Of a stretch of DNA of 64,000 nucleotides, positions 1 through 64,000 are shown one piece after another. The position numbers and the translations under genes were made by a program. Origin of the DNA: Planctomycetota bacterium. GTDB taxonomy: Bacteria; Planctomycetota; UBA8108; SXIK01. Where the stretch lies: NCBI GenBank assembly GCA_965223845.1, contig CBDCXR010000004.1, positions 1,824,001 through 1,888,000 on the forward strand. The letters run 5' to 3'. Numbering within the stretch: position 1 is the first letter of the stretch; every line of letters begins with the position of its first letter. The notes under the pieces are model-generated. The model saw nothing but the letters and a program-made list of their open reading frames with translations, made no database searches and was not told the DNA's origin.

Positions 1-2077
1 CCTCGTCGGGTCGCTCGGTTACGTTGTAGACGCCCCAGTAGAGGCCATCGATGTACAGGTGCACCCAGGTTCCGCGGAGCGAGTGGTGTCCCGTCGCCCA
101 CTGACTCAGATAGGCGAATCGATCGCGGAAGAGGAGAGCGGACTCCCAGCCGATCGTTTCGCCGTCACCCGCTGTGTGGACGGACCACGTATCGAAGTAG
201 TTGCCACGGAGGACGAGCGTATCGAAGGAGTCGGCGGCCTCGGGGCCGAGAACGGGCTGACGAAGCCTCCCGGCTCCGTACTCTCGTCTGAAGGCGAGAC
301 GAAACGATTTCTTTCCGAGCGGGCGGAATCGGCTGCCCGCGCCCTGAATGCGTACGCCGGCGTTCAGCTGAAACTCGAGCCTGCCATCGGGATCGATCCA
401 CTCGACCGAGGTTTCGCGTTCCCACGCTCGGCCCGACAGGGTGGGATTGGCGTGAATCCCGTTCGGTCCGAACATGTCTTCGACCGGAAGCACGAGCGAG
501 AGAGCGGGGAGCGAACGAAAATCCTGGATGATGTCCGTGCCGAGTCGAGGGTCGTTCACGACGTTCGGGTCGACGTCGTAATCCCAGTCCGAGTTGTTCG
601 GGAATCCCGCTCCGGTCTGCTCGAGGACGTCGTTCAGAAAAATGTACGTGTGAGTCACGACAGGCGACGGACCCCATCCCGGGCGCGTCGCGATCGCGCG
701 GAGCGCAGTCGTCGTCGCGATCGGGACCGACCCCGACGCGACGAAGCCGTGCGACGGGCTCGGCTTCGATCCGTCGAGCGTGTAGCGAATCTCACTCTCC
801 GGTGTCGCCGAGGCTAACGTGACGTCGAACGGCGCATCGTAGTACCCTCGGCGGACGCTGAACTCGGGCGGCTCGACGAACCCCTCGACCGCTTCGCCGT
901 TCGGCTGCCCGGGAGTGGGCGTGAGGAAATAGCCTTCCTCGCCGTAGGAGACGTCGACGAACTGCTCGGGATACCGAGGGGTGAACTCCGTCGTCACTCG
1001 ACCATCGGGCGCGACGAGCGCGAAGTACTCACCGGTCGAGCTCAGACGAAAGTTCGTGTGCAGCTCCGGCAGATCGGTCGACGCTCCAGGCGGCGCAAAG
1101 ACGCCCGTCGCATCCCAACGAACGTAGTCGACTTCGCCGGCGGCTTGGCCCGATGAACAACAGTCGAGCATAAAGATCGATCGCCGCGCGTCCGCACCGT
1201 CGTCGCCGAGCGCATCTCCGATCAGCTCGCCGTTGCGCCACACAAAGTAGACCTCCCGATCCGCATCGTACGCCACCCGGAACGTTACGAAGGTCGTCGT
1301 GTTGTCGCCTTCGTGAAGGAGGGTGCCGGACCAGGTGCGAGTCTCCTCGAGGTCGACCCGGAGAATGACGCGCTCCGTGCCGTTCGCGAGCCAGAGAATC
1401 GCTCCGGGATTCGAGCCCGCGGAGGCCGTCACCCGAAGGCGCGTCTCGAAGGTGTACGATGTCGCGGGGTCCACTTCGTCGCTCCAACTCGCCGAGTTGA
1501 TGAGTGCCCACTGTCCGCTGAGGACGGTTTCGAACGAGAGGACGCCCGCTCCGACCGAGAGTGCCGGCGGCTCCGCGCCCGCACCGAGATTGAATCCGTC
1601 CATCGTCCAGCCGTCGGCGGCGCCTTCCTCCGTCGGCAGCACGCCATCGGCGCTGAACTCGAGGCCGTGCGGAAACTCGCTTGACGCGCGCGGAAGGAAT
1701 CGTCCCCCGCCGCCGTCGACCGCGCGGCGATCCTTGCCGGACGCGAATACGACGAGGCGGTCGCCCGACGGGATGTCCACGGACGGAAAAACCCACTTCG
1801 CGAGGTCGGAAGGGTCATCGGTCACCGACCAACCCTCGGTGGACACCGAGTCCGGACCGGGGTTGAAAACTTCGAACCAGTCAGATCGCTCGCCATCCAC
1901 GTCGCGGAGCGACGAGTCGTTCAGCGTGAGAAACTCGGCGAGAACGAGATCTTGAGCTGGGAGTCTCGGCGTCGCGAGGGTGCCGACTAACGCGATGAAC
2001 GCACACGTCGACACGATTGCCGCGCCCGGTGCGACGCGCGAGAGAGCACGTACTCGTCGCTCGTCAGCAAGACACAT
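1..2077 (-). CDS. Secreted CotH-family kinase (3' end runs off the window): signal peptide, lamin-tail domain interrupted by one copy of the unnamed repeat domain, CHB_HEX_C/Fn3-like domain, CotH kinase domain
   Basis: Absent from the ORF track because it has no stop in the window; translated by hand. ATG at 2077-2075 overlaps the end of the upstream gene: MCLADERRVRALSRVAPGAAIVSTCAFIALVGTLATPRLPA|QDLVLAEFLTLNDSSLRDVDGERSDWFEVFNPG...LVVFASGKDR (LTD). Later come ELHTNFRLSSTGEYFALV (LTD C-half), FSVRRGYYDAPF...IRYTLDGSKP (CHB_HEX_C-like), and AGVRIQGAGSR...KKSFRL...WVHLYIDGLYWGVYNVTERPDE (CotH motifs). Confidence 0.88.
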   Translation of the reverse strand, partial: MCLADERRVRALSRVAPGAAIVSTCAFIALVGTLATPRLPAQDLVLAEFLTLNDSSLRDVDGERSDWFEVFNPGPDSVSTEGWSVTDDPSDLAKWVFPSVDIPSGDRLVVFASGKDRRAVDGGGGRFLPRASSEFPHGLEFSADGVLPTEEGAADGWTMDGFNLGAGAEPPALSVGAGVLSFETVLSGQWALINSASWSDEVDPATSYTFETRLRVTASAGSNPGAILWLANGTERVILRVDLEETRTWSGTLLHEGDNTTTFVTFRVAYDADREVYFVWRNGELIGDALGDDGADARRSIFMLDCCSSGQAAGEVDYVRWDATGVFAPPGASTDLPELHTNFRLSSTGEYFALVAPDGRVTTEFTPRYPEQFVDVSYGEEGYFLTPTPGQPNGEAVEGFVEPPEFSVRRGYYDAPFDVTLASATPESEIRYTLDGSKPSPSHGFVASGSVPIATTTALRAIATRPGWGPSPVVTHTYIFLNDVLEQTGAGFPNNSDWDYDVDPNVVNDPRLGTDIIQDFRSLPALSLVLPVEDMFGPNGIHANPTLSGRAWERETSVEWIDPDGRLEFQLNAGVRIQGAGSRFRPLGKKSFRLAFRREYGAGRLRQPVLGPEAADSFDTLVLRGNYFDTWSVHTAGDGETIGWESALLFRDRFAYLSQWATGHHSLRGTWVHLYIDGLYWGVYNVTERPDE

Positions 2078-5000
2078 ACTCGTCACACCCGATGTCCTGA
2101 GGGGATCCGACGGGATCGGGATCCTCTCCGCACGCTGTCTCCGGGCTCCCCGGTGTCGTGACCGGCGGACCGTCACCGAAAAGATGATTGAGGAGGTAGA
2201 TCGCGTCCGCGATGTTCACTCCACCATCATTGTTCGCGTCGCCCGATTCCGCGCACTGGGGAGGGTCGCCATCGCCAAACAGACCGTTCAGAAGAAAGAT
2301 CGCGTCGGCGATGTTCGAGGCGGCGTCGTCATTCGGATCGCCGCGGTTGAACCGCGGGCGCGGATCGCCGTCTCCGGGGGCGTAGGCACCTGTGGCGTCC
2401 CAATAGATCGCGTCGAATTCACCGTCGACCTGGGCGGATGAGCAGCAATCGATGAGAAACACCGCCGTTCGCGCGTCCGCACCTTCGTCCGGAAGACTCT
2501 CGCCGATGAGCTCGCCGTTGCGCCAGACGAAGTAGAGACCGGTCGGGGCGTGGAAGGCGACACGGATCGAAACGAACTCTCCCGCGTTCTCTTCCTCGTC
2601 GAGGACGACGCCCGACCACGTGACGACGCTCGCTAGGTCGACGCGGAGGATCAGCCGGTGAGTACCGTTCGCGAGCCACAGAATCACGCCGGGATTGGGC
2701 GCGTCGGTCGCGTCGACCTTGACGCTGACCTCGAAGGTATAGGATCTGCTCACATTCACCTCCGCGGCCCACGCCGACCCGCCGGCCATGACGATCGACT
2801 GCTGACCCGGGAGAACGGAACGAAAACGAAGCACCCCGTCGACGACCGTCAGCGACGGTGGAGTATCGCCGTCGATATTCCACGCGAGGTCTTCCACCCA
2901 GCCGTCGTTCGCTCCCTCGACGGACGGAAGGACTCCGTCCTCGTCGAAGTGGAGCTGGTGCTCAAAGTCCTCCGCGGCGAGCTCAGGGAATTCGTCGAAT
3001 CGGTCCGGAGTCGCGGAGACTTCCGCGGAGTTCGCGGATTCGTTCCCGGCGAGATCGACTGCGGTCACGACGTAATAGTAGGTGGTTCCGAGGTCGACAG
3101 CGTCATCGAAATACTCGAGCTCGAGGAGATCGAGTCCCTCCGCGAGTAGCTCGTACGGACCGCCGCTCGCCTCGGCCCGATAGACGTTGTAGCCGCTCGC
3201 GTCGAGTTCGGGACCGAGCGCCCACTCGAGCCGCACCTCGCCGGCGATAGTGGCGCGCGCCGAGACGCCGGTCGGCGGAAGAGGAGGCGTGATGTCGATT
3301 CCCGCCAGCGGAGTGAGCGCGATTTCGTCGGATACATCCGAAATGTTCCGATTCACGTCGACTGCGGCGACGACGTAGTAGTAGGTCGTGCCATTCGTCA
3401 GCCCTTCGTCGATGTAGGTCGTCGACGATCCCGAGTGAACGACGACGTAGTCACCGCCCGAAGTTTCACTTCGGCCGACCTCGTAGCCGCTCAGATCGTC
3501 CTCCGTATTCGCATTCCAGCTGAGGTGCACGCGGGAATCTTCGATCTCTCCTGCGAGCCCCGTCGGTTTCGCAGGTGGGGTCGTGTCCCCGGGATCGGTG
3601 GGGGGAAAGTACGCGCCCGTCGCGTCCCAGCCCACAAAATCGAACGCACCGGTCGCCTGTGCACTCGAGCAGCAGTCGATGAGAAAAATCGATCGCCGCG
3701 CGTCGCCGCCGTCGTCGAGGAGCTCGCTCCCGACGAGCGAACCGTTCCGCCACACGTAGTAGCCATCCGTCGGTGCGTCGTACGCGACGCGGATCGTCAC
3801 GAGCTCGGTGTTGTCCCCTTCGTCGAGAAGGTTTCCCGTCCACTGGGTCGTGCTCGCGGTATCGACGCGTACGATGATCCGCTCGACACCGTTCGCGAGC
3901 CAGAGCACTGCGCCGGGATTGGCGCCGTCGGAGCTCGTGACCCGGAGCTTCGCCTCGAACGTGTACGACGTTCCCGGGTCGACTTCCTCCGCCCACGCGA
4001 CGTTGTTGATCAGCGCCCACTGACCCGCTAGCGCGGTATCGAAGACGAGTTCTCCGCCGACGACGTCGAGTGACGGAGGCACGGCGCCGGGCCCGGTGTT
4101 GAAGCCGTCCATGGTCCAGCCGTCGGCGGCTCCCTCTTCGGTCGGGAGAACGCCGTCGGAATCGAAGGCGAGCTGGTGGGGGAACTCGTCCGCGTCTTTC
4201 TCGACCTCCTCGTCGATGCTCACGGTGAGAACGGAACTCGCCTCGGCGCTCGGCGTGGAAGGGTTTCCCGCTTCGTCCACAGCGACGATGACGTAGTAGT
4301 AGCGAACGAGGAAGACGGCGCTCTCGTCGACGTACTCGCTCACACCGACGCCTTCGGCGACCAAATCCTCATACGGTCCACCAGGAGTCTCAGCGCGAAG
4401 CACGTCGTATCCCGCGAGGTCGGCCTCGAGATTGTCGTCCCAGTCGAGCCGGATCCCGCCGCCGTCCGGCGTTGCCATCACCCCGGTTGGAGCTGCGGGT
4501 GGCGTGACGTCCTGTCCCACTTCCGGAGTAGCGTCGACCTCCGCCGAAGCATCCGATTCGTTGCCGCTCCCGTCGGTCGCCGTGACGACATAGTAGTACG
4601 TCATTCCATTCGTGACGTTGTCGTCGACGAATTCACTCGCAAAGACACCCGTACGCGTGAGCGTAGGATCGCCGCCACTCGTCTCCGACCGCTTTACGGT
4701 GTAGCACAGAAGGTCACTCTCCGCGTTGTCATCCCAGTCGAGGAGAACTCGTCCGTCTTCAGCCTGGGCGATGAGTCCGGTCGGCGCGTCGGGCGCCGTC
4801 GCATCGCCGCCGCCGCCGGTCGGCGCATACGCACCGCTCGAGTCCCAACGAATCCAGTCGATCTCGCCGGCCGATTCGTTGGTCGACCCGTAGTCGACGA
4901 TGAATACCGCGTTGCGCGCGTCGTTTGCCGTTCCATCGGGGTCGCGGGCGATCAGCTCACCGTTTCGCCAGACGAAGTACCAGCCGGTGTCGGGGTCGAA

Positions 5001-5567
5001 CGCGATTCGAACCGTGACGAAATCGGAGGCGTTGTCCCCCTCATGAATCACGGGCGCCGCTCCGCCGACGCCCCAGCGAATCTCGTCGACGTCCACGATC
5101 GCGACGGCGCGTCGACCGGTTCCGTTCGCGAGCCAGATCGCCGTGCCGGGGTCGGAAACGGATTCGGCACCGTCTACGGGACTGGTGACCTTGAGACGAA
5201 TCTCGAAGGTATAGGGCGTGTCGGGCCCAATCTCAGAGGACCAAGCGGAATTGCCGTCGGGTTGGTCGATGGAAAAGAATCGTCCGCCGCCCTCGCCCTG
5301 ACCCGTTGTATCGAACGCGAACACCCCGCCGGCGACGGAGAACGACGGCGGAACGTCGGCGTCCGCAACCCACGCCCCGGTCTCGACCCAGCCATCGGCC
5401 ACTCCCTCCTCCGAGGGCAGCACGCCGTCCGCCTCGAACTCGAGGAAATGGTCGAACTCGGACGAGTTCAGAGGGTCGAGAGAGTCGCCGAACGCCGGGG
5501 AAAGACCGATGCCGCCGAGAACGACGGCGAACGCGGCACGGAAGATCTTCATCGTGGTTTCTCTCAT
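2064..5567 (-). CDS. Secreted multidomain protein: 3 copies of the unnamed ~200-aa ConA/LamG-like repeat, 4 fibronectin type III domains, C-terminal dockerin-like domain
   Basis: Signal peptide MKIFRAAFAVVLGGIGLSPAFG (alternative start 5552). FN3 consensus APTGL...LDWDDN.E.DL...YYYVVTA.D..GNES. The C-terminus FNRGDPNDDAASNIADAIFLLNGLF...GDANNDGGVNIADAIYLLNHLF is a duplicated Ca-binding dockerin-like motif. Confidence 0.9.
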   Translation of the reverse strand: MRETTMKIFRAAFAVVLGGIGLSPAFGDSLDPLNSSEFDHFLEFEADGVLPSEEGVADGWVETGAWVADADVPPSFSVAGGVFAFDTTGQGEGGGRFFSIDQPDGNSAWSSEIGPDTPYTFEIRLKVTSPVDGAESVSDPGTAIWLANGTGRRAVAIVDVDEIRWGVGGAAPVIHEGDNASDFVTVRIAFDPDTGWYFVWRNGELIARDPDGTANDARNAVFIVDYGSTNESAGEIDWIRWDSSGAYAPTGGGGDATAPDAPTGLIAQAEDGRVLLDWDDNAESDLLCYTVKRSETSGGDPTLTRTGVFASEFVDDNVTNGMTYYYVVTATDGSGNESDASAEVDATPEVGQDVTPPAAPTGVMATPDGGGIRLDWDDNLEADLAGYDVLRAETPGGPYEDLVAEGVGVSEYVDESAVFLVRYYYVIVAVDEAGNPSTPSAEASSVLTVSIDEEVEKDADEFPHQLAFDSDGVLPTEEGAADGWTMDGFNTGPGAVPPSLDVVGGELVFDTALAGQWALINNVAWAEEVDPGTSYTFEAKLRVTSSDGANPGAVLWLANGVERIIVRVDTASTTQWTGNLLDEGDNTELVTIRVAYDAPTDGYYVWRNGSLVGSELLDDGGDARRSIFLIDCCSSAQATGAFDFVGWDATGAYFPPTDPGDTTPPAKPTGLAGEIEDSRVHLSWNANTEDDLSGYEVGRSETSGGDYVVVHSGSSTTYIDEGLTNGTTYYYVVAAVDVNRNISDVSDEIALTPLAGIDITPPLPPTGVSARATIAGEVRLEWALGPELDASGYNVYRAEASGGPYELLAEGLDLLELEYFDDAVDLGTTYYYVVTAVDLAGNESANSAEVSATPDRFDEFPELAAEDFEHQLHFDEDGVLPSVEGANDGWVEDLAWNIDGDTPPSLTVVDGVLRFRSVLPGQQSIVMAGGSAWAAEVNVSRSYTFEVSVKVDATDAPNPGVILWLANGTHRLILRVDLASVVTWSGVVLDEEENAGEFVSIRVAFHAPTGLYFVWRNGELIGESLPDEGADARTAVFLIDCCSSAQVDGEFDAIYWDATGAYAPGDGDPRPRFNRGDPNDDAASNIADAIFLLNGLFGDGDPPQCAESGDANNDGGVNIADAIYLLNHLFGDGPPVTTPGSPETACGEDPDPVGSPQDIGCDEYVSC

Positions 5568-5600
5568 GCGAACCGAGATTCAAACTTCGACGCGGAATCG

Positions 5601-5634
5601 GGCGGCCTCTCGATCGCCTAGCGAGAAGGCCGCC
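5601..5634 (-). other. Intergenic GC-rich stem-loop without U-tract (possible mRNA-stabilising or processing element)
   Basis: GGCGGCCTCTCG (5601-5612) pairs with CGAGAAGGCCGCC (5622-5634) with a single bulged A; 9-nt loop. Confidence 0.5.
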
Positions 5635-5649
5635 GAGCTCCGCCGCACG

Positions 5650-8600
5650 TCACGGGATGTCCGCCGGACATCCATCACTCCCGGCACAGTCGAATGCCTC
5701 GACCACGCCGAAACAGTCGACACCTTGAACCGGTGGGGCTCCGCCGTCGAACAGGTATCGAGCGAGCGAAATCACATCGTTGATGTCGAACGCCCCGTTC
5801 CCACTCACGTCGAGGATGGCGTCGGTACCTTCCCCCGTACCGCAGGGCGGTTCCACCGGATCGGCGAGCAGAAAGAATCCCGGGAAGAGAACGTGGATCC
5901 CGCAGATCACGTCGGAGAGGTTTCGTGTCCCGTCGACGTTGCAGTCGCCGGCGAGGACCGGAGTCCCGGCGGGTCCGAAGATCCCCGTCGAAGTCCAGCA
6001 GACGTGATCGAACTCTCCCGTAACCTGTACGCTCGAACAGCAATCGATGAGGAACACCGCGGTTCGCCCACCCGCGGCGGCGGCTTGGGGCGGAAGACCG
6101 TTTCCGATGAGGACGCCGTCCCGCCACACGAAGTAAAGTCCGCTCACGGCATCGTATCCGATGCGGAAGGTGACGAAATCGGATGCGTTCTCGTTCGCGT
6201 CGAGCGGAATGTCCGGCCAGGCGAAAGTGCCCATAGTGTCGACGCGAAGAATGAATCGCGTTGAGCCGTTCGCGAGCCAGAGAATTACGCCGCCATTGTC
6301 ACCGGAGCTCGCCGCCACCTTCATTCTGACTTCGAATGTGTACGACACGTTCGCGTCGATCGACTCCTCCCACGTCGAGCCGTCGCCCAACGTGATCGCT
6401 TGCTGTCCACCGAGAACCGAGTCGAACACGAGTCGTCCTCCGAACACGGCGAGCGTGGGCGGATCCGGGTCGTTGGCGTTCCACGGCGCGTCCTCGGCCC
6501 AACCCTGCTCGGCACCTTCGACCGACGGGAGCTGTCCGTCCGTGTCAAACGTTAGACAGTGGAACCCTCCCGCTCCGCGTGGTTCGGGGGCGTTCGGCGT
6601 CGCGCTCGCTTCGTCGGAGTCGCCGGACTCGTTGCCAGAGGTATCGACGGCGGTCACCACGTAGAACGATTCGACGCCATTCGTGACGTCGTCGTCGATG
6701 TACTCACTCGCGAGGACCCCCTCCGCGATCAGGTCGTACGGTCCCCCGGTCACCGCCGAGCGCCGAACGTTGTAGCTGGCGACATCGTCCTCGGGGTTCG
6801 TGTCCCAATCGAGTGCGACGACGTTGACGCCACCGACCGCCGTGAGTCCGGTAGGGGGGCCGGGAGGAACATCGTCGATCTGAGTCGCCGGCGGGAAAAT
6901 TCCCTCGCCGTCCCAGCAGACGTAGTCCATCTCACCCTCGGCTTGTGTGCTCGAGCAGCAGTCGATGAGGAAGATCGCCGTGCGTCCCGTATCGGCCTGG
7001 GGCGCCAGTCCCGCGCCGATCTCGAATCCGTTCCTCCAGACCCAATAGCGCTTGGAGATCCCGTCGTATCCGATGCGGATCGTGACGAAGTTCGTCATGT
7101 TGTCGCCTTCGCGGAGCGTCTCGTCGGAGAAGCGCGCAACGCGATCGGGATAGATGCGGAGGATCAGGCGATTGCTCCCGTTCGCGATCCAGAGGATCGC
7201 ACCGCCCTCACTCGATGCGACCCGGATGCTCGTCTCGAACGTGAACGAGGTCGAACCGTCGATTTCCGTCGACCACGCCGAGGCGCCGCCAGCCGGTTGA
7301 TCCACGGAGTGCTGACCGGGGAGGACGGAGTTGAACTGGACGACGCCCCCCGACACCGCCAGGGTCGGAGGTTCCCCTTCGGTCGCGTTCCAGCTCGCGC
7401 TCTCGGTCCAGCCGTCGGCGGCTCCCTCGACCGAAGGGAACTCGCCTTCGATGTCGAACGTGAGGCAGTGAGTGAACTGGTCCGCGTCCAGGACTTCGCC
7501 GAATCCTTCCGTGGCGCTCGACTCGTCGGACGGATCGGACTCGTTGTCGCAGTTGTCGACCGCCGTCACGACGTAGAAACGCGGTGCGCCATCCGCAAGC
7601 GACATGTCGACGAAATCGCTCGAGCTCACTGCTTCCGCGATGAGGTCGTACGGTCCGCCGGTGGTGTCCGACCCGTAGACGTTGTAGCCGACGACGTCTT
7701 CTTCGACGTTCGAGTCCCAATCGAGACCGATCGCGCCGACTCCGGGTGCGGCGATGAGTCCGGTCGGAGCGGCCGGCGCGATATCGTCGCAATCGCCGCC
7801 GGGCGGCGGGTAGATGCCGGTCGCATCCCAGCAGACGTAGTCGACTTCTGCGTCGACCTCATTCGAGCCGCCGAAGTCGACGAGGATCACCCAGTTGTTC
7901 GCCACCTGGATGTCGCCGGGCCCGAGGTCGGTCGCGATTTCGACCCCGTTTCGCCACACCGTCGCGAGGCCCGTCGCCCCGTCATGACCGATGCGCACGG
8001 TGACGAAGTCCGACGAGTTGTCCCCTTCGTGGATCGTCGTGTTTCGGCCCCAACGGATGTCGTTCATCCCCACGATCGCGACTGCCGTCTCGCTGGCTTC
8101 CCCGTTCCCGAGCCAGATCGTGAAGCCCGGGTCCGCACCGCCTTCGTTCGTCACGCGAACGCGTGCTTCGAACGTGTAGGACGTCCCCGGATCCACCTCT
8201 GCCGCCCACGCCGAGGTGTCCACCGGCTGGCGCACGTCGTGACCGCCGCCCACGCCGACCGTCTTCACCGTCAGGAGCCCACCAGCGACCTCGAGCGACG
8301 GTGGGTTCCCCGGAATGTTCCAGCCCGTCTCCTGCCAACCGTCTGCGGCGCCCTCCACCGACGGAATCTCGCCGTCCGTATCGAATTCGAGCGCGTGGGG
8401 GAATGTCGAGGAGTCCTTCGCCGCAGGCGTAAATGCTCCCGTCGCGTCCCAGCGAACATAGTCCACTTCCGCCGCTACCTCGTTCGCGCCCCCGAAGTCA
8501 GCGAGAATCACCCAGTTGTTGGCGCTCTGGATCTCGGTGGAACCGAGGCCCGTCCCGACCTCCACCCCGTCTCGGTACACCGTCGAAAGACCGGTCCCCG

Positions 8601-10362
8601 CGTCGAAAGCGATGCGCACCGTCACCAGGTCACCCGAGTTGTCGTTCGTATCGAGGCTCTGCGTGTTCGTTCCCCACATCAGCTCGTTCGTCCGCACCTG
8701 AAGCACGGCCGTCTCGGCGGCAACTCCGTTCCCGAGCCACACGCTGAATCCCGGTGACGAACCGCCCTGATCCGTCACGCGAAGACGAGTCTCGAACGTG
8801 TACGAGGTCGTGTCGTCGACTTCGGTCGCCCAGGCCGAGGTCCCTGTCGGTTGGCGCACGTCGTGACCGCCGCCTACCCCGACTGTGTCGATGCGCAGTA
8901 GACCACCCGAGACCTCGAGCGACGGCGGCTGGCCAAAGTTCCAGCTCGTCTCCTGCCAGCCGTCTGCCGCTCCCTCGACGGACGGAATCTCTCCGTCCGT
9001 GTCGAAGAGGAGCTTATGCGCGAGCTCGGATGCGTCGCGCGTACCGTCGTCCGGTTCGTAGATGCCGGTCGCATCCCAGCGAACGTAGTCGACTTCTGCG
9101 TCGACCTCATTCGAGCCGCCGAAGTCGACGAGGATCACCCAGTTGTTCGCCACCTGGATGTCGCCGGGCCCGAGGTCGGTCGCGATTTCGACCCCGTTTC
9201 GCCACACCGTCGCGAGGCCCGTCGCCCCGTCATGACCGATGCGCACGGTGACGAAGTCCGACGAGTTGTCCCCTTCGTGGATCGTCGTGTTTCGGCCCCA
9301 ACGGATGTCGTTCATCCCCACGATCGCGACTGCCGTCTCGCTGGCTTCCCCGTTCCCGAGCCAGATCGTGAAGCCCGGGTCCGCACCGCCTTCGTTCGTC
9401 ACGCGAACGCGTGCTTCGAACGTGTAGGACGTCCCCGGATCCACCTCTGCCGCCCACGCCGAGGTGTCCACCGGCTGGCGCACGTCGTGACCGCCGCCCA
9501 CGCCGACCGTCTTCACCGTCAGGAGCCCACCAGCGACCTCGAGCGACGGTGGGTTCCCCGGAATGTTCCAGCCCGTCTCCTGCCAACCGTCTGCGGCGCC
9601 CTCCACCGACGGAATCTCGCCGTCCGTATCGAATTCGAGCGCGTGGGGGAATGTCGAGGAGTCCTTCGCCGCAGGCGTAAATGCTCCCGTCGCGTCCCAG
9701 CGAACATAGTCCACTTCCGCCGCTACCTCGTTCGCGCCCCCGAAGTCAGCGAGAATCACCCAGTTGTTGGCGCTCTGGATCTCGGTGGAACCGAGGCCCG
9801 TCCCGACCTCCACCCCGTCTCGGTACACCGTCGAAAGACCGGCCCCCGCGTCGAAAGCGATGCGCACCGTCACCAGGTCACCCGAGTTGTCGTTCGTATC
9901 GAGGCTCTGCGTGTTCGTTCCCCACATCAGCTCGTTCGTCCGCACCTGAAGCACGGCCGTCTCGGCGGCAACTCCGTTCCCGAGCCACACGCTGAATCCC
10001 GGTGACGAACCGCCCTGATCCGTCACGCGAAGACGAGTCTCGAACGTGTACGAGGTCGTGTCGTCGACTTCGGTCGCCCAGGCCGAGGTCCCTGTCGGTT
10101 GGCGCACGTCGTGACCGCCGCCTACCCCGACTGTGTCGATGCGCAGTAGACCACCCGAGACCTCGAGCGACGGCGGCTGGCCAAAGTTCCAGCTCGTCTC
10201 CTGCCAGCCGTCTGCCGCTCCCTCGACGGACGGAATCTCTCCGTCGACACTGAATTCGAGACCGTGTCCGAATGCGCTCGAATCTCGCTTGCCATCGATC
10301 GCGAACACCGTCGTTCCCAGGGCGATGCTCGCGATCACGGCCAAAATGTTCGACTTGAACAT
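5650..10362 (-). CDS. Large secreted protein: 6 copies of the unnamed ~200-aa repeat domain, 2 FN3 domains, C-terminal dockerin-like domain
   Basis: Signal peptide MFKSNILAVIASIALGTTVFA and RBS AAAGGAG upstream. Repeats bounded by H.L.F..DGE.PSVEGAADGW ... DYV.WD.TG...P. C-terminal GDCNVDGTRNLSDVI...DVSGNGAFDINDVISLARYLF. Confidence 0.92.
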   Translation of the reverse strand: MFKSNILAVIASIALGTTVFAIDGKRDSSAFGHGLEFSVDGEIPSVEGAADGWQETSWNFGQPPSLEVSGGLLRIDTVGVGGGHDVRQPTGTSAWATEVDDTTSYTFETRLRVTDQGGSSPGFSVWLGNGVAAETAVLQVRTNELMWGTNTQSLDTNDNSGDLVTVRIAFDAGAGLSTVYRDGVEVGTGLGSTEIQSANNWVILADFGGANEVAAEVDYVRWDATGAFTPAAKDSSTFPHALEFDTDGEIPSVEGAADGWQETGWNIPGNPPSLEVAGGLLTVKTVGVGGGHDVRQPVDTSAWAAEVDPGTSYTFEARVRVTNEGGADPGFTIWLGNGEASETAVAIVGMNDIRWGRNTTIHEGDNSSDFVTVRIGHDGATGLATVWRNGVEIATDLGPGDIQVANNWVILVDFGGSNEVDAEVDYVRWDATGIYEPDDGTRDASELAHKLLFDTDGEIPSVEGAADGWQETSWNFGQPPSLEVSGGLLRIDTVGVGGGHDVRQPTGTSAWATEVDDTTSYTFETRLRVTDQGGSSPGFSVWLGNGVAAETAVLQVRTNELMWGTNTQSLDTNDNSGDLVTVRIAFDAGTGLSTVYRDGVEVGTGLGSTEIQSANNWVILADFGGANEVAAEVDYVRWDATGAFTPAAKDSSTFPHALEFDTDGEIPSVEGAADGWQETGWNIPGNPPSLEVAGGLLTVKTVGVGGGHDVRQPVDTSAWAAEVDPGTSYTFEARVRVTNEGGADPGFTIWLGNGEASETAVAIVGMNDIRWGRNTTIHEGDNSSDFVTVRIGHDGATGLATVWRNGVEIATDLGPGDIQVANNWVILVDFGGSNEVDAEVDYVCWDATGIYPPPGGDCDDIAPAAPTGLIAAPGVGAIGLDWDSNVEEDVVGYNVYGSDTTGGPYDLIAEAVSSSDFVDMSLADGAPRFYVVTAVDNCDNESDPSDESSATEGFGEVLDADQFTHCLTFDIEGEFPSVEGAADGWTESASWNATEGEPPTLAVSGGVVQFNSVLPGQHSVDQPAGGASAWSTEIDGSTSFTFETSIRVASSEGGAILWIANGSNRLILRIYPDRVARFSDETLREGDNMTNFVTIRIGYDGISKRYWVWRNGFEIGAGLAPQADTGRTAIFLIDCCSSTQAEGEMDYVCWDGEGIFPPATQIDDVPPGPPTGLTAVGGVNVVALDWDTNPEDDVASYNVRRSAVTGGPYDLIAEGVLASEYIDDDVTNGVESFYVVTAVDTSGNESGDSDEASATPNAPEPRGAGGFHCLTFDTDGQLPSVEGAEQGWAEDAPWNANDPDPPTLAVFGGRLVFDSVLGGQQAITLGDGSTWEESIDANVSYTFEVRMKVAASSGDNGGVILWLANGSTRFILRVDTMGTFAWPDIPLDANENASDFVTFRIGYDAVSGLYFVWRDGVLIGNGLPPQAAAAGGRTAVFLIDCCSSVQVTGEFDHVCWTSTGIFGPAGTPVLAGDCNVDGTRNLSDVICGIHVLFPGFFLLADPVEPPCGTGEGTDAILDVSGNGAFDINDVISLARYLFDGGAPPVQGVDCFGVVEAFDCAGSDGCPADIP
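7810..8997. repeat. 1188-bp near-identical intragenic direct repeat, left copy
   Basis: Matches 9058-10245 at an offset of 1248 bp; shadow ORFs are duplicated at exactly this offset (7982/9230, 8163/9411, 8433/9681). Differences noticed: DYVCW vs DYVRW and AGTGL vs AGAGL codons. Confidence 0.93.
9058..10245. repeat. 1188-bp near-identical intragenic direct repeat, right copy
   Basis: Matches 7810-8997; the copies are separated by a unique 60-bp linker (8998-9057). Confidence 0.93.
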
Positions 10363-10419
10363 CGGCTGCTCCTTTCAGACCCTCGTATCTTCCTCAAGGA
10401 CCCGCGACCCACGGATGCT

Positions 10420-11211
10420 TCAGGTAGTTTCCTCGTTCGATGAGATCGCCTGATCTCGATTGCGTTTCGTGTAGTCGAGAACGTACTGCCGCCCGATTCG
10501 GATGTGCTCGAGCATCCATTCCCGCGCGCCGTCGCTGTCTCGAGCGCGAAGGAGGGCGACGAGACGTCCATGTCCCCGGTGCGTGGATTCAGCGGCTTCA
10601 CTCGTGAGCAGATCGGGTTGCGTGCGTACGGGCGCAAAGGCTGACGCCACGAGGAGAAGATCGGAGACGATCTTCGTAAGCCAGCGGTTCCGCGCCGCCC
10701 GAACTAGCGCGATGTGAAAACGCTCCTCGTTGGCGCCCCATCGCGACGCTTGTTCGGTCGTCGCAGCCGCTCGTTCGTTGACCGCGATCTCGTCGATGAG
10801 CTCGCGCCACTCCGCGAGGAGGTGGTCGAGCTCGTCGAGTTCGTGTTGAGTGATATGGATCGCGGCCTCGGCCGCGGCAAACGGCTCGAGGTTCTCGCGC
10901 AGATCGTAGAGCTGAGCGAGCTCGACGCGCGAGAGTGTGCGCACGTACGCACCGCCGCCGCGGACGTACTCGACGAGTCCTTCGCTCGCGAGCTGATTGA
11001 TGGCTTCGCGAACGGGCGTGAAGCTCGTTCCGAGCTCCTCCGCGAGAGCGCGATTGACGAGACGCGTTCCGGGAGGGAGATCACCGCGAGCGAGCCGGAC
11101 TCGGAGCTCGTCGTAGGCACGTCGAGCGAGTGTGTCTTTCAATCTCGATCCCTCTGTGGAGGGGGACGAAAAAGGGGTTCGGACCGCGGGGCGGTCGACC
11201 GACAGCGGCAT
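10420..11211 (-). CDS. GntR-family (FadR/FCD-type) transcriptional regulator
   Basis: wHTH: AYDELRVRLARGDLPPGTRLVNRALAEELGTSFTPVREAINQLASEGLV. FCD: LYDLRENLE...NEERFHIALVRAARNRWL...H..LVALLRARDSDGAREWMLEHI. Start moved from 11253 to the ATG at 11211 because the upstream stretch is promoter-like; the start is uncertain. Confidence 0.93.
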   Translation of the reverse strand: MPLSVDRPAVRTPFSSPSTEGSRLKDTLARRAYDELRVRLARGDLPPGTRLVNRALAEELGTSFTPVREAINQLASEGLVEYVRGGGAYVRTLSRVELAQLYDLRENLEPFAAAEAAIHITQHELDELDHLLAEWRELIDEIAVNERAAATTEQASRWGANEERFHIALVRAARNRWLTKIVSDLLLVASAFAPVRTQPDLLTSEAAESTHRGHGRLVALLRARDSDGAREWMLEHIRIGRQYVLDYTKRNRDQAISSNEETT

Positions 11212-11228
11212 GTGTGCAGCGCCGATCA

Positions 11229-11255
11229 TGTTATAACACGCAATAATAATCAATA
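11229..11255. promoter_or_regulatory. AT-rich divergent promoter region with perfect palindrome TGTTATAACA (candidate GntR operator overlapping an extended -10)
   Basis: TGTTATAACA at 11229-11238 reads TGnTATAAC on both strands and fits the GntR-family GT-N(x)-AC operator pattern. It is followed by CAATAATAATCAAT in an otherwise GC-rich sequence. Confidence 0.6.
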
Positions 11256-11396
11256 GCGAATCCGGGAGAACCTCGGAATTGAGGTGCGCCAGGCCGGCCG
11301 GATCCGGGAGAGAATACGGGGCCTCCGCCGACCACGACTCCGTGAGAACGACGAACTCTCGTGCTTGAATCCGGCTCTTCTACGACGATCTCGACG

Positions 11397-13454
11397 ATGG
11401 TCCGCCTGGCGCTCGTCCTCGCCGTCGGCTCTCGGATGACCGCGGCCGGATCGGACGTACGAGGGCCGACGCCGGTCCCGGATCTAGCCGCGTTCTTCGC
11501 GAAGTACTGCCTCGACTGCCACGACGACGAGACTCGTCGCGGCGATCTCTCACTCGAAGAGTTCGACGATCTCGGCGCCCTGAACGGTCCGAGGCTCGAG
11601 CTCTGGCGGCTCATCCGCGAGCAGCTCGAATTCGGCGACATGCCACCGACGAAGAGCGAGCAGCCGACGCCGGAGGAGCGTCGCGCGGCCGTCGACTCGA
11701 TGCGGTTGCGGCTCCTCGAGACACAGGAGCCCGGTGCGATCTCCGACGACAAGCTCGATCTCCCGCAGTTCGGAAACTACGTCGATCACTCGGCCCTGTT
11801 CGGCGCGAGGCGTCCTCGGGTCGACCCCGCACCCGCGCGCCTCTGGCGGCTTCGGCCCGCGATCTACACCTCCGCGATGGCGAAGTTCGCCGATCGCATC
11901 GGGCCGCTCGCGAACGGGCTCAATACGACGGACGGCTCGGAGTTTAAAGATTACGCGGCCGCGTACTTCCTCGACGAGGCGGCGACGGCGACGCTTCTCG
12001 CGAATGCGAAAACGATCGCTAGCGCCATGATCGGTCCCCGGTCAAAACTCCGCGTGTTTGCGCGTCTTGCAAAGAGTACGGGCGAAGTCGAGCGGGAACG
12101 AGTGGACTCCGCGGTGGAGTCCGGGTTTCGCACGATCGTCGGACGCGCTCCGAGTTCCGAGGAGCTCAAGCGCTACCGGGAGTTCTTTGGGCGAGCGATG
12201 GAGATCGCGGACGGCGAAACGGCGACGAAGGCCCTTTTAGCCGCGATCCTGGTGCAGCCGGAGGTGCTCTTTCGGACGGAGCTCGGGGATGGCCGAGTCG
12301 ACGCTCACGGACGCGTGCGCCTCGCGCCGGTAGAGATCGCGTACGCGCTCTCGTACGCCCTCGGGAACCAGCCGCTCACCGAGTTTCTGCGCGCCGCCAC
12401 GTCGGGGCGCCTCGCTACCGCCGACGGGGTCGCGGAGCACGTCCGCACTCGACTCCTCGATGAGTCTCCGCTTCACGATAAGAATCCCCGCGTCCTTCAG
12501 TTCTTTCGCGAGTACTTCAACTACCCGTTCGCGAACGAAGTGTTCAAGGACAAGCCCGAGGGCGGAGTCCACGAGCCGGCGCTGCTGGTGGGGGACCTCG
12601 AGCTCACGATCCGCGAGATCCTCAAGCGCGACCGTCGCGTGCTCGCAGAATTGTTGACGACGCGAGAGTACTACGTGAACGCACGGCTCAAGCGAAACAA
12701 AGAGAGTAAGTCCTACTCGCTCGAGCGCGCCCACGATCGGAAGTGGCCCTACCACGCGACCTTCGGTCTTCCTCTCGACTGGAAGTGGGCGGCGGAAAGA
12801 CAGCCCGTCAAATTCCCGCGAGACGAACGCGCCGGCGTGCTGACTCATCCCGCGTGGCTTGCCGCCTGGTCGGGCAACTTCGACAACCATCCGGTGCAGA
12901 GAGGGAAATGGATACGGACGCGTCTCCTCGGCGGCACCGTGCCGGACGTTCCGATCGGAGTCGACGCGCGCATACAAGAGAGCGAGCACGAAACGCTTCG
13001 GGATCGACTCGAGCGAACGACGAACAAACCCGAGTGTTGGCGCTGCCATCGGAAGATGGACTCGCTCGGCGTCGCGTTCGAGCGCTACGATCACTATGGA
13101 CGCCATCGTCGCCTCGACGCTAATCAGCCGGTAGATGCGAGCGGGGCGGTGTCTCGGACGGGTGTCACCGATCTCGATAGTAAGTTCGAGGGGCCGACAG
13201 AGCTTCTGCGGCACCTCGCCGGATCGAAGCACGTAGAGCAAGTGTTCGTGCGTCACGTATTCCGGTTTTACATGGGACGCAACGAGACTTTGGGAGATGC
13301 GAACACGCTTCAAGACGCACACGCCGCCTATCGAGAGGGCGAGGGTAGTTTTCGCGAGCTCGTCGTCTCTCTCCTGAGCTCAGACTCATTTCTCTTTCGT
13401 AGCGTTCGCGAATTTCCCACGGAGCAAACGCCCGAAACCAGGGGACGCAGATGA
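11397..13454 (+). CDS. Planctomycete DUF1592/DUF1588/DUF1585-type cytochrome c domain protein
   Basis: N-terminal CLDCH with GDMPP; RAGVLTHPAWL...HPVQRGKWIRTRLLGG; CWRCH...LGVAFERYD. Alternative GTG start at 11361. Confidence 0.9.
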   Translation: MVRLALVLAVGSRMTAAGSDVRGPTPVPDLAAFFAKYCLDCHDDETRRGDLSLEEFDDLGALNGPRLELWRLIREQLEFGDMPPTKSEQPTPEERRAAVDSMRLRLLETQEPGAISDDKLDLPQFGNYVDHSALFGARRPRVDPAPARLWRLRPAIYTSAMAKFADRIGPLANGLNTTDGSEFKDYAAAYFLDEAATATLLANAKTIASAMIGPRSKLRVFARLAKSTGEVERERVDSAVESGFRTIVGRAPSSEELKRYREFFGRAMEIADGETATKALLAAILVQPEVLFRTELGDGRVDAHGRVRLAPVEIAYALSYALGNQPLTEFLRAATSGRLATADGVAEHVRTRLLDESPLHDKNPRVLQFFREYFNYPFANEVFKDKPEGGVHEPALLVGDLELTIREILKRDRRVLAELLTTREYYVNARLKRNKESKSYSLERAHDRKWPYHATFGLPLDWKWAAERQPVKFPRDERAGVLTHPAWLAAWSGNFDNHPVQRGKWIRTRLLGGTVPDVPIGVDARIQESEHETLRDRLERTTNKPECWRCHRKMDSLGVAFERYDHYGRHRRLDANQPVDASGAVSRTGVTDLDSKFEGPTELLRHLAGSKHVEQVFVRHVFRFYMGRNETLGDANTLQDAHAAYREGEGSFRELVVSLLSSDSFLFRSVREFPTEQTPETRGRR

Positions 13455-14851
13455 TCGGACCGCGACAAGTCTCCCGCAGAACGTTTTTTCGCGGTGCGGC
13501 GCTCGGCGCCGGCGGAGCGTACCTCGCGCCGTTTTTGCGAGGGCTCGAGGCCACGACGCGCGGGAGCGTCCGACCGCGAGTGCTCTTTTTTGTGCAGGGG
13601 AACGGTGTCTATCCGGACGAGATCCAGCCGAGCACGATCGCCCGGCCGAAGCGGCCGACGCAGGTCGAAGATCGGCCGCTCACGGATCATGAGCTACCCC
13701 CGAGTCTCGAGCCGCTCACGCCCTGGATCCATCGGATGACGTTTGTCCACGGGCTTTCGGGTCGCATCGCGCGCGGGAGTCATAACTCCGGTTTCGCGGC
13801 GCTCGGCTGCTGGCCGATGGGAAAGAAGGCTCACGGAGAAACGATTGACGCGGCCCTCGGGAGGAATCTCGCCGGCGTCTATCCGCACGTCGGGCTCGGC
13901 GTTTCGAACAAGCCTTCGTCGGTCACGTACAACTTGACGTCGACCGCACGGGGAAAAGCGCTCCCGACGCTGCTCGACCCGGTGCTCGCCCACCGCCAGT
14001 TCTTCGCTGCCGGGGCTCGCGGCGCCGCGCGGCGGGAATTCGACGTCGATACGAACCTTCTCGATTTTCTCGCGGACGACGTTCGACGAATGCGGGCGCG
14101 ACTCGACGGATCGGAGCGCGACAAACTCGACCGGTACCTGGAAGCGTTCGAATCGATGAGCGGACGCCAGGCGAAACTCGCGCGGATGTCCGAGCGGATC
14201 GCGCAAGCAGCGCCGAAGGTCGATACCTCGCTCGGTGAAATCGTCGACTCGAAGTCCGAACACACGGGTGTCTTCGATCGTCTCGACGCGCAGTTCGACA
14301 TCGCCGCCGGCGTGCTTCTCGCCGGATTGACGAACGTCGTCACGGTATCGGCCGGCGCCGGTCCGGACCGCATCGGTCTGAGCTGCATGGCAACTGAGGT
14401 CGGCGCAAGCGGCGGCTACGTCGGCGCGCACGCCATCGGACACGGAAGGGGACCTCACGGGAAGAATTCCGGCGAGTGGCATGCTCTGATCCGCCGGCGC
14501 TGCCTCGAGGGGCTCGCGCGAGTTCTCCGCACTCTGGAGTCCGTACCAGTGGGCAACGGGACAATGCTCGACCACACTCTCGTCGTCTACATGTCCGATT
14601 CGGCCGAAGGACATCATCCGGTTTGCGAGGAGTGGCCGTTCGTCCTCATCGGCGATCTCGGCGGTCGGCTCAACCTCGGCAATCGCTACTTGCGGTATCC
14701 GTGGTACGGGCAGCCCGGACACCGAACGATCGCGAGTCTCTACCTCTCTCTTCTACACGCGATCGGTGAACGGCGAGCGAGTTTCGGAGTGAAAGATTTC
14801 AATCTCCTCGATCTCGATCAGGAGGGGCCGCTCACGGAGATCATGGCTTGA
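13451..14851 (+). CDS. DUF1552 (HXXSHH) family protein with Tat-type signal
   Basis: [12 protein letters not shown] twin-Arg signal; [10 protein letters not shown]; GAHAIGH; [11 protein letters not shown]; ATGA overlap with the upstream DUF1592 gene, its canonical partner. Confidence 0.9.
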
Positions 14852-14853
14852 AC

Positions 14854-17166
14854 ATGAGCACGCGGCTCTTCTGCCTTCTCCTGATCTCGACCGCGGTCGC
14901 AGTTCCGGATTTGACCTTCGCCGAGCACCGCGTCGCGATTCTCATCGACAACCGATCGCTCGAGAGCGAAGAGGGCGCGCCCCCCGATGCGCGATGGCCA
15001 GAGTTCGCGGGCGTCCTCGAGCGGTACGGATTCCGCGTGCGTCGGCACCGAGGCCTCGACGAGCGCGAGCTGTCGTCCGTTCTCGAGGAGTTCGCGCGGA
15101 CGACTCCGACGCGGGGGACAGCGCTCGTCTACTTTTCGGGCCCGGTCGCGCAAAGCTCGGACGGAAACGATCCTCGGATCGTCCTCTCCGCCGCCGGGGG
15201 GAAACGTGGGCGCGGCTACGAACTTCAAAGGCTCATCCGCCATCTCAGCGAACGCGGTGGAAGCAGCCTTCAGATCGTGGTCGTCGACCCCACTGAAGGC
15301 GTGCGAGCAATCGAGGGTGCGATACCGCAAAGTTCGGTCGTCATCGTCGGGATCGACGGGGCGCCCCTCGGGACGTCGGGGAACGACGACGACCTGATCG
15401 CGACGCTTCGACGAAACGCCTCCTTCGCTCGTGCCAATCTCGCGCCGGGAGAAGTGCTCGTCGGTCGCGGATCGACGGCGATCGCGCCGCCCGACGTGGT
15501 TCCGGTCGGACAAGCCGCGGGCGACGAGTGGGTGAACTCCCGGGGAATGGTGTTTTGCTGGTGTCCCCCCGGACGTTTCGTGAGAGGAAGTCCGGCCGAC
15601 GAGCTGGGGCGCTATTCGGACGAGCGGCGCTCCGAGGTCGAGTTTGCCGTCGGGTTCTGGATCTCGAAATACGAAGTCACGCTCGGCCAGTGGCGAGGGC
15701 AGAGGTCGCGCGAGTGCATTGCCACGCACAAGAATCATCCCATGAACATGCTCAGTCAGTCGAAGGACACTCGCGACCGAGAGCTCAAGCCGCTCAATAA
15801 GGCGGAGCGCGATGCGGGACGCTTGCCTCTCGAGTGGGAGTACCGTCTCCCGAGCGAGGATCAGTGGGAATATGCCGCGCGGGCAGGAACGACGACCGCG
15901 TGGTCGTTTGGAAGCGAACCCGAGCATCTACCGGTCTACGCGAACTTCGGGGACAAGTCGTATTACGACACTCGTGAAATCGCGGCGAACGCGGCCCACC
16001 GCACTCTCGACGACGGCCGCGCGAAGCTCGCTCGAGTCGGCAGCTACCTGCCCAACGCGTGGGGTCTCCACGACGTTCACGGCAACGTCGCCGAATGGTG
16101 CCGCGGGGCGATGGTTCGCGGTGGATCGTGGGTGAGCACGCCTGCGAGCTGCCGGAGCGCGCACCGAATGAAGCACGGCGATCGCGACAAGCGAAACTAC
16201 ATCGGAGCGCGGTTCGTCGTAGAGCGAGTCGAGCGCTCGACCGCGATCGTTTCGCGGAAGCGCCCGGAGGACGATCCGACGGCGAGCAGCACGTGGATCG
16301 AGCTGAGGGGGCACACGGGATGGGTGAGCGACGTCGCGTTCAGCCGCGACGGGCGTCGCCTCGTCTCAAGTGGGCACGACGCAACCGTGCGGGTGTGGGA
16401 CGCTCGAAATGGCGACGGGCTAGGCGTGATCCGGAGATTCGACTCGGCGGTGACGAGGATCGCGTTTCTCGCGGGAGGTCGGCGCCTCGCCGCCGGAACG
16501 TGGAGCGGCCGACTCGAAATTCGAGACGCACGGTCGGGCGGGATCGTCCAGACGCTCGAAGGGCACACCGAAAACATCACGTCCTTCGCTTTGGACGAGC
16601 CCCACGGCCGACTGGCCTCCGGGAGCGGAGACGATACACTTCGAGTTTGGAGCTTGGCGGACGGCGAAGAGACTCTCGCCCTCGCCGGTGACAACGAGTA
16701 CGACGTCACCGCCGTGGCGTTCAGTCCGGACGGAGCGCGGATCGTCTCCGGTGACGGCGAGAGCGCGCTCAGGGTTTGGGGCACCGAGAGCGGCGACGAG
16801 CTATTCACGATCGAGGGTCACGAGGCCGCGATCTCGGCAGTAGCATTTCGGCCAGACGGGAAACGAATCGCTTCGGGAAGCTGGGACAAGACCGTGTTGA
16901 TCTGGTCGGAGAACGGCGAGTCGCTCCACATTCTGCGCGGCCACGACAGCGACGTAACGTCTATCGCGTGGAGTCGAGACGGGAAATGGCTCGCTTCGGC
17001 AAGCGAAGACAGAACCGTGCGCATCTGGAACGCGGACGAGGGCCGATCAGCGAAAACGCTGCGCGGCCACGAAGCGAGCGTCACTGCGGTCGCGTTCGAC
17101 CCGAACGGAAACCGCATCGCGTCGGCGAGCCGAGACGCCGTACGGATCTGGGACTGGCGCGAATGA
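14854..17166 (+). CDS. Secreted fusion: degenerate caspase-like (peptidase C14-like) domain, FGE-sulfatase (SUMF1-like) domain, WD40 propeller
   Basis: Signal peptide; RVAILIDN...LERYGFRV...ALVYFSGPV (caspase-like); NSRGMVF...[16 protein letters not shown]...[17 protein letters not shown]...RGGSW (FGE-sulfatase); about 7 GH...WD repeats. TTG at 14848 is an alternative start. Confidence 0.85.
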
Positions 17167-19676
17167 ACACGGCTCGAACCTTTCTTGCCGCGGCGATCGC
17201 GACCGCTGGCCTCCCTTTCACGGGCGCATTCGGCGACTCATTCGACGACATCGTTCAGCCTGTGCTTCGCGATCACTGCTCGGACTGCCACGGTGCAGAG
17301 AAGCAAAAGGGCGGCGTTCGCTTCGACCGCGCGAGCTCGTTTCGCGGGGATGATCTTCATTTGTGGACGCTAGTCTACGGCCAGCTCTCCGCCGGTGAAA
17401 TGCCCCCGGAGGGTCGCCCGGGACCGAGTGTCGAGGAGAAACGCGCCGTTCTCGCGTGGATCGAGAACGAGCAGCGCACCCGACGTGCGGACAGTACGCG
17501 GCGACTCAATCGGCGAGAGCTGTCGGCGCTCCTCCGCGATTTGACGGGTCTCTCGGTCGACTACGCCGCCGCACTTCCCGGAGACGGGAAAGTCGCCGGG
17601 TTCGATACCGGGGCCGCGGGCCTGCAAGACTCGGCGGACTCGGTGGCCAGAGTGCTCGAGATCACGCGCCGTGCCGTCGAAGGGATTCGATTTCTCGAAC
17701 CGCCGCGCGGCAAGACGTTCGTCGCTGATCTTCGCGAGTCAAAGGATCGAAAGGGGCGATTCGACGCACGACCGGCTTTCGAGGAGTGGAAGGATGGCGG
17801 CGCCTACGTGAAAGTGCGCGGCGTCGGCGAGTTGGGAAAGGGTCTCTACATCGAACCGAAGTGGCTCGGCGACCGGGGCGGCTTTTCCATGAACGTCCCG
17901 CCGCCGGAAGACGGCCGTGGCGTGGTCCGGATCAAGGCTCTCGTCTCGTCGACGACGGGAAAGTTCGACGGGGTCCCCGATCCGCACCTCTGGTTGCGAG
18001 TCGGGGGAACGACCTTCGACATGCGAGAGCTCGCGGCGACCGCCGGTCCTCGCGAGTTGGTCTACGAGGTGCAGGTGGACGACTTGCCCGTAGAGGCGCG
18101 TGGTCTCAGCGTCGTACTCATCAACCGCGTAGAGGTACCGTACCGCGTCGCGGGGTTCGAGAACGAAGATCGAAGCAAGCCGAAGGACGAAGTCCCCGGC
18201 GGGACTGGACTCTTTCGTCCCGCCTACGACCGAAAGAAAAAAGCAGCGCCGGAAGAGAAACCCGTTCCGTGGGTCATTTTGGGGCGTCTCGAGATCGAGA
18301 CCGACTACGTCGCGGTGTGGCCGCCGGAGCGGTGGCAGGTCGACGTCGGCGAAATCGGCGACGACCGCGGGAGCGCGGCACGTCTCCTCGCCCTCTGGAT
18401 CGATCGTGCTTGGAGGCGACCTTCGACCGCGGAGGAGCGCGATCGCTTCCTCGCTCTCTATGATCGCGTCCGCGCGAAGGGAGCGTCGTTCGACGACGCA
18501 TTGCGTGCGGCGTTTCAGTCGGCGCTCCTCAGCGCACCCGCGCGCGAGCTCGTGTCGCCGAAACGAGCGGGTCCAGGGAACGAGGCGCACGCCATCGCTT
18601 CGCGCCTCAGCTTCTTTCTCCACGGCGCCCCGCCCGACCGCGCGCTGCGCGCGAAGGCGTCGGCCGGCACGCTCCGTGAGCCTTCCGCCCTCGCTCGAGA
18701 GGTCGACCGACTTCTCGACGATCCCCGGCGCGAAGCCTTCTTCCGCTCGTTCATCGAGCAATGGCTTGTCCTCGGGCAGCCGATCACGATCGCGATGGAT
18801 CACTTGAAGAAGCAGGACTTCCGCTTCGGCCGCCATCTCAAGGCGTCGATGCACGAGGAGACGATCGCGTATATCACTCGCCTCTTCATCGAAAACCGTC
18901 CCGCGCGGGAACTGGTCGCGAGCGATTGGACGATGATGAACGACATCCTCGCGCGTCACTACGGCTACGAGGGGATACGCGGGGAGACACTCCGGCCCGT
19001 GACTATCCGGGGCGACGATCCACGGGGCGGCGGGCTTTTCGCTCACGCGGGGATTCAGTCGATGCTGTGCTGGATGGGGGAGAACTGGGTGATCTACCGC
19101 GGCGCCTGGACGCTCCGACACATTCTCGACGATCCACCGCCCCCGCCGCCTCTCGAAGTGCCCGAGCTGATTCCGTCGGACGATGGCAATCGAGGGAAAT
19201 CCTTCCGCGAGCTTCTCGACCAGCACCAAAAGGACGAGAACTGCTCGGTCTGCCACAAGAAGATGGATCCCCTCGGCTTCGCGTTTCAGAATTTCGACAT
19301 CAGCGGGCGTTGGCGTGATGTCGAATTCGAGCGCTACGAACGAAACGAGATCGACGGAAAGATCGCCTGGCGGGGCGCGGGGGCGACTCGCCCGGTCGAT
19401 GCTTCCGGAGTTCTTCCGCGCGGCGAGAGATTCACGAGCTTCGCCCAGTTCAAGAATCTCGTCGTCGAGCACTACCTCGACGATCTCGTCCGCGGACTTC
19501 TCAAGAACTTGGTCATTTACTCGACAGGACGCAAACCAGACGTTGCCGACATGGCCGAGATCCGTTCGATTCAGGCGCGAGAGCGACCGAGAGGCTATCG
19601 ACTGAGAAACCTGCTAAAGGGTATCGTACAGTCGAGAGCGTTCCTCGAGGCGGAAGGGAAAACACGGGCGTTCTGA
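17163..19676 (+). CDS. Second planctomycete DUF1592/DUF1588-type cytochrome c domain protein
   Basis: True start is probably the ATG at 17163 (ATGA overlap, signal peptide [16 protein letters not shown]), not 16776. CSDCH...GEMPP; RRLNRRE; IASRLSFFL...PPD; [19 protein letters not shown]. Confidence 0.9.
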
Positions 19677-19687
19677 GGCACCGTTTC

Positions 19688-21028
19688 ATGAGCAGTTTCG
19701 ATCGACGAATCTCGCGGCGGACCGTTCTCCGCGGCCTCGGCGCCACCATTGCGCTCCCTTATCTGGAGGTCATGGGCCTTGGGAAGAAGGCGGTCGCGGC
19801 AGCTCGCAGCGCAGCCGATCCGGCGCGTCTCGCCTGTTTCTACATTCCGGGCGGGATCAGTCGGTACGGTTGGTTCCCCGAGGACACCGGACCGAACTAC
19901 ACGCTCGCCTCGTCGCACCGACCGCTCGAGCATCATCGCGCTCGGTTCTCGGTGCTGACGAATCTCTCTCACATCGAGGGGCGCATCTCCGGGCACGAGC
20001 ATCCGTACAACTGGCTCACCGGGCACAACATCAAGATCACTCCCGGGACGATCACGAACACGATCTCGATGGATCAGGTCGCGGCGCAGCACCTGGGTCC
20101 CACGTACCTCCGGTCGCTCGCGCTCTCGTGGCAGGACGGCGTCGGCACGAGATCGCTTTCGCGAAACGCGTTGGGGGTCGACATCCCCGCTATCGGGAGC
20201 TACCGGGCGGTGTTCGAACGACTCTTTCCGCCCGCCGATCGAAAGCAGCTCACCGAAGCGCAGGAACGCATCGAGCTCGATCGGAGCATCCTCGACACGG
20301 CGGTCGGGAGCGTGAACGACCTCCGGCGCCGACTCGGACGCGCCGACGATCGACGACTCGACGAGTATCTCGAATCGATCCGAGAAGTGGAGAAGCGTCT
20401 CACCGACAAGGAGGCGATCCTCGAGCGAGGTCGACCGCGGTTCGACGAGGCGAGCGTGCGCCTCGAGCCGGCGGGTAAGAACAGCATGGCGGAGCACATC
20501 GAGCTCATGATGGACTTGATCGTGCTCGCATTTCAGACCGACATGACACGCGTCGTCACGCACTGCCTCGGCGGTGAGGGCGGTCCGAACTACGTCGAGT
20601 ACAAGGACTGGGCGGGAGAGGCCGGCGGCCAGGTTCGCGGCGCTCACGATTTTCACCACAAGGGATCCGGCGCGCGCGGCGCCGACCATCCGGACGTCAA
20701 GGTGCTCGCCTACCGCGACACGATGCTCTGCGCGTCGCTCGCGCGCTTGATGGACAAGCTCGAAGCCATCGAGGCCGAAGACGGCACACTTCTCGATCAC
20801 TCGGTGCTCCTCTTCGGCGGCTCGCAGATTAGCAGCCACTCCGGAAAGAGCTTCCCCACTATTCTCGCCGGCGGCCGTAAGCTCGGCTTCCGGCACGGTC
20901 AGCACCTGCGGTGGAAGACGGATGAGCGGCCGATGTCGGACCTATTCCTCACGATTCTTCAGCAGATCGGTTGTCCGGTGGCGAAGTTCAAGGAAAGCCG
21001 GGCACCGCTGACCGAGCTCCTCGCCTGA
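19688..21028 (+). CDS. DUF1552 (HXXSHH) family protein with Tat-type signal
   Basis: ISRRTVLRGLGATIALPYLE; ISMDQVAA; LAFQTDMTRV; GAHDFHH; GTLLDHS. Confidence 0.92.
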   Translation: MSSFDRRISRRTVLRGLGATIALPYLEVMGLGKKAVAAARSAADPARLACFYIPGGISRYGWFPEDTGPNYTLASSHRPLEHHRARFSVLTNLSHIEGRISGHEHPYNWLTGHNIKITPGTITNTISMDQVAAQHLGPTYLRSLALSWQDGVGTRSLSRNALGVDIPAIGSYRAVFERLFPPADRKQLTEAQERIELDRSILDTAVGSVNDLRRRLGRADDRRLDEYLESIREVEKRLTDKEAILERGRPRFDEASVRLEPAGKNSMAEHIELMMDLIVLAFQTDMTRVVTHCLGGEGGPNYVEYKDWAGEAGGQVRGAHDFHHKGSGARGADHPDVKVLAYRDTMLCASLARLMDKLEAIEAEDGTLLDHSVLLFGGSQISSHSGKSFPTILAGGRKLGFRHGQHLRWKTDERPMSDLFLTILQQIGCPVAKFKESRAPLTELLA

Positions 21029-21137
21029 GCTGACTCCTGAGTCTCCACCGGGAACTCGGCGACCGCGCCAACCTCGGAGCCGGGCCGTTCGGAGGATCGC
21101 GACGCGTCTCCGCCTCGACGATCTCTCACTCCTCGCG

Positions 21138-22328
21138 ATGAAAACTACCGTCACAAGTTCTCTTGTCCTCCTCGCTCTCACTGTCGCGTGTGTTGTCCCA
21201 CTTTGCGCGAACGAGGGCCGGTACTTCGAGACGCTCGTCCGGCTCGAGACGCCCAAGAAAAAGGAGGGGCGCACCGAAGGAGGACTCGAGCACGCTCCCT
21301 TTCGTTGCTGGCTTCCGCCCGACGCAAAGACGATTCGCGGCCTGACGTTCAACCCGTTCTACACCAAGGCCGTGACCCAAAAGCACTGGCAGGCCGCTTG
21401 TCGTCAGTGGGGATTCGGAATCCTCGGGTCCAACCTCTTCGGAGTGAAGAAGGGAGAGTTTCCGCGCCTGATCGATGCGGCTCTCGAAGAGGTCGCGAAG
21501 GCGAGTGGTCAGCCCGAGCTCGCGAAAGCAAAGCTCTGTCCGATCGGGATGTCGGCGGGCGCCGGAATGAGCACTCAGGTCGCGAGCCTGATGCCGGATC
21601 GAGTGATCGCGGTCGGTCCGGTGTGTCTCGAAGTCGGTCCCCGCGACGAAGCTGCGCTGGCGATTCCTATGCTCACGGTCTTCGGTGAGCGCGACGGATC
21701 GCAGTACGACAAGCTGCTCACGAAGTTGCCCGCCGCCCGCGTGGGAGGGGCTCGATTCGGCATCGCGGTTCAGTGGGGGCGACGCCATGAGTTTGCGCGT
21801 GCGAACAACCTCCTGATGCCACTCTTCGATGCGGCGATTCGAAGGCGACTCGGAGCGCCCGGAGAGCCCCTCCGTCCATTCCCGGAGAGCGCGGGGTGGC
21901 TCGGAGATGTCTCGAACTGGCGAGACAGCGTCGCGATCATCGCCCCGATCGCGGAGTTTCCCGGGGAGCGCGCGAACGCGTGCTGGCTTCCGAACGAGAC
22001 TACCGCCCGTGCATGGCAGGCGTTCGTGACTCGCGAACCGGTCTTCGAGTTGACTAGCCCGCCGGGTCTCGGTGACGGTCAAGCGTTCGTCCTCCGTCGA
22101 ATCGGAGAGCCGATCGAGGTCGCCATGAAGTGGAACGAGAAACGGCTTGCGCTCCGCGGAGGCGTGACGGTGTTCGCCGGCGAGCGGAAGCTCGGTGACC
22201 TTGGGAGAGACGGCCTCGAGGTTACATTCGAGAAGCCGGGGATCTATCCGATGTTTCTCCAGGCAACGCTCGTCGACGGCGGAACCGCGCTCTCCCGACC
22301 GAACACGGTGATCGTCGCGGGGAAGTAG
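21138..22328 (+). CDS. Secreted alpha/beta-hydrolase-like protein
   Basis: Signal peptide; nucleophile elbow PIGMSAGAG (G-x-S-x-G); candidate acid in FGERD and His in RRHEF. Confidence 0.7.
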   Translation: MKTTVTSSLVLLALTVACVVPLCANEGRYFETLVRLETPKKKEGRTEGGLEHAPFRCWLPPDAKTIRGLTFNPFYTKAVTQKHWQAACRQWGFGILGSNLFGVKKGEFPRLIDAALEEVAKASGQPELAKAKLCPIGMSAGAGMSTQVASLMPDRVIAVGPVCLEVGPRDEAALAIPMLTVFGERDGSQYDKLLTKLPAARVGGARFGIAVQWGRRHEFARANNLLMPLFDAAIRRRLGAPGEPLRPFPESAGWLGDVSNWRDSVAIIAPIAEFPGERANACWLPNETTARAWQAFVTREPVFELTSPPGLGDGQAFVLRRIGEPIEVAMKWNEKRLALRGGVTVFAGERKLGDLGRDGLEVTFEKPGIYPMFLQATLVDGGTALSRPNTVIVAGK

Positions 22329-22361
22329 CCCGGGAGTCTCCCGGGTCGACGCAGGTTTTTT
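22329..22361 (+). terminator. Possible intrinsic terminator
   Basis: CCCGGGA-GTC-TCCCGGG hairpin immediately after the stop codon; the T6 tract at 22356-22361 is displaced by about 10 nt, which is atypical. Confidence 0.3.
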
Positions 22362-22362
22362 C

Positions 22363-22390
22363 GGTCATCTCTCTTGTCGATTTCCGTCTC
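22363..22390 (+). promoter_or_regulatory. Candidate ECF-type promoter GGTCAT-N16-CGTCTC
   Basis: 33 bp upstream of the ECF gene ATG; a matching motif precedes the second ECF gene. Confidence 0.4.
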
Positions 22391-22423
22391 AGTCTTCATG
22401 AAGACACCGGAAGGCGAGACGCG

Positions 22424-25400
22424 ATGACTCTCTCCACGAGCTTCCCTTCGGATTCCCGGCTCGTTCGCCGTGCCCTGGCACGCGATCCAGCCGCGTTCGA
22501 GGCTCTCGTTTCCCGCTACCAGCGCTCCGCGTACGCGATCGTGCGTTCGCTCGGAGTAGGGGAACCGAGCGCGGACGATGTCGTTCAGGAGGCGTTCCTC
22601 AAGGCATTCGAGAATCTGTCACGCTTGCGGTCGGAAGACGCGTTCGGTCCGTGGTTCCTTCGGATCGTCCGAAACGCCGCGCGTGACCAGTTTCGCTCCC
22701 GTCGATCGATCTCGATCGATGCCGCACACGATATGCCATTCGAATTCGCGTCGGCGCCGGCCCTCGAGCGGAGTGAGCTGCGAGACCGGGTCTGGCGGAT
22801 CGTCTCGGAGCTTCCGGAGCCGGTTCGGGAAGTCATCTATCTCTACTACTACGACGGCGAATCGGTTCGCAGCGTCGCAAAGGCGCTCGGGCTCACGAAG
22901 TCCGCCGTCGTGAAGCGCATGCAGCGCGGACGGGATCTCCTCCGGGCGCGGCTCTGGGCCGAGCTCGAAGAGACTCTCCGAGAGATGATTCCTTCGGCGC
23001 GCGACTGGCAGCGGCGGGGACGCCGTCTCGCGCTTGTTCTTCTGGGTGCGACCGCCGGTGCATCGACTGCACGCGCGGCCTCGATCGTGCCGAGTACGAT
23101 TGTCGTCCAGAAAACCGTTGCGGGAGGATTCGGAATGGGAGGAAAGAAATCCGCGGTGCTCGTCGGGATCGGAATCTGTCTGCTGCTTACGGGGATCTAC
23201 GTTGTTCGCAACCGGATTCTCCCGCGCGGAGACGAGCTCGACGCCGAGATCGCTCGGGGGCAGAATCCCGAAGCCGCGAAAGACGATTCGACGGATCCCG
23301 GGGCGACCGCGGCTGCGCGCACCGGCGAAGAAGCCGAGATCGCTCGTGCCATCGATCTCACGCGACCTCCCGCTCTCGCCGGCACTGTTCGCGACGCGGA
23401 CGGTCGCCCGATCGCCGGAGCGAGAGTCGTCGCCCTCGATGTCTCCGCCTGGCGACAACCGTTCGTCGAGAGCGGAAGCGGAATCTGGGACGCACGTGCA
23501 CACACACGAGATCGAACGAGCGCTCTCGGCGAGCTCCACGCCGCCTACCGGAAGCGCGGTGCGGAGTTCGCCCACGCGGAATCCGGCACGGACGGGTCAT
23601 TTCGATTCGCGCGTCTGTCCGCGGGAGAGTATCGCGTCCTGGCGGGACATCCGGAGCACCTTTCCTCAGTGGACACGACGGTCTTCGTCCGAGCCGATGA
23701 GGGAACCGAGTGCGAGATCGTTCTCGCTCCCGGAAATTCGATTCGCGGACGAGTCGTCAATGACGCCGGCGAGCCGCTAGACAACGTTCGCGTGACCGCC
23801 CGCGCGTCGAGCGAACGAGCGGTCCGGGGCGGCGCCAGAATCGAGCTTCTCGCCAAAGAGTGGGTGCGCGGCGAGTTCCTAGTGGCGAGCTCTTCAGAGC
23901 GTACGCGCAGAGATGGACGCTTCACGATTGGCGCTCTGCCGCTCGATCGATTCGATCTGACTCTCTCGCGTCCCGATTTCGCCGAGACTCGACGCTACGA
24001 CGTTGTCGCGGGCACACAGGATCTCGAAATCGTCCTCGAACGCGGCCTCGAGGTCACCGGGCGAGTGCTCGACGAACGGGGGGACCCGATTCCTGGCGCC
24101 GTGGTTTTTCTCAGTCCCGTCCCCGCCGAACGCGAGCGGCCGATCGCGATCGGAGAGCCGATCCATCCCGTCGTCGTCGGAGTTCCCGACGCGTCGTTAC
24201 CCGCGAGGCTCGAATCGCCGGCCGATGAGTTCGCTCGCTTCCAGTTTCGAAATCTCTTGCCGGGGGATTATCAACTCAGCGCGAACCATCCGTCTCATCC
24301 CACCTGGGAAGCACGAGTCGCGCTCGAGAACGAATCGGTCGAGGTGGAGATTCAGCTCGAGCCATCGCTCGCGATATCAGGAACGGTTTACGCACCCGAC
24401 GGTCGTCGAGTAGCCGGCGCACGGGTCTGGATCGAGAAAGACGTGCGCGGCGGGATCATGAGCTGGGGCGGCCGCGATTTCACCCCGGTCGCGCTTGTCG
24501 AGTGCGAGGCGGAAGAGAACGGAGACTTCGAGCTGACGGGAATCCCCGCCGGAGTCTATCGACTGCGTGCGGGGTCCGAGGACTTTGCGGAGACCGTACT
24601 TCCTCGTGTTCCCGCAGGCGCAGCGGGTGTCGACATTCGCCTCGAGAAGGGGGCGACGATTCGGGGGATCGTCGTCGACGAAGATCTCGATACACCGATC
24701 GTCGGCGCGCTTGTCGAGGTGGGAATCGGCGTCGCGTTCAACAGGCATCCGGGAAAGGTCGCGACCACGGATCAAGCGGGGCGATTCGAGATTCCCGGCG
24801 TACCGCGGCGCTCGGTGTATCTCCGCGCGAGCCACGATGAGTATCCCGAACTGCCCGAACGAATCCGAATTCGACCCGGTTACACCGAGCGCGAGATCGA
24901 GATCCGACTCCGGCGACCGGACACGATTCGCGGGATCGTCGTCGACGAGGAGGGGAATCCGGTCGCGCGCGCCGTCGTGATGCTCGAAACGGGTCGTATC
25001 CAGACGATCTATCTCCGCCGAGACGTCGCCGCGGGCTTGCGGCGCGCGGTCACCGCGCCGGACGGTAGCTTCTCGCTTCGACTGTCGCAGAAGCATCGGC
25101 AAGAGCAGTGGGCGCCATCTACCATCGTCGCGCGTCATGCTCGCTTCGGGATTGGACGAACGGCTCCGCTCGTCGGTCCGGGCGAGGGCGAGCCGTGGCC
25201 GGAGATCGAGATCGTATTGGCACCGCCGTCGTCGATCACCGGCCGTGTGGTCGGCTCGGGTGGCGCCGCCGTCCTGGGCGCGCGAGTCCACGCCACGCGA
25301 ATGGAGCTCGTGCAGGGGGAAGAGAGGGACACCGCCGTGACGGCGACGACCTACTCCGGTGCTAACGGTGCGTACCGACTCGACGGAATCGAACCCGGAA

Positions 25401-26722
25401 TCTACCTCGTCGACGTTCGCGCGACGGAGTTCGCCCCGCTCGTCGGGCAGAGGCTCGAGATGATGGACTCTCCCCTTTCTCAAGATTTCCGCTTGGAATC
25501 CGGATTTCGTGTCGACGGACGGGTCGTCGACACCGCGGGTTTGCCGATCGAGGGCGCCGAAGTCCTCGCGTTTCCCACGCTCGAAACAGACGAAGATCCG
25601 AGTCACGTGAAGTCGCGGGCGCGACGCGAGGAGACCGTTGGCTCCAGTTCGGCACGAACGGATCGGGACGGACACTGGTCGCTCGCGAATCTCCCTCGCG
25701 GCGAGACAACACTCGTCGCGAGGATCCCCGGGTACTTGTCGAGCGACTTGGCCATGGTCGAACCGGGAGATCACTCGCTCGAGCTTGTCGTCGAGGAGTT
25801 CGCATCGGTCTCCGGGGCTGCGCGGGACGGAAAGACCGGGCAGCCAGTGAGCGCATTCGAGATCGCTCTGCTGCGACCCGAGGATCATCGGTCCCGCTTC
25901 AAGGGCGATGCCTATACTTACCCCACGCGAGAGTTTGCTGCTCCGAGCGGCACGTTCCTCGTCGAGGACATTCCGGCGGGCCGGTACACCGTCGGAATCT
26001 CGGCGCACGGTTACGGAATCGAGGTCGCCGAGGTCGTGCTCCGCCCGGGCGACGATGCCGCGGTCGAATTCGTCCTTCGGCGCGGACGGCGCGTCGTCGC
26101 GACGGTGTTCGAGCTCGAGTCGAATCGACGGCTCTCCGACATTTCGATCGGCCTCTCGCCCGTCGACCGGAACGCGGGTGAGAGACTCCACATGCCGAAC
26201 CCGTACCGCGGCGTCACCGATGAGAACGGAGTCGCGATCCTCGACGGACTCGTGGACGGGAAGTTCCGCGTCAGAGCTCGACATCCGGAGTACAGGCTTC
26301 CGGATGAGCGGCTGGAGTTTCAGATCGAGAGCGGAGACGACGCGGTCGAAGAACTGACGCTCGAGATCGGCCTCGTCGCGCGGAGAGAGGGCGCTCTTCG
26401 CGGCACGATTCAGAATCGTCACGGACGCGACTCGTTCGGCCATCGACTCGTTCTCGTCAACCTCGATGACGCTGACGCGAAGCCGCTCCCGACCACGATC
26501 GAGTTCCACACCGGAAAGTATGAGCGGCGGGCCATCCCGCCGGGGGACTACGAAGTGCGCTTCGAGGAGCGAATCCTCACCGAAGAAGGAAGGCGCGTAG
26601 CCGAACGGACCGGCGGGATGCGGTACGACCTGTCCGTCGAACGATTCACCGTGCTCGGCAGCGTTCGAATCGTTGAGGGAGCGACGGCGAAGTTCGATGC
26701 GGTGCTGAACCCGGACAAGTGA
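22424..26722 (+). CDS. Membrane-anchored ECF sigma-70 factor with long C-terminal carboxypeptidase-regulatory-like (CarboxypepD_reg) repeats
   Basis: Region 2: AFEALVSRYQ...ADDVVQEAFLKAF...FGPWFLRIVRN. Region 4: LPEPVREVIYLYYYDGESVRSVAKALG. TM segment AVLVGIGICLLLTGIYVV. Many G.V.D..G.PI.GA.V...T..DG.F....L..G.Y repeats. Confidence 0.92.
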   Translation: MTLSTSFPSDSRLVRRALARDPAAFEALVSRYQRSAYAIVRSLGVGEPSADDVVQEAFLKAFENLSRLRSEDAFGPWFLRIVRNAARDQFRSRRSISIDAAHDMPFEFASAPALERSELRDRVWRIVSELPEPVREVIYLYYYDGESVRSVAKALGLTKSAVVKRMQRGRDLLRARLWAELEETLREMIPSARDWQRRGRRLALVLLGATAGASTARAASIVPSTIVVQKTVAGGFGMGGKKSAVLVGIGICLLLTGIYVVRNRILPRGDELDAEIARGQNPEAAKDDSTDPGATAAARTGEEAEIARAIDLTRPPALAGTVRDADGRPIAGARVVALDVSAWRQPFVESGSGIWDARAHTRDRTSALGELHAAYRKRGAEFAHAESGTDGSFRFARLSAGEYRVLAGHPEHLSSVDTTVFVRADEGTECEIVLAPGNSIRGRVVNDAGEPLDNVRVTARASSERAVRGGARIELLAKEWVRGEFLVASSSERTRRDGRFTIGALPLDRFDLTLSRPDFAETRRYDVVAGTQDLEIVLERGLEVTGRVLDERGDPIPGAVVFLSPVPAERERPIAIGEPIHPVVVGVPDASLPARLESPADEFARFQFRNLLPGDYQLSANHPSHPTWEARVALENESVEVEIQLEPSLAISGTVYAPDGRRVAGARVWIEKDVRGGIMSWGGRDFTPVALVECEAEENGDFELTGIPAGVYRLRAGSEDFAETVLPRVPAGAAGVDIRLEKGATIRGIVVDEDLDTPIVGALVEVGIGVAFNRHPGKVATTDQAGRFEIPGVPRRSVYLRASHDEYPELPERIRIRPGYTEREIEIRLRRPDTIRGIVVDEEGNPVARAVVMLETGRIQTIYLRRDVAAGLRRAVTAPDGSFSLRLSQKHRQEQWAPSTIVARHARFGIGRTAPLVGPGEGEPWPEIEIVLAPPSSITGRVVGSGGAAVLGARVHATRMELVQGEERDTAVTATTYSGANGAYRLDGIEPGIYLVDVRATEFAPLVGQRLEMMDSPLSQDFRLESGFRVDGRVVDTAGLPIEGAEVLAFPTLETDEDPSHVKSRARREETVGSSSARTDRDGHWSLANLPRGETTLVARIPGYLSSDLAMVEPGDHSLELVVEEFASVSGAARDGKTGQPVSAFEIALLRPEDHRSRFKGDAYTYPTREFAAPSGTFLVEDIPAGRYTVGISAHGYGIEVAEVVLRPGDDAAVEFVLRRGRRVVATVFELESNRRLSDISIGLSPVDRNAGERLHMPNPYRGVTDENGVAILDGLVDGKFRVRARHPEYRLPDERLEFQIESGDDAVEELTLEIGLVARREGALRGTIQNRHGRDSFGHRLVLVNLDDADAKPLPTTIEFHTGKYERRAIPPGDYEVRFEERILTEEGRRVAERTGGMRYDLSVERFTVLGSVRIVEGATAKFDAVLNPDK

Positions 26723-26738
26723 CGCTGGCTCGGTACTC

Positions 26739-29700
26739 CTACGGAAGCTGTGTTTCGAGGTCCAATCGAACACCCCGAGTCACGTTCGCGTCTTCGAGCT
26801 CGAGATACTCTCCGCCCTCCTGCGCTCGGCGCACGGCGACGGAGAATCGACCCGCCGGCAATTCTCGGAGTACAAACGATCCGCCGGCGCCCGTTCGCGT
26901 TCGGAATTGTTCGTGCTTCGCCGCGAATTTCGGTCGAAGCAAGATCTCGACCCCGTCCTCTGGTTCGCCGCCGGAATCGCTCAGCGTTCCCGTGAGCTCG
27001 ATCCCTCTGCGATCGTTCCCGATCGTCAGGTGGGATCTTTGAGACGCGGTAACCGATACCCGCTCCCGAATGCGCGTTTCGGTTCGAGCGCGGACTCGCG
27101 GACCGACGGTCCACTCGACAAAAAACGCCCCGGGGGAGAGATCATTCCAGCTGAACCGACCCTCGGCGTCCGTGATCGTGTCCTCGCTCCATGCCTCTCT
27201 CGGATACTCAGCGACGCGATCCTCGTCATGAAGACGAATCAATCGGACGGTTCGCCCGGTAGCGGGCTTGCCGTCCTCAACGAGGATTCCTTCGATGACC
27301 TCTCCGGGCGAGAGTGCGACCGAGAGTTCGCCGGCATCGCCGCGTAGCTCCGGCCACTGCTTGCTCGAGAGCGCGACGCGTTGATAGCCCGGCGCCCGGA
27401 CGAGGAGAGTTCCTTCGTTCTTCGCGGTGAATTGAAACGCGCCATCCGCGGCAGTGACGATCTTCTCCACTCCGCGCATCCGCGAGAGCGTTCGTTCATT
27501 CCACACGTCTGAATGACCCGTTTTGCTGCTCAGATAAACGAGAGCGTTCGGAATCGGATCTCCGGAACTCGCGTCGAAGACGTAGCCTTCGAGTTTCGTG
27601 CCTCGTTTCAATCGAATGAGATGCTGCGGCGCCGCATCCGCTCGTGCGGGATGAACGCCGGTGAGTTCGGCCTTCGCGTACCCGTCCGCCTCGACAGCGA
27701 AGCTGAACGGCACCGGGGTGCCGGATCGGTAGAGGTTCTCGAGAACAAACCGACCGTCGGGAACCGAGAACGATTCGCCGACGACTCCACGGCGCGAGCT
27801 GTAATTCGTTCCGCCCGTGATGCGAACGCGAAACTGGTTCACGGGTTCATCGCTCGCATCGTCGACGACGCGGCCCCGGACGATCCCGGGCCGATAGAGA
27901 ACGACCGAGAGCTCCTCCTCAGTGCTCGGATTCGCCTTGCTCCAGTCAGAGTATCCGCGTGCACTCACACGAATTCTTCGCAGCCGGCGCGCCACGTCCC
28001 GGAGCGAGAACCTGCCCGGTGCATCGGTCACGGTTCGGTGGGGCACGCCGGGAAGCAGAAGCGAGACGCTGTAGGGCGTTCCGACCGAGATCGCTTCGAC
28101 ACGAGCACCCTCTACCGGGATCCCTTCCTCGTCGGTAACGGTTCCGGAGAATTCACGCGACTCACTCAGCGTGAAGTCCATCTTCGTCGGTTCGTCCGGC
28201 GTTCCCACCTTCACGTTGGGACGGATCTGTGGGGCCCAGCCGTCGGCGTAGGCGACAAGGAGGATCTCGGGAGCACGGTTCGTAAACTCGAGACGATAGG
28301 CTCCGCTACCACTCGTTTGCGCGTATTCGCTCCACGTTTCGCCGCCGAAGGACATCGTACCGTCGTTGTAGCCGACGAGAGCTCCAGCGACGGGTCGGCC
28401 ATCTGGATCGAACACGGTCCCTTCGATCGCCCGTACGCTGCGAGAGAGCGCTTCGATGACGATCCGCGACGACCATCTACCGACTTGGTCTGAGTTCGGT
28501 CGCAAATCGCCGACGGAGACGACGGTGTAGCCCTCCTTGGATATGCGGAACTTCGGTTCTCGGCGGCGGAAGGTGCTATCACGCCAGACGACCGCTTCGC
28601 CGTTCGCATCGGTGAGTGCGACGAACCTGCGCCCGTAGGAGGCGTAGCCACCGCGCTCTTGTTCCGGCGACTCGACCTCGACGTCCGCGATGGCGTGCCC
28701 GTCGGTGTCGACGACGCGAACAACGACCTCCAGCGCCGGATTGAGCTGGACGTCGCACTCGGTTCTTCCTCGTTCGGTCACGTGGAGCGCGACCTCACGC
28801 CGTGCGTAACTCTCCGCCCAAACAGCGAGCCGCGTCTCGCCCGCGCCGTTTCGCGCGAGGGAATAGACGCCGTCCTGACCCGAACGTGCACTGGACTCGG
28901 GAGTTCCCGAAGATGACTCGATCAGCGCGTTCTCGATCGGAGCCCCGGTCGTCGCGTCCGTGACGCGTCCCGATACGATGTACGCCGGATCGAGACGGAT
29001 CACGATGGGAGCCGAGGACTGCGGCCGGGTGAGGTCGACGTCGGTTGTCGCCTGGACCGCGAGCGCGTGAGCGACGACTACGCGAACGGAATCCCAGGAA
29101 TTGGGATACTCTAGGCGGGCCACGCCGCGCTCGTTCGTCGTACTCGGGGGAAGAGTGCTCGCGCGCTCGACGGCGCGCGTTCCCTCAGCGCCGGCCTGCC
29201 TGCTCTGGCGGTAAGAATCGATCCGAGCGTCCGCCACGGGTTCGCCGGATTCCGACCACACCACTCGTATCGGCAGCGCGATTTCTTCCCGCGCGTCGTC
29301 CGTTGGAAGCGCGTCGCCGGCCCCGAGGGGTGCGTCTCGGGGTTCAGGCGGCAGGTCGACGACAGCCGCGACCGATCCGGCTGGCACGGGAGCGGTCCCA
29401 TCGTCACCTTCCGTCCACACGCTGACCAGAACCGCGAGCGATGTGGCGGCGACTCCAATCACCGCAAGGGCCCCGACGGCACGCGAGAAACCACCTCCGG
29501 AAGTCGGCGCTGCCCCAGGTGAGCGCGAGAGCTCGGGCGTCGACAGTCCGGAGATCGCGATCTTTCCGAGCTTAGTGGTTAGTGAGCTCGGAACCGTCGC
29601 GAACGCGTTCTTCGTCAGCAGAGACGCGAACACAGCCGCACCGATCGGCACGCCGGCGGATCGCAGTCGAGCGCGAATGCGCTCGACCGCCTTCGCTCCG

Positions 29701-30170
29701 CGATAGCTGACGGTGCGGTGACTCAACCCGAGCGAACGGGCGATCGCCGCGATGGTCTCTTGCTCCAAATAATGCCTGACGACGACTTCACGCTGGTCGG
29801 TCGGGAGAGAGTCGATCGCCTCGTCGACGAGCGACTGGATGTCATCCCACGATACCTCGTCGATCGGAGGAGGGGGGGAGAGCGCGACTTCCCGTTCGCG
29901 GCGGCGCGATTCTCGCTTGACGAGATCGAGCGAGCAGCGGGTCGCAACGCGGTGAAGCCAGCCGGCGAGCGATGTTCGCACGCTCGTGCTTCTCTGCGCG
30001 AGCTTGAGAAAACACTCCTGCGTCGCGTCCTCAGCGTCGGCGTCGTTCCGGAGAATTCGTCGACAGGTTCCGTGCACCATGCCGGCATGCCGTTTGAGGA
30101 TTTCCGCAAACGCATCCGGGTCCCGGTTCGCGCGCCAGGCGTCGAGGAGAAGATCGTCGGAAGATGCCAT
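26739..30170 (-). CDS. Second membrane-anchored ECF sigma-70 factor with CarboxypepD_reg-like repeats
   Basis: AFAEILKRHAGMVHGTCRRILRNDADAEDATQECFLKLA...LAGWLHRVA; LPTDQREVVVRHYLEQETIAAIARSLG; TM AVGALAVIGVAATSLAVLVSVW; repeated G.V.D..G.P..GA.V units. Confidence 0.92.
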   Translation of the reverse strand: MASSDDLLLDAWRANRDPDAFAEILKRHAGMVHGTCRRILRNDADAEDATQECFLKLAQRSTSVRTSLAGWLHRVATRCSLDLVKRESRRREREVALSPPPPIDEVSWDDIQSLVDEAIDSLPTDQREVVVRHYLEQETIAAIARSLGLSHRTVSYRGAKAVERIRARLRSAGVPIGAAVFASLLTKNAFATVPSSLTTKLGKIAISGLSTPELSRSPGAAPTSGGGFSRAVGALAVIGVAATSLAVLVSVWTEGDDGTAPVPAGSVAAVVDLPPEPRDAPLGAGDALPTDDAREEIALPIRVVWSESGEPVADARIDSYRQSRQAGAEGTRAVERASTLPPSTTNERGVARLEYPNSWDSVRVVVAHALAVQATTDVDLTRPQSSAPIVIRLDPAYIVSGRVTDATTGAPIENALIESSSGTPESSARSGQDGVYSLARNGAGETRLAVWAESYARREVALHVTERGRTECDVQLNPALEVVVRVVDTDGHAIADVEVESPEQERGGYASYGRRFVALTDANGEAVVWRDSTFRRREPKFRISKEGYTVVSVGDLRPNSDQVGRWSSRIVIEALSRSVRAIEGTVFDPDGRPVAGALVGYNDGTMSFGGETWSEYAQTSGSGAYRLEFTNRAPEILLVAYADGWAPQIRPNVKVGTPDEPTKMDFTLSESREFSGTVTDEEGIPVEGARVEAISVGTPYSVSLLLPGVPHRTVTDAPGRFSLRDVARRLRRIRVSARGYSDWSKANPSTEEELSVVLYRPGIVRGRVVDDASDEPVNQFRVRITGGTNYSSRRGVVGESFSVPDGRFVLENLYRSGTPVPFSFAVEADGYAKAELTGVHPARADAAPQHLIRLKRGTKLEGYVFDASSGDPIPNALVYLSSKTGHSDVWNERTLSRMRGVEKIVTAADGAFQFTAKNEGTLLVRAPGYQRVALSSKQWPELRGDAGELSVALSPGEVIEGILVEDGKPATGRTVRLIRLHDEDRVAEYPREAWSEDTITDAEGRFSWNDLSPGAFFVEWTVGPRVRARTETRIRERVSVTASQRSHLTIGNDRRGIELTGTLSDSGGEPEDGVEILLRPKFAAKHEQFRTRTGAGGSFVLRELPAGRFSVAVRRAQEGGEYLELEDANVTRGVRLDLETQLP

Positions 30171-30250
30171 ATTCGCGTTGTCGCCCTCGTCGGCTGCTCA
30201 GTCGAAGTTGCGTCGGTCGGGCAGGCGCGCCGCGCGCTCGCTCCTACGAA

Positions 30251-30277
30251 GAGACGACGCTCGTTCAGCGAATGAAC
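30251..30277 (-). promoter_or_regulatory. Candidate ECF-type promoter GTTCAT-N15-CGTCTC
   Basis: On the minus strand, 80 bp upstream of the ATG at 30170; resembles the motif at 22363-22390. Confidence 0.4.
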
Positions 30278-30493
30278 AAAGAATTTCGGGCGCGGAACGG
30301 TGACCAGTGGGGTCGCGCGAGTTCGGCGAAGAGTTCGGAACGCGGAGCTGTCGCGGAAAAGCAGGACTCTCCGCTACGATGCGGCCGCCGATGAGCGCTG
30401 GAGAAGCCCAGTCACCGAGACTGGGATTCACGACGGACGGCGCGTCTCAGCGAAAGTGATCCAAACCCCTGAACCATTCACCGGAACGGGCGC

Positions 30494-30889
30494 ATGAGAA
30501 TTCGACTCGAGAGCGTGTTCATTTCCGACATCGACAAAGCATTGTCGTTTTACACCGAAGTGCTCGGCTTCGTTAAGAAGCGGGACATTCCGATGGGCGA
30601 CACGCGATTCGTTACGGTCGTTTCGCCCGAAGAGCCCGATGCCGCGGAGTTGATCCTCGAGCCGAACGGCGAGCATCCTCCGACCAAAGCGTTCAAACGA
30701 GCGCTCTACGACGAAGGAATCCCGCTGACCGCCTTCGCGGTCGACGACATCGCCGAGGAGTATGCGCGACTGACGAATCTCGAGGTCGAATTCCGCACGA
30801 CGCCCAAACGGTACGGAGAGGAGACCGTGGCCACCTTCGACGATACGTGCGGGAATCTCATCATGATCTACCAAACCCACGCGGAATGA
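30494..30889 (+). CDS. VOC/glyoxalase/bleomycin-resistance family protein
   Basis: SVFISDIDKALSFYTEVLGF...FAVDDIAEEYARL...ATFDDTCGNLIMI. Confidence 0.93.
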   Translation: MRIRLESVFISDIDKALSFYTEVLGFVKKRDIPMGDTRFVTVVSPEEPDAAELILEPNGEHPPTKAFKRALYDEGIPLTAFAVDDIAEEYARLTNLEVEFRTTPKRYGEETVATFDDTCGNLIMIYQTHAE

Positions 30890-31258
30890 CGGCGCCCGCT
30901 CGCGTTTGGGTTCGCGATCGTTGCGGTCTTCGGCTCGAGACGCGCTAGAACCGCCGCGAACGTGGACGAAGTTTCTCTGCATCCAATTTCTTGGAATCGG
31001 ATTTCGCCACGTGTTCCCGCAGGAGCGTGGCGGCCCGCGGTCGCTCTCGCTGGATGCGGTCGAGCTCGAATCCGGCGGTGTTACCTGAGGCGTAGATCGA
31101 CGATCTCTCGGCGGCAGAGGAACGCAGTCACGTGGAGCGGTGTGTTGCCGTCCCGATTCGTCACCGCGACGCGCGTGCCGCTTGCAAAATCGAACGATCA
31201 TGCGACGCAAGCCGCTCCTACCCGGCGCTTCGGGGCATCGCCCGCTCGACGGCGCTCG

Positions 31259-31267
31259 TGCTACAAT
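31259..31267 (+). promoter_or_regulatory. Candidate extended -10 promoter element TGCTACAAT
   Basis: TGnTACAAT about 60 bp upstream of the RBS (GGAGGG) and ATG at 31330. Confidence 0.4.
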
Positions 31268-31329
31268 GTCGGCCACTCGTCAAGTGAGGGTTTATCGCCG
31301 CGGCATCGCGCAGGTTGGAGGGTTTGGCT

Positions 31330-34300
31330 ATGCATAGAGGAGCGGTTGTGTCCCGAGATCCGTCTCGAGACCGGATTCTTGTGGTTCGGGCAGTTGGCAT
31401 CGCGCTCGCGTGCGTACTCGCCCGTCCGGTGGTTGCGGATCCGACGCTCGGATCCTGGGGAGCGGTGCAAGCGCTCCCATGGCGTCCCGTACACTCGGTA
31501 CTTCTCCCCACCGGCAAGGTCCTCATCTACGCGAACACGGACGTCTACACCTGGGATCCCGTGAGCGAAACGCTCACGGACACGAACGATCACGGGTACA
31601 ACGCGTTCTGCGGCGGACATACGCTGCTCGCCGATGGCCGCGTCTTTTTCACGGGCGGGCACATCCCCGGCTGTAACGGTCTGCCCAACGCGACCTACTA
31701 CGATCCGTGGACCGACACCTTCACGCCGGTACCGAACATGGCGGGAGGACGCTGGTATCCATCCATGGTCACTCTCGGGAACGGTGACGTGGTGACGATG
31801 TCGGGCAAGCTCGAAGACGGCAGCAAGAACCTGATTCCGGAAGTGTGGGAGGTCGATGCCGGCGCTTGGCGCCCGCTCACGACGGCGTCCCTCAATCTGC
31901 CGCTTTTCCCCGCGGCGTTTCTCGCGCCGAACGGCCAGGTCTTTCTGGCTACGAGCACGTCGCGATTCCTCGATACCTCGGGAACGGGAACCTGGACGAC
32001 CGGGCCCACACGGCTGCACAGCGGGCGCGACAACTACGGTTCTGCCTGTCTCTACGATGTCGGGAAGGTGCTCTTTGCCGGCGGGGCCGACGCGCCGACC
32101 GCGACGTGCGAGGTGATCGACCTCAACGCCCCGACGCCGACGTGGACCGCCGTCGCGTCGATGCCGCAAGTTCGCCGCCAACACGACGTCACGATTCTCC
32201 CGGACGGACGAGTCCTCGTCATCGGCGGGAGCAGCGCATCCGGATTCAATACGGAGGACGGTCCGAAACCGGCGATCGTTTGGGATCCCGCGAGCGATGC
32301 GTGGACCACGTGGGCGATGGAAGCCGAGTACCGCGGATACCACTCCGAAGTCGTTCTTCTTCCGGACGCTCGCGTGGCGAGCATCGGAGGCGACGGCCAC
32401 CCGTCGCTTCAGGTGTTCTCTCCGCCGTATCTCTTTCAAGGGCCGCGCCCGACGATCAGTTCGGCGCCCGTGAGTGTTGCGCTCGGAGGCACGTTCTTCG
32501 TCGAGACGCCCGACGCGGCGGCGATCGGAGCGGTGAACTGGCTCCGTCCCACCGCGGCGACGCACACGCAGAACATGAATCAGCGAATCAATAAGCTCGT
32601 GTTTCAGCCCGCGCCCGGCGGTCTCAACGTCACCGTCCCCGCGAGCGCGAATGAGTGTCCTCCCGGCGACTACATGCTCTTTCTCATCGACACCAACGGC
32701 GTTCCGTCCGTCGCCGCCTGGATCGTCGCGACCGAAGCGACGGCACAACAACCCCCGCCAACCCCGACCGGGCTCGCGGCCACCGCCGGTGACGCTCAGG
32801 CGATCCTCAGCTGGAACGCCGCAACCGACGCGACGGGGTACAACGTCAAGCGATCGACGACGAGCGGCGGGCCGTACACGATCGTCGCCGCCGGGATCCC
32901 GAGCACGACCTACACCGACACGAATCTCACGAACGGAGTGACGTATTTCTACGTCGTCTCGGCAGTCAACGCCGCCGGCGAGAGCGGTGACTCGAGTGAA
33001 GTGGGTGCGACGCCGAGCTTGCAGCCGCCGGGCGCTCCGACCGATCTCGAAGCGATCGGAAACAACGGCCAGGTCGATCTCGTTTGGAGCGCTCCCACGG
33101 GAACCGTCGATTCCTACAACGTCAAACGAGCGACGACAAGCGGGGGGCCGTACGGAGCGATCGCGTCAGGGGTGGGCACGACTTCGTACGCGGACACCAC
33201 GGTGTCGAACGGCGTGACGTATTTTTACGTCGTCTCGGCGGAGAACACGGCGGGAGAGAGTCCAGACTCGACGGAGGACGACGCCACGCCGAATGCGCCG
33301 CCCACGCCGCCCGCGAATCTCTCGGCCTCACCCGGGAGCACGCAGGTTTTGCTCACCTGGAACGTCTCGCCGCTCGCCGACAGCTACAACGTCTACCGCG
33401 CGACAACTCCTGGAGGGCCTTATTCCGGCATCGCGTTCACGTGGCCGGACACGACGTTTCTCGACACTGGTCTCAGCGATGGGACGCCTTATTTCTACGT
33501 CGTCACCGGTGTCAACGACGCGGGAGAGAGCGAGTTTTCGACCGAAGCTGCCGCCACCCCGTCGGGCGCGACCGCGAAGCTTGCCTCCGGCGTCGTGAGC
33601 GGCGTCGGAAGTGACTGGCAGACCGTCACGCTCGCTCGTTCGTATGATTCGATGGTCGTCGTCGCATCGCCGAACTACGGAGCGGGAGATCTACCGGCCG
33701 TCGCGAGAGTACGCAACGCAGCGGGGAGTCAGTTCGACGTAAAGGTGCAAAATCCTTCCGGCGCCGCACTCTCGGGCTACACCGTTCATTACGTTGCGAT
33801 CGAAGAGGGCGTCTATACTGCCGCGGTCGACGGCGTCACGATGGAGGCCGTGAAGCTCACCTCGACGATCACGGACCGAAACGGCTCGTGGGTGGGGGAG
33901 AACGCGGTTTACCAAAACGGTTACCTCAGCCCTGTCGTTCTCGGGCAAGTGATGACCGAGGCCGATGTCGACTGGTCGGTCTTTTGGGCGTCGGACGGAA
34001 ACGCGGGCAATCCGCCGACGGCTGCGAGTTTCCGCGTCGGCAAGCACGTCGGTGAAGACTCGGACACCGACCGCGCAAACGAGACGCTCGGCGTGTTGGT
34101 CCTCGAAGCGGGAAGTGGCGTCGTGGAGGGGATTCCATTCGTCGCCGCCCTCGGTGCGGACAGCATTCTCGGCTACGACGACAGTCCCCCGTACTCTTAC
34201 GCGCACGGCGGACCGAGTGATGCTCGCGCGGCGGTCGTCAGCTCGGCCGGAATGGACGGCTCGAACGGAGGATTTCCGATCCTCTACGGAAGTCCGGCTT

Positions 34301-37300
34301 TGACGTCGTCGTCGCTCGATCTCGCGATCGACGAGGATCAGATCCGTGATTCCGAGCGCGTTCACATCTCCGAGCAGGTCGCGTATCTCGTCCTCGGCGA
34401 GCAAACCCTGCCGCCCGGGATCCCGTCGAATCTATCGGCTGTCGGCGGAACGAACCGCATCGACCTGACCTGGAGCAGCGCCGAACGCGCGGACGGCTAC
34501 AACGTCAAGCGGGGAACGACGCCCGGCGGACCGTACACGACGATCGCCTCGGGGATCACCTCGAACTCGTTTGCGGACACGGGACTCGCCGGCGGGGCGA
34601 CGTTCTACTACGTCGTCAGCGCGGTGAACACCGCCGGAGAAAGTGCGGATTCGGGTGAAGCGACTGGGACGACGACGTCGCCGCCGGTCATCCACTCGTT
34701 CGTTGGCACGGCGAATCCGGCACCGGTGTTGAGCGACGTCACGTTCACCCTGTCCGCTTCCGACGCGGATCTCGATCCTCTTCAGTACTCCTTCGATTTC
34801 GGGGACGGTTCTCCGGCGACTGCGTTCTCGCCGTCGACCTCGGCGATGCACAGCTACCCGGCGCCGGGCCGGTACACGGTGACGGGATACGTCACGGATG
34901 CAACGTCGACGGTGTTCACCACCCTCGTACAGGTGATTCATCTGCCGCTACCCGCTGCGCGTCCGACCGTCTCCACGCAGATCCTCTACGACGCAGGCCG
35001 CGGCAAGATTTGGAATGTCAATCCCGACAGCGACACGGTCACGCGGACCGGAACGTCGAACCTCACCAAGGACTTCGAGGTTTCCGTCGGGGCAGAGCCG
35101 CGGAGCCTCACCCTCCGGCCGGACGGGAGTGAGATCTGGGTAGCATCTGAGGGCGCCGATCAGCTCTGCGTCCTCGATCCGCAGACTGGCGCGGTGCTCG
35201 CCAAGCTGGCGACGCCACGTGGATCGCGCCCGATGAATGTCGTCTTCTCCCCGAATGGGCTCACTGTGTACGTGACCTACATGGCGAGCGGGGAGCTCGC
35301 CCGCTGGGATCCGGCGGCGCGCACCGAAACGGGCCGGGTGAATCTCGGCTCGACTCCCCGCGCGATTGCGATCTCGTCCGATTCTACCCGGATCTTCGTC
35401 GGAAGATTCGTATCGGGCCCTCTCGAGGGGGAAGTGCGGGAAGTCGACGCCGCGTCGCTCACCGTCACTCGCGCGATTTCGCTGGCGCACGATACCACGC
35501 CCGATTCGGAATCCTCCGGACGCGGAACACCCAATTATCTGATCCAGATGGCGATCACGCCGGACGAACAGCGTCTCTGGATTCCGTCGAAGAAGGACAA
35601 CACCGATCGCGGACTCTTCCGTGACGGCCTCGTGCTCACGCACGACAGCACCGTGCGCTCGATCGTCTCGCAGGTCGATCTCGGAGCGAACTCCGAGGAC
35701 CTCGCGGCTCGCATCGATGTCGACGATCACGAGATCCCCTACGGCGTCGACTTCTCCCCGGTGGGAGATCTCGCGTTCGTCGCCTACCAAGGAAACAACT
35801 CGGTGCGGGTGTTCGATCGGTACGAAGGCACCTCGATCGCGGAGATTTCGCTCGGAGCGGAGCTCGCACCGCAGGGACTCGTCGTCACGCCGGACGGGAG
35901 TCGACTCTTCGTGATGAACTTCATGAGCCGAAGTGTCTCCGCGTTCGACATCGCGGGGCTCGTCAACGGAACGAGAACCGACGCGACCGAGCTCGCCGTC
36001 GTCTCCACGGTCGCGACGGAGCTTCTTCCGCCCGACGTCCTCCTCGGGAAGCAAGTCTTCTACAACGCGGCGGATACCCGGATGACGGCGGCTGGCTACA
36101 TCAGCTGCGCGACGTGCCACCTCGACGGCGGGCAGGACGGTCGAGTGTTCGACTTCACCGACCGCGGCGAAGGCCTCCGCAACACGGTCGACCTGCGCGG
36201 ACGCTCGGGGACTGGTCACGGCAACGTTCACTGGACGGCGAACTTCGACGAGATCCAGGATTTCGAGCACGATATCCGCGGCCCGTTCGCCGGCACGGGA
36301 TTCATCAACGGGCCGGTGAACGCGTCCCTCGGAGCGCCGAACGCCGGACGGAGCGTCGAGCTCGACGCGCTCGCGGCCTACGTCGCCTCGCTCGACTCGG
36401 TCGGGCGAAGTCCGTACCGGATGGAGGACGGCTCGCTGAGCGCGGACGGAGTCGCCGGGCGGCTGATCTTTCAAGATCTCGAGTGCGCTGGATGTCACTC
36501 CGGAACGAACTTCTCCGACAGCAACGTCGCGACGAGCGGCCACGTGCTTCACGACGTCGGTACGATCACGGCCGGATCCGGCGAGCGCCTCGGCGGTCCG
36601 CTGACGGGTCTCGACACGCCGACCCTGCGCGGACTCTGGGACGGCGGGCCTTACCTCCACGACGGCTCCGCGCCGACACTCCTCGACGTGCTGACGACCG
36701 CGAATCCGATCGATCAGCACGGCGCGACGAGCGGGCTGAGCGCGGTCGAGCTCGATCAGCTCGTTGCGTATCTTCTTCAAATCGACGACGCATCCGATGC
36801 CGCCGTTCCCGTGCGGCCGACGAATGTGCAGGCGGTCGGTGGAAACGGTGTCGTGCTCCTCGATTGGGACGACGTCCCGGGCGCCGACAGTTACTCCATC
36901 CGATCGTCGACGGTCTCGGGCGGACCCTACGGACTCGTCGCGTCCGGAATCGTAGACAGCTCGTTTGCGGACTCGTCGGTCGTCAACGGCAATACGTACT
37001 ACTACGTGGTCAGTGCCGACAACGCGGGCGGCCAGGGATTCGACTCGGACGAAGTGAACGCGACGCCGGGAGCGATCTTCGCGAAACTCGCTACTGGGGT
37101 GATCCACGACGTCGGCAGCGACTGGGTGATGGTCGATCTCGGACAGTCCTACTCGTCGATGGTGGTCGTGTGCACGGTCGCCGCGACTCCCGGTCAGCTA
37201 CCCGCGGTGCCGCGCGTTCGAAACGCCTCGGGGAGTCAGTTCGAGCTCAAGGTACAGAACCCATCGGGCGCGGTGCTGAGTGGGTACACCGTCCACTCGG

Positions 37301-37908
37301 TCGCGGTCGAGGAAGGGACCTACACGACCGCGGCACACGGGTTCACGATGGAAGCGGTGAAACGCGCCAGCACGCGGACGGACAGCTACCAGTCGTGGCT
37401 CCCCCAGCCGTCGAGCTATCTGAACGCCTACGCCAATCCGGTCGTCATCGGTCAAGTGATGACGGAGAACGACGCCGCTTGGTCGGCCTTCTGGGCTAAC
37501 GATGGGTCGAACCGCCGCAATCCACCGACGGGCGGAGGATTTGGCGTGGGACTGCACGTCGGCGAGGATTCGAACGCAGCGCGCGCCAGCGAGACTCTCG
37601 GCTACATCGTCCTCGAAGCCGGCGCGGGATCGATCGACGGCATCTCCTTCGTCGCCCGCCTGGGGAGTGACATCGTGCGGGGCGTCGACAACTCGCCTCC
37701 GTACAGCTACTCCGTCTCCGGTCTCTCGAATCCGAGCGTCGCGATCGTAAGCTCGGCGGCGATGGACGGCGGAAACGGAGGTTGGCCGGCCCTCTACGGA
37801 ACCAACCCGGTCGGATCGACACTCGATCTCGCGATCTACGAAGATCAGATCCGCGACTCGGAACAGCGACACGGAACGGAGCAAGTCGCGTATGTCATCT
37901 TCGAATGA
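31330..37908 (+). CDS. Giant secreted copper-radical oxidase (galactose/glyoxal oxidase, AA5-like, plus DUF1929) fused to FN3 x5, two lectin-like repeats, PKD, YVTN/YncE beta-propeller and a di-heme cytochrome c peroxidase-like domain
   Basis: Signal peptide ending ARPVVA|DPTLGSW. Oxidase motifs NAFCGGH, RWYPS, YRGYHSEVVLLPDARV, ATHTQNMNQR, CPPGDYMLF. PKD: YSFDFGDGS...HSYPAPGRYTVT. Heme motifs CATCH and CAGCH, with DTPTLRGLWDGGPYLHDGSA. Start at the ATG with GGAGGG RBS (track starts at TTG 31315). Confidence 0.92.
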   Translation: MHRGAVVSRDPSRDRILVVRAVGIALACVLARPVVADPTLGSWGAVQALPWRPVHSVLLPTGKVLIYANTDVYTWDPVSETLTDTNDHGYNAFCGGHTLLADGRVFFTGGHIPGCNGLPNATYYDPWTDTFTPVPNMAGGRWYPSMVTLGNGDVVTMSGKLEDGSKNLIPEVWEVDAGAWRPLTTASLNLPLFPAAFLAPNGQVFLATSTSRFLDTSGTGTWTTGPTRLHSGRDNYGSACLYDVGKVLFAGGADAPTATCEVIDLNAPTPTWTAVASMPQVRRQHDVTILPDGRVLVIGGSSASGFNTEDGPKPAIVWDPASDAWTTWAMEAEYRGYHSEVVLLPDARVASIGGDGHPSLQVFSPPYLFQGPRPTISSAPVSVALGGTFFVETPDAAAIGAVNWLRPTAATHTQNMNQRINKLVFQPAPGGLNVTVPASANECPPGDYMLFLIDTNGVPSVAAWIVATEATAQQPPPTPTGLAATAGDAQAILSWNAATDATGYNVKRSTTSGGPYTIVAAGIPSTTYTDTNLTNGVTYFYVVSAVNAAGESGDSSEVGATPSLQPPGAPTDLEAIGNNGQVDLVWSAPTGTVDSYNVKRATTSGGPYGAIASGVGTTSYADTTVSNGVTYFYVVSAENTAGESPDSTEDDATPNAPPTPPANLSASPGSTQVLLTWNVSPLADSYNVYRATTPGGPYSGIAFTWPDTTFLDTGLSDGTPYFYVVTGVNDAGESEFSTEAAATPSGATAKLASGVVSGVGSDWQTVTLARSYDSMVVVASPNYGAGDLPAVARVRNAAGSQFDVKVQNPSGAALSGYTVHYVAIEEGVYTAAVDGVTMEAVKLTSTITDRNGSWVGENAVYQNGYLSPVVLGQVMTEADVDWSVFWASDGNAGNPPTAASFRVGKHVGEDSDTDRANETLGVLVLEAGSGVVEGIPFVAALGADSILGYDDSPPYSYAHGGPSDARAAVVSSAGMDGSNGGFPILYGSPALTSSSLDLAIDEDQIRDSERVHISEQVAYLVLGEQTLPPGIPSNLSAVGGTNRIDLTWSSAERADGYNVKRGTTPGGPYTTIASGITSNSFADTGLAGGATFYYVVSAVNTAGESADSGEATGTTTSPPVIHSFVGTANPAPVLSDVTFTLSASDADLDPLQYSFDFGDGSPATAFSPSTSAMHSYPAPGRYTVTGYVTDATSTVFTTLVQVIHLPLPAARPTVSTQILYDAGRGKIWNVNPDSDTVTRTGTSNLTKDFEVSVGAEPRSLTLRPDGSEIWVASEGADQLCVLDPQTGAVLAKLATPRGSRPMNVVFSPNGLTVYVTYMASGELARWDPAARTETGRVNLGSTPRAIAISSDSTRIFVGRFVSGPLEGEVREVDAASLTVTRAISLAHDTTPDSESSGRGTPNYLIQMAITPDEQRLWIPSKKDNTDRGLFRDGLVLTHDSTVRSIVSQVDLGANSEDLAARIDVDDHEIPYGVDFSPVGDLAFVAYQGNNSVRVFDRYEGTSIAEISLGAELAPQGLVVTPDGSRLFVMNFMSRSVSAFDIAGLVNGTRTDATELAVVSTVATELLPPDVLLGKQVFYNAADTRMTAAGYISCATCHLDGGQDGRVFDFTDRGEGLRNTVDLRGRSGTGHGNVHWTANFDEIQDFEHDIRGPFAGTGFINGPVNASLGAPNAGRSVELDALAAYVASLDSVGRSPYRMEDGSLSADGVAGRLIFQDLECAGCHSGTNFSDSNVATSGHVLHDVGTITAGSGERLGGPLTGLDTPTLRGLWDGGPYLHDGSAPTLLDVLTTANPIDQHGATSGLSAVELDQLVAYLLQIDDASDAAVPVRPTNVQAVGGNGVVLLDWDDVPGADSYSIRSSTVSGGPYGLVASGIVDSSFADSSVVNGNTYYYVVSADNAGGQGFDSDEVNATPGAIFAKLATGVIHDVGSDWVMVDLGQSYSSMVVVCTVAATPGQLPAVPRVRNASGSQFELKVQNPSGAVLSGYTVHSVAVEEGTYTTAAHGFTMEAVKRASTRTDSYQSWLPQPSSYLNAYANPVVIGQVMTENDAAWSAFWANDGSNRRNPPTGGGFGVGLHVGEDSNAARASETLGYIVLEAGAGSIDGISFVARLGSDIVRGVDNSPPYSYSVSGLSNPSVAIVSSAAMDGGNGGWPALYGTNPVGSTLDLAIYEDQIRDSEQRHGTEQVAYVIFE
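33574..37905 (+). repeat. Two diverged copies of a ~275-aa domain (33574-34401 and 37081-37905) inside the oxidase gene
   Basis: AKLASGVVSGVGSDWQTVTLARSYDSMVVV...HISEQVAYLVLG vs AKLATGVIHDVGSDWVMVDLGQSYSSMVVV...HGTEQVAYVIFE. Confidence 0.85.
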
Positions 37909-37933
37909 GAATCACAGCCGGAGAGGTATTCCG

Positions 37934-39721
37934 ATGACCAGACTCTCGAGCTCCGCTCTCCAGGTCACACTCGCGGCGGTCGTTCTCGCGATGACCGCGC
38001 GTCCACTCGACGCGGAGGTGCGGACGCTGCGATTCGGCATCGGCCTCAACTGCCCGTACGGACTCGGCGAATGTTGGCCCCAGGTCTTCGACGGGTTGCA
38101 GGGGCTTCCCGGCGCCGAGCTGATCGCGGAAGAGGCGAACGACGTCAACGAGACTTGCGTCGTCCGTCCCATTGGAGGGCGGATGCTCGATCCGAAGGCG
38201 ATCGCGGACTACATCGCAAAGATCCGCATCGGCGTGTGGCTTCGCGGAGTCGAGGCCACGGTCGACGGAAGATTGGAGCTGCGCGGCGAAGAGCTGGTCC
38301 TCGTTTCCTCGGAGACGGACATCTTCCGGCTCGCTCCTCTCGACCAGAAGATCGAGTACGACTTCCGCGGCAAGCGTCGCTTCGAGGCGCGCGCGGAGGA
38401 GTTGCTCGCTTTCGCGCGGTTGAGGGCGCAGTGGGACGGACGACCGCGGCGCGTCCGTCTCACCGGACCGGTCGTCAGCGACTCTGCGGGCGCCCCGTCT
38501 GAATCTGAGGGCCGCGAACGCCTCGTGCTCCAAGTCCGCGAGTTCTACTCGTTCGGGAGCGTGCCCCCCAGTGCGAAGGCGCTTCGCCTCGGCGTCCGCG
38601 CCAACAGCCCCTACGGTCTAACGGAAATCTGGGCCACTCTTCGAGCGACCCTCGCCGACTTGCCGGGTGTCGCGTCCGTCGCCTCCGGACCGGACGAAGA
38701 CACGTCGCGAATCGACGTAGAGACTCACGGCGAGCCTCCGAACCTCCGCGTGTGGTCCGAACGGGTGCGGGCCGCCAGAATCGGAGCTCAGCTCGCGGGG
38801 ATCGAACTCGCGCTCGAAGGGCGCATCATCAAGCGCCGAGGTCAGCTCGCTCTCCTTCGTGAGGGCGCTCGCGATCCCGTTTACCTGGCGCCGATTTCGA
38901 AGAACGTAGCGTGGGATTACCGTAAGCGCGCGGAGATTCTCCCGTCGACCGCCGAGGAGAATGCCTACTACGATCTTCTCGCGGCGTGGTCGCCACGCCG
39001 CCGCGAAGCGCGGGTCGCGGGAGTCTTCGTCGGTCGAGATGGCGAGTGGATACTCGAGGTGAAGGACTATCGCTGGACGGGTTTCGAAGGCCGAGCCGCG
39101 AATGCTCGGGACCTGAATCCACCTCGAGCACCGAGAACCGTCCGGGCTCGGGTGCTGAAGGGAAACATCGATCTTCGCTGGGCTCCGAACGTGGAGCGCG
39201 ATCTCGCCGGCTACCGCGTCTATCGCGCCGAAGAGGCGAAGGGGCCGTACGTCTGCATCGTGAAATCGCTCGTTCGGGACGCTCACGTCGCGCTCGACAC
39301 AAACGTAGCGAGTCCGAACGACTGGCTCTTCGTCACTGCGGTCGACCGCACGGGCAACGAGTCCGCCAAGTCGCGGCCGAGCTCAGCGGCACCTCCACAA
39401 GCGCCGGGCGGCCCGACGTTCACACTGCGCGGCACCGACGTCGCTCTCGATTGGAAAGACAACGTCGACCCGGACTTCGATAGCTACAGCATTCACCGCT
39501 CGACATCACCGGGAGGTCCGTACGGTGAGATCGCCTCGGTGATCTACGACAGTACCTACGTAAACGGCGGGCTCCGTCCCGGGAACGTCTACTATTACGT
39601 CGTGACCGCGATGGACAGTTCGTACAATGAGTCCGCGCGATCAACGGAGATCTGCGTGCGCGTGCCGGCGGCGCCGGCAGTCCCCGCGGTCGAGACACCG
39701 ACCTTGTCGACGAGAGAGTGA
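37934..39721 (+). CDS. Secreted protein with two HMA/ferredoxin-like repeat modules (CPYGxxxCW in the first) and two C-terminal FN3 domains
   Basis: RBS GAGAGG then MTRLSSSALQVTLAAVVLAMTARPLDA. Repeat 1: LRFGIGLNCPYGLGECWPQVFDGLQGLPGA. Repeat 2: LRLGVRANSPYGLTEIWATLRATLADLPGV. FN3 consensus at the C-terminus. Confidence 0.85.
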   Translation: MTRLSSSALQVTLAAVVLAMTARPLDAEVRTLRFGIGLNCPYGLGECWPQVFDGLQGLPGAELIAEEANDVNETCVVRPIGGRMLDPKAIADYIAKIRIGVWLRGVEATVDGRLELRGEELVLVSSETDIFRLAPLDQKIEYDFRGKRRFEARAEELLAFARLRAQWDGRPRRVRLTGPVVSDSAGAPSESEGRERLVLQVREFYSFGSVPPSAKALRLGVRANSPYGLTEIWATLRATLADLPGVASVASGPDEDTSRIDVETHGEPPNLRVWSERVRAARIGAQLAGIELALEGRIIKRRGQLALLREGARDPVYLAPISKNVAWDYRKRAEILPSTAEENAYYDLLAAWSPRRREARVAGVFVGRDGEWILEVKDYRWTGFEGRAANARDLNPPRAPRTVRARVLKGNIDLRWAPNVERDLAGYRVYRAEEAKGPYVCIVKSLVRDAHVALDTNVASPNDWLFVTAVDRTGNESAKSRPSSAAPPQAPGGPTFTLRGTDVALDWKDNVDPDFDSYSIHRSTSPGGPYGEIASVIYDSTYVNGGLRPGNVYYYVVTAMDSSYNESARSTEICVRVPAAPAVPAVETPTLSTRE

Positions 39722-40029
39722 GCTTGGACTGGCAAGACGAGGCGCCCGAAGCCGACCGGAATCCCTACAGCTCACCGGAAACGGACGCGTATGGAGACCC
39801 CCGGGCGAGCCCTCCCATTTTCAAAGCTTGGCTTCTCTTCTTTCTCGCGGCGACCTTCATCGGGTTCGGAGTCGGCCTGGCGGTAGGCGCCGTCGCCGGT
39901 GGGATCATGGGCACGGCGGGCGTCGACGTCCAGACGATCGAGATCGTCGGGCAGCTCGGTGGGTTCTTGCTCAGCATCCCGATTTCGTACCTCTCCTTTC
40001 GCTGGTCGGTCAGGAAGTACCTCCTCTGA
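39718..40029 (+). CDS. Small membrane protein with planctomycete-type NPYxSP N-terminal motif
   Basis: GTGA overlap with the upstream gene; DRNPYSSPET followed by two hydrophobic helices. Confidence 0.8.
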   Translation: MSLDWQDEAPEADRNPYSSPETDAYGDPRASPPIFKAWLLFFLAATFIGFGVGLAVGAVAGGIMGTAGVDVQTIEIVGQLGGFLLSIPISYLSFRWSVRKYLL

Positions 40030-40096
40030 TGGAGCGGCTTCGGAAGAGCTCCTCTCACGGCGAGCAGCGCGCGATTTCCGATCGGAGTCGGTCGTG

Positions 40097-43000
40097 ATGC
40101 GGACTTCGAGTCGGCGAGCAGTGACATTCCTTGTATGCGTCCACCTCGGCACGTCGAGTGCGATGCTCGCCGAAGACGAAGTGAGCGGCTTCGTCGCGCC
40201 CGCCGGCTTCTCGGTCGAGCTCGTCGCGGGCGACGATCTCGCGCACGACATTTACTCCATGACGCTCGACACGCGCGGGCGTCCGGTCGTCTCGGGCGCG
40301 GGCTACATCAAGACGCTGGTCGACCGCGACGGCGACGGACGCGCGGACAAAGCCGAGCTCTTCGCGGCTTGGCCCCCGGGTGGCGCGCATGGTCTCCTCG
40401 TGAGCGGCAGGGATCTCTACGCCTCGACCGGAACGGGTCTCTACCGGCTCTCGGATGCCGACGGCGATGGGCGCGCCGATGCGGCTCCGACGAAGATCGC
40501 GGCCGGGTACGGTGGCGGTGAGCATTCGTCGAACGGCATCGTCAAGGGACCGGATGGCTGGCTTTGGTGGATCCACGGAAACGACGCGCGCGTCAACGCG
40601 GAGCACATCACGACGAATCGATCGCCGGTGCGCGAAGTAAGCTGCGGCGCGGTGGTCCGACTTTCCCCGGACGGGAATCGGAGCGAGGTTTACGCGGACG
40701 GATTTCGGAACCCCTACGATCTCGACTTCGGTCCATTCGGCCAGTTGTACACGTACGACGCAGACGGAGAGCGCGTGCATCACCTTCCGTGGTACAGCCC
40801 GACGCGCGTGTTCGACATCGCGCAGGGGATGCACCACGGCTGGGTGCTCAGAAAATGGCAGCACGCATGGAATCAGGCGAAGTCCAACTGCGACAACGTC
40901 GAGCGCCTCTGCGAAATCGGACGCGGATCGCCGACGGGCGTCGTCGTCTACCGCCATCGCCTCTTTCCGAAACGATACCGCGATGGACTCTTTGTCGCGT
41001 GCTGGTCGAAGGGACGCGTCTACCATCTTCCGCTCACTCGGCGAGGATCGACGTTTGAAACGGAGCTCGAGGTCTTTCTCGAGACGAGCGGCGACGTCGG
41101 CTTCGCTCCCGTCGATCTCGCAGTCGGTCCGTCCGGAGATCTTTTCGTCGCGATCGGAGGGCGGGGAACTAGGGGGAGCGTGTTCCATGTTCGGTACGGA
41201 TCGGCAGCGACGGAGACCGCGCCGTTCGGATCGGATCTCGTCGCGGTGCTGCGCGCTCAGCAACCGCTCGCGTCGTGGTCGCGAGCGCAGTGGGTACCCG
41301 TGGCTCGGGTGCTCGGCCGCAAGCCATTCGAGTCGGCGGTGATCGACGAATCCCTTCCGGCGAAGGAGCGGATCCGTGCGATCGAGATCCTGGTCGAGCT
41401 TTTCTCGGGTCCGTCCGCGTCGGTTGCGGAGAAGCTTCTTTCGGACAGAGAACCGGAAATCGTCGCCCGCACGCTCTGGGCAGCCGCGTACGACGACACA
41501 GCCAGCGGCCGAGAGGCCGTCATACGATCGACGCGGAGCGACGACGCGCGCATCCTTCGCGCCGCCTGGGAAGGGGTCGCTCGGTTCGGAAGTCCGATCA
41601 ACCTCAACACCGAACCCGACTGGACGCGTGGACTCACCCACGCTGACCGGCGAGTCCGCGCAGCCGCGGTCATCGCCGCGCGTTCTCCGGGCGGTCGCGA
41701 CTCGTTCACGCGAAGCATCTCGCTCGCGTCCGCGCGGGATCCGAAGCTCCTCGTCGGATGGCTTCGCGGGACAGCGCCTCCTCGCGGAGAGGCGACGTCG
41801 TCGGAGGAGTGGTTCGGCGCCGCCGAGCGCGCTCTTCGCGAAGCAAAGGATCGAATGACGCGCCTTGAAGCGACGCGCATGATCGTCCGCGGGCTCGGCG
41901 ATATCGCGGTGGTGCAAGATCAGCCCCGCGTGACGGACGGCTTCGAGGCGAGGGACCCGGGCGTCCTCTCTGCCGCAACGCGCGTTCGCATCGCGCGTCG
42001 ACTGGCCGCCGCTTTGCCTTCTGGCGATCGAGATCTCGATCGCGAACTTCTTCGTACCGTCGCGATTCTCGCGGTGGACTGTCCCGAGGCCCTCGACAAG
42101 GCGGCTGCGCTCTGGACGCCAACCTCGGACGTTGAGGACGACATTCATTTTCTTCTCGCCGCCGGGCGGATCCGTGGAGAGCCGCCGGATGGGTTTCCGC
42201 ACGCAGCCGCGAGCGCGTTCGCGTCGCTCCACCGAAAGATGCGCGAAGACCGACGAGAGACGAGCCGATTCTGGCCGACGCGCGTCGCCGCGGCGTACCG
42301 ACAGCTCGCGGGCAAGGTCGAACGTCTCGACTTCCACCTCATCGCGGACCCGCAGTTCGGTGACGCCGAGCACACGCTGTTCCTCGATGCGATCGGGGAC
42401 GACACGACGAAGGCGAAGGCAATTGCGAAGCTCCTCGATACCGCGCGCGAAAGCGGGCGGTGGACGAGCGATCTCGTCCGGCACGTCGGCCGCTCGGGTC
42501 ATGCGGAGGCGCTCACGGCGCTGCGAGAGAGAGGACGAGATCCCGATCTCCGAGATGCGGTTGTGCTCGTGCTCTCGAAGCACTCGGACGTCGCCGATCG
42601 TGAACTCTTCATCGAGGCGCTCAGCTCGTATCGAAGTGACGTCGTGCGTGCAGCCGCACGGGCGCTCGCTAACATGAAGCTCAATCTCGGCCGGGACGAG
42701 CTCGTCGATGCCTTTCTGGCCCTCAGGCGCTTTTGCTCGCACGCGCGCGAGAAGAACACCCGAGAGGCGCTGAGAGGGCTTCTCGCCGCCGGGACAGGCG
42801 CCGAAATCGAAGTGCGAGAATCAGCCGACGGCGCGAACGCCCACGCTGCGCACGCACCGTGGTTCGACTGGCTCGGCGAGAATCATCCCGCGGAGGCCCG
42901 CGCCGTCTCGGCGGTCCAGGGCGCGAGCATCGACGAGATTCTCGCGCGCGTCTCTCCGGACATCTCCGCCGGCGACCGCGAGCGCGGCGCGCTCGTCTTC

Positions 43001-43378
43001 CGCTCGCAGGGCTGCTACGGGTGCCACCGCGGCGCTCGCCGGCTCGGCCCGGATCTCGATGGGATCGGCGCGCGGTTTTCGACCCGAGATCTCCTAGCCG
43101 CGATTGTCGATCCGGACCGGGACATTTCGCCCGCGTATGTCGCGACCGAGGTCGTTACAACGAGCGGAGAGGTTCATCGTGGCCTCCTGGTTTACTCGTC
43201 GCCGGCCGCGACGCTCATGCAAACGAACGCCGACACGACGGTACGTTTCTCCGCCGAGAATACCGTCAGCCTTCGCAAGGTGAGCTCGTCCTTCATGCCG
43301 AAGGGACTCCTCAGTGGTCTCACGGACGAGGAGATCGCCGATTTGCTCGCCTATCTGAGATCTTTGACGAAGAGGTGA
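40097..43378 (+). CDS. PVC-type membrane-bound dehydrogenase-like protein (beta-propeller, HEAT-like repeats, C-terminal CxxCH heme domain)
   Basis: APAGFSVELVA...DRDGDGRADK...GFRNPYDLDF...APVDLAVGPSGDLFV; RERGALVFRSQGCYGCH...LGPDLDGIG...SFMPKGL. Start moved from 39899 to the ATG at 40097 (signal peptide). Confidence 0.9.
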   Translation: MRTSSRRAVTFLVCVHLGTSSAMLAEDEVSGFVAPAGFSVELVAGDDLAHDIYSMTLDTRGRPVVSGAGYIKTLVDRDGDGRADKAELFAAWPPGGAHGLLVSGRDLYASTGTGLYRLSDADGDGRADAAPTKIAAGYGGGEHSSNGIVKGPDGWLWWIHGNDARVNAEHITTNRSPVREVSCGAVVRLSPDGNRSEVYADGFRNPYDLDFGPFGQLYTYDADGERVHHLPWYSPTRVFDIAQGMHHGWVLRKWQHAWNQAKSNCDNVERLCEIGRGSPTGVVVYRHRLFPKRYRDGLFVACWSKGRVYHLPLTRRGSTFETELEVFLETSGDVGFAPVDLAVGPSGDLFVAIGGRGTRGSVFHVRYGSAATETAPFGSDLVAVLRAQQPLASWSRAQWVPVARVLGRKPFESAVIDESLPAKERIRAIEILVELFSGPSASVAEKLLSDREPEIVARTLWAAAYDDTASGREAVIRSTRSDDARILRAAWEGVARFGSPINLNTEPDWTRGLTHADRRVRAAAVIAARSPGGRDSFTRSISLASARDPKLLVGWLRGTAPPRGEATSSEEWFGAAERALREAKDRMTRLEATRMIVRGLGDIAVVQDQPRVTDGFEARDPGVLSAATRVRIARRLAAALPSGDRDLDRELLRTVAILAVDCPEALDKAAALWTPTSDVEDDIHFLLAAGRIRGEPPDGFPHAAASAFASLHRKMREDRRETSRFWPTRVAAAYRQLAGKVERLDFHLIADPQFGDAEHTLFLDAIGDDTTKAKAIAKLLDTARESGRWTSDLVRHVGRSGHAEALTALRERGRDPDLRDAVVLVLSKHSDVADRELFIEALSSYRSDVVRAAARALANMKLNLGRDELVDAFLALRRFCSHAREKNTREALRGLLAAGTGAEIEVRESADGANAHAAHAPWFDWLGENHPAEARAVSAVQGASIDEILARVSPDISAGDRERGALVFRSQGCYGCHRGARRLGPDLDGIGARFSTRDLLAAIVDPDRDISPAYVATEVVTTSGEVHRGLLVYSSPAATLMQTNADTTVRFSAENTVSLRKVSSSFMPKGLLSGLTDEEIADLLAYLRSLTKR

Positions 43379-43532
43379 TCCGAGCGATGCATCAGCCGGA
43401 GCGAGACGCGCGATCTCATCGTTCCTCATGCCCGTCTCGATCCGTGCGCCGAGCTCTTCGTCCGTCGCAGACGAACTTCCGTCTAGCGCGTTCGCGATTC
43501 CGCGACGAAGCGATCCCCAGTTCGTACCGGCG

Positions 43533-43561
43533 TTGGCTCGCGACCGCCCGCTCGTTAGGAT
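43533..43561 (+). promoter_or_regulatory. Candidate sigma70 promoter TTGGCT-N17-TAGGAT
   Basis: Near-consensus hexamers with 17-bp spacing, 57 bp upstream of the kinase start. Confidence 0.4.
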
Positions 43562-43618
43562 AGTTCTGCCACGCGTGGTTGATTTCTCTGCAGCGGACCG
43601 ATCGGAGACGGGTACTCC

Positions 43619-46282
43619 GTGAGAAACGAAGATCGATCGACGGCACAGGAGCTCGCTGAGCGAGCCGCGAAGCTCTCCGAGGAAGAACGCCGGACGTTTC
43701 TCGACGCGAATGCAGGAACGCCCGGGTTGCGCGCTGAAGTCGAGGCGATCCTCGCGAGCGCGGGAAAGACTCTCGAAGTCTCTCCGCCCGGCGCGGACCC
43801 AGCGTCGACTCCCTCCGTTCCGCCGCTCGTTGACCAGGCGACGAGAAGCGACGAAACCCGTGCGCTCGAAGGCGGCGCCGTCGTCTCCGGCCACTACCGC
43901 GTCATCGAGCTCCTCGGCCGCGGAGGAATGGGCGAGGTCTATCTCGCCGAGGACACGCGACTCGGCCGGCGAGTCGCGCTCAAGTTTCTCGCTCCGGAAA
44001 TGGCGCGCTCGGAAGAGCAGCGCCGCCGCTTTCTCGGCGAAGCCAGGGCTGCTTCGGCGCTCAATCACCCGAACGTCTGCGTGATCCATGAGGTCGGAGA
44101 GGCGAGCGATACTCGTCCATTCATCGCGATGGAATGGGTCGACGGGAAGAGCCTCGAACAGATTCTCAAGACGAAAGAGATCGGGATCGCAGAGAGCGTC
44201 GACATCGCGATCGGTCTCGTCGACGCGCTCGACGCCGCGCACGAAAAGGGAATCGTCCACCGGGACATCAAGTCCGCGAACGTAAGTCTCACAGATCGCG
44301 GACAAGTCAAGGTTCTCGACTTCGGTCTCGCGAAGCGTTTCGGAGACGAAGATCCGGTCGCCGAGGCTACGCAGCCGGGAACGATCCTCGGTACGCCGGC
44401 CTACATGAGCCCCGAGCAGGCGCGGGGGCGGCCACTCGACCACCGCAGCGATCTCTTCAGTGCTGGCGTCGTCCTCTACGAGCTCGTCGCTCGCCGCCTC
44501 CCGTTTCCGGGTACGACCTTCGGCGAGGTGATCGAGAAAGTCGTCCACGCGCAGCCGGATGCCCTCGCGCGCTTCAACTACGATGTCCCGGCGGAACTCG
44601 AGCGCGTCGTGAGGAAGTGCCTCGAAAAGAATGCCGATCACAGATATCAGTCTGCTCGCGAGCTCCTCGTCGACCTCCGGAGTCTCGCGCGCGATCTCGC
44701 GCTCGGCCTCGCCTCGACATCCGTTGTGGCCCCGGCGAGGGAAGGCGATTCGCCCGCGAGTTCACCGCCCGCTCCGGCGTCTTTCCCGGCGACGATAGGG
44801 GAAACCGATATTCTCATCAGCTTCGCGCCCGCCGACGATCGTGCGCTCTCTGCAGAACGTGAGGGGTGGATCTCGCAGCTTCACCGAAACCTCGAAGTCC
44901 GCCTCGAACAACTCTCCGGCGAACGAGTCAAGATCTGGCGGCATCCCGATCCCACCGAAACCCAGCTTCGCGACGACCAGTTGCTCGATGGTCTTGCGCG
45001 AGCGAAGACGATGATCTCCGTGCTCTCGCCGCCCTTCGTCAAGTCCGAAGGCTGTCTCGGTCAGGTCGAGCGCTTTTGGCAGTCGGCTGAAGCGGCAGGA
45101 AAGTTCCGCCTCGGGGAGAAGCCGCGACTGTTCAAGGTCGTCAAGCGACCCGTGTCCGCGGCTGAGCTTCCGCCCGCGCTCGGCGAGCTTTTCGCGCAGC
45201 TCCTCGATTTCGAATTCTTCGAGCTCGACGAGAACGGTCGGGTGCGCGAGTACGACGATTCGTTCGGCCGGACGGCGATCCAGCGCTATCACGAGAGAGT
45301 CTACGACCTGGCGCAGGAAGTGAACGGAGTGCTCGAGGCGTATCGCCGAAACGAGACCGACGCCGATGCCGGTCGTGCGATCGCGCCGCAGCCGACCGGA
45401 AAAGTCGTTTACCTAGCGACGACGACGTCGGATCTCGAGCCCGCACGCGACCGAATCCGGCGCGAGCTCACGGCGCGAGGTCATTCCGTCCTCCCGCAGC
45501 ATCCGCTTCCTCTCGTCGAAGGCGAGCTGCGGACGGCGATCGCCGAGTGCCTCGAGCGCTCGGATCTGTCGATTCATCCGATCGGTCGCATGTACGGCGT
45601 CGTCCCGGAAGGATCGCAGCGCTCCATCCTGGAGCTACAAAACGAGGTCGCCTCCCGGGTGGGGGAGTTCGAACGCGTGATTTGGATTCCCCGCGACGCG
45701 GAGGGTCGCGATGAACGACAAGCAAAGTGGATCGAGACACTGATGCGGGAGCCTGGAGAGCACGCTAGAGCCGAGATCGTCGTCGATACGCTCGAAGGCT
45801 TGAAGCCGCTCCTTTTCGAAAAGCTAACCGCAGAGAAGCCTCTGCACCGAGCTGACGACGGCGCCGAGCGCCCGCCGCGAGTCTACCTCGTGTGCGACGC
45901 GGTCGATCTCGCCGCCGCGGAAGTCGTCGAAGATGCGCTCTTCGACTTCGGGCTCGAGGTCAGTCTTCCCGATTTCGAAGCCGACGCGACCGAAGCGGCC
46001 GAGGTCCATCGCCAGAACTTGATCGATTGCGATGCCGCGATTGTCTACTACGGAAAGTCTCGTCTCTCCTGGGTCGACATCAAGCTGCGCAGTCTTCTCA
46101 AGGCGGTCGGCTACGGGCGTGAGCGCGAGATCGGGCACCGCGCCGTGCTCGTCGCACCGCCGATCGATCGACGAAAGGAGCGCTACCGCACCCACAGCGC
46201 CGAGATCATTCGGCAGGAAGGCGACTTTTCTCCGTCCCTCCTCGAGCCGCTCGTCCGACGACTCCGGGAGGACGCGCGATGA
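43619..46282 (+). CDS. Hanks-type Ser/Thr kinase fused to three tandem TIR-like domains (TIR_2-like, DUF4062-like, TIR-like)
   Basis: Kinase motifs intact: LGRGGMGEVY, VALK, HRDIKSAN, DFG, GTPAYMSPEQ. Then DILISFA...KIWRH...ISVLSPPFVKSEGC; VVYLATTTSDLEPARDRIRREL...LSIHPIGRMYGVVPEGSQRSILELQ; RVYLVCDAVD...NLIDCDAAIVYYG. Confidence 0.88.
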   Translation: MRNEDRSTAQELAERAAKLSEEERRTFLDANAGTPGLRAEVEAILASAGKTLEVSPPGADPASTPSVPPLVDQATRSDETRALEGGAVVSGHYRVIELLGRGGMGEVYLAEDTRLGRRVALKFLAPEMARSEEQRRRFLGEARAASALNHPNVCVIHEVGEASDTRPFIAMEWVDGKSLEQILKTKEIGIAESVDIAIGLVDALDAAHEKGIVHRDIKSANVSLTDRGQVKVLDFGLAKRFGDEDPVAEATQPGTILGTPAYMSPEQARGRPLDHRSDLFSAGVVLYELVARRLPFPGTTFGEVIEKVVHAQPDALARFNYDVPAELERVVRKCLEKNADHRYQSARELLVDLRSLARDLALGLASTSVVAPAREGDSPASSPPAPASFPATIGETDILISFAPADDRALSAEREGWISQLHRNLEVRLEQLSGERVKIWRHPDPTETQLRDDQLLDGLARAKTMISVLSPPFVKSEGCLGQVERFWQSAEAAGKFRLGEKPRLFKVVKRPVSAAELPPALGELFAQLLDFEFFELDENGRVREYDDSFGRTAIQRYHERVYDLAQEVNGVLEAYRRNETDADAGRAIAPQPTGKVVYLATTTSDLEPARDRIRRELTARGHSVLPQHPLPLVEGELRTAIAECLERSDLSIHPIGRMYGVVPEGSQRSILELQNEVASRVGEFERVIWIPRDAEGRDERQAKWIETLMREPGEHARAEIVVDTLEGLKPLLFEKLTAEKPLHRADDGAERPPRVYLVCDAVDLAAAEVVEDALFDFGLEVSLPDFEADATEAAEVHRQNLIDCDAAIVYYGKSRLSWVDIKLRSLLKAVGYGREREIGHRAVLVAPPIDRRKERYRTHSAEIIRQEGDFSPSLLEPLVRRLREDAR

Positions 46283-49200
46283 ATCCCTATCCCGGGCTTC
46301 GACCCTTCCGCGACGACGAAGACTATCTGTTCTTCGGGCGTGAAGAGCAGACGGCGGAGCTTCTCCGGCTCCTCGGTGAGCATCGGTTTCTCGCCGTCGT
46401 CGGAACATCGGGAAGCGGCAAATCTTCGCTCGTTCGCGCCGGGCTTCTCCCGGAGCTCCAGGGCGGCACGCTCACGGACGCGGGCTCCGCCTGGGAAATC
46501 GCCCTTCTGCGCCCGGGCGGCGATCCCCTGTTGAATCTCGCCGAGGCACTCTGCGACGCAGACCTCTATGACGCGGACGATCCGTCCGCCGTTCCGCGCC
46601 TGCTTGCGACGCTCGGGCACTCCGGCCGCGGTCTCGTCGAAGCGTACCGCCAATCGGACGTCGAAAAGGGGGCGAATCTCCTCGTCGTCGTCGATCAGTT
46701 CGAGGAGCTCTTTCGTTTCCACGACACCGGAGACGTGAGCCGCGATCGCGCGCGCGCTTTCGTCAGCCTCCTCCTCGAAGCGGCACAGCAAAAGGATGTT
46801 CCGCTCTACGTCGTCCTCACGATGCGCTCCGACTATCTCGGCGATTGTGCGCAGATTCGCGGGCTCGCGGAGGCCGTGAACGAGGGAGAGTACCTCATCC
46901 CTCGGCTCACGCGAACCCAGCTTCGTGCCGCGATCGAAGGTCCCGCGCGCGTCGGTGGCGGCGCGATCGCCGAACGACTCGTCCAGCATCTTCTGAACGA
47001 TGGCGGCGACCGTCCGGATCAGCTTCCCGTTCTTCAGCACGCGCTCATGCGAACGTGGGATGTGTGGACGTCGAAGGGAGCGACCGATCGAGAGATCGAC
47101 TTAGACGACTACGAAGCGACGGGTGGGATGAGCGAAGCGCTCTCGCGCCACGCCGACGAGGTTTTCTCTGCCCTCTCGACCGACGAGCAGCGGGCCGTCG
47201 CGGAACGCGTCTTTCGCGCATTGACGGAAAAGGCGAGCGACAACCGCGGCATCCGCCGGCCCACTCGACTCTCAGAGCTCACTGCGATCGTCGGAGCGGC
47301 GGGTGCGGACGTGCGGAGCGTGATCGACGCGTACCGGCAGCCCGGGGTCACGTTTCTCATGCCCGGACTTCCGCGAGAGCTTCGGCCGGAGACGGTCGTC
47401 GATCTCTCTCACGAAAGTCTGATGCGCGTTTGGCAGAGACTGCGGAACTGGGTGGAGATCGAAGCCCAGTCGGCGCGCGTTTATGAACGGCTCAGAGAGA
47501 CGGCCGACTTGTGGCGACAAAACCTCGCCGGCCTGTACCACGATCCGGATCTTCAGATCGCGCTTACGTGGCGCGATGAGCATCGTCCGACTGCCTCTTG
47601 GGCAGCGCAGTACGGTGGTAGGTTCGAACTCGCGGTGGAGTTTCTCGAAGCGAGTCGAACGGAAGCCGAGCGCGAGACGAAAGAGAAAGAGGCCGCGCGA
47701 CAGCGAGAGCTCGAGCAAGCGAACGCGCTCGCCGAGGCACAAGCGCGCGCGGCGCGGAACTTTCGCCACTTTGCGGTAGGGATGGGCGTGCTCGCCGTTG
47801 TTGCCGCGGCGCTTTGCGTCTGGGCGTTTATTCTCAAAGCAGAATCGGAAGAAAACGAACGCGCCGCCGCGGAAAGTGCCCGAGCGGAGCGAGCGAGCGC
47901 GGAGCAGGCGCAATCCGAGCGCGCTCGCGCGGAGCGCGAGGCCGAGCAGGCGCGCCTCGCTCGCGCCGCCGCCGAGGCGGCGCAGGTCGAAGCGCATTCC
48001 CTCCTCGTCGAGTCACGCCACGAGCAGGGAGCCGTTTGGCTCGAGCGTGCTCGTACGCTGGTCGAGGAGAAGAGCTTCTTCGCGGCGAAGATGTTTGCCG
48101 CGCGTGCCGTCGGGTTCGAAGGTTACGGCGCAGCGGACCGCGATGCGGAATTTCGCACGCTGTATCCACCCCTTCTCCGTCCGGAGAGCCTCGAGCGAAC
48201 GCAGGTCGAGGAGCTGATGCGGATGGAGGAATACCCTCTCGTCTGGGTCACTCCGTCGGCGGCCCTCGAGGCGAGGGTCCTCGCGATCGCGGCAAATGAT
48301 GCGCGAGCCAGTGCCGGCGCCGTCGACGGGACCGTGCGCTCTTGGTCCATCTCGTCCGGCGAAGAGTTGCCGATGATCGGCGATGCGGGGAATCAGTCGA
48401 TGCTCGCGATCGCTGTCACCGCTGAAGATTCCTATCTCGCCATCGCTCGATCCGACGGTGACGTCGAGATCTGGAATCTACGCGAGCACACCCACGAACG
48501 GACGCTCGACCATACGGGTCCGGTCTACGACATCGCCTTCACGGCGCAGGGGGACCGGATCGTGACGGGGTCAGCGCTCACGACCGTGCGCATTTGGAAG
48601 GTTTCGACCGGTGAGATGCTTCACGAGCTCGGCGGCCATCTCGGCCCGGTCTACGCCGTCGATTTCGCTCCCGACGGAAAACTCCTGGCATCCGGCGGCG
48701 CAGACAACACCGTGCGAGTGTGGGACTCGGCAGACGGCTCGGAGGTGCAACGATTCGATCATCCCGCCAACGTACGCGAGCTTCGCTTCTCGCCGAACGG
48801 TGAGTTCCTCGCGGCTACCTCGCGCGACGTCACGGTGCGGCGCACGGATTCGTGGTCGGAAGTCTTCACCGCCAACGTTCTCGGCGCCGCGATGTCGCGC
48901 AATCTGACGCGATCGGGGCTCGACTTCAGCCCGGACAGTCGGTGGGTGGTCGTGCGTGGAGATAGCACGACGATCGGTGTTCGCGACCTGAACACTGGAA
49001 CGACGCGAGCCGTCGACTCGGTCGTCAGCGCCGCCGGACCCGTCGTCTTCACTCCATCCGGCGACCTCGTGGTCGCAGGCGATCGGACGCTTCGGATCGT
49101 CGAGTTTCCGTCGGGGACGGACCGAGGGAATCTCGCCGACGGCCACGCCGGCCCGGTGCGTGCGGTCGACATCAGTCCGGACGGACGGACCATCGTGTCC

Positions 49201-52200
49201 GCGAGTGACGACGGTACTCTTCGATTTTGGGACGTGGCGACGGGAGAGGGACGCCGTACGCTCGACGGCCTGAGTCGTCGTGTGATTTGGGTGCAGTTTT
49301 CGCCGGACGGATCTCGCCTGGTGACCTGCGACCATGAGCGACGAGTTCGCATTTGGGATGTGGATTCGCACGAGGCCGTGGTGGAGATCCACGGGCCCGC
49401 CGCCCGCGCGACATTCCATCCCGACGGAATTTTGCTCGCGTTCGGTCGATCGGGCGGCACGATCGCGCTGTGGGATCTCGCGGACGATCGCCTGGTGACG
49501 ACGCTCGAGAGCGGCGACGCCGACGTGAACGACGTCGAGTTCCATCCCGACGGCACGCAACTCCTGTCGACGTCCGAGGACGGATCGGTGCGACTCTGGG
49601 ACGTGGCGACAGGCACGGCACTCGTCACGCTCGAGTCCCAGTCGATGGCGTTCGACGCGGAGTTCAGCCCCGACGGAGCGACGTTCGCGACGAGCGGTCC
49701 GCGCGACGTGATCCTTTGGGACACACTCACCCGCGAGCGTACCGCCATCCTCGACGGTCACGACGACCGCGTCGAGTCGATCGCGTTCAGTGCGGACGGA
49801 GAGTTGATCGCGACGGCCTCGATTGACGGCAGCATCCGCGTCTGGCGAACCGTCGCCGGGACCCTCGTCACGACACTCGAGAGTCATTCTGGCGCGGTGT
49901 ACCGAGCTCGATTCTCGCCGGACGGACGCTCCATCGTTTCGGGCGGCGACGACCACGCGGTCCGGTTGTGGGAGGTTCCGAACCGGACCGTCGGATTGAT
50001 CTCGCACCCGACCGAACCCTACTACGGCGCACGGATTTCGCCGGACGGCTCCGTCATCGCTGCGGGGGTCAGAGGCGGGGTGAAGCTGATCGACCCGGCC
50101 GTTCGGCGCGAGATCGCCGAGCTGGCGCTGAGCCTCGAGCGGGAGCCTTTCGGACTGCGATTCGACCGAACGGGAGCACGCCTCGCCGCCGTCGAAGTGC
50201 TGGGAAATCAGACTCGCGCGAGCATCGTGGTCTGGAATCTCGCCACCCGCGAGCGACTCGGCTCCTTCCCCGGACCTCCGCCGATCAACGCTCAGATCGA
50301 CTTTCAACCCGGAGGTGACCTCGTCGCGTCTCCCATGTTCGGGCCGGGGATCACCCTCTGGGACGCCGCTCTCCGGCATGCGGTGGCTCAAATCTCGGAG
50401 ACGGAGCAGATCTTCGCGGTCTGCTTCAGCTCGGACGGCGCGCTCCTTGCGAGCGGAGCGCTCAGCGGAGCACTGCGACTTTGGAACGTCGAGACTCGCA
50501 CGCTCGTTCGCGAATTTACGGCGTCGTCGTCCGGTGCCGCTCCGGAGGGGGCCGCCGCGCCCGAACGGGCGCACTCGAAGGTTCTCACGCGCACCGTGTT
50601 TCAGCCGAGTGGGGATCTCCTCGCGAGTGCGTCGATCGATGGCAACGTACGCCTCTGGAACGTCGAAACGGGCGAGCTCGTCACGACTTTCTCGGGTCAT
50701 GCGACATCGAGCCTGGTCGAAATTGTCTTTAGCCCCGATGGAAAACTGCTCGCCTCCGTCAGCGCACAAGGCGACACGGTGCGCTTCTTCGATGTAGAGA
50801 CTCGCTCCCTTCTCGATACGCGCACCGGCGAGGAGTCGACGCCCTTCGATTTGAGCTTCAGCGGGAGCGGCGCGGTGCTCGTGGTCGGCGCGCTCAACTC
50901 GGCGATCCGCATGTGGGACGCAAGGGTCGGACTGCCGGCACGCGAGCGCTACGCGCGCTATCTCGACCGGTACGACTTCTCCGGACGGAGTGTCGTCCCT
51001 CGAAGACCGGTGCATCTGTTTCGCATGGCGGGGGTGCCCCTGGAGCCCCTCTACGAGAATTCTCACCTGAGCGCGCTCTATGCCGCCGGCGATTCGGCGT
51101 GGAGGGAACTCGTGGAGCGATACGTGTTCGCGCGAAACTGGCCGGCTGCCGCGGCAGTCCTCGATGAGGTGCCGATCGAGTCCGCACGCGACGAGCGTGT
51201 GGAGCTCGCGGAGACTCTTGTCCGCGTCGCGGACGACTTGCACGACCGCGGACAGAGTCGTCTTGCCCTCCGGCGCCTCGATCTTTCGGAGTCTCTCGGC
51301 GGCCGTCCGAGCGCGCTCTTTACGCGGCGAGCGCGCATCCGACTGGCGCTCGGGGAGCGAGAGCGAGCCTTCGAGAACCTCGGAACGGCGATCGACCACC
51401 TTCGTGCCGAGACGCCGGTGGACCACGAAGCCTTGACGAGTCTCCTTGAGGAGCGCGTCCGCTTTCAACTCGCGACGAGGGACTTCGGTGCGGCCGGTGC
51501 CGAGCTCGGAGCGCTGCTCGCGGAGCTCGAGGCTCCGGAGCGCCGCCTGAGAGCGGTGCAGGAGTATCTCGACGCAGCGGCAGCGGACGCCGTCGCCGGG
51601 CTCTCGAGCGATCCCGCGTCGCGGCGTCGAGTGGTCGCGCTCGCGCTGTTGGAGCTGTTCCTTGCCTCCTATCTGGGGGGGGCGGTCGATTCCGGCCGGC
51701 TCGAAGTCTACGCTCCTCTCCTCGGAGACGACGAGGACCGCGATACGCGACTCGTCGAGCGAAATGGAGAATGGGAGTATCCCGAGGAGAATCCATCGCG
51801 GCCGGAAGCGGGCTGGATGACGGCGGAGAGTCGCGGTGACTGGAGCATCGGTTTGGCTCCGTTCGGATTCGGCGACTCACGCGAGTCGACGCCGCTCAGC
51901 CGCGGTGCCATCGCTTACTACGTCCGCCGACGGTTCACGTTTGCTCCTGACGACATCTCCGGCGGTGTCCGACTCCGCGTCGAGCTCTCACGTGACGACG
52001 GAGCCGTCCTCTACCTGAACGGGCAGGAGATCCTCCGCGATAATCTCCCGAATGGTCCCATCGAACCGTCGACCATGGCATCGGTCATTCAGAACAATGA
52101 CGATGAAGTGAGATGGCGAACGTTTACGGTTTCCGGTGCGGAGCACTTGAGACCGGGCGAGAATCTTCTCGCAGCGGCGATCCATCAGTCGACTGCGAAC

Positions 52201-53121
52201 AGCTCGGATCTTCACTTCGATGCGGCGCTGACCGCCGTGCGAACGATTCCGCTCTACCTCGCGGCTCTTCCCGAAGAAGAAATCAATGCGGCGCTTGCCG
52301 AAGCGATCGCGGAGATTCCGGTCGTGATTCGCGCGATTTGGGCGCCGCTCATAGATTTCTCGTGGGGTCGGGGAACGCTCGCGGCTGACATCTCTCTTGC
52401 CGACGCGCTCAAGGCTTGGCGCGCGCGACGCGTGATCCTCGGCGAGCTCGACTACGACGACGCCGAGAGCGCGGCGTTGACGACGGAACTCGAGCTCTTC
52501 GAACGAGCGCGCGAGGAGCTCACGTCGGCCGAGCGGTACGCGCTCCAGCTCTACTTCGACGAGATTCTCCGAGCTCGAGACCTGGAGGCCGAGGCGGATC
52601 GACTCGCGCGGGAATGGGTGGCATCGGAACTCCTTCTCGCTGGAGCGCTTCGACTGAACGGGGGAGGAGGTGCATTCGTGAGCGCCGACGACACGGCCTG
52701 GGGCGCAGATCGGTTCTTCAGCGGGGGAGGAACCTATCTCGATGGCGCTCGATCGCTTTACGTGGACGACATTCCAGGCACCGAGGACGATCCGCTCTAC
52801 CAGACGGAGCGTTTCTTTCGTCCGGGAACGGCGAAGCCGCACTACCGTATCCCCGTGCCGAATGGGCGGTACCGAGTTACGTTTCACGCGAACGAGATTT
52901 GGTACCCCCGAGGCGGAAACCGAATCTTCGGCGGCAGAATCGAAGGGGTGACGGTGTTCGAGAACTACGACCCCTTCGAGAGTGCAGGACAGCACGGGAA
53001 ACCGCACGTCCAGCAATTCGACGTCGAGGTGACGGACGAATGGCTCGATCTCGAACTCGTTCACGGCCGGGACAACCCAAAGATTTCGGCGCTCGAGGTT
53101 TCGCCGATCAGAGAACCTTAG
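46279..53121 (+). CDS. NLR-like nSTAND1 NTPase with TM helix, coiled coil, multiple WD40 propellers, TPR-like helices, a galactose-binding-like beta-sandwich and a C-terminal malectin domain
   Basis: NPYPGLRPF...FFGRE; Walker A GTSGSGKSS; Walker B VVVDQFEELF; LTMRSDY; DQLPVLQHAL; SHESLMRVW. TM FAVGMGVLAVVAAALCVWAFIL. Many GH...WD repeats. GLAPFGFGD...DDGAVLYLNGQE. Malectin: LNGGGG...WGADRFFSGG...DDPLYQTER...VPNGRYRVTFHANEI...NPKISALEV. ATGA overlap with the kinase gene. Confidence 0.9.
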   Translation: MNPYPGLRPFRDDEDYLFFGREEQTAELLRLLGEHRFLAVVGTSGSGKSSLVRAGLLPELQGGTLTDAGSAWEIALLRPGGDPLLNLAEALCDADLYDADDPSAVPRLLATLGHSGRGLVEAYRQSDVEKGANLLVVVDQFEELFRFHDTGDVSRDRARAFVSLLLEAAQQKDVPLYVVLTMRSDYLGDCAQIRGLAEAVNEGEYLIPRLTRTQLRAAIEGPARVGGGAIAERLVQHLLNDGGDRPDQLPVLQHALMRTWDVWTSKGATDREIDLDDYEATGGMSEALSRHADEVFSALSTDEQRAVAERVFRALTEKASDNRGIRRPTRLSELTAIVGAAGADVRSVIDAYRQPGVTFLMPGLPRELRPETVVDLSHESLMRVWQRLRNWVEIEAQSARVYERLRETADLWRQNLAGLYHDPDLQIALTWRDEHRPTASWAAQYGGRFELAVEFLEASRTEAERETKEKEAARQRELEQANALAEAQARAARNFRHFAVGMGVLAVVAAALCVWAFILKAESEENERAAAESARAERASAEQAQSERARAEREAEQARLARAAAEAAQVEAHSLLVESRHEQGAVWLERARTLVEEKSFFAAKMFAARAVGFEGYGAADRDAEFRTLYPPLLRPESLERTQVEELMRMEEYPLVWVTPSAALEARVLAIAANDARASAGAVDGTVRSWSISSGEELPMIGDAGNQSMLAIAVTAEDSYLAIARSDGDVEIWNLREHTHERTLDHTGPVYDIAFTAQGDRIVTGSALTTVRIWKVSTGEMLHELGGHLGPVYAVDFAPDGKLLASGGADNTVRVWDSADGSEVQRFDHPANVRELRFSPNGEFLAATSRDVTVRRTDSWSEVFTANVLGAAMSRNLTRSGLDFSPDSRWVVVRGDSTTIGVRDLNTGTTRAVDSVVSAAGPVVFTPSGDLVVAGDRTLRIVEFPSGTDRGNLADGHAGPVRAVDISPDGRTIVSASDDGTLRFWDVATGEGRRTLDGLSRRVIWVQFSPDGSRLVTCDHERRVRIWDVDSHEAVVEIHGPAARATFHPDGILLAFGRSGGTIALWDLADDRLVTTLESGDADVNDVEFHPDGTQLLSTSEDGSVRLWDVATGTALVTLESQSMAFDAEFSPDGATFATSGPRDVILWDTLTRERTAILDGHDDRVESIAFSADGELIATASIDGSIRVWRTVAGTLVTTLESHSGAVYRARFSPDGRSIVSGGDDHAVRLWEVPNRTVGLISHPTEPYYGARISPDGSVIAAGVRGGVKLIDPAVRREIAELALSLEREPFGLRFDRTGARLAAVEVLGNQTRASIVVWNLATRERLGSFPGPPPINAQIDFQPGGDLVASPMFGPGITLWDAALRHAVAQISETEQIFAVCFSSDGALLASGALSGALRLWNVETRTLVREFTASSSGAAPEGAAAPERAHSKVLTRTVFQPSGDLLASASIDGNVRLWNVETGELVTTFSGHATSSLVEIVFSPDGKLLASVSAQGDTVRFFDVETRSLLDTRTGEESTPFDLSFSGSGAVLVVGALNSAIRMWDARVGLPARERYARYLDRYDFSGRSVVPRRPVHLFRMAGVPLEPLYENSHLSALYAAGDSAWRELVERYVFARNWPAAAAVLDEVPIESARDERVELAETLVRVADDLHDRGQSRLALRRLDLSESLGGRPSALFTRRARIRLALGERERAFENLGTAIDHLRAETPVDHEALTSLLEERVRFQLATRDFGAAGAELGALLAELEAPERRLRAVQEYLDAAAADAVAGLSSDPASRRRVVALALLELFLASYLGGAVDSGRLEVYAPLLGDDEDRDTRLVERNGEWEYPEENPSRPEAGWMTAESRGDWSIGLAPFGFGDSRESTPLSRGAIAYYVRRRFTFAPDDISGGVRLRVELSRDDGAVLYLNGQEILRDNLPNGPIEPSTMASVIQNNDDEVRWRTFTVSGAEHLRPGENLLAAAIHQSTANSSDLHFDAALTAVRTIPLYLAALPEEEINAALAEAIAEIPVVIRAIWAPLIDFSWGRGTLAADISLADALKAWRARRVILGELDYDDAESAALTTELELFERAREELTSAERYALQLYFDEILRARDLEAEADRLAREWVASELLLAGALRLNGGGGAFVSADDTAWGADRFFSGGGTYLDGARSLYVDDIPGTEDDPLYQTERFFRPGTAKPHYRIPVPNGRYRVTFHANEIWYPRGGNRIFGGRIEGVTVFENYDPFESAGQHGKPHVQQFDVEVTDEWLDLELVHGRDNPKISALEVSPIREP

Positions 53122-53170
53122 GGGACGACAAGCTGACAACGGACAACTCTCGCGCGGCAAAAGGAAGTTT

Positions 53171-54259
53171 ATGAGTACACCCGGGAAAAGAACTCACGCC
53201 TTTCTGCTGGGGTTGGTCTTTTGGGTAGCCCCTCACCTCGTAGCCGAAGAAATCTCTGCAACTGAATCTCGGCCGCAGTTGCCGGATCCGGACGGGCTGT
53301 CCGCCGATCCGAAGAAACCCGTTCAGGTGTTCATTCTGCTCGGTCAGTCGAACATGCTCGGCTTCGGAAAACTCGGCCCCGAAGAAAAGAATGGGACGCT
53401 GACGTCTCTTACGAAGAAGCACGGGAAATATCCGCATCTGCTGACCGACGACGGCGGCTGGACCGAGAGGAAGGACGTCCGCTACGTCCAGGTGATGCAT
53501 CGAAACGGCAAGATGCACACGCTGCGGAATGAGTGGCTCACCGTGAAGGGAAACGTGGGACCGGAGCTTCAATTCGGCCACGTCGTGGGTCACGCTCTCG
53601 ACGAGCCGGTGCTGATCTTGAAATCCTGCATCGGAAACCGCAGTCTCGGCTGGGATCTGCTTCCTCCGGGAAGCGAACGCTTCGAGTTTGAGGGGAAGGT
53701 TTACGCGGGCTACAAGGAATCTCCGCTCTCGTGGGAGAAGGGCACGGAACCGAAGCCCATCGCGTGGTACGCCGGGAAGCAGTACGACGACGACATCGCG
53801 AACGCGAAGCGGATCCTCGCGAACCTCGGCGAGTTTTATCCCGGCGCAGAAAAGTACGAGGTGGCCGGCTTCGTCTGGTGGCAGGGTCACAAGGATCAGA
53901 ACGCCGCGCACGCGAGTCGCTACGAGCAGAACCTCGTACATCTCATCACGACGCTCCGGAAGGACTTCAGTGCGCCGGAGGCGAAATTCGTGCTCGCAAC
54001 GATCGCTTTTGGCGGGAAGAAGCTGAAGGGGCACGGCCTCACGGTCGCAAACGCGCAGCTCGCCGTGAGCGGTGAGACGGGCAAGTACCCGGAGTTCAGG
54101 GGCAACGTGAAAACCATCGACGCTCGGCCCTTTTGGCGGGAGAAGAGCGTCTCTCCGACCGGGGCTGGACATCACTACAACCACAACGCCGAAACCTACA
54201 TGGAGGTCGGTGGGGCGCTCGGGTGGGCGATGGTGGACCTATTGGCGAGCGGTAAGTAG
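53171..54259 (+). CDS. Sialate O-acetylesterase (SASA/DUF303)-family carbohydrate esterase
   Basis: VFILLGQSNM, VGPELQFG, FVWWQGHKD, GHHYN; signal peptide. Confidence 0.85.
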   Translation: MSTPGKRTHAFLLGLVFWVAPHLVAEEISATESRPQLPDPDGLSADPKKPVQVFILLGQSNMLGFGKLGPEEKNGTLTSLTKKHGKYPHLLTDDGGWTERKDVRYVQVMHRNGKMHTLRNEWLTVKGNVGPELQFGHVVGHALDEPVLILKSCIGNRSLGWDLLPPGSERFEFEGKVYAGYKESPLSWEKGTEPKPIAWYAGKQYDDDIANAKRILANLGEFYPGAEKYEVAGFVWWQGHKDQNAAHASRYEQNLVHLITTLRKDFSAPEAKFVLATIAFGGKKLKGHGLTVANAQLAVSGETGKYPEFRGNVKTIDARPFWREKSVSPTGAGHHYNHNAETYMEVGGALGWAMVDLLASGK

Positions 54260-54273
54260 ACGAGACTCGACCG

Positions 54274-55743
54274 TTGATCCCCATCCAGTCACTGCGATCG
54301 CGTTCGAAACTCCCGTTCATCTCCGGGGTATTTCTCCTTGGAGTCGACTTCTCTTCGCTGGCGTCGGCGGAGAGCCGGCCGAACATCGTTCTCCTCATAG
54401 CCGATGACCTCGGCTACGGCGAGCTCGGTTGCCAGGGAAGCACGGACATCCCCACACCCCACATCGACTCCCTCGCGCGTGATGGCGTCCGATTCACCGC
54501 CGGCTACGTGACGGCGGCCTACTGCAGTCCCTCACGCGCCGGTCTGATGACCGGGCGCTACCAGACGCGTTTCGGGTACGAGTTCAATCCGATTGGCGCG
54601 GACAACGAGGATCGAGCCGTCGGCTTGCCGCGGCGGGAGAAAACTCTCGCTCAGCGACTGAAAGAAGTCGGCTACACGACGGCCCTCATCGGCAAGTGGC
54701 ATCTCGGCGGCCACCCCGCACATCATCCTCGTCGTCGCGGGTTTGACGAGTTCTTCGGCTTCACGCACGAGGGGCACTTCTTTCTTCCGCCACCCTACCG
54801 GGGCGCCGTGACGATGCTCAGGCGGAAGACACTCCCCGACGGCGCGCGCGGTCGCTGGACGAGTTCCGACGGCAGCTTGATCTATACGACGCACATGGGC
54901 CACAACGAGCCGCCCTACGACGCGAACAACCCGATCGTGCGAGACGGTCAACCGGTCGTCGAGACGGCGTACCTGACGGATGCGTTCACTCGCGAGGCGC
55001 TCGACTTCATCGACCGAAGCCTCGATCGTCCGTTCTTACTTTGTCTCGCCTACAACGCGGTTCACAGCCCGCTCCAAGGCGCTGACGGCTACATGAAGCG
55101 ATTCGCCGCGATCCCGGACCTTCACCGGCGCATTTTTGCCGCGATGCTCGCGAATCTCGACGACAGCGTCGGCGCGGTCCTCGACAAGTTGCGCACGGAG
55201 GGGCTGGACGAACGAACGCTCATTGTCTTCCTCAGCGACAATGGCGGGCCGACACGCGAGCTTACGTCGAGCAATCGCCCGCTTCGCGGTGAAAAAGGCG
55301 ATCTGTACGAAGGGGGGATTCGCGTGCCGTTCTTGATGCGGTGGACGGGAACGCTCCCATCGCGATCGGTCTACGAGAAGCCGGTCATCGCCTTCGACAT
55401 TTTTGCGACGGCACTCGCGGCAGCGGGAATCGAGGCATCACCGACCGATCGAGTTGACGGTGTCGACCTTCGGCCTTTTCTGACGGGGGACAACGACGCC
55501 TCGCCACACGAGGTTCTGTTCTGGCGCTTCCGGCAGCGGTCGGCGGTTCGTGTCGGCGACTGGAAGCTCGTGAGAAACTCCAGGCGTGGTCCATCGGATG
55601 CCTGGGAGCTCTTCGATCTCTCCCGCGATGTCGGCGAGACGAAGGACCTCGCGCCGACTCAGCCGACCAAAGTGGACGAACTCGCCGAGATTTGGCGGCG
55701 GATCGCCGGCGAGATGGTCGAGCCGATCTGGATGCGCAGGTAG
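54274..55743 (+). CDS. Formylglycine-dependent sulfatase (arylsulfatase A-like, S1)
   Basis: RPNIVLLIADDLGYG; CSPSRAGLMTGRY; GYTTALIGKWHLG; FLSDNGG; YEGGIRVPF. TTG start is uncertain. Confidence 0.95.
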   Translation: MIPIQSLRSRSKLPFISGVFLLGVDFSSLASAESRPNIVLLIADDLGYGELGCQGSTDIPTPHIDSLARDGVRFTAGYVTAAYCSPSRAGLMTGRYQTRFGYEFNPIGADNEDRAVGLPRREKTLAQRLKEVGYTTALIGKWHLGGHPAHHPRRRGFDEFFGFTHEGHFFLPPPYRGAVTMLRRKTLPDGARGRWTSSDGSLIYTTHMGHNEPPYDANNPIVRDGQPVVETAYLTDAFTREALDFIDRSLDRPFLLCLAYNAVHSPLQGADGYMKRFAAIPDLHRRIFAAMLANLDDSVGAVLDKLRTEGLDERTLIVFLSDNGGPTRELTSSNRPLRGEKGDLYEGGIRVPFLMRWTGTLPSRSVYEKPVIAFDIFATALAAAGIEASPTDRVDGVDLRPFLTGDNDASPHEVLFWRFRQRSAVRVGDWKLVRNSRRGPSDAWELFDLSRDVGETKDLAPTQPTKVDELAEIWRRIAGEMVEPIWMRR

Positions 55744-55782
55744 AGGTGGAGCTTCACGAGCGAAGCACTCCGGCAGTCGCGT

Positions 55783-57303
55783 TCAACTGCTGATCGAATC
55801 GACGTTGTTCCCCAGGTTTCGGTAGTCGATGAACTCCTTCGGATCCGTTCCGTTCAAGTACTCTTCGACGTTCGTATAGCCGTCGCGGTCGAGATCGGTG
55901 GTGGCGTCCGCGGCGCGTTCCGCGTCGAGCCCGTGGTTCCGCTCCCAGTCGTCGGGCATTCCATCTCGATCCGAGTCCGCAGGCACGTCGCTCGCCTGAA
56001 ACTCGTACTTGGGGAAGCCACCGACCTCGGCCGGGCTCTTGATGATGCCATTTGGTGCGATCATCTTCCCCGTGCGTACGCTTTCGATCACCCTGCGGTC
56101 GACGGCGTCGCGCTTCGGCCGGGTCGCCCCGGCCTGCGCGAGAACCGCCTCGTAGGCCCGCTCTGCCGTCTCCTGCCGAACGGGCCACGCCTCGAACGCA
56201 GTGTTGACGCGCGCGAGTCGCTCCGGGCCGCGCATTCCCTTCCAGTTCTCCCGCGTCACCTCCGGCGCACCGTCGACAATGTTGCCCGCGACGTACCACT
56301 TCCCCGGTCGCTTCCCCGCACTGCCGAACCAAGCTCCCGCTTCGAAGCGACGTCCGGGCGAGTACATATCGCGCTCTTCGATGCGTGCGATGACATGGCG
56401 CATGTTCGACTTCGCCGCCGGGCCAGGCTTGTAGTAATTGTTGATCACGTTGATCAGCGAGGTTTCGTCGCCGCCGTCCATCGTGCGGTGCCGCCAGTTG
56501 AAGATGACGTTGTTGCGAAAGTCGAACTCTCCGCCCATGCCGATCGATGGGTTCCGTCCCGTATTGCACGCGAAGAGATTGTGGTGGAACGTCGAGTCCT
56601 CTCCGCCCCATGTACCGCCGAACGCGTGGTTCTTGGCGTCGAGAGCTTCACTCGAAATGCAAAACTGCACCGTCACGTTCTTGGTCGGGTATTTGATGAG
56701 TCGACCGTCTTCCTCCTTCATGCAGCGGTAGAGCGAGAGATTCTCGTCCATCCCCCAGCTCGTCGAACAGTGGTCGACGATGACCCGACCCTCGGGATTG
56801 CCGCCGATATTGTCGGATCCCTGCCCGCCCTCGGCGAGACCGCGCCGGACCCGCAGGTGACGGAGAACAACCTCGTGCGTGTTGATATTGAGGGAATCGT
56901 GAGCGATGCAGATCCCGTCGCCGGGCGCCGTCTGTCCGGCGATCGTGATGAACGGGTGCTCGATATCGAGTGAACTCTCGAGCTCGATGATCCCCGCGAC
57001 ACGAAAGACGACCGTACGCGGTCCATCCGCCGCCACCGCTGCGCGAAGAGTGCCGGGGCCGCGGTCGCCGAGGCTGTCGACGATGAGAACGCGCCCGCCC
57101 CGACCACCGCGTGTGAACATCCCGCCTCCCCAGGCGCCGGGGAAGGCCGGGATGTCGTCCGGAAGGCGAGGGGGTAGTGGGGGACTTTGACCTGGCTCCG
57201 GCGGAGACACTTCCGCGTCGGATGCCGTCGGCGACGGCGCGACGAGCTCCAAGGCGAAGAGGGCCGCGAGAGCCGTACACGAAAACGAAAGGCGTCGGTT
57301 CAT
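55783..57303 (-). CDS. Secreted pectate lyase (PL1-like) with C-terminal Ca-binding DxDxDG repeats
   Basis: AFPGAWGGG..TRGGRGG; GPGTLR; TIAGQTAPGDGI; IVDHCSTSWGMDE; GRNP; DSDRDGMPDDWE...DGYTNVEEYLNG. Confidence 0.92.
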   Translation of the reverse strand: MNRRLSFSCTALAALFALELVAPSPTASDAEVSPPEPGQSPPLPPRLPDDIPAFPGAWGGGMFTRGGRGGRVLIVDSLGDRGPGTLRAAVAADGPRTVVFRVAGIIELESSLDIEHPFITIAGQTAPGDGICIAHDSLNINTHEVVLRHLRVRRGLAEGGQGSDNIGGNPEGRVIVDHCSTSWGMDENLSLYRCMKEEDGRLIKYPTKNVTVQFCISSEALDAKNHAFGGTWGGEDSTFHHNLFACNTGRNPSIGMGGEFDFRNNVIFNWRHRTMDGGDETSLINVINNYYKPGPAAKSNMRHVIARIEERDMYSPGRRFEAGAWFGSAGKRPGKWYVAGNIVDGAPEVTRENWKGMRGPERLARVNTAFEAWPVRQETAERAYEAVLAQAGATRPKRDAVDRRVIESVRTGKMIAPNGIIKSPAEVGGFPKYEFQASDVPADSDRDGMPDDWERNHGLDAERAADATTDLDRDGYTNVEEYLNGTDPKEFIDYRNLGNNVDSISS

Positions 57304-57397
57304 AGGTTCGTGGTGTCCTATCTCGACGTGAACCAGCGTACGACTGGCCCCGGACGTGCGACGTTCAACTGGACTTTCCTCCGGCCCGAGAGATCAC

Positions 57398-58444
57398 CTA
57401 TCCACTGTCCGCATCGCTGGCACGACGTCGTCTCTTCCGTCCTAGGATCGCCGTGGCGACGATCGCGCCGATGACGGTGATCGTCACGATAGGAAGGGTC
57501 CATTTCCGAAACAAACCTTCGGGGTGCCCGCGCGCAGCGGTCGAGGTTTCGCGCGCAAACACGAGCTCCACCGCATCCTCGACCCAGACGTGCGAGGTAT
57601 CCAGGTCTCGCAGGGAATCGCTTGCCGCCCAGCCGCGGACTGCTTCGAACAGCTTTGAATCCGCGATGGACTCTTTTCTCGTGTCCGGAGGTCGCTCCGC
57701 CGTTGAGAGCACGTGCTTACCGGCGAGCCAAACCAGAGCCTCGAGCACCACTGCGATCTCGTCCGACCGGAGAGCTTCGATCCAGTCTTCGGACGTCCGT
57801 GAAGGGATGTCGGGGCCTCGAGCGACGATGTCGTTCCAGTAGCGATTGCGAATCGGCCGTCCGGCTCCGTCTTCCAAACGAACGAGCGCGATGCGATCGT
57901 CGAGCACGGCATAGAACTGACGCTCCTCTCGTTTCTTCGTGAACCCGTTGCCGTAGGTTCGGACGAGAACGAGATCGCGATCGATCGCCGGCCGATCGAC
58001 GAGAACGGCGTCGCGGATGAACATGCGATACCCGGTCCGCGCGAGCGTCGATCCCAAGTGCGACCACTCGGCATCGAATAGGCGTAGGTGAACGACGGAG
58101 AGATCCGGTACGTCGTACCCCGGATATGCCTCGAGCACGACCCACTTCGCTGGGCCGCGCTCGACCCGAAACACTGCCCAAGGCCGAAGGCGTTCCGCGA
58201 AAAAGGGATGCGGAGGACGCGCGAGCGCGGACAGCGACTCTCGCAGGCGCTTGTTCTCCGTCGGTTCGAGATGCCGCAGGTCCCGTCCGACGAACGCCTC
58301 GAGGACGCGAGGGCCCCGCTCGGCGACGATCGGCCGAGGCTCCGGGGACTGGGCGAGAACCGTCGTGCCCGTCGCGACTAGGAGAGCGGTGGAGAACGAG
58401 TGGGTCCTAAGCATTCGGCGCTGTTTTTCGAAGGAAACCGCCAT
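57398..58444 (-). CDS. Hypothetical exported protein with C-terminal TM helix and basic tail
   Basis: Signal-like N-terminus (alternative start 58414); ends WTLPIVTITVIGAIVATAILGRKRRRR; fills the gap between co-oriented genes. Confidence 0.65.
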   Translation of the reverse strand: MAVSFEKQRRMLRTHSFSTALLVATGTTVLAQSPEPRPIVAERGPRVLEAFVGRDLRHLEPTENKRLRESLSALARPPHPFFAERLRPWAVFRVERGPAKWVVLEAYPGYDVPDLSVVHLRLFDAEWSHLGSTLARTGYRMFIRDAVLVDRPAIDRDLVLVRTYGNGFTKKREERQFYAVLDDRIALVRLEDGAGRPIRNRYWNDIVARGPDIPSRTSEDWIEALRSDEIAVVLEALVWLAGKHVLSTAERPPDTRKESIADSKLFEAVRGWAASDSLRDLDTSHVWVEDAVELVFARETSTAARGHPEGLFRKWTLPIVTITVIGAIVATAILGRKRRRRASDADSG

Positions 58445-58523
58445 GAGACACGAATCAAGTGCGGCCCCGGTCGAACGTCGACGAGATCTCGCGGACTCGT
58501 GGGCGCTCGGAACCGCGGGAGGA

Positions 58524-61500
58524 TCACCGATCCCGCAGCTTCACCCGTACCGTCGTCGTTGGCACGCGCAAGAGCAAGAAGCAGTCGTGGACGCCTTTCT
58601 CCAAGTTCGCCGTCCCCGCCCCGACGATCCCCGCTCGTTGCCCGTTCACCCAGAGCTCCGCTCCGTTCGCCGGGACGCCTGGGATTTCGATCTCGATCGT
58701 GGTCGCGCGTTCCGCGTTCACCTCGAACCGTAGCACTCTCGGGCCGCCGGCCGTCACGGGAGTGAGCCCCGCCGTCGGTAGCGAACCGTCGACGAGGCTG
58801 AATTGCGACTTCCACTTGAGAGTGTCGGCGCGCGACGAGATCGCAGCGATACTTGCGGCCGCCTCGAGAGACGCCGGGGCTGCCTCGAGCACGCTCCAAG
58901 TGCGCACGAAACGCGCGGTCGGCAGTGTGTACGGGCCAGGGCGCCCGAGCTCCGAAAGAAAGCGCGTCAGGTCGACGAGCTCGTCGCGCCGAAGCGTCTG
59001 CGTCAGCCCCTGCGGCATGATCGAAGTGTCGGCTGCGTCCACAGAGAGGACACTCGAAGCAGGGATCTCGATCAGTCGATCTTTCGTGTCTCGCAGCGTG
59101 ACACCTTCGCCGCCGCGGCGGAGGATCGTTCCGCTGTGGATCGCCCCGGTCTCCTCGACGACGACAACCGGCTCGTATCCCTCCTTGATCTTCGCACTCG
59201 GATCGAGCAGAGCTTCGAGGATATGGACTACCTGCGAACTGCCGCCGAGACTGCTGAGATCCGGACCCACCCGGCCGCCGGCACCGCCGATCGCGTGACA
59301 GGTCGTGCAGCGGAGCTCGTCGCGAAGGTAGGTCGTCTCGCCGCGTACGGGGTCACCCTTCTCTCCGATATCTCGGAGCAGCGCGGCGAGCTCGGCGGGC
59401 GGCGGCATGGCGGTGATCGGGCTCAGATCGCCGGCGCGCGTCAGCTCCTCGACGAGTTGCTTCATGTCCCGGCCCGTGGACAGCGCAACGCGAATTCCGG
59501 CGGCCGCCACCTCGGTGGTTAGCTTCGCGTCTTTGAGCGCGGACGTGAGGTGCGCATCCGCGCCCGACTGACCGACGAACGCGTCGAAGAGGAGCTCGAC
59601 GTCGTCCGCTCGCCTTGCTCCGACCAAAAGATCCGTCGCGACCGCCGCCGCGCGCCTCGGGTCGATCGTCGCGAGAGCTGCGGTCGCCGGGACGCGCGCG
59701 ACCGAGCTCTCTCCCGCGTTGGCGGACAGCGCAGCGAGTGTCTCAGGACCCTCGCCGCCGATGCGAGCGAGCGAGATCGCAGCCGAGTGGCGCGTCGGCG
59801 TTGTCGCGTCGGGATCGCGGACGACTCGCCGAAGCTCGGTCAGGGCCTCTGAGATCTTCCAGTCGCCAACGAGCCGCGTCGCGGCCTCAAGCAAGCGCAC
59901 GTTCGCGGTCGCGAGCGCGTCGACGACGCGATTCGCGTTCGGGGGTGCGGGCCTTCCGCGTCGCGCGCCGCGGCTGAGCGCTTCGAGCAACCCGGCGGAT
60001 CCTCCGGCATTCGTCTTCGCCTGCTCGAGCGCGGTTTCGAGAACGAGCGCGAGATCGTCGGGCGCTCCGAGCGATCCGATCAGCTCGAGAGCGTCTCTCC
60101 GCTCGCGTCCCTCGATCTTGCCGGCGCGCACGAAGTCGACGAGTGGACGAAGCGATGCTTCCTTGCCGACGGCGCTGAGCGCGAACGCGACTCGATTCGG
60201 TTTGCCGCCAAAGATCGGCCTCCCCGCGACGAGCATCGGAAGCCAGGTCGACTCGAGCTCTCGAGCGGCGAGCCAAATCGCGTAATCGAGCGAGCGATCG
60301 CGCGGACGATCGAGTGCCGCAAGGGCGAGGTTTGCCCCGAGCGGTCCACCGATCTCTCTCGCCGCGGTGACGGCGGCCAGTCGAACTCGGGGACTCTCGT
60401 CGGCCACGCCGGCCGCGAGCATGGTCTCGAACCCGTCGAGTTTCGCGTTCCAGTCGGAGATGACCGGATAGGCGGCCGCGCGCACGCGAGGATCGCTCGC
60501 CGACGCGACGCGCTCGAGTAGCTGTTCGTCGGCCGCGCGTAGACCTTGAAGCACCCAGAGCGCCTCCATTTCCAGGTGCTCGAAGAGACTTCGATCGTCA
60601 TCGCCGAGCTTCCCCTCGACCTCGGCAAGCCAGGTTCGCAGGGCGGGGACAACGTTGTCTACGCCGCGCTCTCGAAGTAAGCGTCGCGCTTGGTCGCGGG
60701 TCCAGCCCTCCGGCTCCGCCAGGGCGTCGAGCAGCTCCCGAGTGTTCGCTCCAGCGAGGCGCGGCGGCTTCACGAGGTCGCGTCCCTTGGCGGTCAAGCG
60801 CCAGATCCGACCGTGGCGGTCGTCGCGAAGCGGGTGGTGAAAGTCCACCTCGCCGTGATCGATGATGGGGCTGTACCAATCGACGACGTAAATCGCTCCG
60901 TCCGGTCCCATTTTCACATCGACGGGCCGGTACGAGCGGTGCGTCGACGCGAGCACGTCGCCGTGGAACTTCGATGAGTAACCGCTCCCGCTGTCAGAGA
61001 GTTCGTAGCGCACGACGCGGTTCGCACGGAAGTCTCCGGTGACGAGGTTGCCACGCCAGGACTCGGGCAGGTGCCGGCCGGATAAGATCTCGAGACCGCA
61101 CTCCTTCGGACGCCCGCGGTTCAGCGTCTCGAGTGTGCGGTGAGCGCCCTTGGCCGTGCGGTAAGCGCTGCCAGCGAAGGTGTGACCGGGTCCGCCTCCG
61201 CCCGCGCCGTCGGTCGAGAAGGACTGCCCCCAGCGATCGAAAGCATGTCCCCAAGGATTGACGAGCCCGCGGCTGTGGATTTCGAGTCGAAGGATTTCCG
61301 GGCGGAGTCGCCAAGTTCCGGAGCCATTCAGTTGGCGAACTCCCCACGGCGTCTCGACCCACGAATTGATGTAGATCGACTGAGTGAAGTAGAGGTCTCC
61401 CCCCGGTCCCCAGCGAAGCCCGTGAATCATGTGGTGTACGTCGGCGTTGCCGAAGCCGGTGAAGAGAACGTGTCGCCGATCGGCGCGATCGTCGCCGTCG

Positions 61501-63233
61501 CTGTCTTCGAGAAAGAGTACGTCGGTCGACTGCGTCACGTAGGCCCCGCCCTGCGTCGGGAGCACCGAGTGCGGTATCAGCAGCCCGTCGGCGAAGGTCT
61601 TCGAGGTATCCGCGCGCCCGTCGCCGTCGAGGTCTTCGAGAATGATGATGCGGTCGTTCGGCTCCTCTCCCGGCGCGAGGTGCGGGTAGATCGTGCTCGT
61701 TGCCACCCAGGCACGCCCCCGCTCATCCCAGTTCAGATTGATCGGGCTCGCGACCATCGGATCGGAGGCGAAAAGGCTCACCTCGAAGCCATCGGCGACG
61801 AGAAAGCGGTCGAGCTCCGCCGCTATGTCCGGAGGCTGCGCCGCGCCCGGAACTTCGTGATCCGGATAGTCGCGCTCCTTGACGATCTCCCAGAAGCGCG
61901 GGCGAGGACGGCGGAGACTCGAAATCTCGTCCTCCCGCTCACGCACCAGCGACGCGAACTGAGCCTGCTCGCCCTCGTGGTGGCCGCGCTCGTGGCGCCG
62001 AAAGAGGTAGATGTAGGCCTCGTTCTGCGGCCGGAAGAGATAGAAGAAGAGTCGGTTCTTGCGGACTATGGCGCGTCGCAGTTCCTCGACGCGGTCAAGA
62101 TCGGCGCCGCGCTCGATCGAGATTCCCTCGGCCCACGCGTCCGCGCTTCCTCTCGCGATGCGGCGTCCGCCGATGTCGAGGGCGTAGCTTCCGGGCAAGA
62201 GGCCAACCAATCGGAACCTCCGCATCGCGCCGCGGGCGAGACTCGGCAGGCGGTGGTCGAGCACCTGGAAGCGGAGTCCGAACTCGGATTCGCGAAACGC
62301 GCTGATCCCGCACCCCGACGACGTCTCGACGCCGCGTTCACGCGAAATCTCGAGCGACCAGCGTTCACCCGGCAATTGGAGGGAGCTCGACACGACGGAC
62401 GCGAGCGCGCGGTAGCCGAGCTCGTTCAGGTGTATGCCGTTGTCCGTTAGTCGTTCGCGCTCGCCCTCGGAGGCCCCCTGCTTTCGGCGAAGCTCGCCGA
62501 ATACGTCGACGTAGAGATGTCCTCGCTCTTCCGCGATCTCCGACAGGAGCTCTGCGACGCGTTCGAGCCATCGATTCTGGGGCGAAGGATCGGGCCACCC
62601 GTCTCCACGGGACTCCCGCGGCGGCGGGGAGAGGAGCACGACACGCGGCCCTACTGACTCAAGCGCGTCGAGAAGACGCTCGAGCCCGCTCCCGAAGCGC
62701 TCGAATCCGGCGGCACCTCCGAACGCGACGTTCGAACCGTACCCGATGAAGAGCACATCCGGACGCGCTTCCGCGAGCTGCTCGAGCATGCGCTGGAGCC
62801 CGTAGTCGCCGGTCTCCCGGTTCGGAGGTTTCCAGCCCGACCGGCCGTACTCACCCGGCCCGAAACCAATACGCGCCGATCCGGTGATGTCATCGCCCGG
62901 CCAGCCGAGGTTGCGGAATACGATGTCGCGCTCGGGGAAGCGGCGCGTCAGCTCGGTTTCAACATGGCAGAAGTGGCTCTCACGCTCGACGAACGTATTC
63001 CCGAGAAACGCGACCCGCAAGCGTCCGTCGGGTTCTTCGACATAGACCGGGCGAGGACGCGACGGATCACGCGTTCCCTCGAGGCCGGGGATCTTTAGCT
63101 TGCGCCAGTCAGCCGTCGGTTCGAGTGTGCCGAGATCGAGAAGCGGTTCCGCGACACCGGAATCGATGGTCGCAACCGTGAACACCGTGATCGTCGCGAC
63201 GGCAACGCGAGCGCCGCAAAAGAGATTTCGCAT
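58524..63233 (-). CDS. PVC-type CxxCH heme-binding dehydrogenase-like protein with N-terminal SGNH/GDSL-like domain
   Basis: VAFLGNTFVER...RNLGWPGD...DNGIHLN (SGNH-like, GNT instead of GDS); DGFEVSLFASDP...WDERGRAWV...RPVDVKMGPDGAIYVVDW; HEAT-like repeats; CTTCH...VGPDLSSLG...SIMPQGL. Confidence 0.92.
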   Translation of the reverse strand: MRNLFCGARVAVATITVFTVATIDSGVAEPLLDLGTLEPTADWRKLKIPGLEGTRDPSRPRPVYVEEPDGRLRVAFLGNTFVERESHFCHVETELTRRFPERDIVFRNLGWPGDDITGSARIGFGPGEYGRSGWKPPNRETGDYGLQRMLEQLAEARPDVLFIGYGSNVAFGGAAGFERFGSGLERLLDALESVGPRVVLLSPPPRESRGDGWPDPSPQNRWLERVAELLSEIAEERGHLYVDVFGELRRKQGASEGERERLTDNGIHLNELGYRALASVVSSSLQLPGERWSLEISRERGVETSSGCGISAFRESEFGLRFQVLDHRLPSLARGAMRRFRLVGLLPGSYALDIGGRRIARGSADAWAEGISIERGADLDRVEELRRAIVRKNRLFFYLFRPQNEAYIYLFRRHERGHHEGEQAQFASLVREREDEISSLRRPRPRFWEIVKERDYPDHEVPGAAQPPDIAAELDRFLVADGFEVSLFASDPMVASPINLNWDERGRAWVATSTIYPHLAPGEEPNDRIIILEDLDGDGRADTSKTFADGLLIPHSVLPTQGGAYVTQSTDVLFLEDSDGDDRADRRHVLFTGFGNADVHHMIHGLRWGPGGDLYFTQSIYINSWVETPWGVRQLNGSGTWRLRPEILRLEIHSRGLVNPWGHAFDRWGQSFSTDGAGGGGPGHTFAGSAYRTAKGAHRTLETLNRGRPKECGLEILSGRHLPESWRGNLVTGDFRANRVVRYELSDSGSGYSSKFHGDVLASTHRSYRPVDVKMGPDGAIYVVDWYSPIIDHGEVDFHHPLRDDRHGRIWRLTAKGRDLVKPPRLAGANTRELLDALAEPEGWTRDQARRLLRERGVDNVVPALRTWLAEVEGKLGDDDRSLFEHLEMEALWVLQGLRAADEQLLERVASASDPRVRAAAYPVISDWNAKLDGFETMLAAGVADESPRVRLAAVTAAREIGGPLGANLALAALDRPRDRSLDYAIWLAARELESTWLPMLVAGRPIFGGKPNRVAFALSAVGKEASLRPLVDFVRAGKIEGRERRDALELIGSLGAPDDLALVLETALEQAKTNAGGSAGLLEALSRGARRGRPAPPNANRVVDALATANVRLLEAATRLVGDWKISEALTELRRVVRDPDATTPTRHSAAISLARIGGEGPETLAALSANAGESSVARVPATAALATIDPRRAAAVATDLLVGARRADDVELLFDAFVGQSGADAHLTSALKDAKLTTEVAAAGIRVALSTGRDMKQLVEELTRAGDLSPITAMPPPAELAALLRDIGEKGDPVRGETTYLRDELRCTTCHAIGGAGGRVGPDLSSLGGSSQVVHILEALLDPSAKIKEGYEPVVVVEETGAIHSGTILRRGGEGVTLRDTKDRLIEIPASSVLSVDAADTSIMPQGLTQTLRRDELVDLTRFLSELGRPGPYTLPTARFVRTWSVLEAAPASLEAAASIAAISSRADTLKWKSQFSLVDGSLPTAGLTPVTAGGPRVLRFEVNAERATTIEIEIPGVPANGAELWVNGQRAGIVGAGTANLEKGVHDCFLLLRVPTTTVRVKLRDR

Positions 63234-63509
63234 CGAGAGACTCCAAGGGTATCAACCGCGTCGAGCGGGAACGATTGGAGACTATCCGACATGAAGCGAG
63301 TTTCGAAGGAGAGATCGGTAGGCGGCGTTCGCTCGAGTCTCGCGTCTCGCAGAAGAAGTCGCAAAAACACGCTGAGAGCGCTCTGGAGAAAGCGAAGACG
63401 GGCGGAAGAGTTCGTTCAAGATCGAGGCCCCAGCCGCGATCGTCAAGCCTCGGATCAACCGCTGAGTTGCGGTGCCGGACGAACCGTGCGAGGCTGCAGC
63501 GCGGTGCCG

Positions 63510-64000
63510 TTACTCCTCGCCGAGCACAAGGGATTTAGCCGCGGCCGTCTCGCCTTCGAGCGCTACGCGTTCGAAGTAGGCGACGAGCTCCTCTTCGCTG
63601 AGCTCGGCAAAGGCCCGTTCGGTTCGCTGAGCGATCGCCTTCGCCTCTGCCTTCAGTTGCTCGATGCGCGCGAGACGGTCTTCGATGTGGGGGAGGCGCT
63701 CTTGGTCGCCGCGATCGGCGAGGAGAACTCGTTCCCTTTCGAGCGCCCGCGCTTCGATGGACAGGCCGACCACGTCTTGGACGAGAAACCGACCGGTGGC
63801 GGACAGTTTCATACCGATCCGACTCAGCGCTTGCACTAGGTCGAGCGTCGCGTCCACTCCGTGAGTTTGAAGCCGCCTCTCGACCTCCTCTGCGGCGTGC
63901 TCGCTGAGCCGCCGCAGGGGCTGCAAGTAGTCGAGACGGAGCCCCATCGCGGCGAGCACCTTACCGACACTCTCCGATCCCGTGGCGTCGCGGTAAAAGT
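63510..64000 (-). CDS. Hypothetical alpha-helical protein (5' end beyond the window)
   Basis: The frame of track ORF 63510..63959 stays open to the window edge (FYRDATGSESVGK...); no recognisable motif. Confidence 0.6.
   Translation of the reverse strand, partial: FYRDATGSESVGKVLAAMGLRLDYLQPLRRLSEHAAEEVERRLQTHGVDATLDLVQALSRIGMKLSATGRFLVQDVVGLSIEARALERERVLLADRGDQERLPHIEDRLARIEQLKAEAKAIAQRTERAFAELSEEELVAYFERVALEGETAAAKSLVLGEE

Follow-up and report, generated by a model that had tools for sequence, protein, structure and literature searches.

A planctomycete copper radical oxidase joined in one chain to a propeller-di-heme module: a candidate coupled oxidase-peroxidase

The window (the whole 64,000-nucleotide stretch of Planctomycetota DNA that was analysed, to which all positions refer) contains one uninterrupted frame on the + strand, 31315/31330..37908, which according to the ORF list and its translation encodes 2197/2192 aa; GGAGG lies 8 nt 5' of the ATG at 31330. 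The predicted protein is modular, and its last codons overlap a second gene:

31330..31437, + strand: Sec-type signal peptide, aa 1-36, ending ARPVVA before DP (translation read by eye)
31447..32739, + strand: copper radical oxidase (CRO), kelch propeller (aa 40-372) plus GO-like E-set (aa 373-465) (Pfam, NCBIfam and PDB matches)
32755..33573, + strand: three FN3 repeats, aa 476-748 (Pfam fn3 8.6e-22, 3 stretches; boundaries from motif positions)
33574..34401, + strand: REP1, first copy of a 275-aa all-beta H-type-lectin-like domain (identity with REP2, ESM Atlas)
34411..34677, + strand: fourth FN3-like repeat, aa 1028-1116 (recurring YNVKR..GGPY..YYYVVSAVN motif; no separate Pfam score)
34678..34935, + strand: PKD domain, aa 1117-1202 (Pfam PKD_4 8.9e-11, PKD 2.3e-10)
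34942..36009, + strand: seven-bladed YVTN beta-propeller, aa 1205-1560 (TIGR02276 7.9e-14; PDB 1l0q 1.4e-25)
36010..36813, + strand: di-heme c domain, aa 1561-1828 (matches to 5c2v_C, bCCP 3o5c and RoxA-like_Cyt-c; CxxCH)
36814..37080, + strand: fifth FN3-like repeat, aa 1829-1917 (motif in translation)
37081..37908, + strand: REP2, second H-lectin-like copy, then the stop codon (AF2 model, VIA matches)
37892..39721, + strand: 609-aa gene with a signal-like N-terminus, a duplicated domain of no recognised family and a C-terminal FN3 (ORF list)

The fusion of the CRO to the di-heme module is real. A first-pass annotation of the same DNA had described a single chain with intact catalytic motifs, which the uninterrupted frame and the motif positions bear out, and had raised the prospect of a chimeric assembly. 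It could be argued that the frame is such a chimera, as Logan contigs are interrupted near 36229-36270 in three of the four runs examined, or that it is a decaying pseudogene; we consider either to have a negligible probability. The remaining run (X1), from a different assembler and a source sample that may be the same, provides one 16,324-nt contig that spans 31000-38200 with zero differences, while the broken contigs of the other three share an overlap of ~28-30 nt at a highly conserved motif, presumably to be compared with the k-mer length. An ortholog that is 67% identical over 2183 aligned residues, its full length, lies on a single 9.18-Mb contig (G003) and, together with the spanning X1 contig, contradicts chimeric assembly, such that an artefact is excluded. 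Against a pseudogene, the translation lacks internal stops and GC is even across the ORF (0.64-0.67).

The CRO and di-heme assignments are, on sequence similarity, far above chance. HMMER aligned the N-terminal domain with 9g8h (1.2e-43) and with Streptomyces lividans GlxA (4unm, 2.4e-42); in Pfam it matches GO-like_E_set (8.6e-20) as well as Kelch and Glyoxal_oxid_N, and its best NCBIfam match is GlxA (1.4e-58). The five galactose-oxidase active-site equivalents previously reported as intact are present as Cys94 (NAFCGG, nt 31609), Tyr143 (RWYPS, nt 31756), Tyr337 and His338 (RGYHS, nt 32338) and His412 (ATHT, nt 32563), which align with the corresponding motifs (Cys, Tyr, Tyr-His and His) in galactose oxidases of solved structure and are kept in 80/80 CRO-bearing relatives. 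The N-terminal enzyme is thereby assigned as a GlxA/glyoxal-oxidase-like CRO with its full set of active-site residues.

The YVTN propeller and the two CxxCH motifs recognized in the first-pass annotation were both confirmed. In the AF2 model the propeller has a pLDDT mostly >90, and its VIA structural matches include 1l0q_A (Z 38.5) and the beta subunit of hydrazine synthase (HZS; 5c2v_B, Z 38.3, rmsd 1.9 over 306 residues). The heme I site is C1593-xx-C1596-H1597 (CATCH, nt 36106) and the heme II site C1719-xx-C1722-H1723 (CAGCH, nt 36484), both motifs being kept in 104/104 heme-bearing relatives; Trp1635, His1777 and His1797 are invariant in all 48 alignment rows. Also at the expected sites are VHWTANFDE (nt 36226) and TPTLRG..PYLHDGS (nt 36616-36669), the sequences that had been read as bCcP/MauG-family signatures. 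These signatures stand, and the domain is assigned by its matches to the CCP superfamily; the narrower family does not. The module shares with bCCP and MauG/MbnH two CxxCH motifs, a two-domain fold, TPTLR..PY(F/L)HDGS and a Trp between the heme motifs, and its matches to them are weak but significant (3o5c, the best bCCP, 6.6e-9; MbnH 6e1c, 1.6e-4). HZS-gamma, however, scores 1.2e-22 (5c2v_C), Pfam CCP_MauG fails its cut-off in the fusion protein (22.6 bits versus 25.6), and the column of the bCCP Met ligand (..NTMADIQLG in 3o5c) is Ala, with neither the bCCP Met nor the MauG Tyr ligand conserved. A classical bCCP/MauG identity was thus set aside; to our knowledge, none of bCCP, MauG and MbnH has a preceding propeller. 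Pfam RoxA-like_Cyt-c also matches in the domain (27.4 bits, cut-off 26.7). Because Ala occupies the Met column and invariant His1797 aligns with an HZS-gamma His (..MHG..), heme II is probably bis-His, and not His/Met or His/Tyr.

The heme module is nearest to HZS-gamma; taken together, module and propeller resemble HZS beta-gamma. Indeed Kuenenia HZS beta/gamma (5c2v) is the best match of the propeller-di-heme unit in both structure and sequence, NCBIfam hydrazine_BC matches the unit at 4.7e-26, and AF2 models the two parts as one rigid body (pTM 0.87). In contrast with HZS, the hydrazine_BC score of 91 bits is far under the family cut-off of 1250, Pro fills the alignment column in which HZS has a third, HZS-specific Cys linking the heme (taken to be gamma-Cys165), and a CCP/MauG-type Trp is conserved three residues from the gamma-His144 column. 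In non-anammox HZS homologs, a Trp of that kind has been described near the gamma-His144 position (PMC12758564).

The fusion is a widespread, recurrent bacterial architecture and no one-off. The combination of CRO and di-heme domain is present in 78 of the best 120 database relatives, a list ranked on the whole fused query and enriched for fused forms as a result; the CRO precedes the heme module in all 78, and the propeller lies directly before the heme in 77. The strict retention of the CRO residues and CxxCH motifs indicates that both parts are under selection. Trees of the CRO and of the heme module are alike, each with three fused groups, unfused forms between them and 5 state changes. 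Each part also occurs alone: of the 150 CRO cluster representatives closest to this one, all but 1 lack a heme module, 26 of the best 120 relatives have the heme module but no CRO, and stand-alone propeller-di-heme genes of 600-740 aa are common (one family, f10, has a match in 15/20 genomes). The PKD-propeller-di-heme unit is thus not a dedicated CRO accessory. Across a phylum sample of 401 genomes the heme module was found in 32 and the CRO in 14, with both in 5 against ~1.1 expected at random, related genomes not being independent. The literature searched, in agreement with the first-pass annotation, yielded neither a characterised member nor a printed description of the fusion.

The lectin-like tether proposed earlier for the protein is plausible. 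REP1 and REP2 share 170 identities over 277 alignment columns (61%), the AF2 model of REP2 is all-beta (pLDDT 89.6, pTM 0.90), ESM Atlas places REP1 (score 0.96) with clusters labelled H_lectin in part, and REP2 has weak VIA matches (Z 3.6-4.7) to HPA (2ccv), SLL-2 (3wmp), discoidin I (2w94) and phage tailspike ends. The domain had no match in the Pfam library searched.

We give an even chance to the reading that the protein is an exported, modular, coupled oxidase-peroxidase. The H-lectin-like, FN3 and PKD modules would anchor the enzyme to a glycan or a polymer of the cell surface, on which the N-terminal CRO would oxidise an alcohol or aldehyde group, converting O2 to H2O2. The PKD-propeller-di-heme unit of the same chain would accept this H2O2 at heme I, the putative counterpart of the heme at which bCCP, MauG and HZS-gamma carry out catalysis; heme I would form a high-valent species whose oxidising equivalent could be relayed by Trp1635 and the bis-His heme II. 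The heme module would thereby clear H2O2, an inhibitory product of the CRO, and its strong one-electron oxidant might re-oxidise the off-cycle Cu(II)-Tyr CRO, or a second substrate. Heme-driven self-activation of the CRO radical is a plausible candidate mechanism.

Consistent with coupling are the single frame with its intact motifs, the recurrent fusion order with conserved catalytic residues, the CCP-superfamily heme domain in its rigid modelled unit, the fused groups on both trees, the excess of co-occurrence, and the precedents of HRP, tandem peroxidases and DtpA. A thioredoxin/AhpC-fold gene directly follows 4/5 of the stand-alone propeller-di-heme loci examined, which fits a redox or peroxide role of the module. 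Against coupling, each part stands without the other, no heme module lies within ~9 kb of the stand-alone CROs of G037, G049 and G060, the fusion occurs in only 2 of the 401 genomes, and the list of relatives is biased to fused forms. The CCP_MauG score and the non-conserved bCCP and MauG ligands point the same way, as does the spacing of 548-1136 residues between CRO and heme domain, across which contact would need folding back. Heme II is, moreover, bis-His-like as in HZS-gamma, whose chemistry is that of NO and hydroxylamine and not of peroxide (PMC12758564).

Activation of CROs by HRP and tandem peroxidases is described in PMC11611005 and PMC9770985. The same sources describe fungal Perox-AlcOx couples, in which a Colletotrichum or Magnaporthe AA5_2 alcohol oxidase has a partner heme peroxidase that outperforms HRP as activator. 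As proposed for the fusion protein, these are natural, dedicated CRO-peroxidase couples; they differ in being eukaryotic, encoded by two head-to-head genes, with a heme-b peroxidase and without propeller or lectin modules, whereas the bacterial protein unites both parts in one polypeptide and has c-type hemes. In S. lividans, the DyP-type peroxidase DtpA acts with GlxA, consuming the H2O2 that this CRO makes, and is required for its maturation (PMC4736821); the logic proposed for the fusion, a bacterial CRO working with a heme peroxidase, is the same. The fusion CRO, however, is no GlxA equivalog (198.7 bits versus a cut-off of 800), and DtpA is a separate, Tat-exported DyP with heme b, while the fused module is a covalently joined c-type di-heme member of the CCP superfamily. 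The fusion protein also has a Sec-like signal without a twin-arginine motif, and no cslA-type neighbour was found in the surroundings examined. The architecture may reveal how peroxide-making CROs stay active in nature.

A somewhat unlikely alternative gives the leading catalytic role to the PKD-propeller-di-heme unit, which would be an oxygenase, peroxygenase or peroxidase with a polymer or small molecule of its own as substrate. The CRO would then only supply H2O2 within the chain, as glyoxal oxidase does for lignin peroxidase, and the heme would leave the CRO radical alone. The unit is a constant core that, in heme-only relatives, is joined to the non-enzymatic Laminin_G_3, Big_5 and LVIVD, and the stand-alone genes and CRO-free relatives are in keeping with this. 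In Pfam it matches RoxA-like_Cyt-c; the RoxA enzyme itself is an oxygenase. GLOX is described as an H2O2 supplier to peroxidases in PMC11611005. In the fungal and Streptomyces pairs, however, the peroxidases do affect the activity or the maturation of the CRO, and the two readings overlap without mutual exclusion.

Mechanistic independence of the modules is improbable, whether the protein is a mosaic surface protein whose shuffled domains share a carrier or the heme only detoxifies ambient peroxide with an external electron donor, as in bCCP. Heavy shuffling of FN3, PKD, PA14, F5/8-C, He_PIG and REP among relatives, the occurrence of each catalytic part alone and the long spacers between them are consistent with independence. 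Arguing against it, the order CRO, REP, PKD-propeller-di-heme, REP persists in P0015 and P0020, whose CROs are only 33-34% identical, the two catalytic parts occur together in the three groups of both trees, and the residues of both catalytic sites are strictly retained throughout the fused forms.

We regard as very improbable a dehydrogenase mode like that of quinohemoprotein dehydrogenases or cellobiose dehydrogenase, in which the di-heme domain would be an electron-transfer cytochrome passing electrons from the reduced CRO, instead of to O2, to a respiratory acceptor. The probable bis-His heme II, solvent-facing like the HZS electron-transfer heme gamma-II (PMC12758564), and a gene for a cytochrome c domain 2 kb downstream would suit such a role. 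The conserved CCP-superfamily catalytic-type pocket of heme I would, however, be superfluous for a simple relay. Bis-His hemes are usually low-potential and CRO couples lie at ~+0.15 to +0.4 V or higher, so that electrons would have to move uphill to pass from the CRO to the heme.

The start of the 609-aa gene overlaps the stop of the fusion ORF by 17 nt, and the two are probably co-transcribed. Its only Pfam match is fn3, and a 49%-identical counterpart follows the G003 ortholog with the same kind of overlap.

The gene of interest occupies window positions 31330-37908 on the forward strand as a single open frame encoding 2192 aa, with GGAGG 8 nt 5' of the ATG and an even GC content of 0.64-0.67 along its length. 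The N-terminus, judged by eye, is a Sec-like signal peptide, from which the protein is predicted to be exported. Behind an N-terminal copper radical oxidase (CRO), the chain is predicted to carry two c-type hemes in a fold of the cytochrome c peroxidase (CCP) superfamily, joined to a propeller. The domain map, which includes two copies (REP1 and REP2) of a 275-aa domain, is as follows.

aa 1-36, + strand, signal peptide, read by eye
aa 40-470, + strand, copper radical oxidase: kelch propeller and GO-like E-set
aa 476-748, + strand, three FN3 repeats
aa 749-1024 (window 33574-34401), + strand, REP1, 275-aa all-beta domain
aa 1028-1116, + strand, FN3
aa 1117-1202, + strand, PKD
aa 1205-1560, + strand, YVTN propeller
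aa 1561-1828, + strand, di-heme c domain
aa 1829-1917, + strand, FN3
aa 1918-2192 (window 37081-37905), + strand, REP2

A chimeric assembly, which the first-pass annotation had named as a threat to its reading of the fusion, is effectively excluded. The related genome G003 holds an ortholog, 67% identical over 2183 aligned residues, on a single 9.18-Mb contig, and a 16,324-nt contig from sequencing run X1, which may derive from the source sample, was built by an independent assembler and spans window positions 31000-38200 with zero differences. In the other three runs the Logan contigs stop at 36229-36270, where their ends overlap; this stretch encodes the highly conserved HW(T/S)ANFDE motif. 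At this point 30-40 bases are common to short contigs of other sequences in the same three runs, which suggests that related heme modules are present in other organisms of the samples.

The N-terminal domain is classed as an AA5-type CRO by its Kelch propeller, the GO-like E-set that follows and five cofactor or ligand residues. The E-set was matched by PF09118 (GO-like E-set, DUF1929) at 8.6e-20 over aa 373-465, and Kelch_6, Kelch_1 and Kelch_4 all scored over their Pfam cut-offs, while Glyoxal_oxid_N, at 27.4 bits, lay under its cut-off of 37.5. Matches to solved CROs in the PDB span aa 36-469, with values of 1.2e-43 to both 9g8h and 9g43, 2.4e-42 to GlxA (4unm) and about 1e-26 to 1e-28 to fungal galactose oxidases. 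In CROs a Cys and a Tyr form a thioether-linked redox cofactor, and an axial Tyr and two His are copper ligands. The first-pass annotation had described all five residues as intact, and every motif that it listed was indeed found at the nucleotide it assigned; Cys94, Tyr143, Tyr337, His338 and His412 align with the ..FCPG.., ..RGYQS.., ..YHS.. and ..THT.. motifs of 9g8h and are retained in all 80 CRO-bearing relatives. The ..SDNHAW.. loop of 9g8h, containing the Trp that stacks over the Tyr-Cys pair (Trp290 of galactose oxidase), lies opposite a gap in the query; the family-specific Trp142, directly before the cross-linking Tyr143, is kept in 79 of the 80 relatives. The NCBIfam GlxA model (NF052501) matched at 1.4e-58, and since its 198.7 bits stand against an equivalog cut-off of 800 the domain is a relative of GlxA rather than its ortholog. 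It is the only CRO in the genome.

The heme module had been read as a bacterial di-heme cytochrome c peroxidase (bCCP)/MauG-type unit. That assignment holds at the level of the superfamily, but the scores and ligand columns place its nearest kin in the beta-gamma subunits of hydrazine synthase (HZS). Membership of the superfamily is indicated by two CxxCH sites, at aa 1593 and 1719, both kept in 104 of 104 relatives, and by a predicted two-domain fold that the family models recognize: RoxA-like_Cyt-c reached 27.4 bits against a cut-off of 26.7, and CCP_MauG, at 22.6 bits, lay just under its cut-off of 25.6 in the main protein and over it in the relatives P0040 (36.8) and P0015 (33.3). Matches of the di-heme domain to bCCPs in the PDB range from 6.6e-9 to 1e-3. 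The nearest solved protein to the heme part, however, is HZS-gamma (1.2e-22, against 6.6e-9 and weaker for classical bCCPs), and the propeller is closest among solved proteins to HZS beta or an archaeal YVTN propeller. The NCBIfam models hydrazine_BC (4.7e-26, 91.2 bits) and hydrazine_gamma (78.7 bits) point the same way, at scores far under their cut-offs of 1250 and 625, respectively. Modelling of aa 1205-1860 by AlphaFold on a 48-row alignment gave a confident structure (pLDDT 84.9, pTM 0.87), which suggests that propeller and di-heme domain make up a single rigid unit. Superposition of the model's propeller on HZS-beta gave Z 38.3 and an rmsd of 1.9 Å over 306 residues, and the fold-search lists for the model were filled by propellers.

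In detail the module departs from both families. Second-heme ligation, which in the solved proteins is His/Met in bCCP and His/Tyr in MauG, follows neither pattern in the alignment, and the Met of ..NTMADIQLG.. in the bCCP structure 3o5c is aligned with an Ala. Unlike HZS-gamma, the query has a Pro in the column of the third heme-linking Cys, residue 126 of chain 5c2v_C, a link specific to HZS. Like HZS-gamma, whose second heme is described as bis-His in PMC12758564, it has an invariant His (His1797) aligned with the His of that protein. All 48 alignment rows carry Trp1635, and the same 2025 paper reports a CCP/MauG-type Trp in non-anammox homologs of HZS-gamma (PMC12758564).

The combination of CRO and di-heme module is recurrent and its order is fixed. 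A domain scan was made over the best 120 whole-length relatives, a list ranked on the fused query and hence biased to fused forms, in which 78 proteins (the main protein counted) carry both CRO and heme module, 26 the heme module only, 2 the CRO only and 14, rich in FN3, neither. In all 78 fused proteins the CRO is N-terminal to the heme domain, with 548-1136 residues between them, and in 77 the propeller immediately precedes the heme domain. The source labels of the fused relatives include Woeseiaceae, Steroidobacter(aceae), Pseudomonadota, Caldilinea and Acidobacteria. Because of the bias of this list an unbiased search was made with the CRO domain alone, which returned 4557 cluster representatives at E <= 1e-30; the heme module was found in 1 of the best 150 of these, many of which are short and possibly partial. 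Among 401 sampled genomes of the window's phylum, 32 have the heme module, frequently as a separate ORF of 600-740 aa, and 14 have a CRO; 5 genomes have both, and only G000 and G003 have them in one ORF. No split-gene form, with a CRO gene beside a propeller-di-heme gene, turned up in the roughly 9 kb around the CROs in three genomes (G037, G049 and G060); a fourth genome (G021) has a CRO protein of 3886 aa that lacks the heme module. In G003 a second fused ORF of 2203 aa (G003:C1:4277608-4282605, - strand) exists in addition to the ortholog and is 34% identical to the query in the CRO and 55% in the heme domain; G003 therefore has two diverged fused paralogs.

FastTree trees were calculated for 224 CRO domains, after removal of rows whose best stretch covered fewer than 350 of the 431 query positions, and for 104 propeller-heme modules. 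In both, the fused proteins fall into three groups, namely the 9 that include the query, the pair P0033/P0035 and a large clade of 66-67, with unfused forms between them and 5 changes of state per tree. Three independent fusion events were considered and rejected as unproven, since the REP domain occupies the same two positions in the main protein and in the distant large clade, an arrangement equally compatible with a single old fusion and later losses. The groups could reflect several fusion events or, equally, one old fusion with many losses. The identical placement of REP in the query and the large clade favours shared ancestry of the whole layout, and under either history the CRO-di-heme combination is one that selection has kept or rebuilt.

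REP1 and REP2 are about 61% identical (170 of 277 alignment columns). The domain gave zero Pfam matches even at E 10, PF09458 included, and its model had no Foldseek match at E <= 0.001 (best E-value 7.7e-3). ESM Atlas clusters with an H_lectin label on 10-32% of their members matched REP2 at a score of 0.96, and in the relative P0040 a true H_lectin domain follows the di-heme domain, the position that REP2 has in the main protein. The REP model is confident (pLDDT 89.6) and all-beta, and gave weak VIA matches to HPA (2ccv, Z 3.6), SLL-2 (3wmp, Z 3.8), the C-domain of discoidin I (2w94, Z 4.2) and a phage tailspike end (Z 4.7), each of which covers one lobe of about 75-83 residues. These data provide a lead, not proof, that REP is a putative three-lobed H-lectin-like binding domain, and it may be a single-chain version of a trimeric H-type lectin. 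The model comprises three beta-sandwich lobes of about 80-95 residues each, and as a whole weakly matches the single-chain pseudo-trimers C1q, adiponectin and the PCSK9 C-domain.

CROs are widely used biocatalysts that go inactive in vitro and are usually rescued with horseradish peroxidase. To our knowledge, a natural re-activator is known for only two systems, each of separate proteins. Published work states that CROs make H2O2, that they become inactive and that peroxidases activate them (PMC11611005), that in fungi a CRO is paired with a dedicated peroxidase (PMC9770985) and that Streptomyces GlxA depends on the peroxidase DtpA (PMC4736821). Against this background, H2O2 from the CRO of the fused protein would be consumed by the di-heme unit. 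The oxidant so formed would then maintain the CRO radical, or attack a second substrate, or do both, and the enzyme would be tethered to a glycan by its lectin-like, FN3 and PKD modules. Functional coupling of the CRO and the di-heme unit, with H2O2 as the link, is our preferred reading, which we hold to be about as likely as not. The more specific proposal, a self-sufficient CRO that needs no external activator, in which its own H2O2 would generate a MauG-like high-valent di-heme state and this would oxidise the Cu-site Tyr-Cys of the N-terminal CRO in cis and at long range via Trp1635 and heme II, we consider rather unlikely. Should it nevertheless be true, the widespread non-anammox relatives of HZS beta-gamma would gain a first function, as peroxide-driven protein or polymer oxidases. 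The main rival view would make the heme unit the principal enzyme and the CRO merely its supplier of peroxide. This is supported by the autonomy of the PKD-propeller-di-heme core, which exists as stand-alone genes and, in heme-only relatives, with other partners, lectin-type or Ig-type domains standing at the CRO position; we nevertheless hold this view to be doubtful. Directly after the module gene, four stand-alone loci of family f10 have a 219-245-aa gene of thioredoxin/Redoxin/AhpC-TSA fold (L016:10823-11521, L017:10543-11277, L018:9288-9944 and L019:8862-9530). A thioredoxin/AhpC-fold gene is thus directly 3' of the propeller-di-heme gene in 4 of the 5 such loci examined, and its product could be a peroxiredoxin-type or TlpA/CcmG-type partner.

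The first-pass annotation knew of no characterised enzyme with this fusion, and a search of openly available full texts, main articles only, likewise gave no account of a CRO joined to a c-type cytochrome or CCP domain. Neither 'cytochrome' nor 'fusion' occurs in a CRO review (PMC11611005), nor 'galactose oxidase', 'glyoxal' or 'kelch' in the paper on HZS homologs (PMC12758564). Neither domain family is new, nor is the logic of coupling them; it is the single-chain form, with its HZS-beta-gamma-like module, that has no precedent in the texts searched. With a natural enzyme that joins CRO and heme unit in one chain, it could be tested directly whether bacterial CROs are, as a physiological rule, coupled to a peroxidase; the enzyme is also a possible activator-free oxidase for biocatalysis. 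It further opens a way to learn what the propeller-di-heme module does, since this nearest relative of HZS beta-gamma outside the anammox bacteria is frequent in environmental bacteria and wholly uncharacterised. The family, being large and spread over several phyla, can be easily sampled for expression.

The stop of the fused gene is overlapped by 17 nt by a gene of 609 aa (window 37892-39721, + strand), and G003 has a 49%-identical counterpart in the same overlapping position, the other window neighbours not being conserved there. Its product, perhaps a dedicated partner (a chaperone or an anchor, for instance), matched only fn3 in Pfam and scored 0.77 or less in the ESM Atlas; a related-locus search of genome contigs found 3 loci, matched by the FN3 end only. 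It has a signal-like N-terminus, two similar unassigned domains of ~190 aa, the first with a C-x6-C motif (NCPYGLGEC, by eye), and two C-terminal FN3 domains. Further neighbours include ECF-sigma fusions, a DUF7133-HEAT-cytochrome c protein, a kinase, a STAND-WD40 protein, an esterase and a sulfatase. Convergent genes at window 22424-26722 (+ strand) and 26739-30170 (- strand) encode giant proteins, of 1432 and 1143 aa, that both begin with ECF sigma-70 regions 2 and 4 and continue with 5-7 CarboxypepD_reg repeats; the fusion of a sigma factor to a long extracytoplasmic-type repeat array is unusual. The cytochrome c protein (window 39899-43378, + strand; 1159 aa, with DUF7133, HEAT repeats and a C-terminal cytochrome c) lies 2 kb 3' of the fused oxidase. 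Window 43619-53121 (+ strand) encodes an 887-aa Ser/Thr kinase, with weak matches to TIR_2 (under the Pfam cut-off) and DUF4062, and then an overlapping 2280-aa nSTAND1 NTPase with many WD40 repeats, a pair that looks like a signalling or defence-type unit.

Follow-up and report, generated by a model that had tools for sequence, protein, structure and literature searches.

The gene pair at positions 43619–53121 of the window, by which we mean the whole stretch of 64,000 nucleotides analysed, encodes what we regard with moderate confidence as a pre-assembled transmembrane STAND (NLR-like) receptor that clusters and activates a kinase. The pair belongs to a widespread two-gene signalling or immune module, and we found no published description of this module, of which the window holds the kinase-bearing local form.

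The kinase-bearing partner protein

Gene 1 (P0001; 43619–46282, plus strand; GTG start) encodes 887 amino acids comprising an N-terminal extension, a Ser/Thr kinase and three TIR-type domains, denoted D1, D2 and D3. Gene 2 (P0002; 46279–53121, plus strand) encodes 2280 amino acids, a predicted type-II membrane STAND protein in which an nSTAND1 NTPase, a transmembrane (TM) helix, WD40 propellers, a helical region, a 165-aa domain and a malectin domain follow each other. Gene 2 begins with the ATG, and gene 1 ends with the stop codon, of a shared ATGA (46279–46282), as read directly in the sequence; both open reading frames and the overlap, taken as a sign of translational coupling, are where an earlier, sequence-only reading of this DNA had placed them. 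The genome holds three paralogous pairs, each with a 4-nt overlap, and the full-length paralogues of P0001 show 44–54% identity. It also has a SIR2-TIR gene paired with an nSTAND1-TM-FGE-sulfatase gene, the fourth nSTAND1 gene of the genome.

The kinase domain (43895–44659, plus strand; residues 93–347; Pfam Pkinase, E 3.7e-47) is intact, with all Hanks-type motifs present: K122 of VAIK, E141 of helix alphaC, HRD at 214–216 and DFG at 234–236. The same residues are conserved among the kinase-class relatives, and the catalytic motifs are intact in all three paralogues of the genome. The kinase had been considered an unusual addition; in PVC bacteria the fusion proved to be the usual form, found in 58 of 78 related loci and in 110 of the 120 best database matches, while in nine loci of the family the N-terminal domain is a cyclase or cyclase-like, guanylate/adenylate cyclase being the alternative to the kinase.

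The folds of D1–D3 were assigned by comparing an AlphaFold2 model of residues 392–887 (mean pLDDT 88.3, pTM 0.53) with known structures using VIA-align, and three TIR-type folds behind the kinase, as initially described, were indeed recovered. D1 (44798–45355, plus strand; about residues 394–579) is a TIR domain followed by a long linker helix. Its model resembles plant, animal and bacterial TIRs, the best match being RPV1 (5ku7_A; Z 15.1, rmsd 2.5, 148 aligned residues), and 28 of the 29 PDB matches of its profile (alignment A4) are TIR chains. At the sequence level D1 scores 23.5 bits with Pfam TIR_2, under the cut-off of 28, and weakly matches NCBIfam FxsC_Nterm (E 3.4e-5, 23.9 bits).

The catalytic Glu of TIR domains lies in helix alphaC, three residues past the conserved Cys of the S-x-W-C-x-x-E motif, and was mapped here by profile alignment to TLR6/TLR1. 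This position is occupied by Gln482 in P0001, by Pro in paralogue A and by His in paralogue B. The Glu is retained in 104 of 107 stand-alone forms of the module, compared to 31 of the 59 sequences of the kinase class (the window and 58 related loci), and in the tree it is found in 13 of 29 members of the clade of the window, against 111 of 114 sequences outside it. The canonical residue being lost from all three paralogues, the TIR part of P0001 is probably not the effector, contrary to the initial idea.

D2 (45398–45862, plus strand; residues 594–748) is a DUF4062/NIR-like domain, with 28.3 bits for Pfam DUF4062 (PF13271; cut-off 24.7). Over residues 594–738 its model matches the DNPH1/Rcl/BcmB N-glycosidases of the NDT-like fold (Z 12.5–12.7, VIA-align), and its profile (A2) matches the DUF4062 domain of KpSwz (10wc_A, E 0.0019). 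Three of its residues, E664, S669 and Q674, show no or almost no variation. We take the catalytic Glu of DUF4062 to be that of the "acidic-SYT ... E-Y" region (E97 in KpSwz, E108 in PsAvs2, E87 in Eva01); it would correspond to Gln674, a mapping made by the spacing from the N-terminal aromatic residue (76 in Eva01, according to the preprint text) and by the motif rather than by residue-level alignment. The position so assigned is Gln in 67 of 68 sequences, as well as in 107 of 113 stand-alone and all 32 fused representatives. With its invariant E664, and with the E672 that P0001 has, D2 could still be catalytic.

D3 (45872–46279, plus strand; residues 752–887), the predicted surface for docking on the NTPase, is a second DUF4062-like domain. 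Over residues 752–882 its model is closest to Rcl/DNPH1 (4fyh_A; Z 13.0, rmsd 2.6, 118 aligned residues) and also resembles the TIR domain of RRS1 (Z 12.7, VIA-align). D2 and D3 match each other in hhalign (probability 75.8%, E 2.3e-5, 65 columns), and it is only via this match and via the fold that D3 is tied to DUF4062.

The NTPase protein, its predicted membrane helix and its putative outer domains

The nSTAND1 NTPase (46279–47523, plus strand; residues 1–415) is recognised by Pfam PF20703 with E 1.6e-101 and 341.2 bits against a cut-off of 27.1. The match begins at residue 3 with no domain ahead of it, in agreement with the description of gene 2 as a STAND NTPase lacking an N-terminal effector of its own. 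The Walker A (GTSGSGKSS), Walker B (VVDQFEE) and TMRSD motifs are all present; none of the 34 sequences of alignment A5 departs from GxSGxGKSS, VDQFEE or TMRSD, and the NTPase is 57–66% identical across 33 relatives.

The single TM helix proposed earlier (47767–47838, plus strand; residues 497–520) was upheld. It has a Kyte-Doolittle value of 2.51, comprises about 22 uncharged residues and is followed by a charged stalk rich in Ala, Glu and Arg. Among partners extending far enough, a helix is present at the same place in all 57 from PVC bacteria and in all 19 from other phyla, its position being kept although the sequence drifts freely. Lys and Arg are more abundant on the N-terminal side in 51 of 57 sequences, the mean net charge being +3.7 in the N flank and +0.4 in the C flank. 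This is a positive-inside bias, and therefore the NTPase should be cytoplasmic and the repeats should be outside; from hydrophobicity and charge, then, we infer the type-II (N-in/C-out) topology for gene 2. There is also a weaker hydrophobic stretch at residues 1785–1803 (Kyte-Doolittle 2.05), absent from paralogues A and B, which, if membrane-spanning, could put the malectin tip back in the cytoplasm.

Beyond the stalk, the WD40 beta-propeller region (48271–50898, plus strand; about residues 665–1540) agrees with the initial annotation: Pfam WD40 matches it with E 1.1e-101 in 10 stretches, many further propeller families match as well, and 14 blade-end motifs are seen. Between the paralogues this region is 23–29% identical, compared to 60–66% for the NTPase. 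The next region (50899–51744, plus strand; about residues 1541–1822), containing the 1785–1803 stretch, is helical and possibly TPR-like; the name "TPR-like" was not substantiated, the sole Pfam match being TPR_EMC2 at E 0.21, and homologues elsewhere bear clear TPRs. Likewise, residues 1823–1990 (51745–52248, plus strand), which had been called galactose-binding-like, have no Pfam, PDB-sequence or named Atlas match, yet they form a real recurrent domain of about 165 aa. BLASTP finds five copies of it in P0125 (E 8e-25 to 2e-16) and one each in P0163, which bears a signal peptide, and in P0148, a receptor kinase with the order kinase-TM-TPR-165-aa domain-malectin.

The C-terminal malectin domain (52648–53118, plus strand; about residues 2124–2280) was confirmed, the matching part spanning about residues 2124–2272 (PF11721, E 1.6e-19, 70.9 bits against a cut-off of 23; animal malectin 2jwp_A, E 6.5e-6). 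Paralogue B also bears one (E 3.1e-15), and among the relatives examined the malectin tip is confined to these two paralogues of the genome, hence it is as unusual as had been stated. The presence of malectin is the sole basis for the proposed sensing of glycans. The outer domains of gene 2 are of the secreted or ectodomain kind. At the gene pair of the window there is no VR/TR-like repeat.

Pairing, predicted docking and the possible roles of the module

The 500-aa triple module retrieves 786 cluster representatives at E of 1e-30 or below. The stand-alone form, without the kinase, accounts for 113 of the best 150 of these 786 and is the common form across bacteria. In the PVC bacteria the triple module is immediately followed by an nSTAND1 gene in 72 of 79 loci, and six of the seven unpaired loci have less than 800 bp of sequence left downstream. 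Such a gene also comes after the stand-alone module in 20 of 23 loci of other phyla (Acidobacteriota, Bacteroidota and one gammaproteobacterium), the other three ending at a contig edge, and a Caballeronia megaplasmid bears the same dyad. The PVC loci have no conserved third gene, the most frequent neighbour family being present in 10 of 79. A search for fused TIR-nSTAND1 proteins gave none, which is weak evidence against the proposed receptor. In Acidobacteriota a signal-peptide-bearing Phenol_MetA_deg protein comes after the pair in 12 of 23 loci, and one locus (L086) has it joined to the nSTAND1 protein as a C-terminal fusion; we take this family to be outer-membrane beta-barrels. In Bacteroidota the pair is followed by a TonB-dependent receptor.

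If the two proteins form one receptor, D3 might contact the NTPase, as had been suggested. We predicted the complex of nSTAND1 residues 1–470 with P0001 residues 392–887 as a 1:1 pair, in three runs with three controls. The ipSAE values were 0.76, 0.75 and 0.75, the best control reaching 0.00, with 102–105 contacts agreeing by at least 92% among the runs (pLDDT 80 for the partner and 85–86 for the other chain). The ipSAE mark is reached by 58 of 80 solved complexes and by 2 of 110 mismatched pairs, a calibration that is only rough with custom alignments, and the value expresses confidence of the model in a 1:1 pair rather than an oligomer, not a measurement. The predicted interface on P0001 comprises residues 760–762, 786–798 and 814–833 and uses helix alphaC of D3 (816–832). 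Interface residues are no more conserved than others: positions conserved at 90% or above make up 0.33 of the interface and 0.37 of the remainder in the NTPase, the corresponding fractions in the partner being 0.17 and 0.16.

Gene pairing within and beyond PVC bacteria, the constant TM helix, the ectodomain-type outer domains and the predicted interface jointly argue for the split receptor postulated in the sequence-only reading. In place of recruitment of the kinase-TIR protein in trans, a part of the same proposal, a constitutively docked heterodimer is the better reading.

The receptor would then operate as follows. The NTPase would reside in the cytoplasm, with about 1750 residues past the TM helix facing the periplasm or the cell exterior. 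Given the overlap, the gene 1 product would be made in step with gene 2 and would dock on the NTPase via D3 and the end of D2. A ligand, probably a glycan or an envelope-derived structure because of the malectin at the tip, would bind the ectodomain and let the NTPase oligomerise at the inner membrane face in an NTP-dependent manner, bringing the docked partners together. With the ancestral partner of about 500 aa, such clustering would assemble and switch on a catalytic TIR that cleaves NAD+, while in the PVC subfamily of the window the output would be the fused Ser/Thr kinase, activated by proximity. The TIR Glu being lost and the presumed catalytic site of D2 holding Gln, the TIR-type domains would therefore act as a scaffold and the kinase as the output. 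We found no experimental precedent in the literature for a signal passing through a single TM helix to a STAND NTPase.

As for what such a receptor reports, envelope surveillance against invaders and sensing of environmental glycans have roughly even odds. The pair could serve anti-phage or anti-invader abortive infection of the STAND/Avs/NLR kind, in which detection of phage attachment or of a breached envelope by the outward-facing sensor makes the NTPase oligomerise and the kinase, or a residual TIR/DUF4062 NADase activity, kills or arrests the cell. TIR, DUF4062/NIR and STAND are hallmark immune modules, several paralogues with rapidly diverging sensors coexist in the genome, the TIR Glu is kept in nearly all stand-alone relatives, and D2 has the Glu residues noted above. 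The kinase scores best on the PADLOC models PD-T4-6 and mad6, although this likeness is generic among Hanks-type kinases. In the accessible parts of the relevant preprints, DUF4062 proteins deplete NAD+ in the defence systems Swarozyc, Avs2-NIR, Vulcan and Vesta (10.64898/2026.05.01.722283; 10.64898/2026.09.04.749371), and TIR-ParA systems with type-II TM receptors are predicted to intercept periplasmic invasion signals (bioRxiv 10.64898/2026.10.19.760177). The context, however, speaks against immunity. None of the large ORFs scanned on both flanks of the pair is a defence gene by Pfam; they encode a sulfatase, a SASA esterase, DUF7133/cytochrome c proteins, ECF-sigma fusions and a galactose-oxidase-like giant protein, and no defence-like neighbour recurs across the 79 loci. 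The triple module matches none of the families of PADLOC-DB v2.0.0 (2023), and the NTPase has P-loop-level matches only (mad3 and mad8, E 4e-4 to 6e-4); hence neither the models nor the surroundings in the window and the sampled loci mark it as a defence system. The module is rare in the phylum, where 2 of the 301 genomes sampled have it, G000 among them, and it shows no sign of mobility, with no relative found in viral contigs and relatives in just 2 of 72,556 plasmid records. Finally, the catalytic TIR Glu is gone from all three local copies.

This decay of the TIR active site counts, in turn, in favour of an ordinary environmental receptor. The pair would then be a variant, gated by a STAND NTPase, of the transmembrane Ser/Thr receptor kinases known from PVC bacteria, one that informs the phospho-signalling network of the cell about extracellular polysaccharide or cell-wall glycans without any role in conflict. 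This may be so, if somewhat doubtfully. The kinase and cyclase outputs of the family are signalling enzymes, the cassette of the 165-aa domain and malectin is shared with the classical receptor kinase P0148, and sialate O-acetylesterase and sulfatase genes begin 50 bp downstream of gene 2 on the same strand. The TonB-dependent receptors and Phenol_MetA_deg proteins after the pair resemble trans-envelope signalling. On the other hand, the glycan-enzyme neighbours are not conserved at other loci, malectin is limited to two paralogues, and the pair has no linked response regulator, transcription factor or other target downstream in signalling. Moreover, the ancestral partner is a catalytically intact TIR without a signalling domain, more in keeping with a suicide or NAD+ effector than with a regulator.

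It is very unlikely that gene 2 is instead wholly cytoplasmic, an intracellular STAND sensor with a WD40 arm like Apaf-1/TEP1 and a tethering or buried hydrophobic segment: the topology is a prediction, exporting some 1750 residues behind a signal-anchor is demanding, and known STAND WD40/TPR arms are cytoplasmic and fold back on the NTPase (by the Apaf-1 analogy in the accessible part of 10.64898/2026.05.01.722283), but the length and hydrophobicity of the uncharged segment, its constant position and positive-inside flanks, the occurrence of malectin and the 165-aa domain otherwise in signal-peptide proteins, and the fusion of the L086 C-terminus to a protein bearing a signal peptide when separately encoded all argue against it.

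Relation to known systems

Among the closest parallels to the proposed transmembrane receptor are the "receptor-like" TIR-ParA systems, a computational prediction (bioRxiv 10.64898/2026.10.19.760177). As presented in the accessible part of the preprint, they combine an upstream TIR (TIR-FC) and inactive TIR-type domain(s) with a downstream NTPase that makes up the cytoplasmic portion of a single-TM, type-II protein whose extracellular sensor varies, and the weak FxsC_Nterm match of D1 adds to the likeness. In the same text nSTAND1 appears only as a module fused behind ParA, whereas the NTPase of the window pair consists of nSTAND1 without any ParA domain. The pair further differs in its DUF4062/NDT-like accessory domains, in the kinase fused to its partner protein and in the loss of the TIR active site.

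In the DUF4062/NIR-STAND proteins, bacterial Avs2-NIR and eukaryotic TEP1, NWD1, NWD2 and NPHP3, DUF4062 adjoins a STAND NTPase followed by WD40/TPR, according to the available portions of 10.64898/2026.09.04.749371 and 10.64898/2026.05.01.722283. Similarly, D3 is encoded immediately ahead of the NTPase and is predicted to bind it. The portions available describe single cytoplasmic polypeptides with an active DUF4062, its Glu being needed for NADase; in the window pair, by contrast, the parts are shared out between two genes, the TM helix lies between NTPase and repeats, and there are two DUF4062-like domains, with Gln at the presumed catalytic position of D2.

The nSTAND1-FGS conflict systems (Kaur et al. 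2021, eLife, PMC8195603) and DGR-diversified nSTAND1 proteins (bioRxiv 10.1101/2023.09.22.558884), as far as the accessible sections describe them, share the NTPase clade, coupling to effectors such as TIR or kinase and lectin-fold sensor tips. In those sections, EAD adaptors or N-terminal effectors are fused to the NTPase, unlike in the window pair, and the triple TIR-type partner, the conserved TM helix and the kinase form do not appear. The fourth nSTAND1 gene of the genome is of the kind described there.

Relative to the classical STAND tripartite layout, the window pair has the WD40 repeats at the C-terminal end and the effector or adaptor on a separate coupled protein predicted to dock; the TM helix between the NTPase and the repeats is outside the classical STAND/NLR definition. 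Tentatively, at somewhat less than an even chance, such pairs may constitute a bacterial "transmembrane NLR" class, that is, type-II STAND NTPases that read the periplasm or the surface and relay the signal to a docked TIR/DUF4062 partner, with PVC bacteria having rewired the NAD+-consuming TIR to a kinase or cyclase. If so, one two-gene module would unite TLR logic (outside sensor, TM helix, TIR) with NLR logic (NTPase-driven oligomerisation), and the TIR-type domains of the PVC form would be pure scaffolds, like those of animal TLR-MyD88-IRAK.

In TLR/MyD88/IRAK signalling an extracellular sensor, a single TM helix and cytoplasmic TIR scaffolds lead to activation of a Ser/Thr kinase, and malectin is an ectodomain module of plant malectin-like receptor kinases. 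The window pair would follow the same logic, although these are analogues and not homologous assemblies: its STAND NTPase comes between membrane and TIR-type domains, and its kinase and TIR-type scaffold form one polypeptide.

Gene pair, its surroundings and its domains

The arrangement proposed by the sequence-only reading, a kinase-triple-TIR gene followed by an nSTAND1-TM-WD40-malectin gene, was confirmed. Gene 1 (43619-46282, plus strand, GTG start) is an ORF of 887 aa and gene 2 (46279-53121, plus strand, ATG start) is an ORF of 2280 aa, the ATG of gene 2 overlapping the TGA of gene 1 in the ATGA at 46279-46282; the G+C content is even over the region of both genes (0.62-0.67). The host genome comprises 7.9 Mb in 4 contigs. 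The best identity of its RpoB fragment (496 aa), 61-64%, is to Planctomycetota MAGs, and the host is probably a deep-branching member of this phylum.

The large flanking ORFs scanned with Pfam on both sides include DUF7133/cytochrome c/HEAT, sialate O-acetylesterase-like and sulfatase genes, fusions of ECF sigma factors with CarboxypepD_reg, and a galactose-oxidase-like giant protein, with no defence gene among them. Two giant proteins (window 22424-26722, plus strand; 26739-30170, minus strand) carry an N-terminal ECF sigma factor (Sigma70 r2 and r4) ahead of long CarboxypepD_reg/Ig-like arrays, an unusual fusion. A SASA-family (sialate O-acetylesterase-like) gene and then a sulfatase gene (window 53171-55743) lie on the strand of gene 2, the former starting 50 bp past it with no terminator-like site in between; these two genes could possibly be co-transcribed with the malectin-tipped receptor gene, and their linkage to the pair is not kept in other loci. 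The promoter and terminator scan of 42800-55900 was uninformative (no promoter-like sites; 12 terminator-like sites vs 9.3 expected, none directly 3' of either gene), and Rfam gave no match over 42500-54500. No template/variable repeat pair of the DGR type was found, the sole repeat being one 44-nt pair (70% identity) within the WD40 region.

The product of gene 1 has a Pfam protein kinase domain at residues 93-347 (E = 3.7e-47) in which Lys122, Glu141, HRD 214-216 and DFG 234-236 are present. Further along, Pfam placed TIR_2 below its cut-off at residues 417-492 (23.5 vs 28 bits), DUF4062 above it at residues 597-676 (28.3 vs 24.7 bits), and nothing at residues 750-887. Residues 392-887, modelled with AlphaFold2 from an alignment of 34 sequences (mean pLDDT 88.3, pTM 0.53), form three beta-alpha domains (D1-D3) and a long linker helix. 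By VIA-align on Foldseek candidates, D1 (394-579) has the fold of a TIR domain, the best match being RPV1 (5ku7_A; Z 15.1, rmsd 2.5, 148 aligned), followed by RUN1, RPP1, RPS4, SPARTA TIR-APAZ, SARM1, MyD88 and TLRs. D2 (594-738) resembles DNPH1, Rcl and the CMP N-glycosidase BcmB (Z 12.5-12.7), and for D3 (752-882) the matches are Rcl (4fyh_A; Z 13.0, rmsd 2.6, 118 aligned), again DNPH1, and the TIR domain of RRS1 (Z 12.7). The Foldseek search with the whole three-domain model returned mixed multi-domain Rossmann-like enzymes at low TM-scores, and the per-domain comparison was preferred.

Among the 29 PDB matches of the D1 profile 28 are TIR chains (best E = 0.0048), and the D2 profile matches the DUF4062 protein KpSwz (E = 0.0019), which is absent from the 50 structural matches listed (the structure library extends to April 2026 and may not contain it). 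PDB sequence searches with the whole triple module (D1-D3, about 500 aa) and with D3 gave nothing useful. In hhalign, D2 and D3 are related on a diverse alignment (probability 75.8%, E = 2.3e-5, 65 columns in register) vs a probability of just 7.5% on the narrower alignment of Planctomycetota/Verrucomicrobiota (PVC) loci, and D1 showed no relation to D2 or D3; one match between the D1 and D2 profiles was dismissed as an alignment-edge artefact. Thus, the fold and profile matches bear out the description of this region as three TIR-fold domains, or, more exactly, one TIR domain and two DUF4062/NDT-like ones.

In the product of gene 2 the nSTAND1 NTPase occupies residues 3-415 (Pfam, E = 1.6e-101), with nothing N-terminal of it; Walker A, Walker B and TMRSD are invariant in 34 nSTAND1 sequences. 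A segment of about 22 uncharged residues (497-520; Kyte-Doolittle 2.51) follows and leads into a charged Ala/Glu/Arg-rich stretch. WD40 repeats extend over residues ~665-1540, residues 1541-1822 have no significant family match, and residues 1823-1990 form a domain of ~165 aa without Pfam, PDB-sequence or named Atlas match, which leaves the galactose-binding-like label of the sequence-only reading tentative. This 165-aa domain occurs in five copies in the database protein P0125 and singly in many giant proteins of Verrucomicrobiota and Planctomycetota, together with CotH, LTD, PKD or CarboxypepD_reg; some of these (e.g. P0163) start with a signal peptide. The C-terminus is malectin (Pfam, E = 1.6e-19; animal malectin 2jwp_A, E = 6.5e-6).

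This tip is rare: malectin was present in two of the 11 tips examined (the window and ten others), namely the window copy and paralogue B, and BLAST at 1e-6 found it in none of 79 related loci. The C-termini of relatives vary, being TPR, PDZ, WD40 only, or nothing recognisable, and among the paralogues of the host the ectodomain is 23-29% identical vs 60-66% for the NTPase. The cassette of 165-aa domain and malectin seen in gene 2 also forms the C-terminus of the database protein P0148 (1642 aa), a receptor kinase of classical layout (kinase, TM at 440, TPR); hence the cassette moves between kinase-type and STAND-type receptors.

Family, pairing and neighbouring genes

The host genome contains three paralogous pairs, each with a 4-nt overlap, in which the partners are 44-54% and the NTPase proteins 32-37% identical. 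Pairs A (G000:C4:4492518-4501483, plus strand) and B (G000:C4:4476351-4485910, minus strand) are divergent and 6.6 kb apart; between them lies an AhpC/TSA-cytochrome c-Cu monooxygenase fusion (682 aa) and no gene related to the dyad. In the fourth pair (G000:C4:6047344-6053003; L003 5344-11003) a SIR2_2-TIR_2 gene (443 aa) overlaps by 4 nt with an nSTAND1-TM(456)-...-FGE-sulfatase gene (1443 aa), and it resembles the nSTAND1-FGS type in the portion of Kaur et al. 2021 consulted.

In a collection of 5.8 billion proteins the triple module was found in 314 proteins among 7999 candidates scored. The best 120 of the 314 (all E <= 3.7e-128) comprise 110 with a kinase, 3 with an adenylate/guanylate cyclase and 7 with neither. 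An exhaustive search of 50%-identity representatives yielded 3652 proteins at E <= 0.001, of which 786 reach E <= 1e-30 and come from at least five phyla; the best 150 representatives include 113 stand-alone forms (~500 aa), 32 with an N-terminal fusion (at least 150 residues) and 5 between. The family is at the same time sparse: of 301 genomes sampled from the phylum of the host, it was found in 2, one being the host. Only 2 of 72,556 plasmid records contain a relative, and two peptide patterns found none in viral contigs. Its public annotation is generic, e.g. "TIR domain-containing protein" and "WD40 repeat domain-containing protein", which are also the RefSeq names of the same dyad on a Caballeronia megaplasmid.

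In 79 loci from species-representative genomes, nearly all labelled Planctomycetota or Verrucomicrobiota, an nSTAND1 gene is directly downstream in 72. Six of the other seven have less than 800 bp remaining; L017 alone, with 8979 bp downstream, lacks it. Among the 78 loci whose triple-module ORF is complete, a kinase precedes the module in 58, another N-terminal domain in 9 (a guanylate cyclase in L059, E = 1.1e-7; no Pfam match in L072) and none in 7, with 4 cut by contig ends. The kinase had been regarded as an unusual addition; these 58 loci, and the 110 kinase forms among the best 120 matches, contradict this. There is no conserved third gene in the 79 loci, the commonest neighbour family reaching 10. 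No fused TIR-nSTAND1 protein was seen among the proteins of 1554-4435 residues scored, which is weak evidence.

The stand-alone form, represented by P0221, was examined in 23 loci from Acidobacteriota, Bacteroidota and a Woeseiaceae MAG. nSTAND1 is directly downstream in 20, the other three being cut by contig ends, and the partners are nSTAND1-TM-TPR or nSTAND1-TM-WD40 proteins of 778-1302 aa. In 12 of the 23 loci the next gene after the pair encodes a 316-403-aa protein with a signal-peptide-like N-terminus, assigned to Phenol_MetA_deg where scanned with Pfam (in Acidobacteriota, L084 12402-13454; further loci are L085, L087, L089-L092, L095, L100, L102 and L104). In L086 (9466-13371, C-terminal 300 aa) this protein, minus its signal-peptide region, is fused to the nSTAND1 C-terminus and is 79% identical to the separate L084 protein. 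Phenol_MetA_deg proteins are, we assume, outer-membrane beta-barrels, and the arrangement in Acidobacteriota suggests a three-part, trans-envelope version of the system.

Other neighbours of stand-alone dyads were also noted. In Bacteroidota a TonB-dependent receptor (Plug and beta-barrel; L096 12763-15528) lies directly downstream of the nSTAND1-TM-WD40 gene, and L099 has an ORF of similar size (12762-15545); this arrangement recalls TonB-dependent trans-envelope signalling. A TPR-S/MAP3K_TRAF_bd/guanylate cyclase protein in Acidobacteriota (L084 6088-7965, minus strand) and a DUF4231 protein on the Caballeronia plasmid (L190 3770-5503) have domain types that we take to be known from predicted conflict systems.

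Topology, docking and catalytic sites

A hydrophobic segment (Kyte-Doolittle at least 1.94) is situated 75-90 residues past the NTPase in all 57 PVC partners that reach at least 130 residues beyond it, and a segment scoring at least 1.76 is found in 19 of 19 sufficiently long partners from other phyla. In 51 of the 57 the N-side flank contains more K and R than the C-side one; net charge averages +3.7 in the N flank vs +0.4 in the C flank. Three independent observations point to the location of the C-terminal part: the 165-aa domain and malectin are otherwise found in signal-peptide proteins, their cassette ends the receptor kinase P0148 beyond its TM, and in L086 the homologue of gene 2 is fused to a protein that has a signal-peptide-like N-terminus when separate. 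The C-terminal part of the gene 2 protein is therefore predicted to lie outside the cytoplasm. As a caveat to this topology, residues 1785-1803 of the window protein are hydrophobic too, though less strongly (score 2.05, with a Glu inside); paralogues A and B lack such a stretch.

Docking of the third TIR-like domain with the NTPase, proposed earlier, was well supported in silico. The complex of nSTAND1 residues 1-470 with gene 1 residues 392-887, predicted in three runs with 34-row alignments for each protein, gave ipSAE of 0.76, 0.75 and 0.75, vs 0.00 for the best of three controls; there were 102-105 contacts with at least 92% agreement between runs, and the partner was modelled at pLDDT 80 and the NTPase at 85-86. 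Calibration, which is only approximate for custom alignments, had 58 of 80 solved complexes reach the mark, as did 2 of 110 mismatched pairs. The predicted interface comprises residues 13-30, 58-71, 211-243 and 274-275 of the NTPase and, on the partner, 709-734 (the end of D2), 760-762, 786-798 and 814-833, the last being D3 helix alphaC (816-832) with W818, K822, R824, K828, G831 and Y832. Interface residues show no extra conservation vs the remaining residues. The model supports binding of the two proteins.

By profile alignment to TLR6 and TLR1, the catalytic Glu of TIR domains falls three residues past the invariant Cys479. The window protein has Gln482 here, and paralogues A and B have Pro and His, respectively; Glu is found in 39 of 68 close homologues and in 31 of 59 kinase-class sequences (58 related loci and the window), vs 104 of 107 stand-alone representatives. 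In a FastTree tree of 148 representatives one clade (support 0.935, 32 tips) unites the window protein with 22 of the 32 fused forms, with Glu in 13 of 29 sequences inside it and 111 of 114 outside; eight of the ten fused forms outside the clade keep it.

The accessible part of the Evangelion preprint assigns catalysis in DUF4062 to E87-Y88 within an "acidic-SYT" region and names F11 as an N-terminal aromatic residue. In D2, E664 is invariant, and E672 is present in the window protein. Spacing from Tyr599 leads to Gln674, at the start of D2 helix alphaC, as the putative catalytic position, a mapping by inference that draws partly on the DUF4062 motif. Gln is found here in 67 of 68 sequences and, among the representatives, in 107 of 113 stand-alone and all 32 fused forms; paralogue A has Glu. 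We read the ancestral module as a catalytic TIR on two non-catalytic DUF4062-like scaffold or docking domains, the constraint on the TIR site having been relaxed in the PVC kinase clade once the kinase was fused.

Role and comparison with known systems

The facts are compatible alike with a surveillance (immune) role and with environmental glycan or envelope sensing. The sequence-only reading had envisaged a split receptor in which sensing of carbohydrate or envelope damage outside the cytoplasm drives oligomerisation of the STAND NTPase and recruits the kinase-triple-TIR protein; it is partly supported. The split receptor and the docking stand well in silico; an effector function of the TIR domain, a rare kinase and glycan sensing are either contradicted or at most possible. 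Neither the triple module nor the NTPase has a model in the PADLOC set (2023), where the kinase domain alone matches, to kinase models.

STAND/NLR receptors are regarded as intracellular sensors, and Toll-like receptors are membrane-spanning sensors that use TIR domains. In this family a conserved TM helix splits the STAND NTPase from a repeat sensor, and the partner is a TIR/DUF4062 protein. If the predicted topology and docking are true, the family would be a bacterial model of how an outside signal drives NTPase-dependent assembly of TIR-type domains, as well as a natural series from enzymatic TIR effector to scaffold once a kinase is fused, much as TIR domains serve as scaffolds in animal innate immunity; a concrete candidate class of ligands, glycans, would come from the copies tipped with malectin.

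Within a widespread transmembrane dyad of nSTAND1 and TIR/DUF4062, the locus is a member with a kinase as its probable output and malectin at its tip. In the literature on nSTAND1, DUF4062 and transmembrane STAND proteins, gene-neighbourhood tables in supplements lying outside its scope, we did not find the dyad, the TM helix or the kinase form described. nSTAND1 itself was defined in FGS-centred conflict systems, according to the part of PMC8195603 consulted. DUF4062-NACHT-WD40 proteins (TEP1, NWD1) and Avs2-NIR likewise have DUF4062 adjoining STAND, but, as far as the accessible portions of the sources describe them, each is one cytoplasmic polypeptide in which DUF4062 is active. The closest published concept in the material consulted is the "receptor-like subtype" of TIR-ParA, a prediction from an October 2026 preprint (10.64898/2026.10.19.760177). 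There, too, in the part of the preprint available, a TIR gene with extra inactive TIR domains precedes the gene for a type-II TM receptor whose cytoplasmic part is an NTPase; the present dyad differs from TIR-ParA so described in having nSTAND1 as its NTPase, with no ParA, and DUF4062-like accessory domains.
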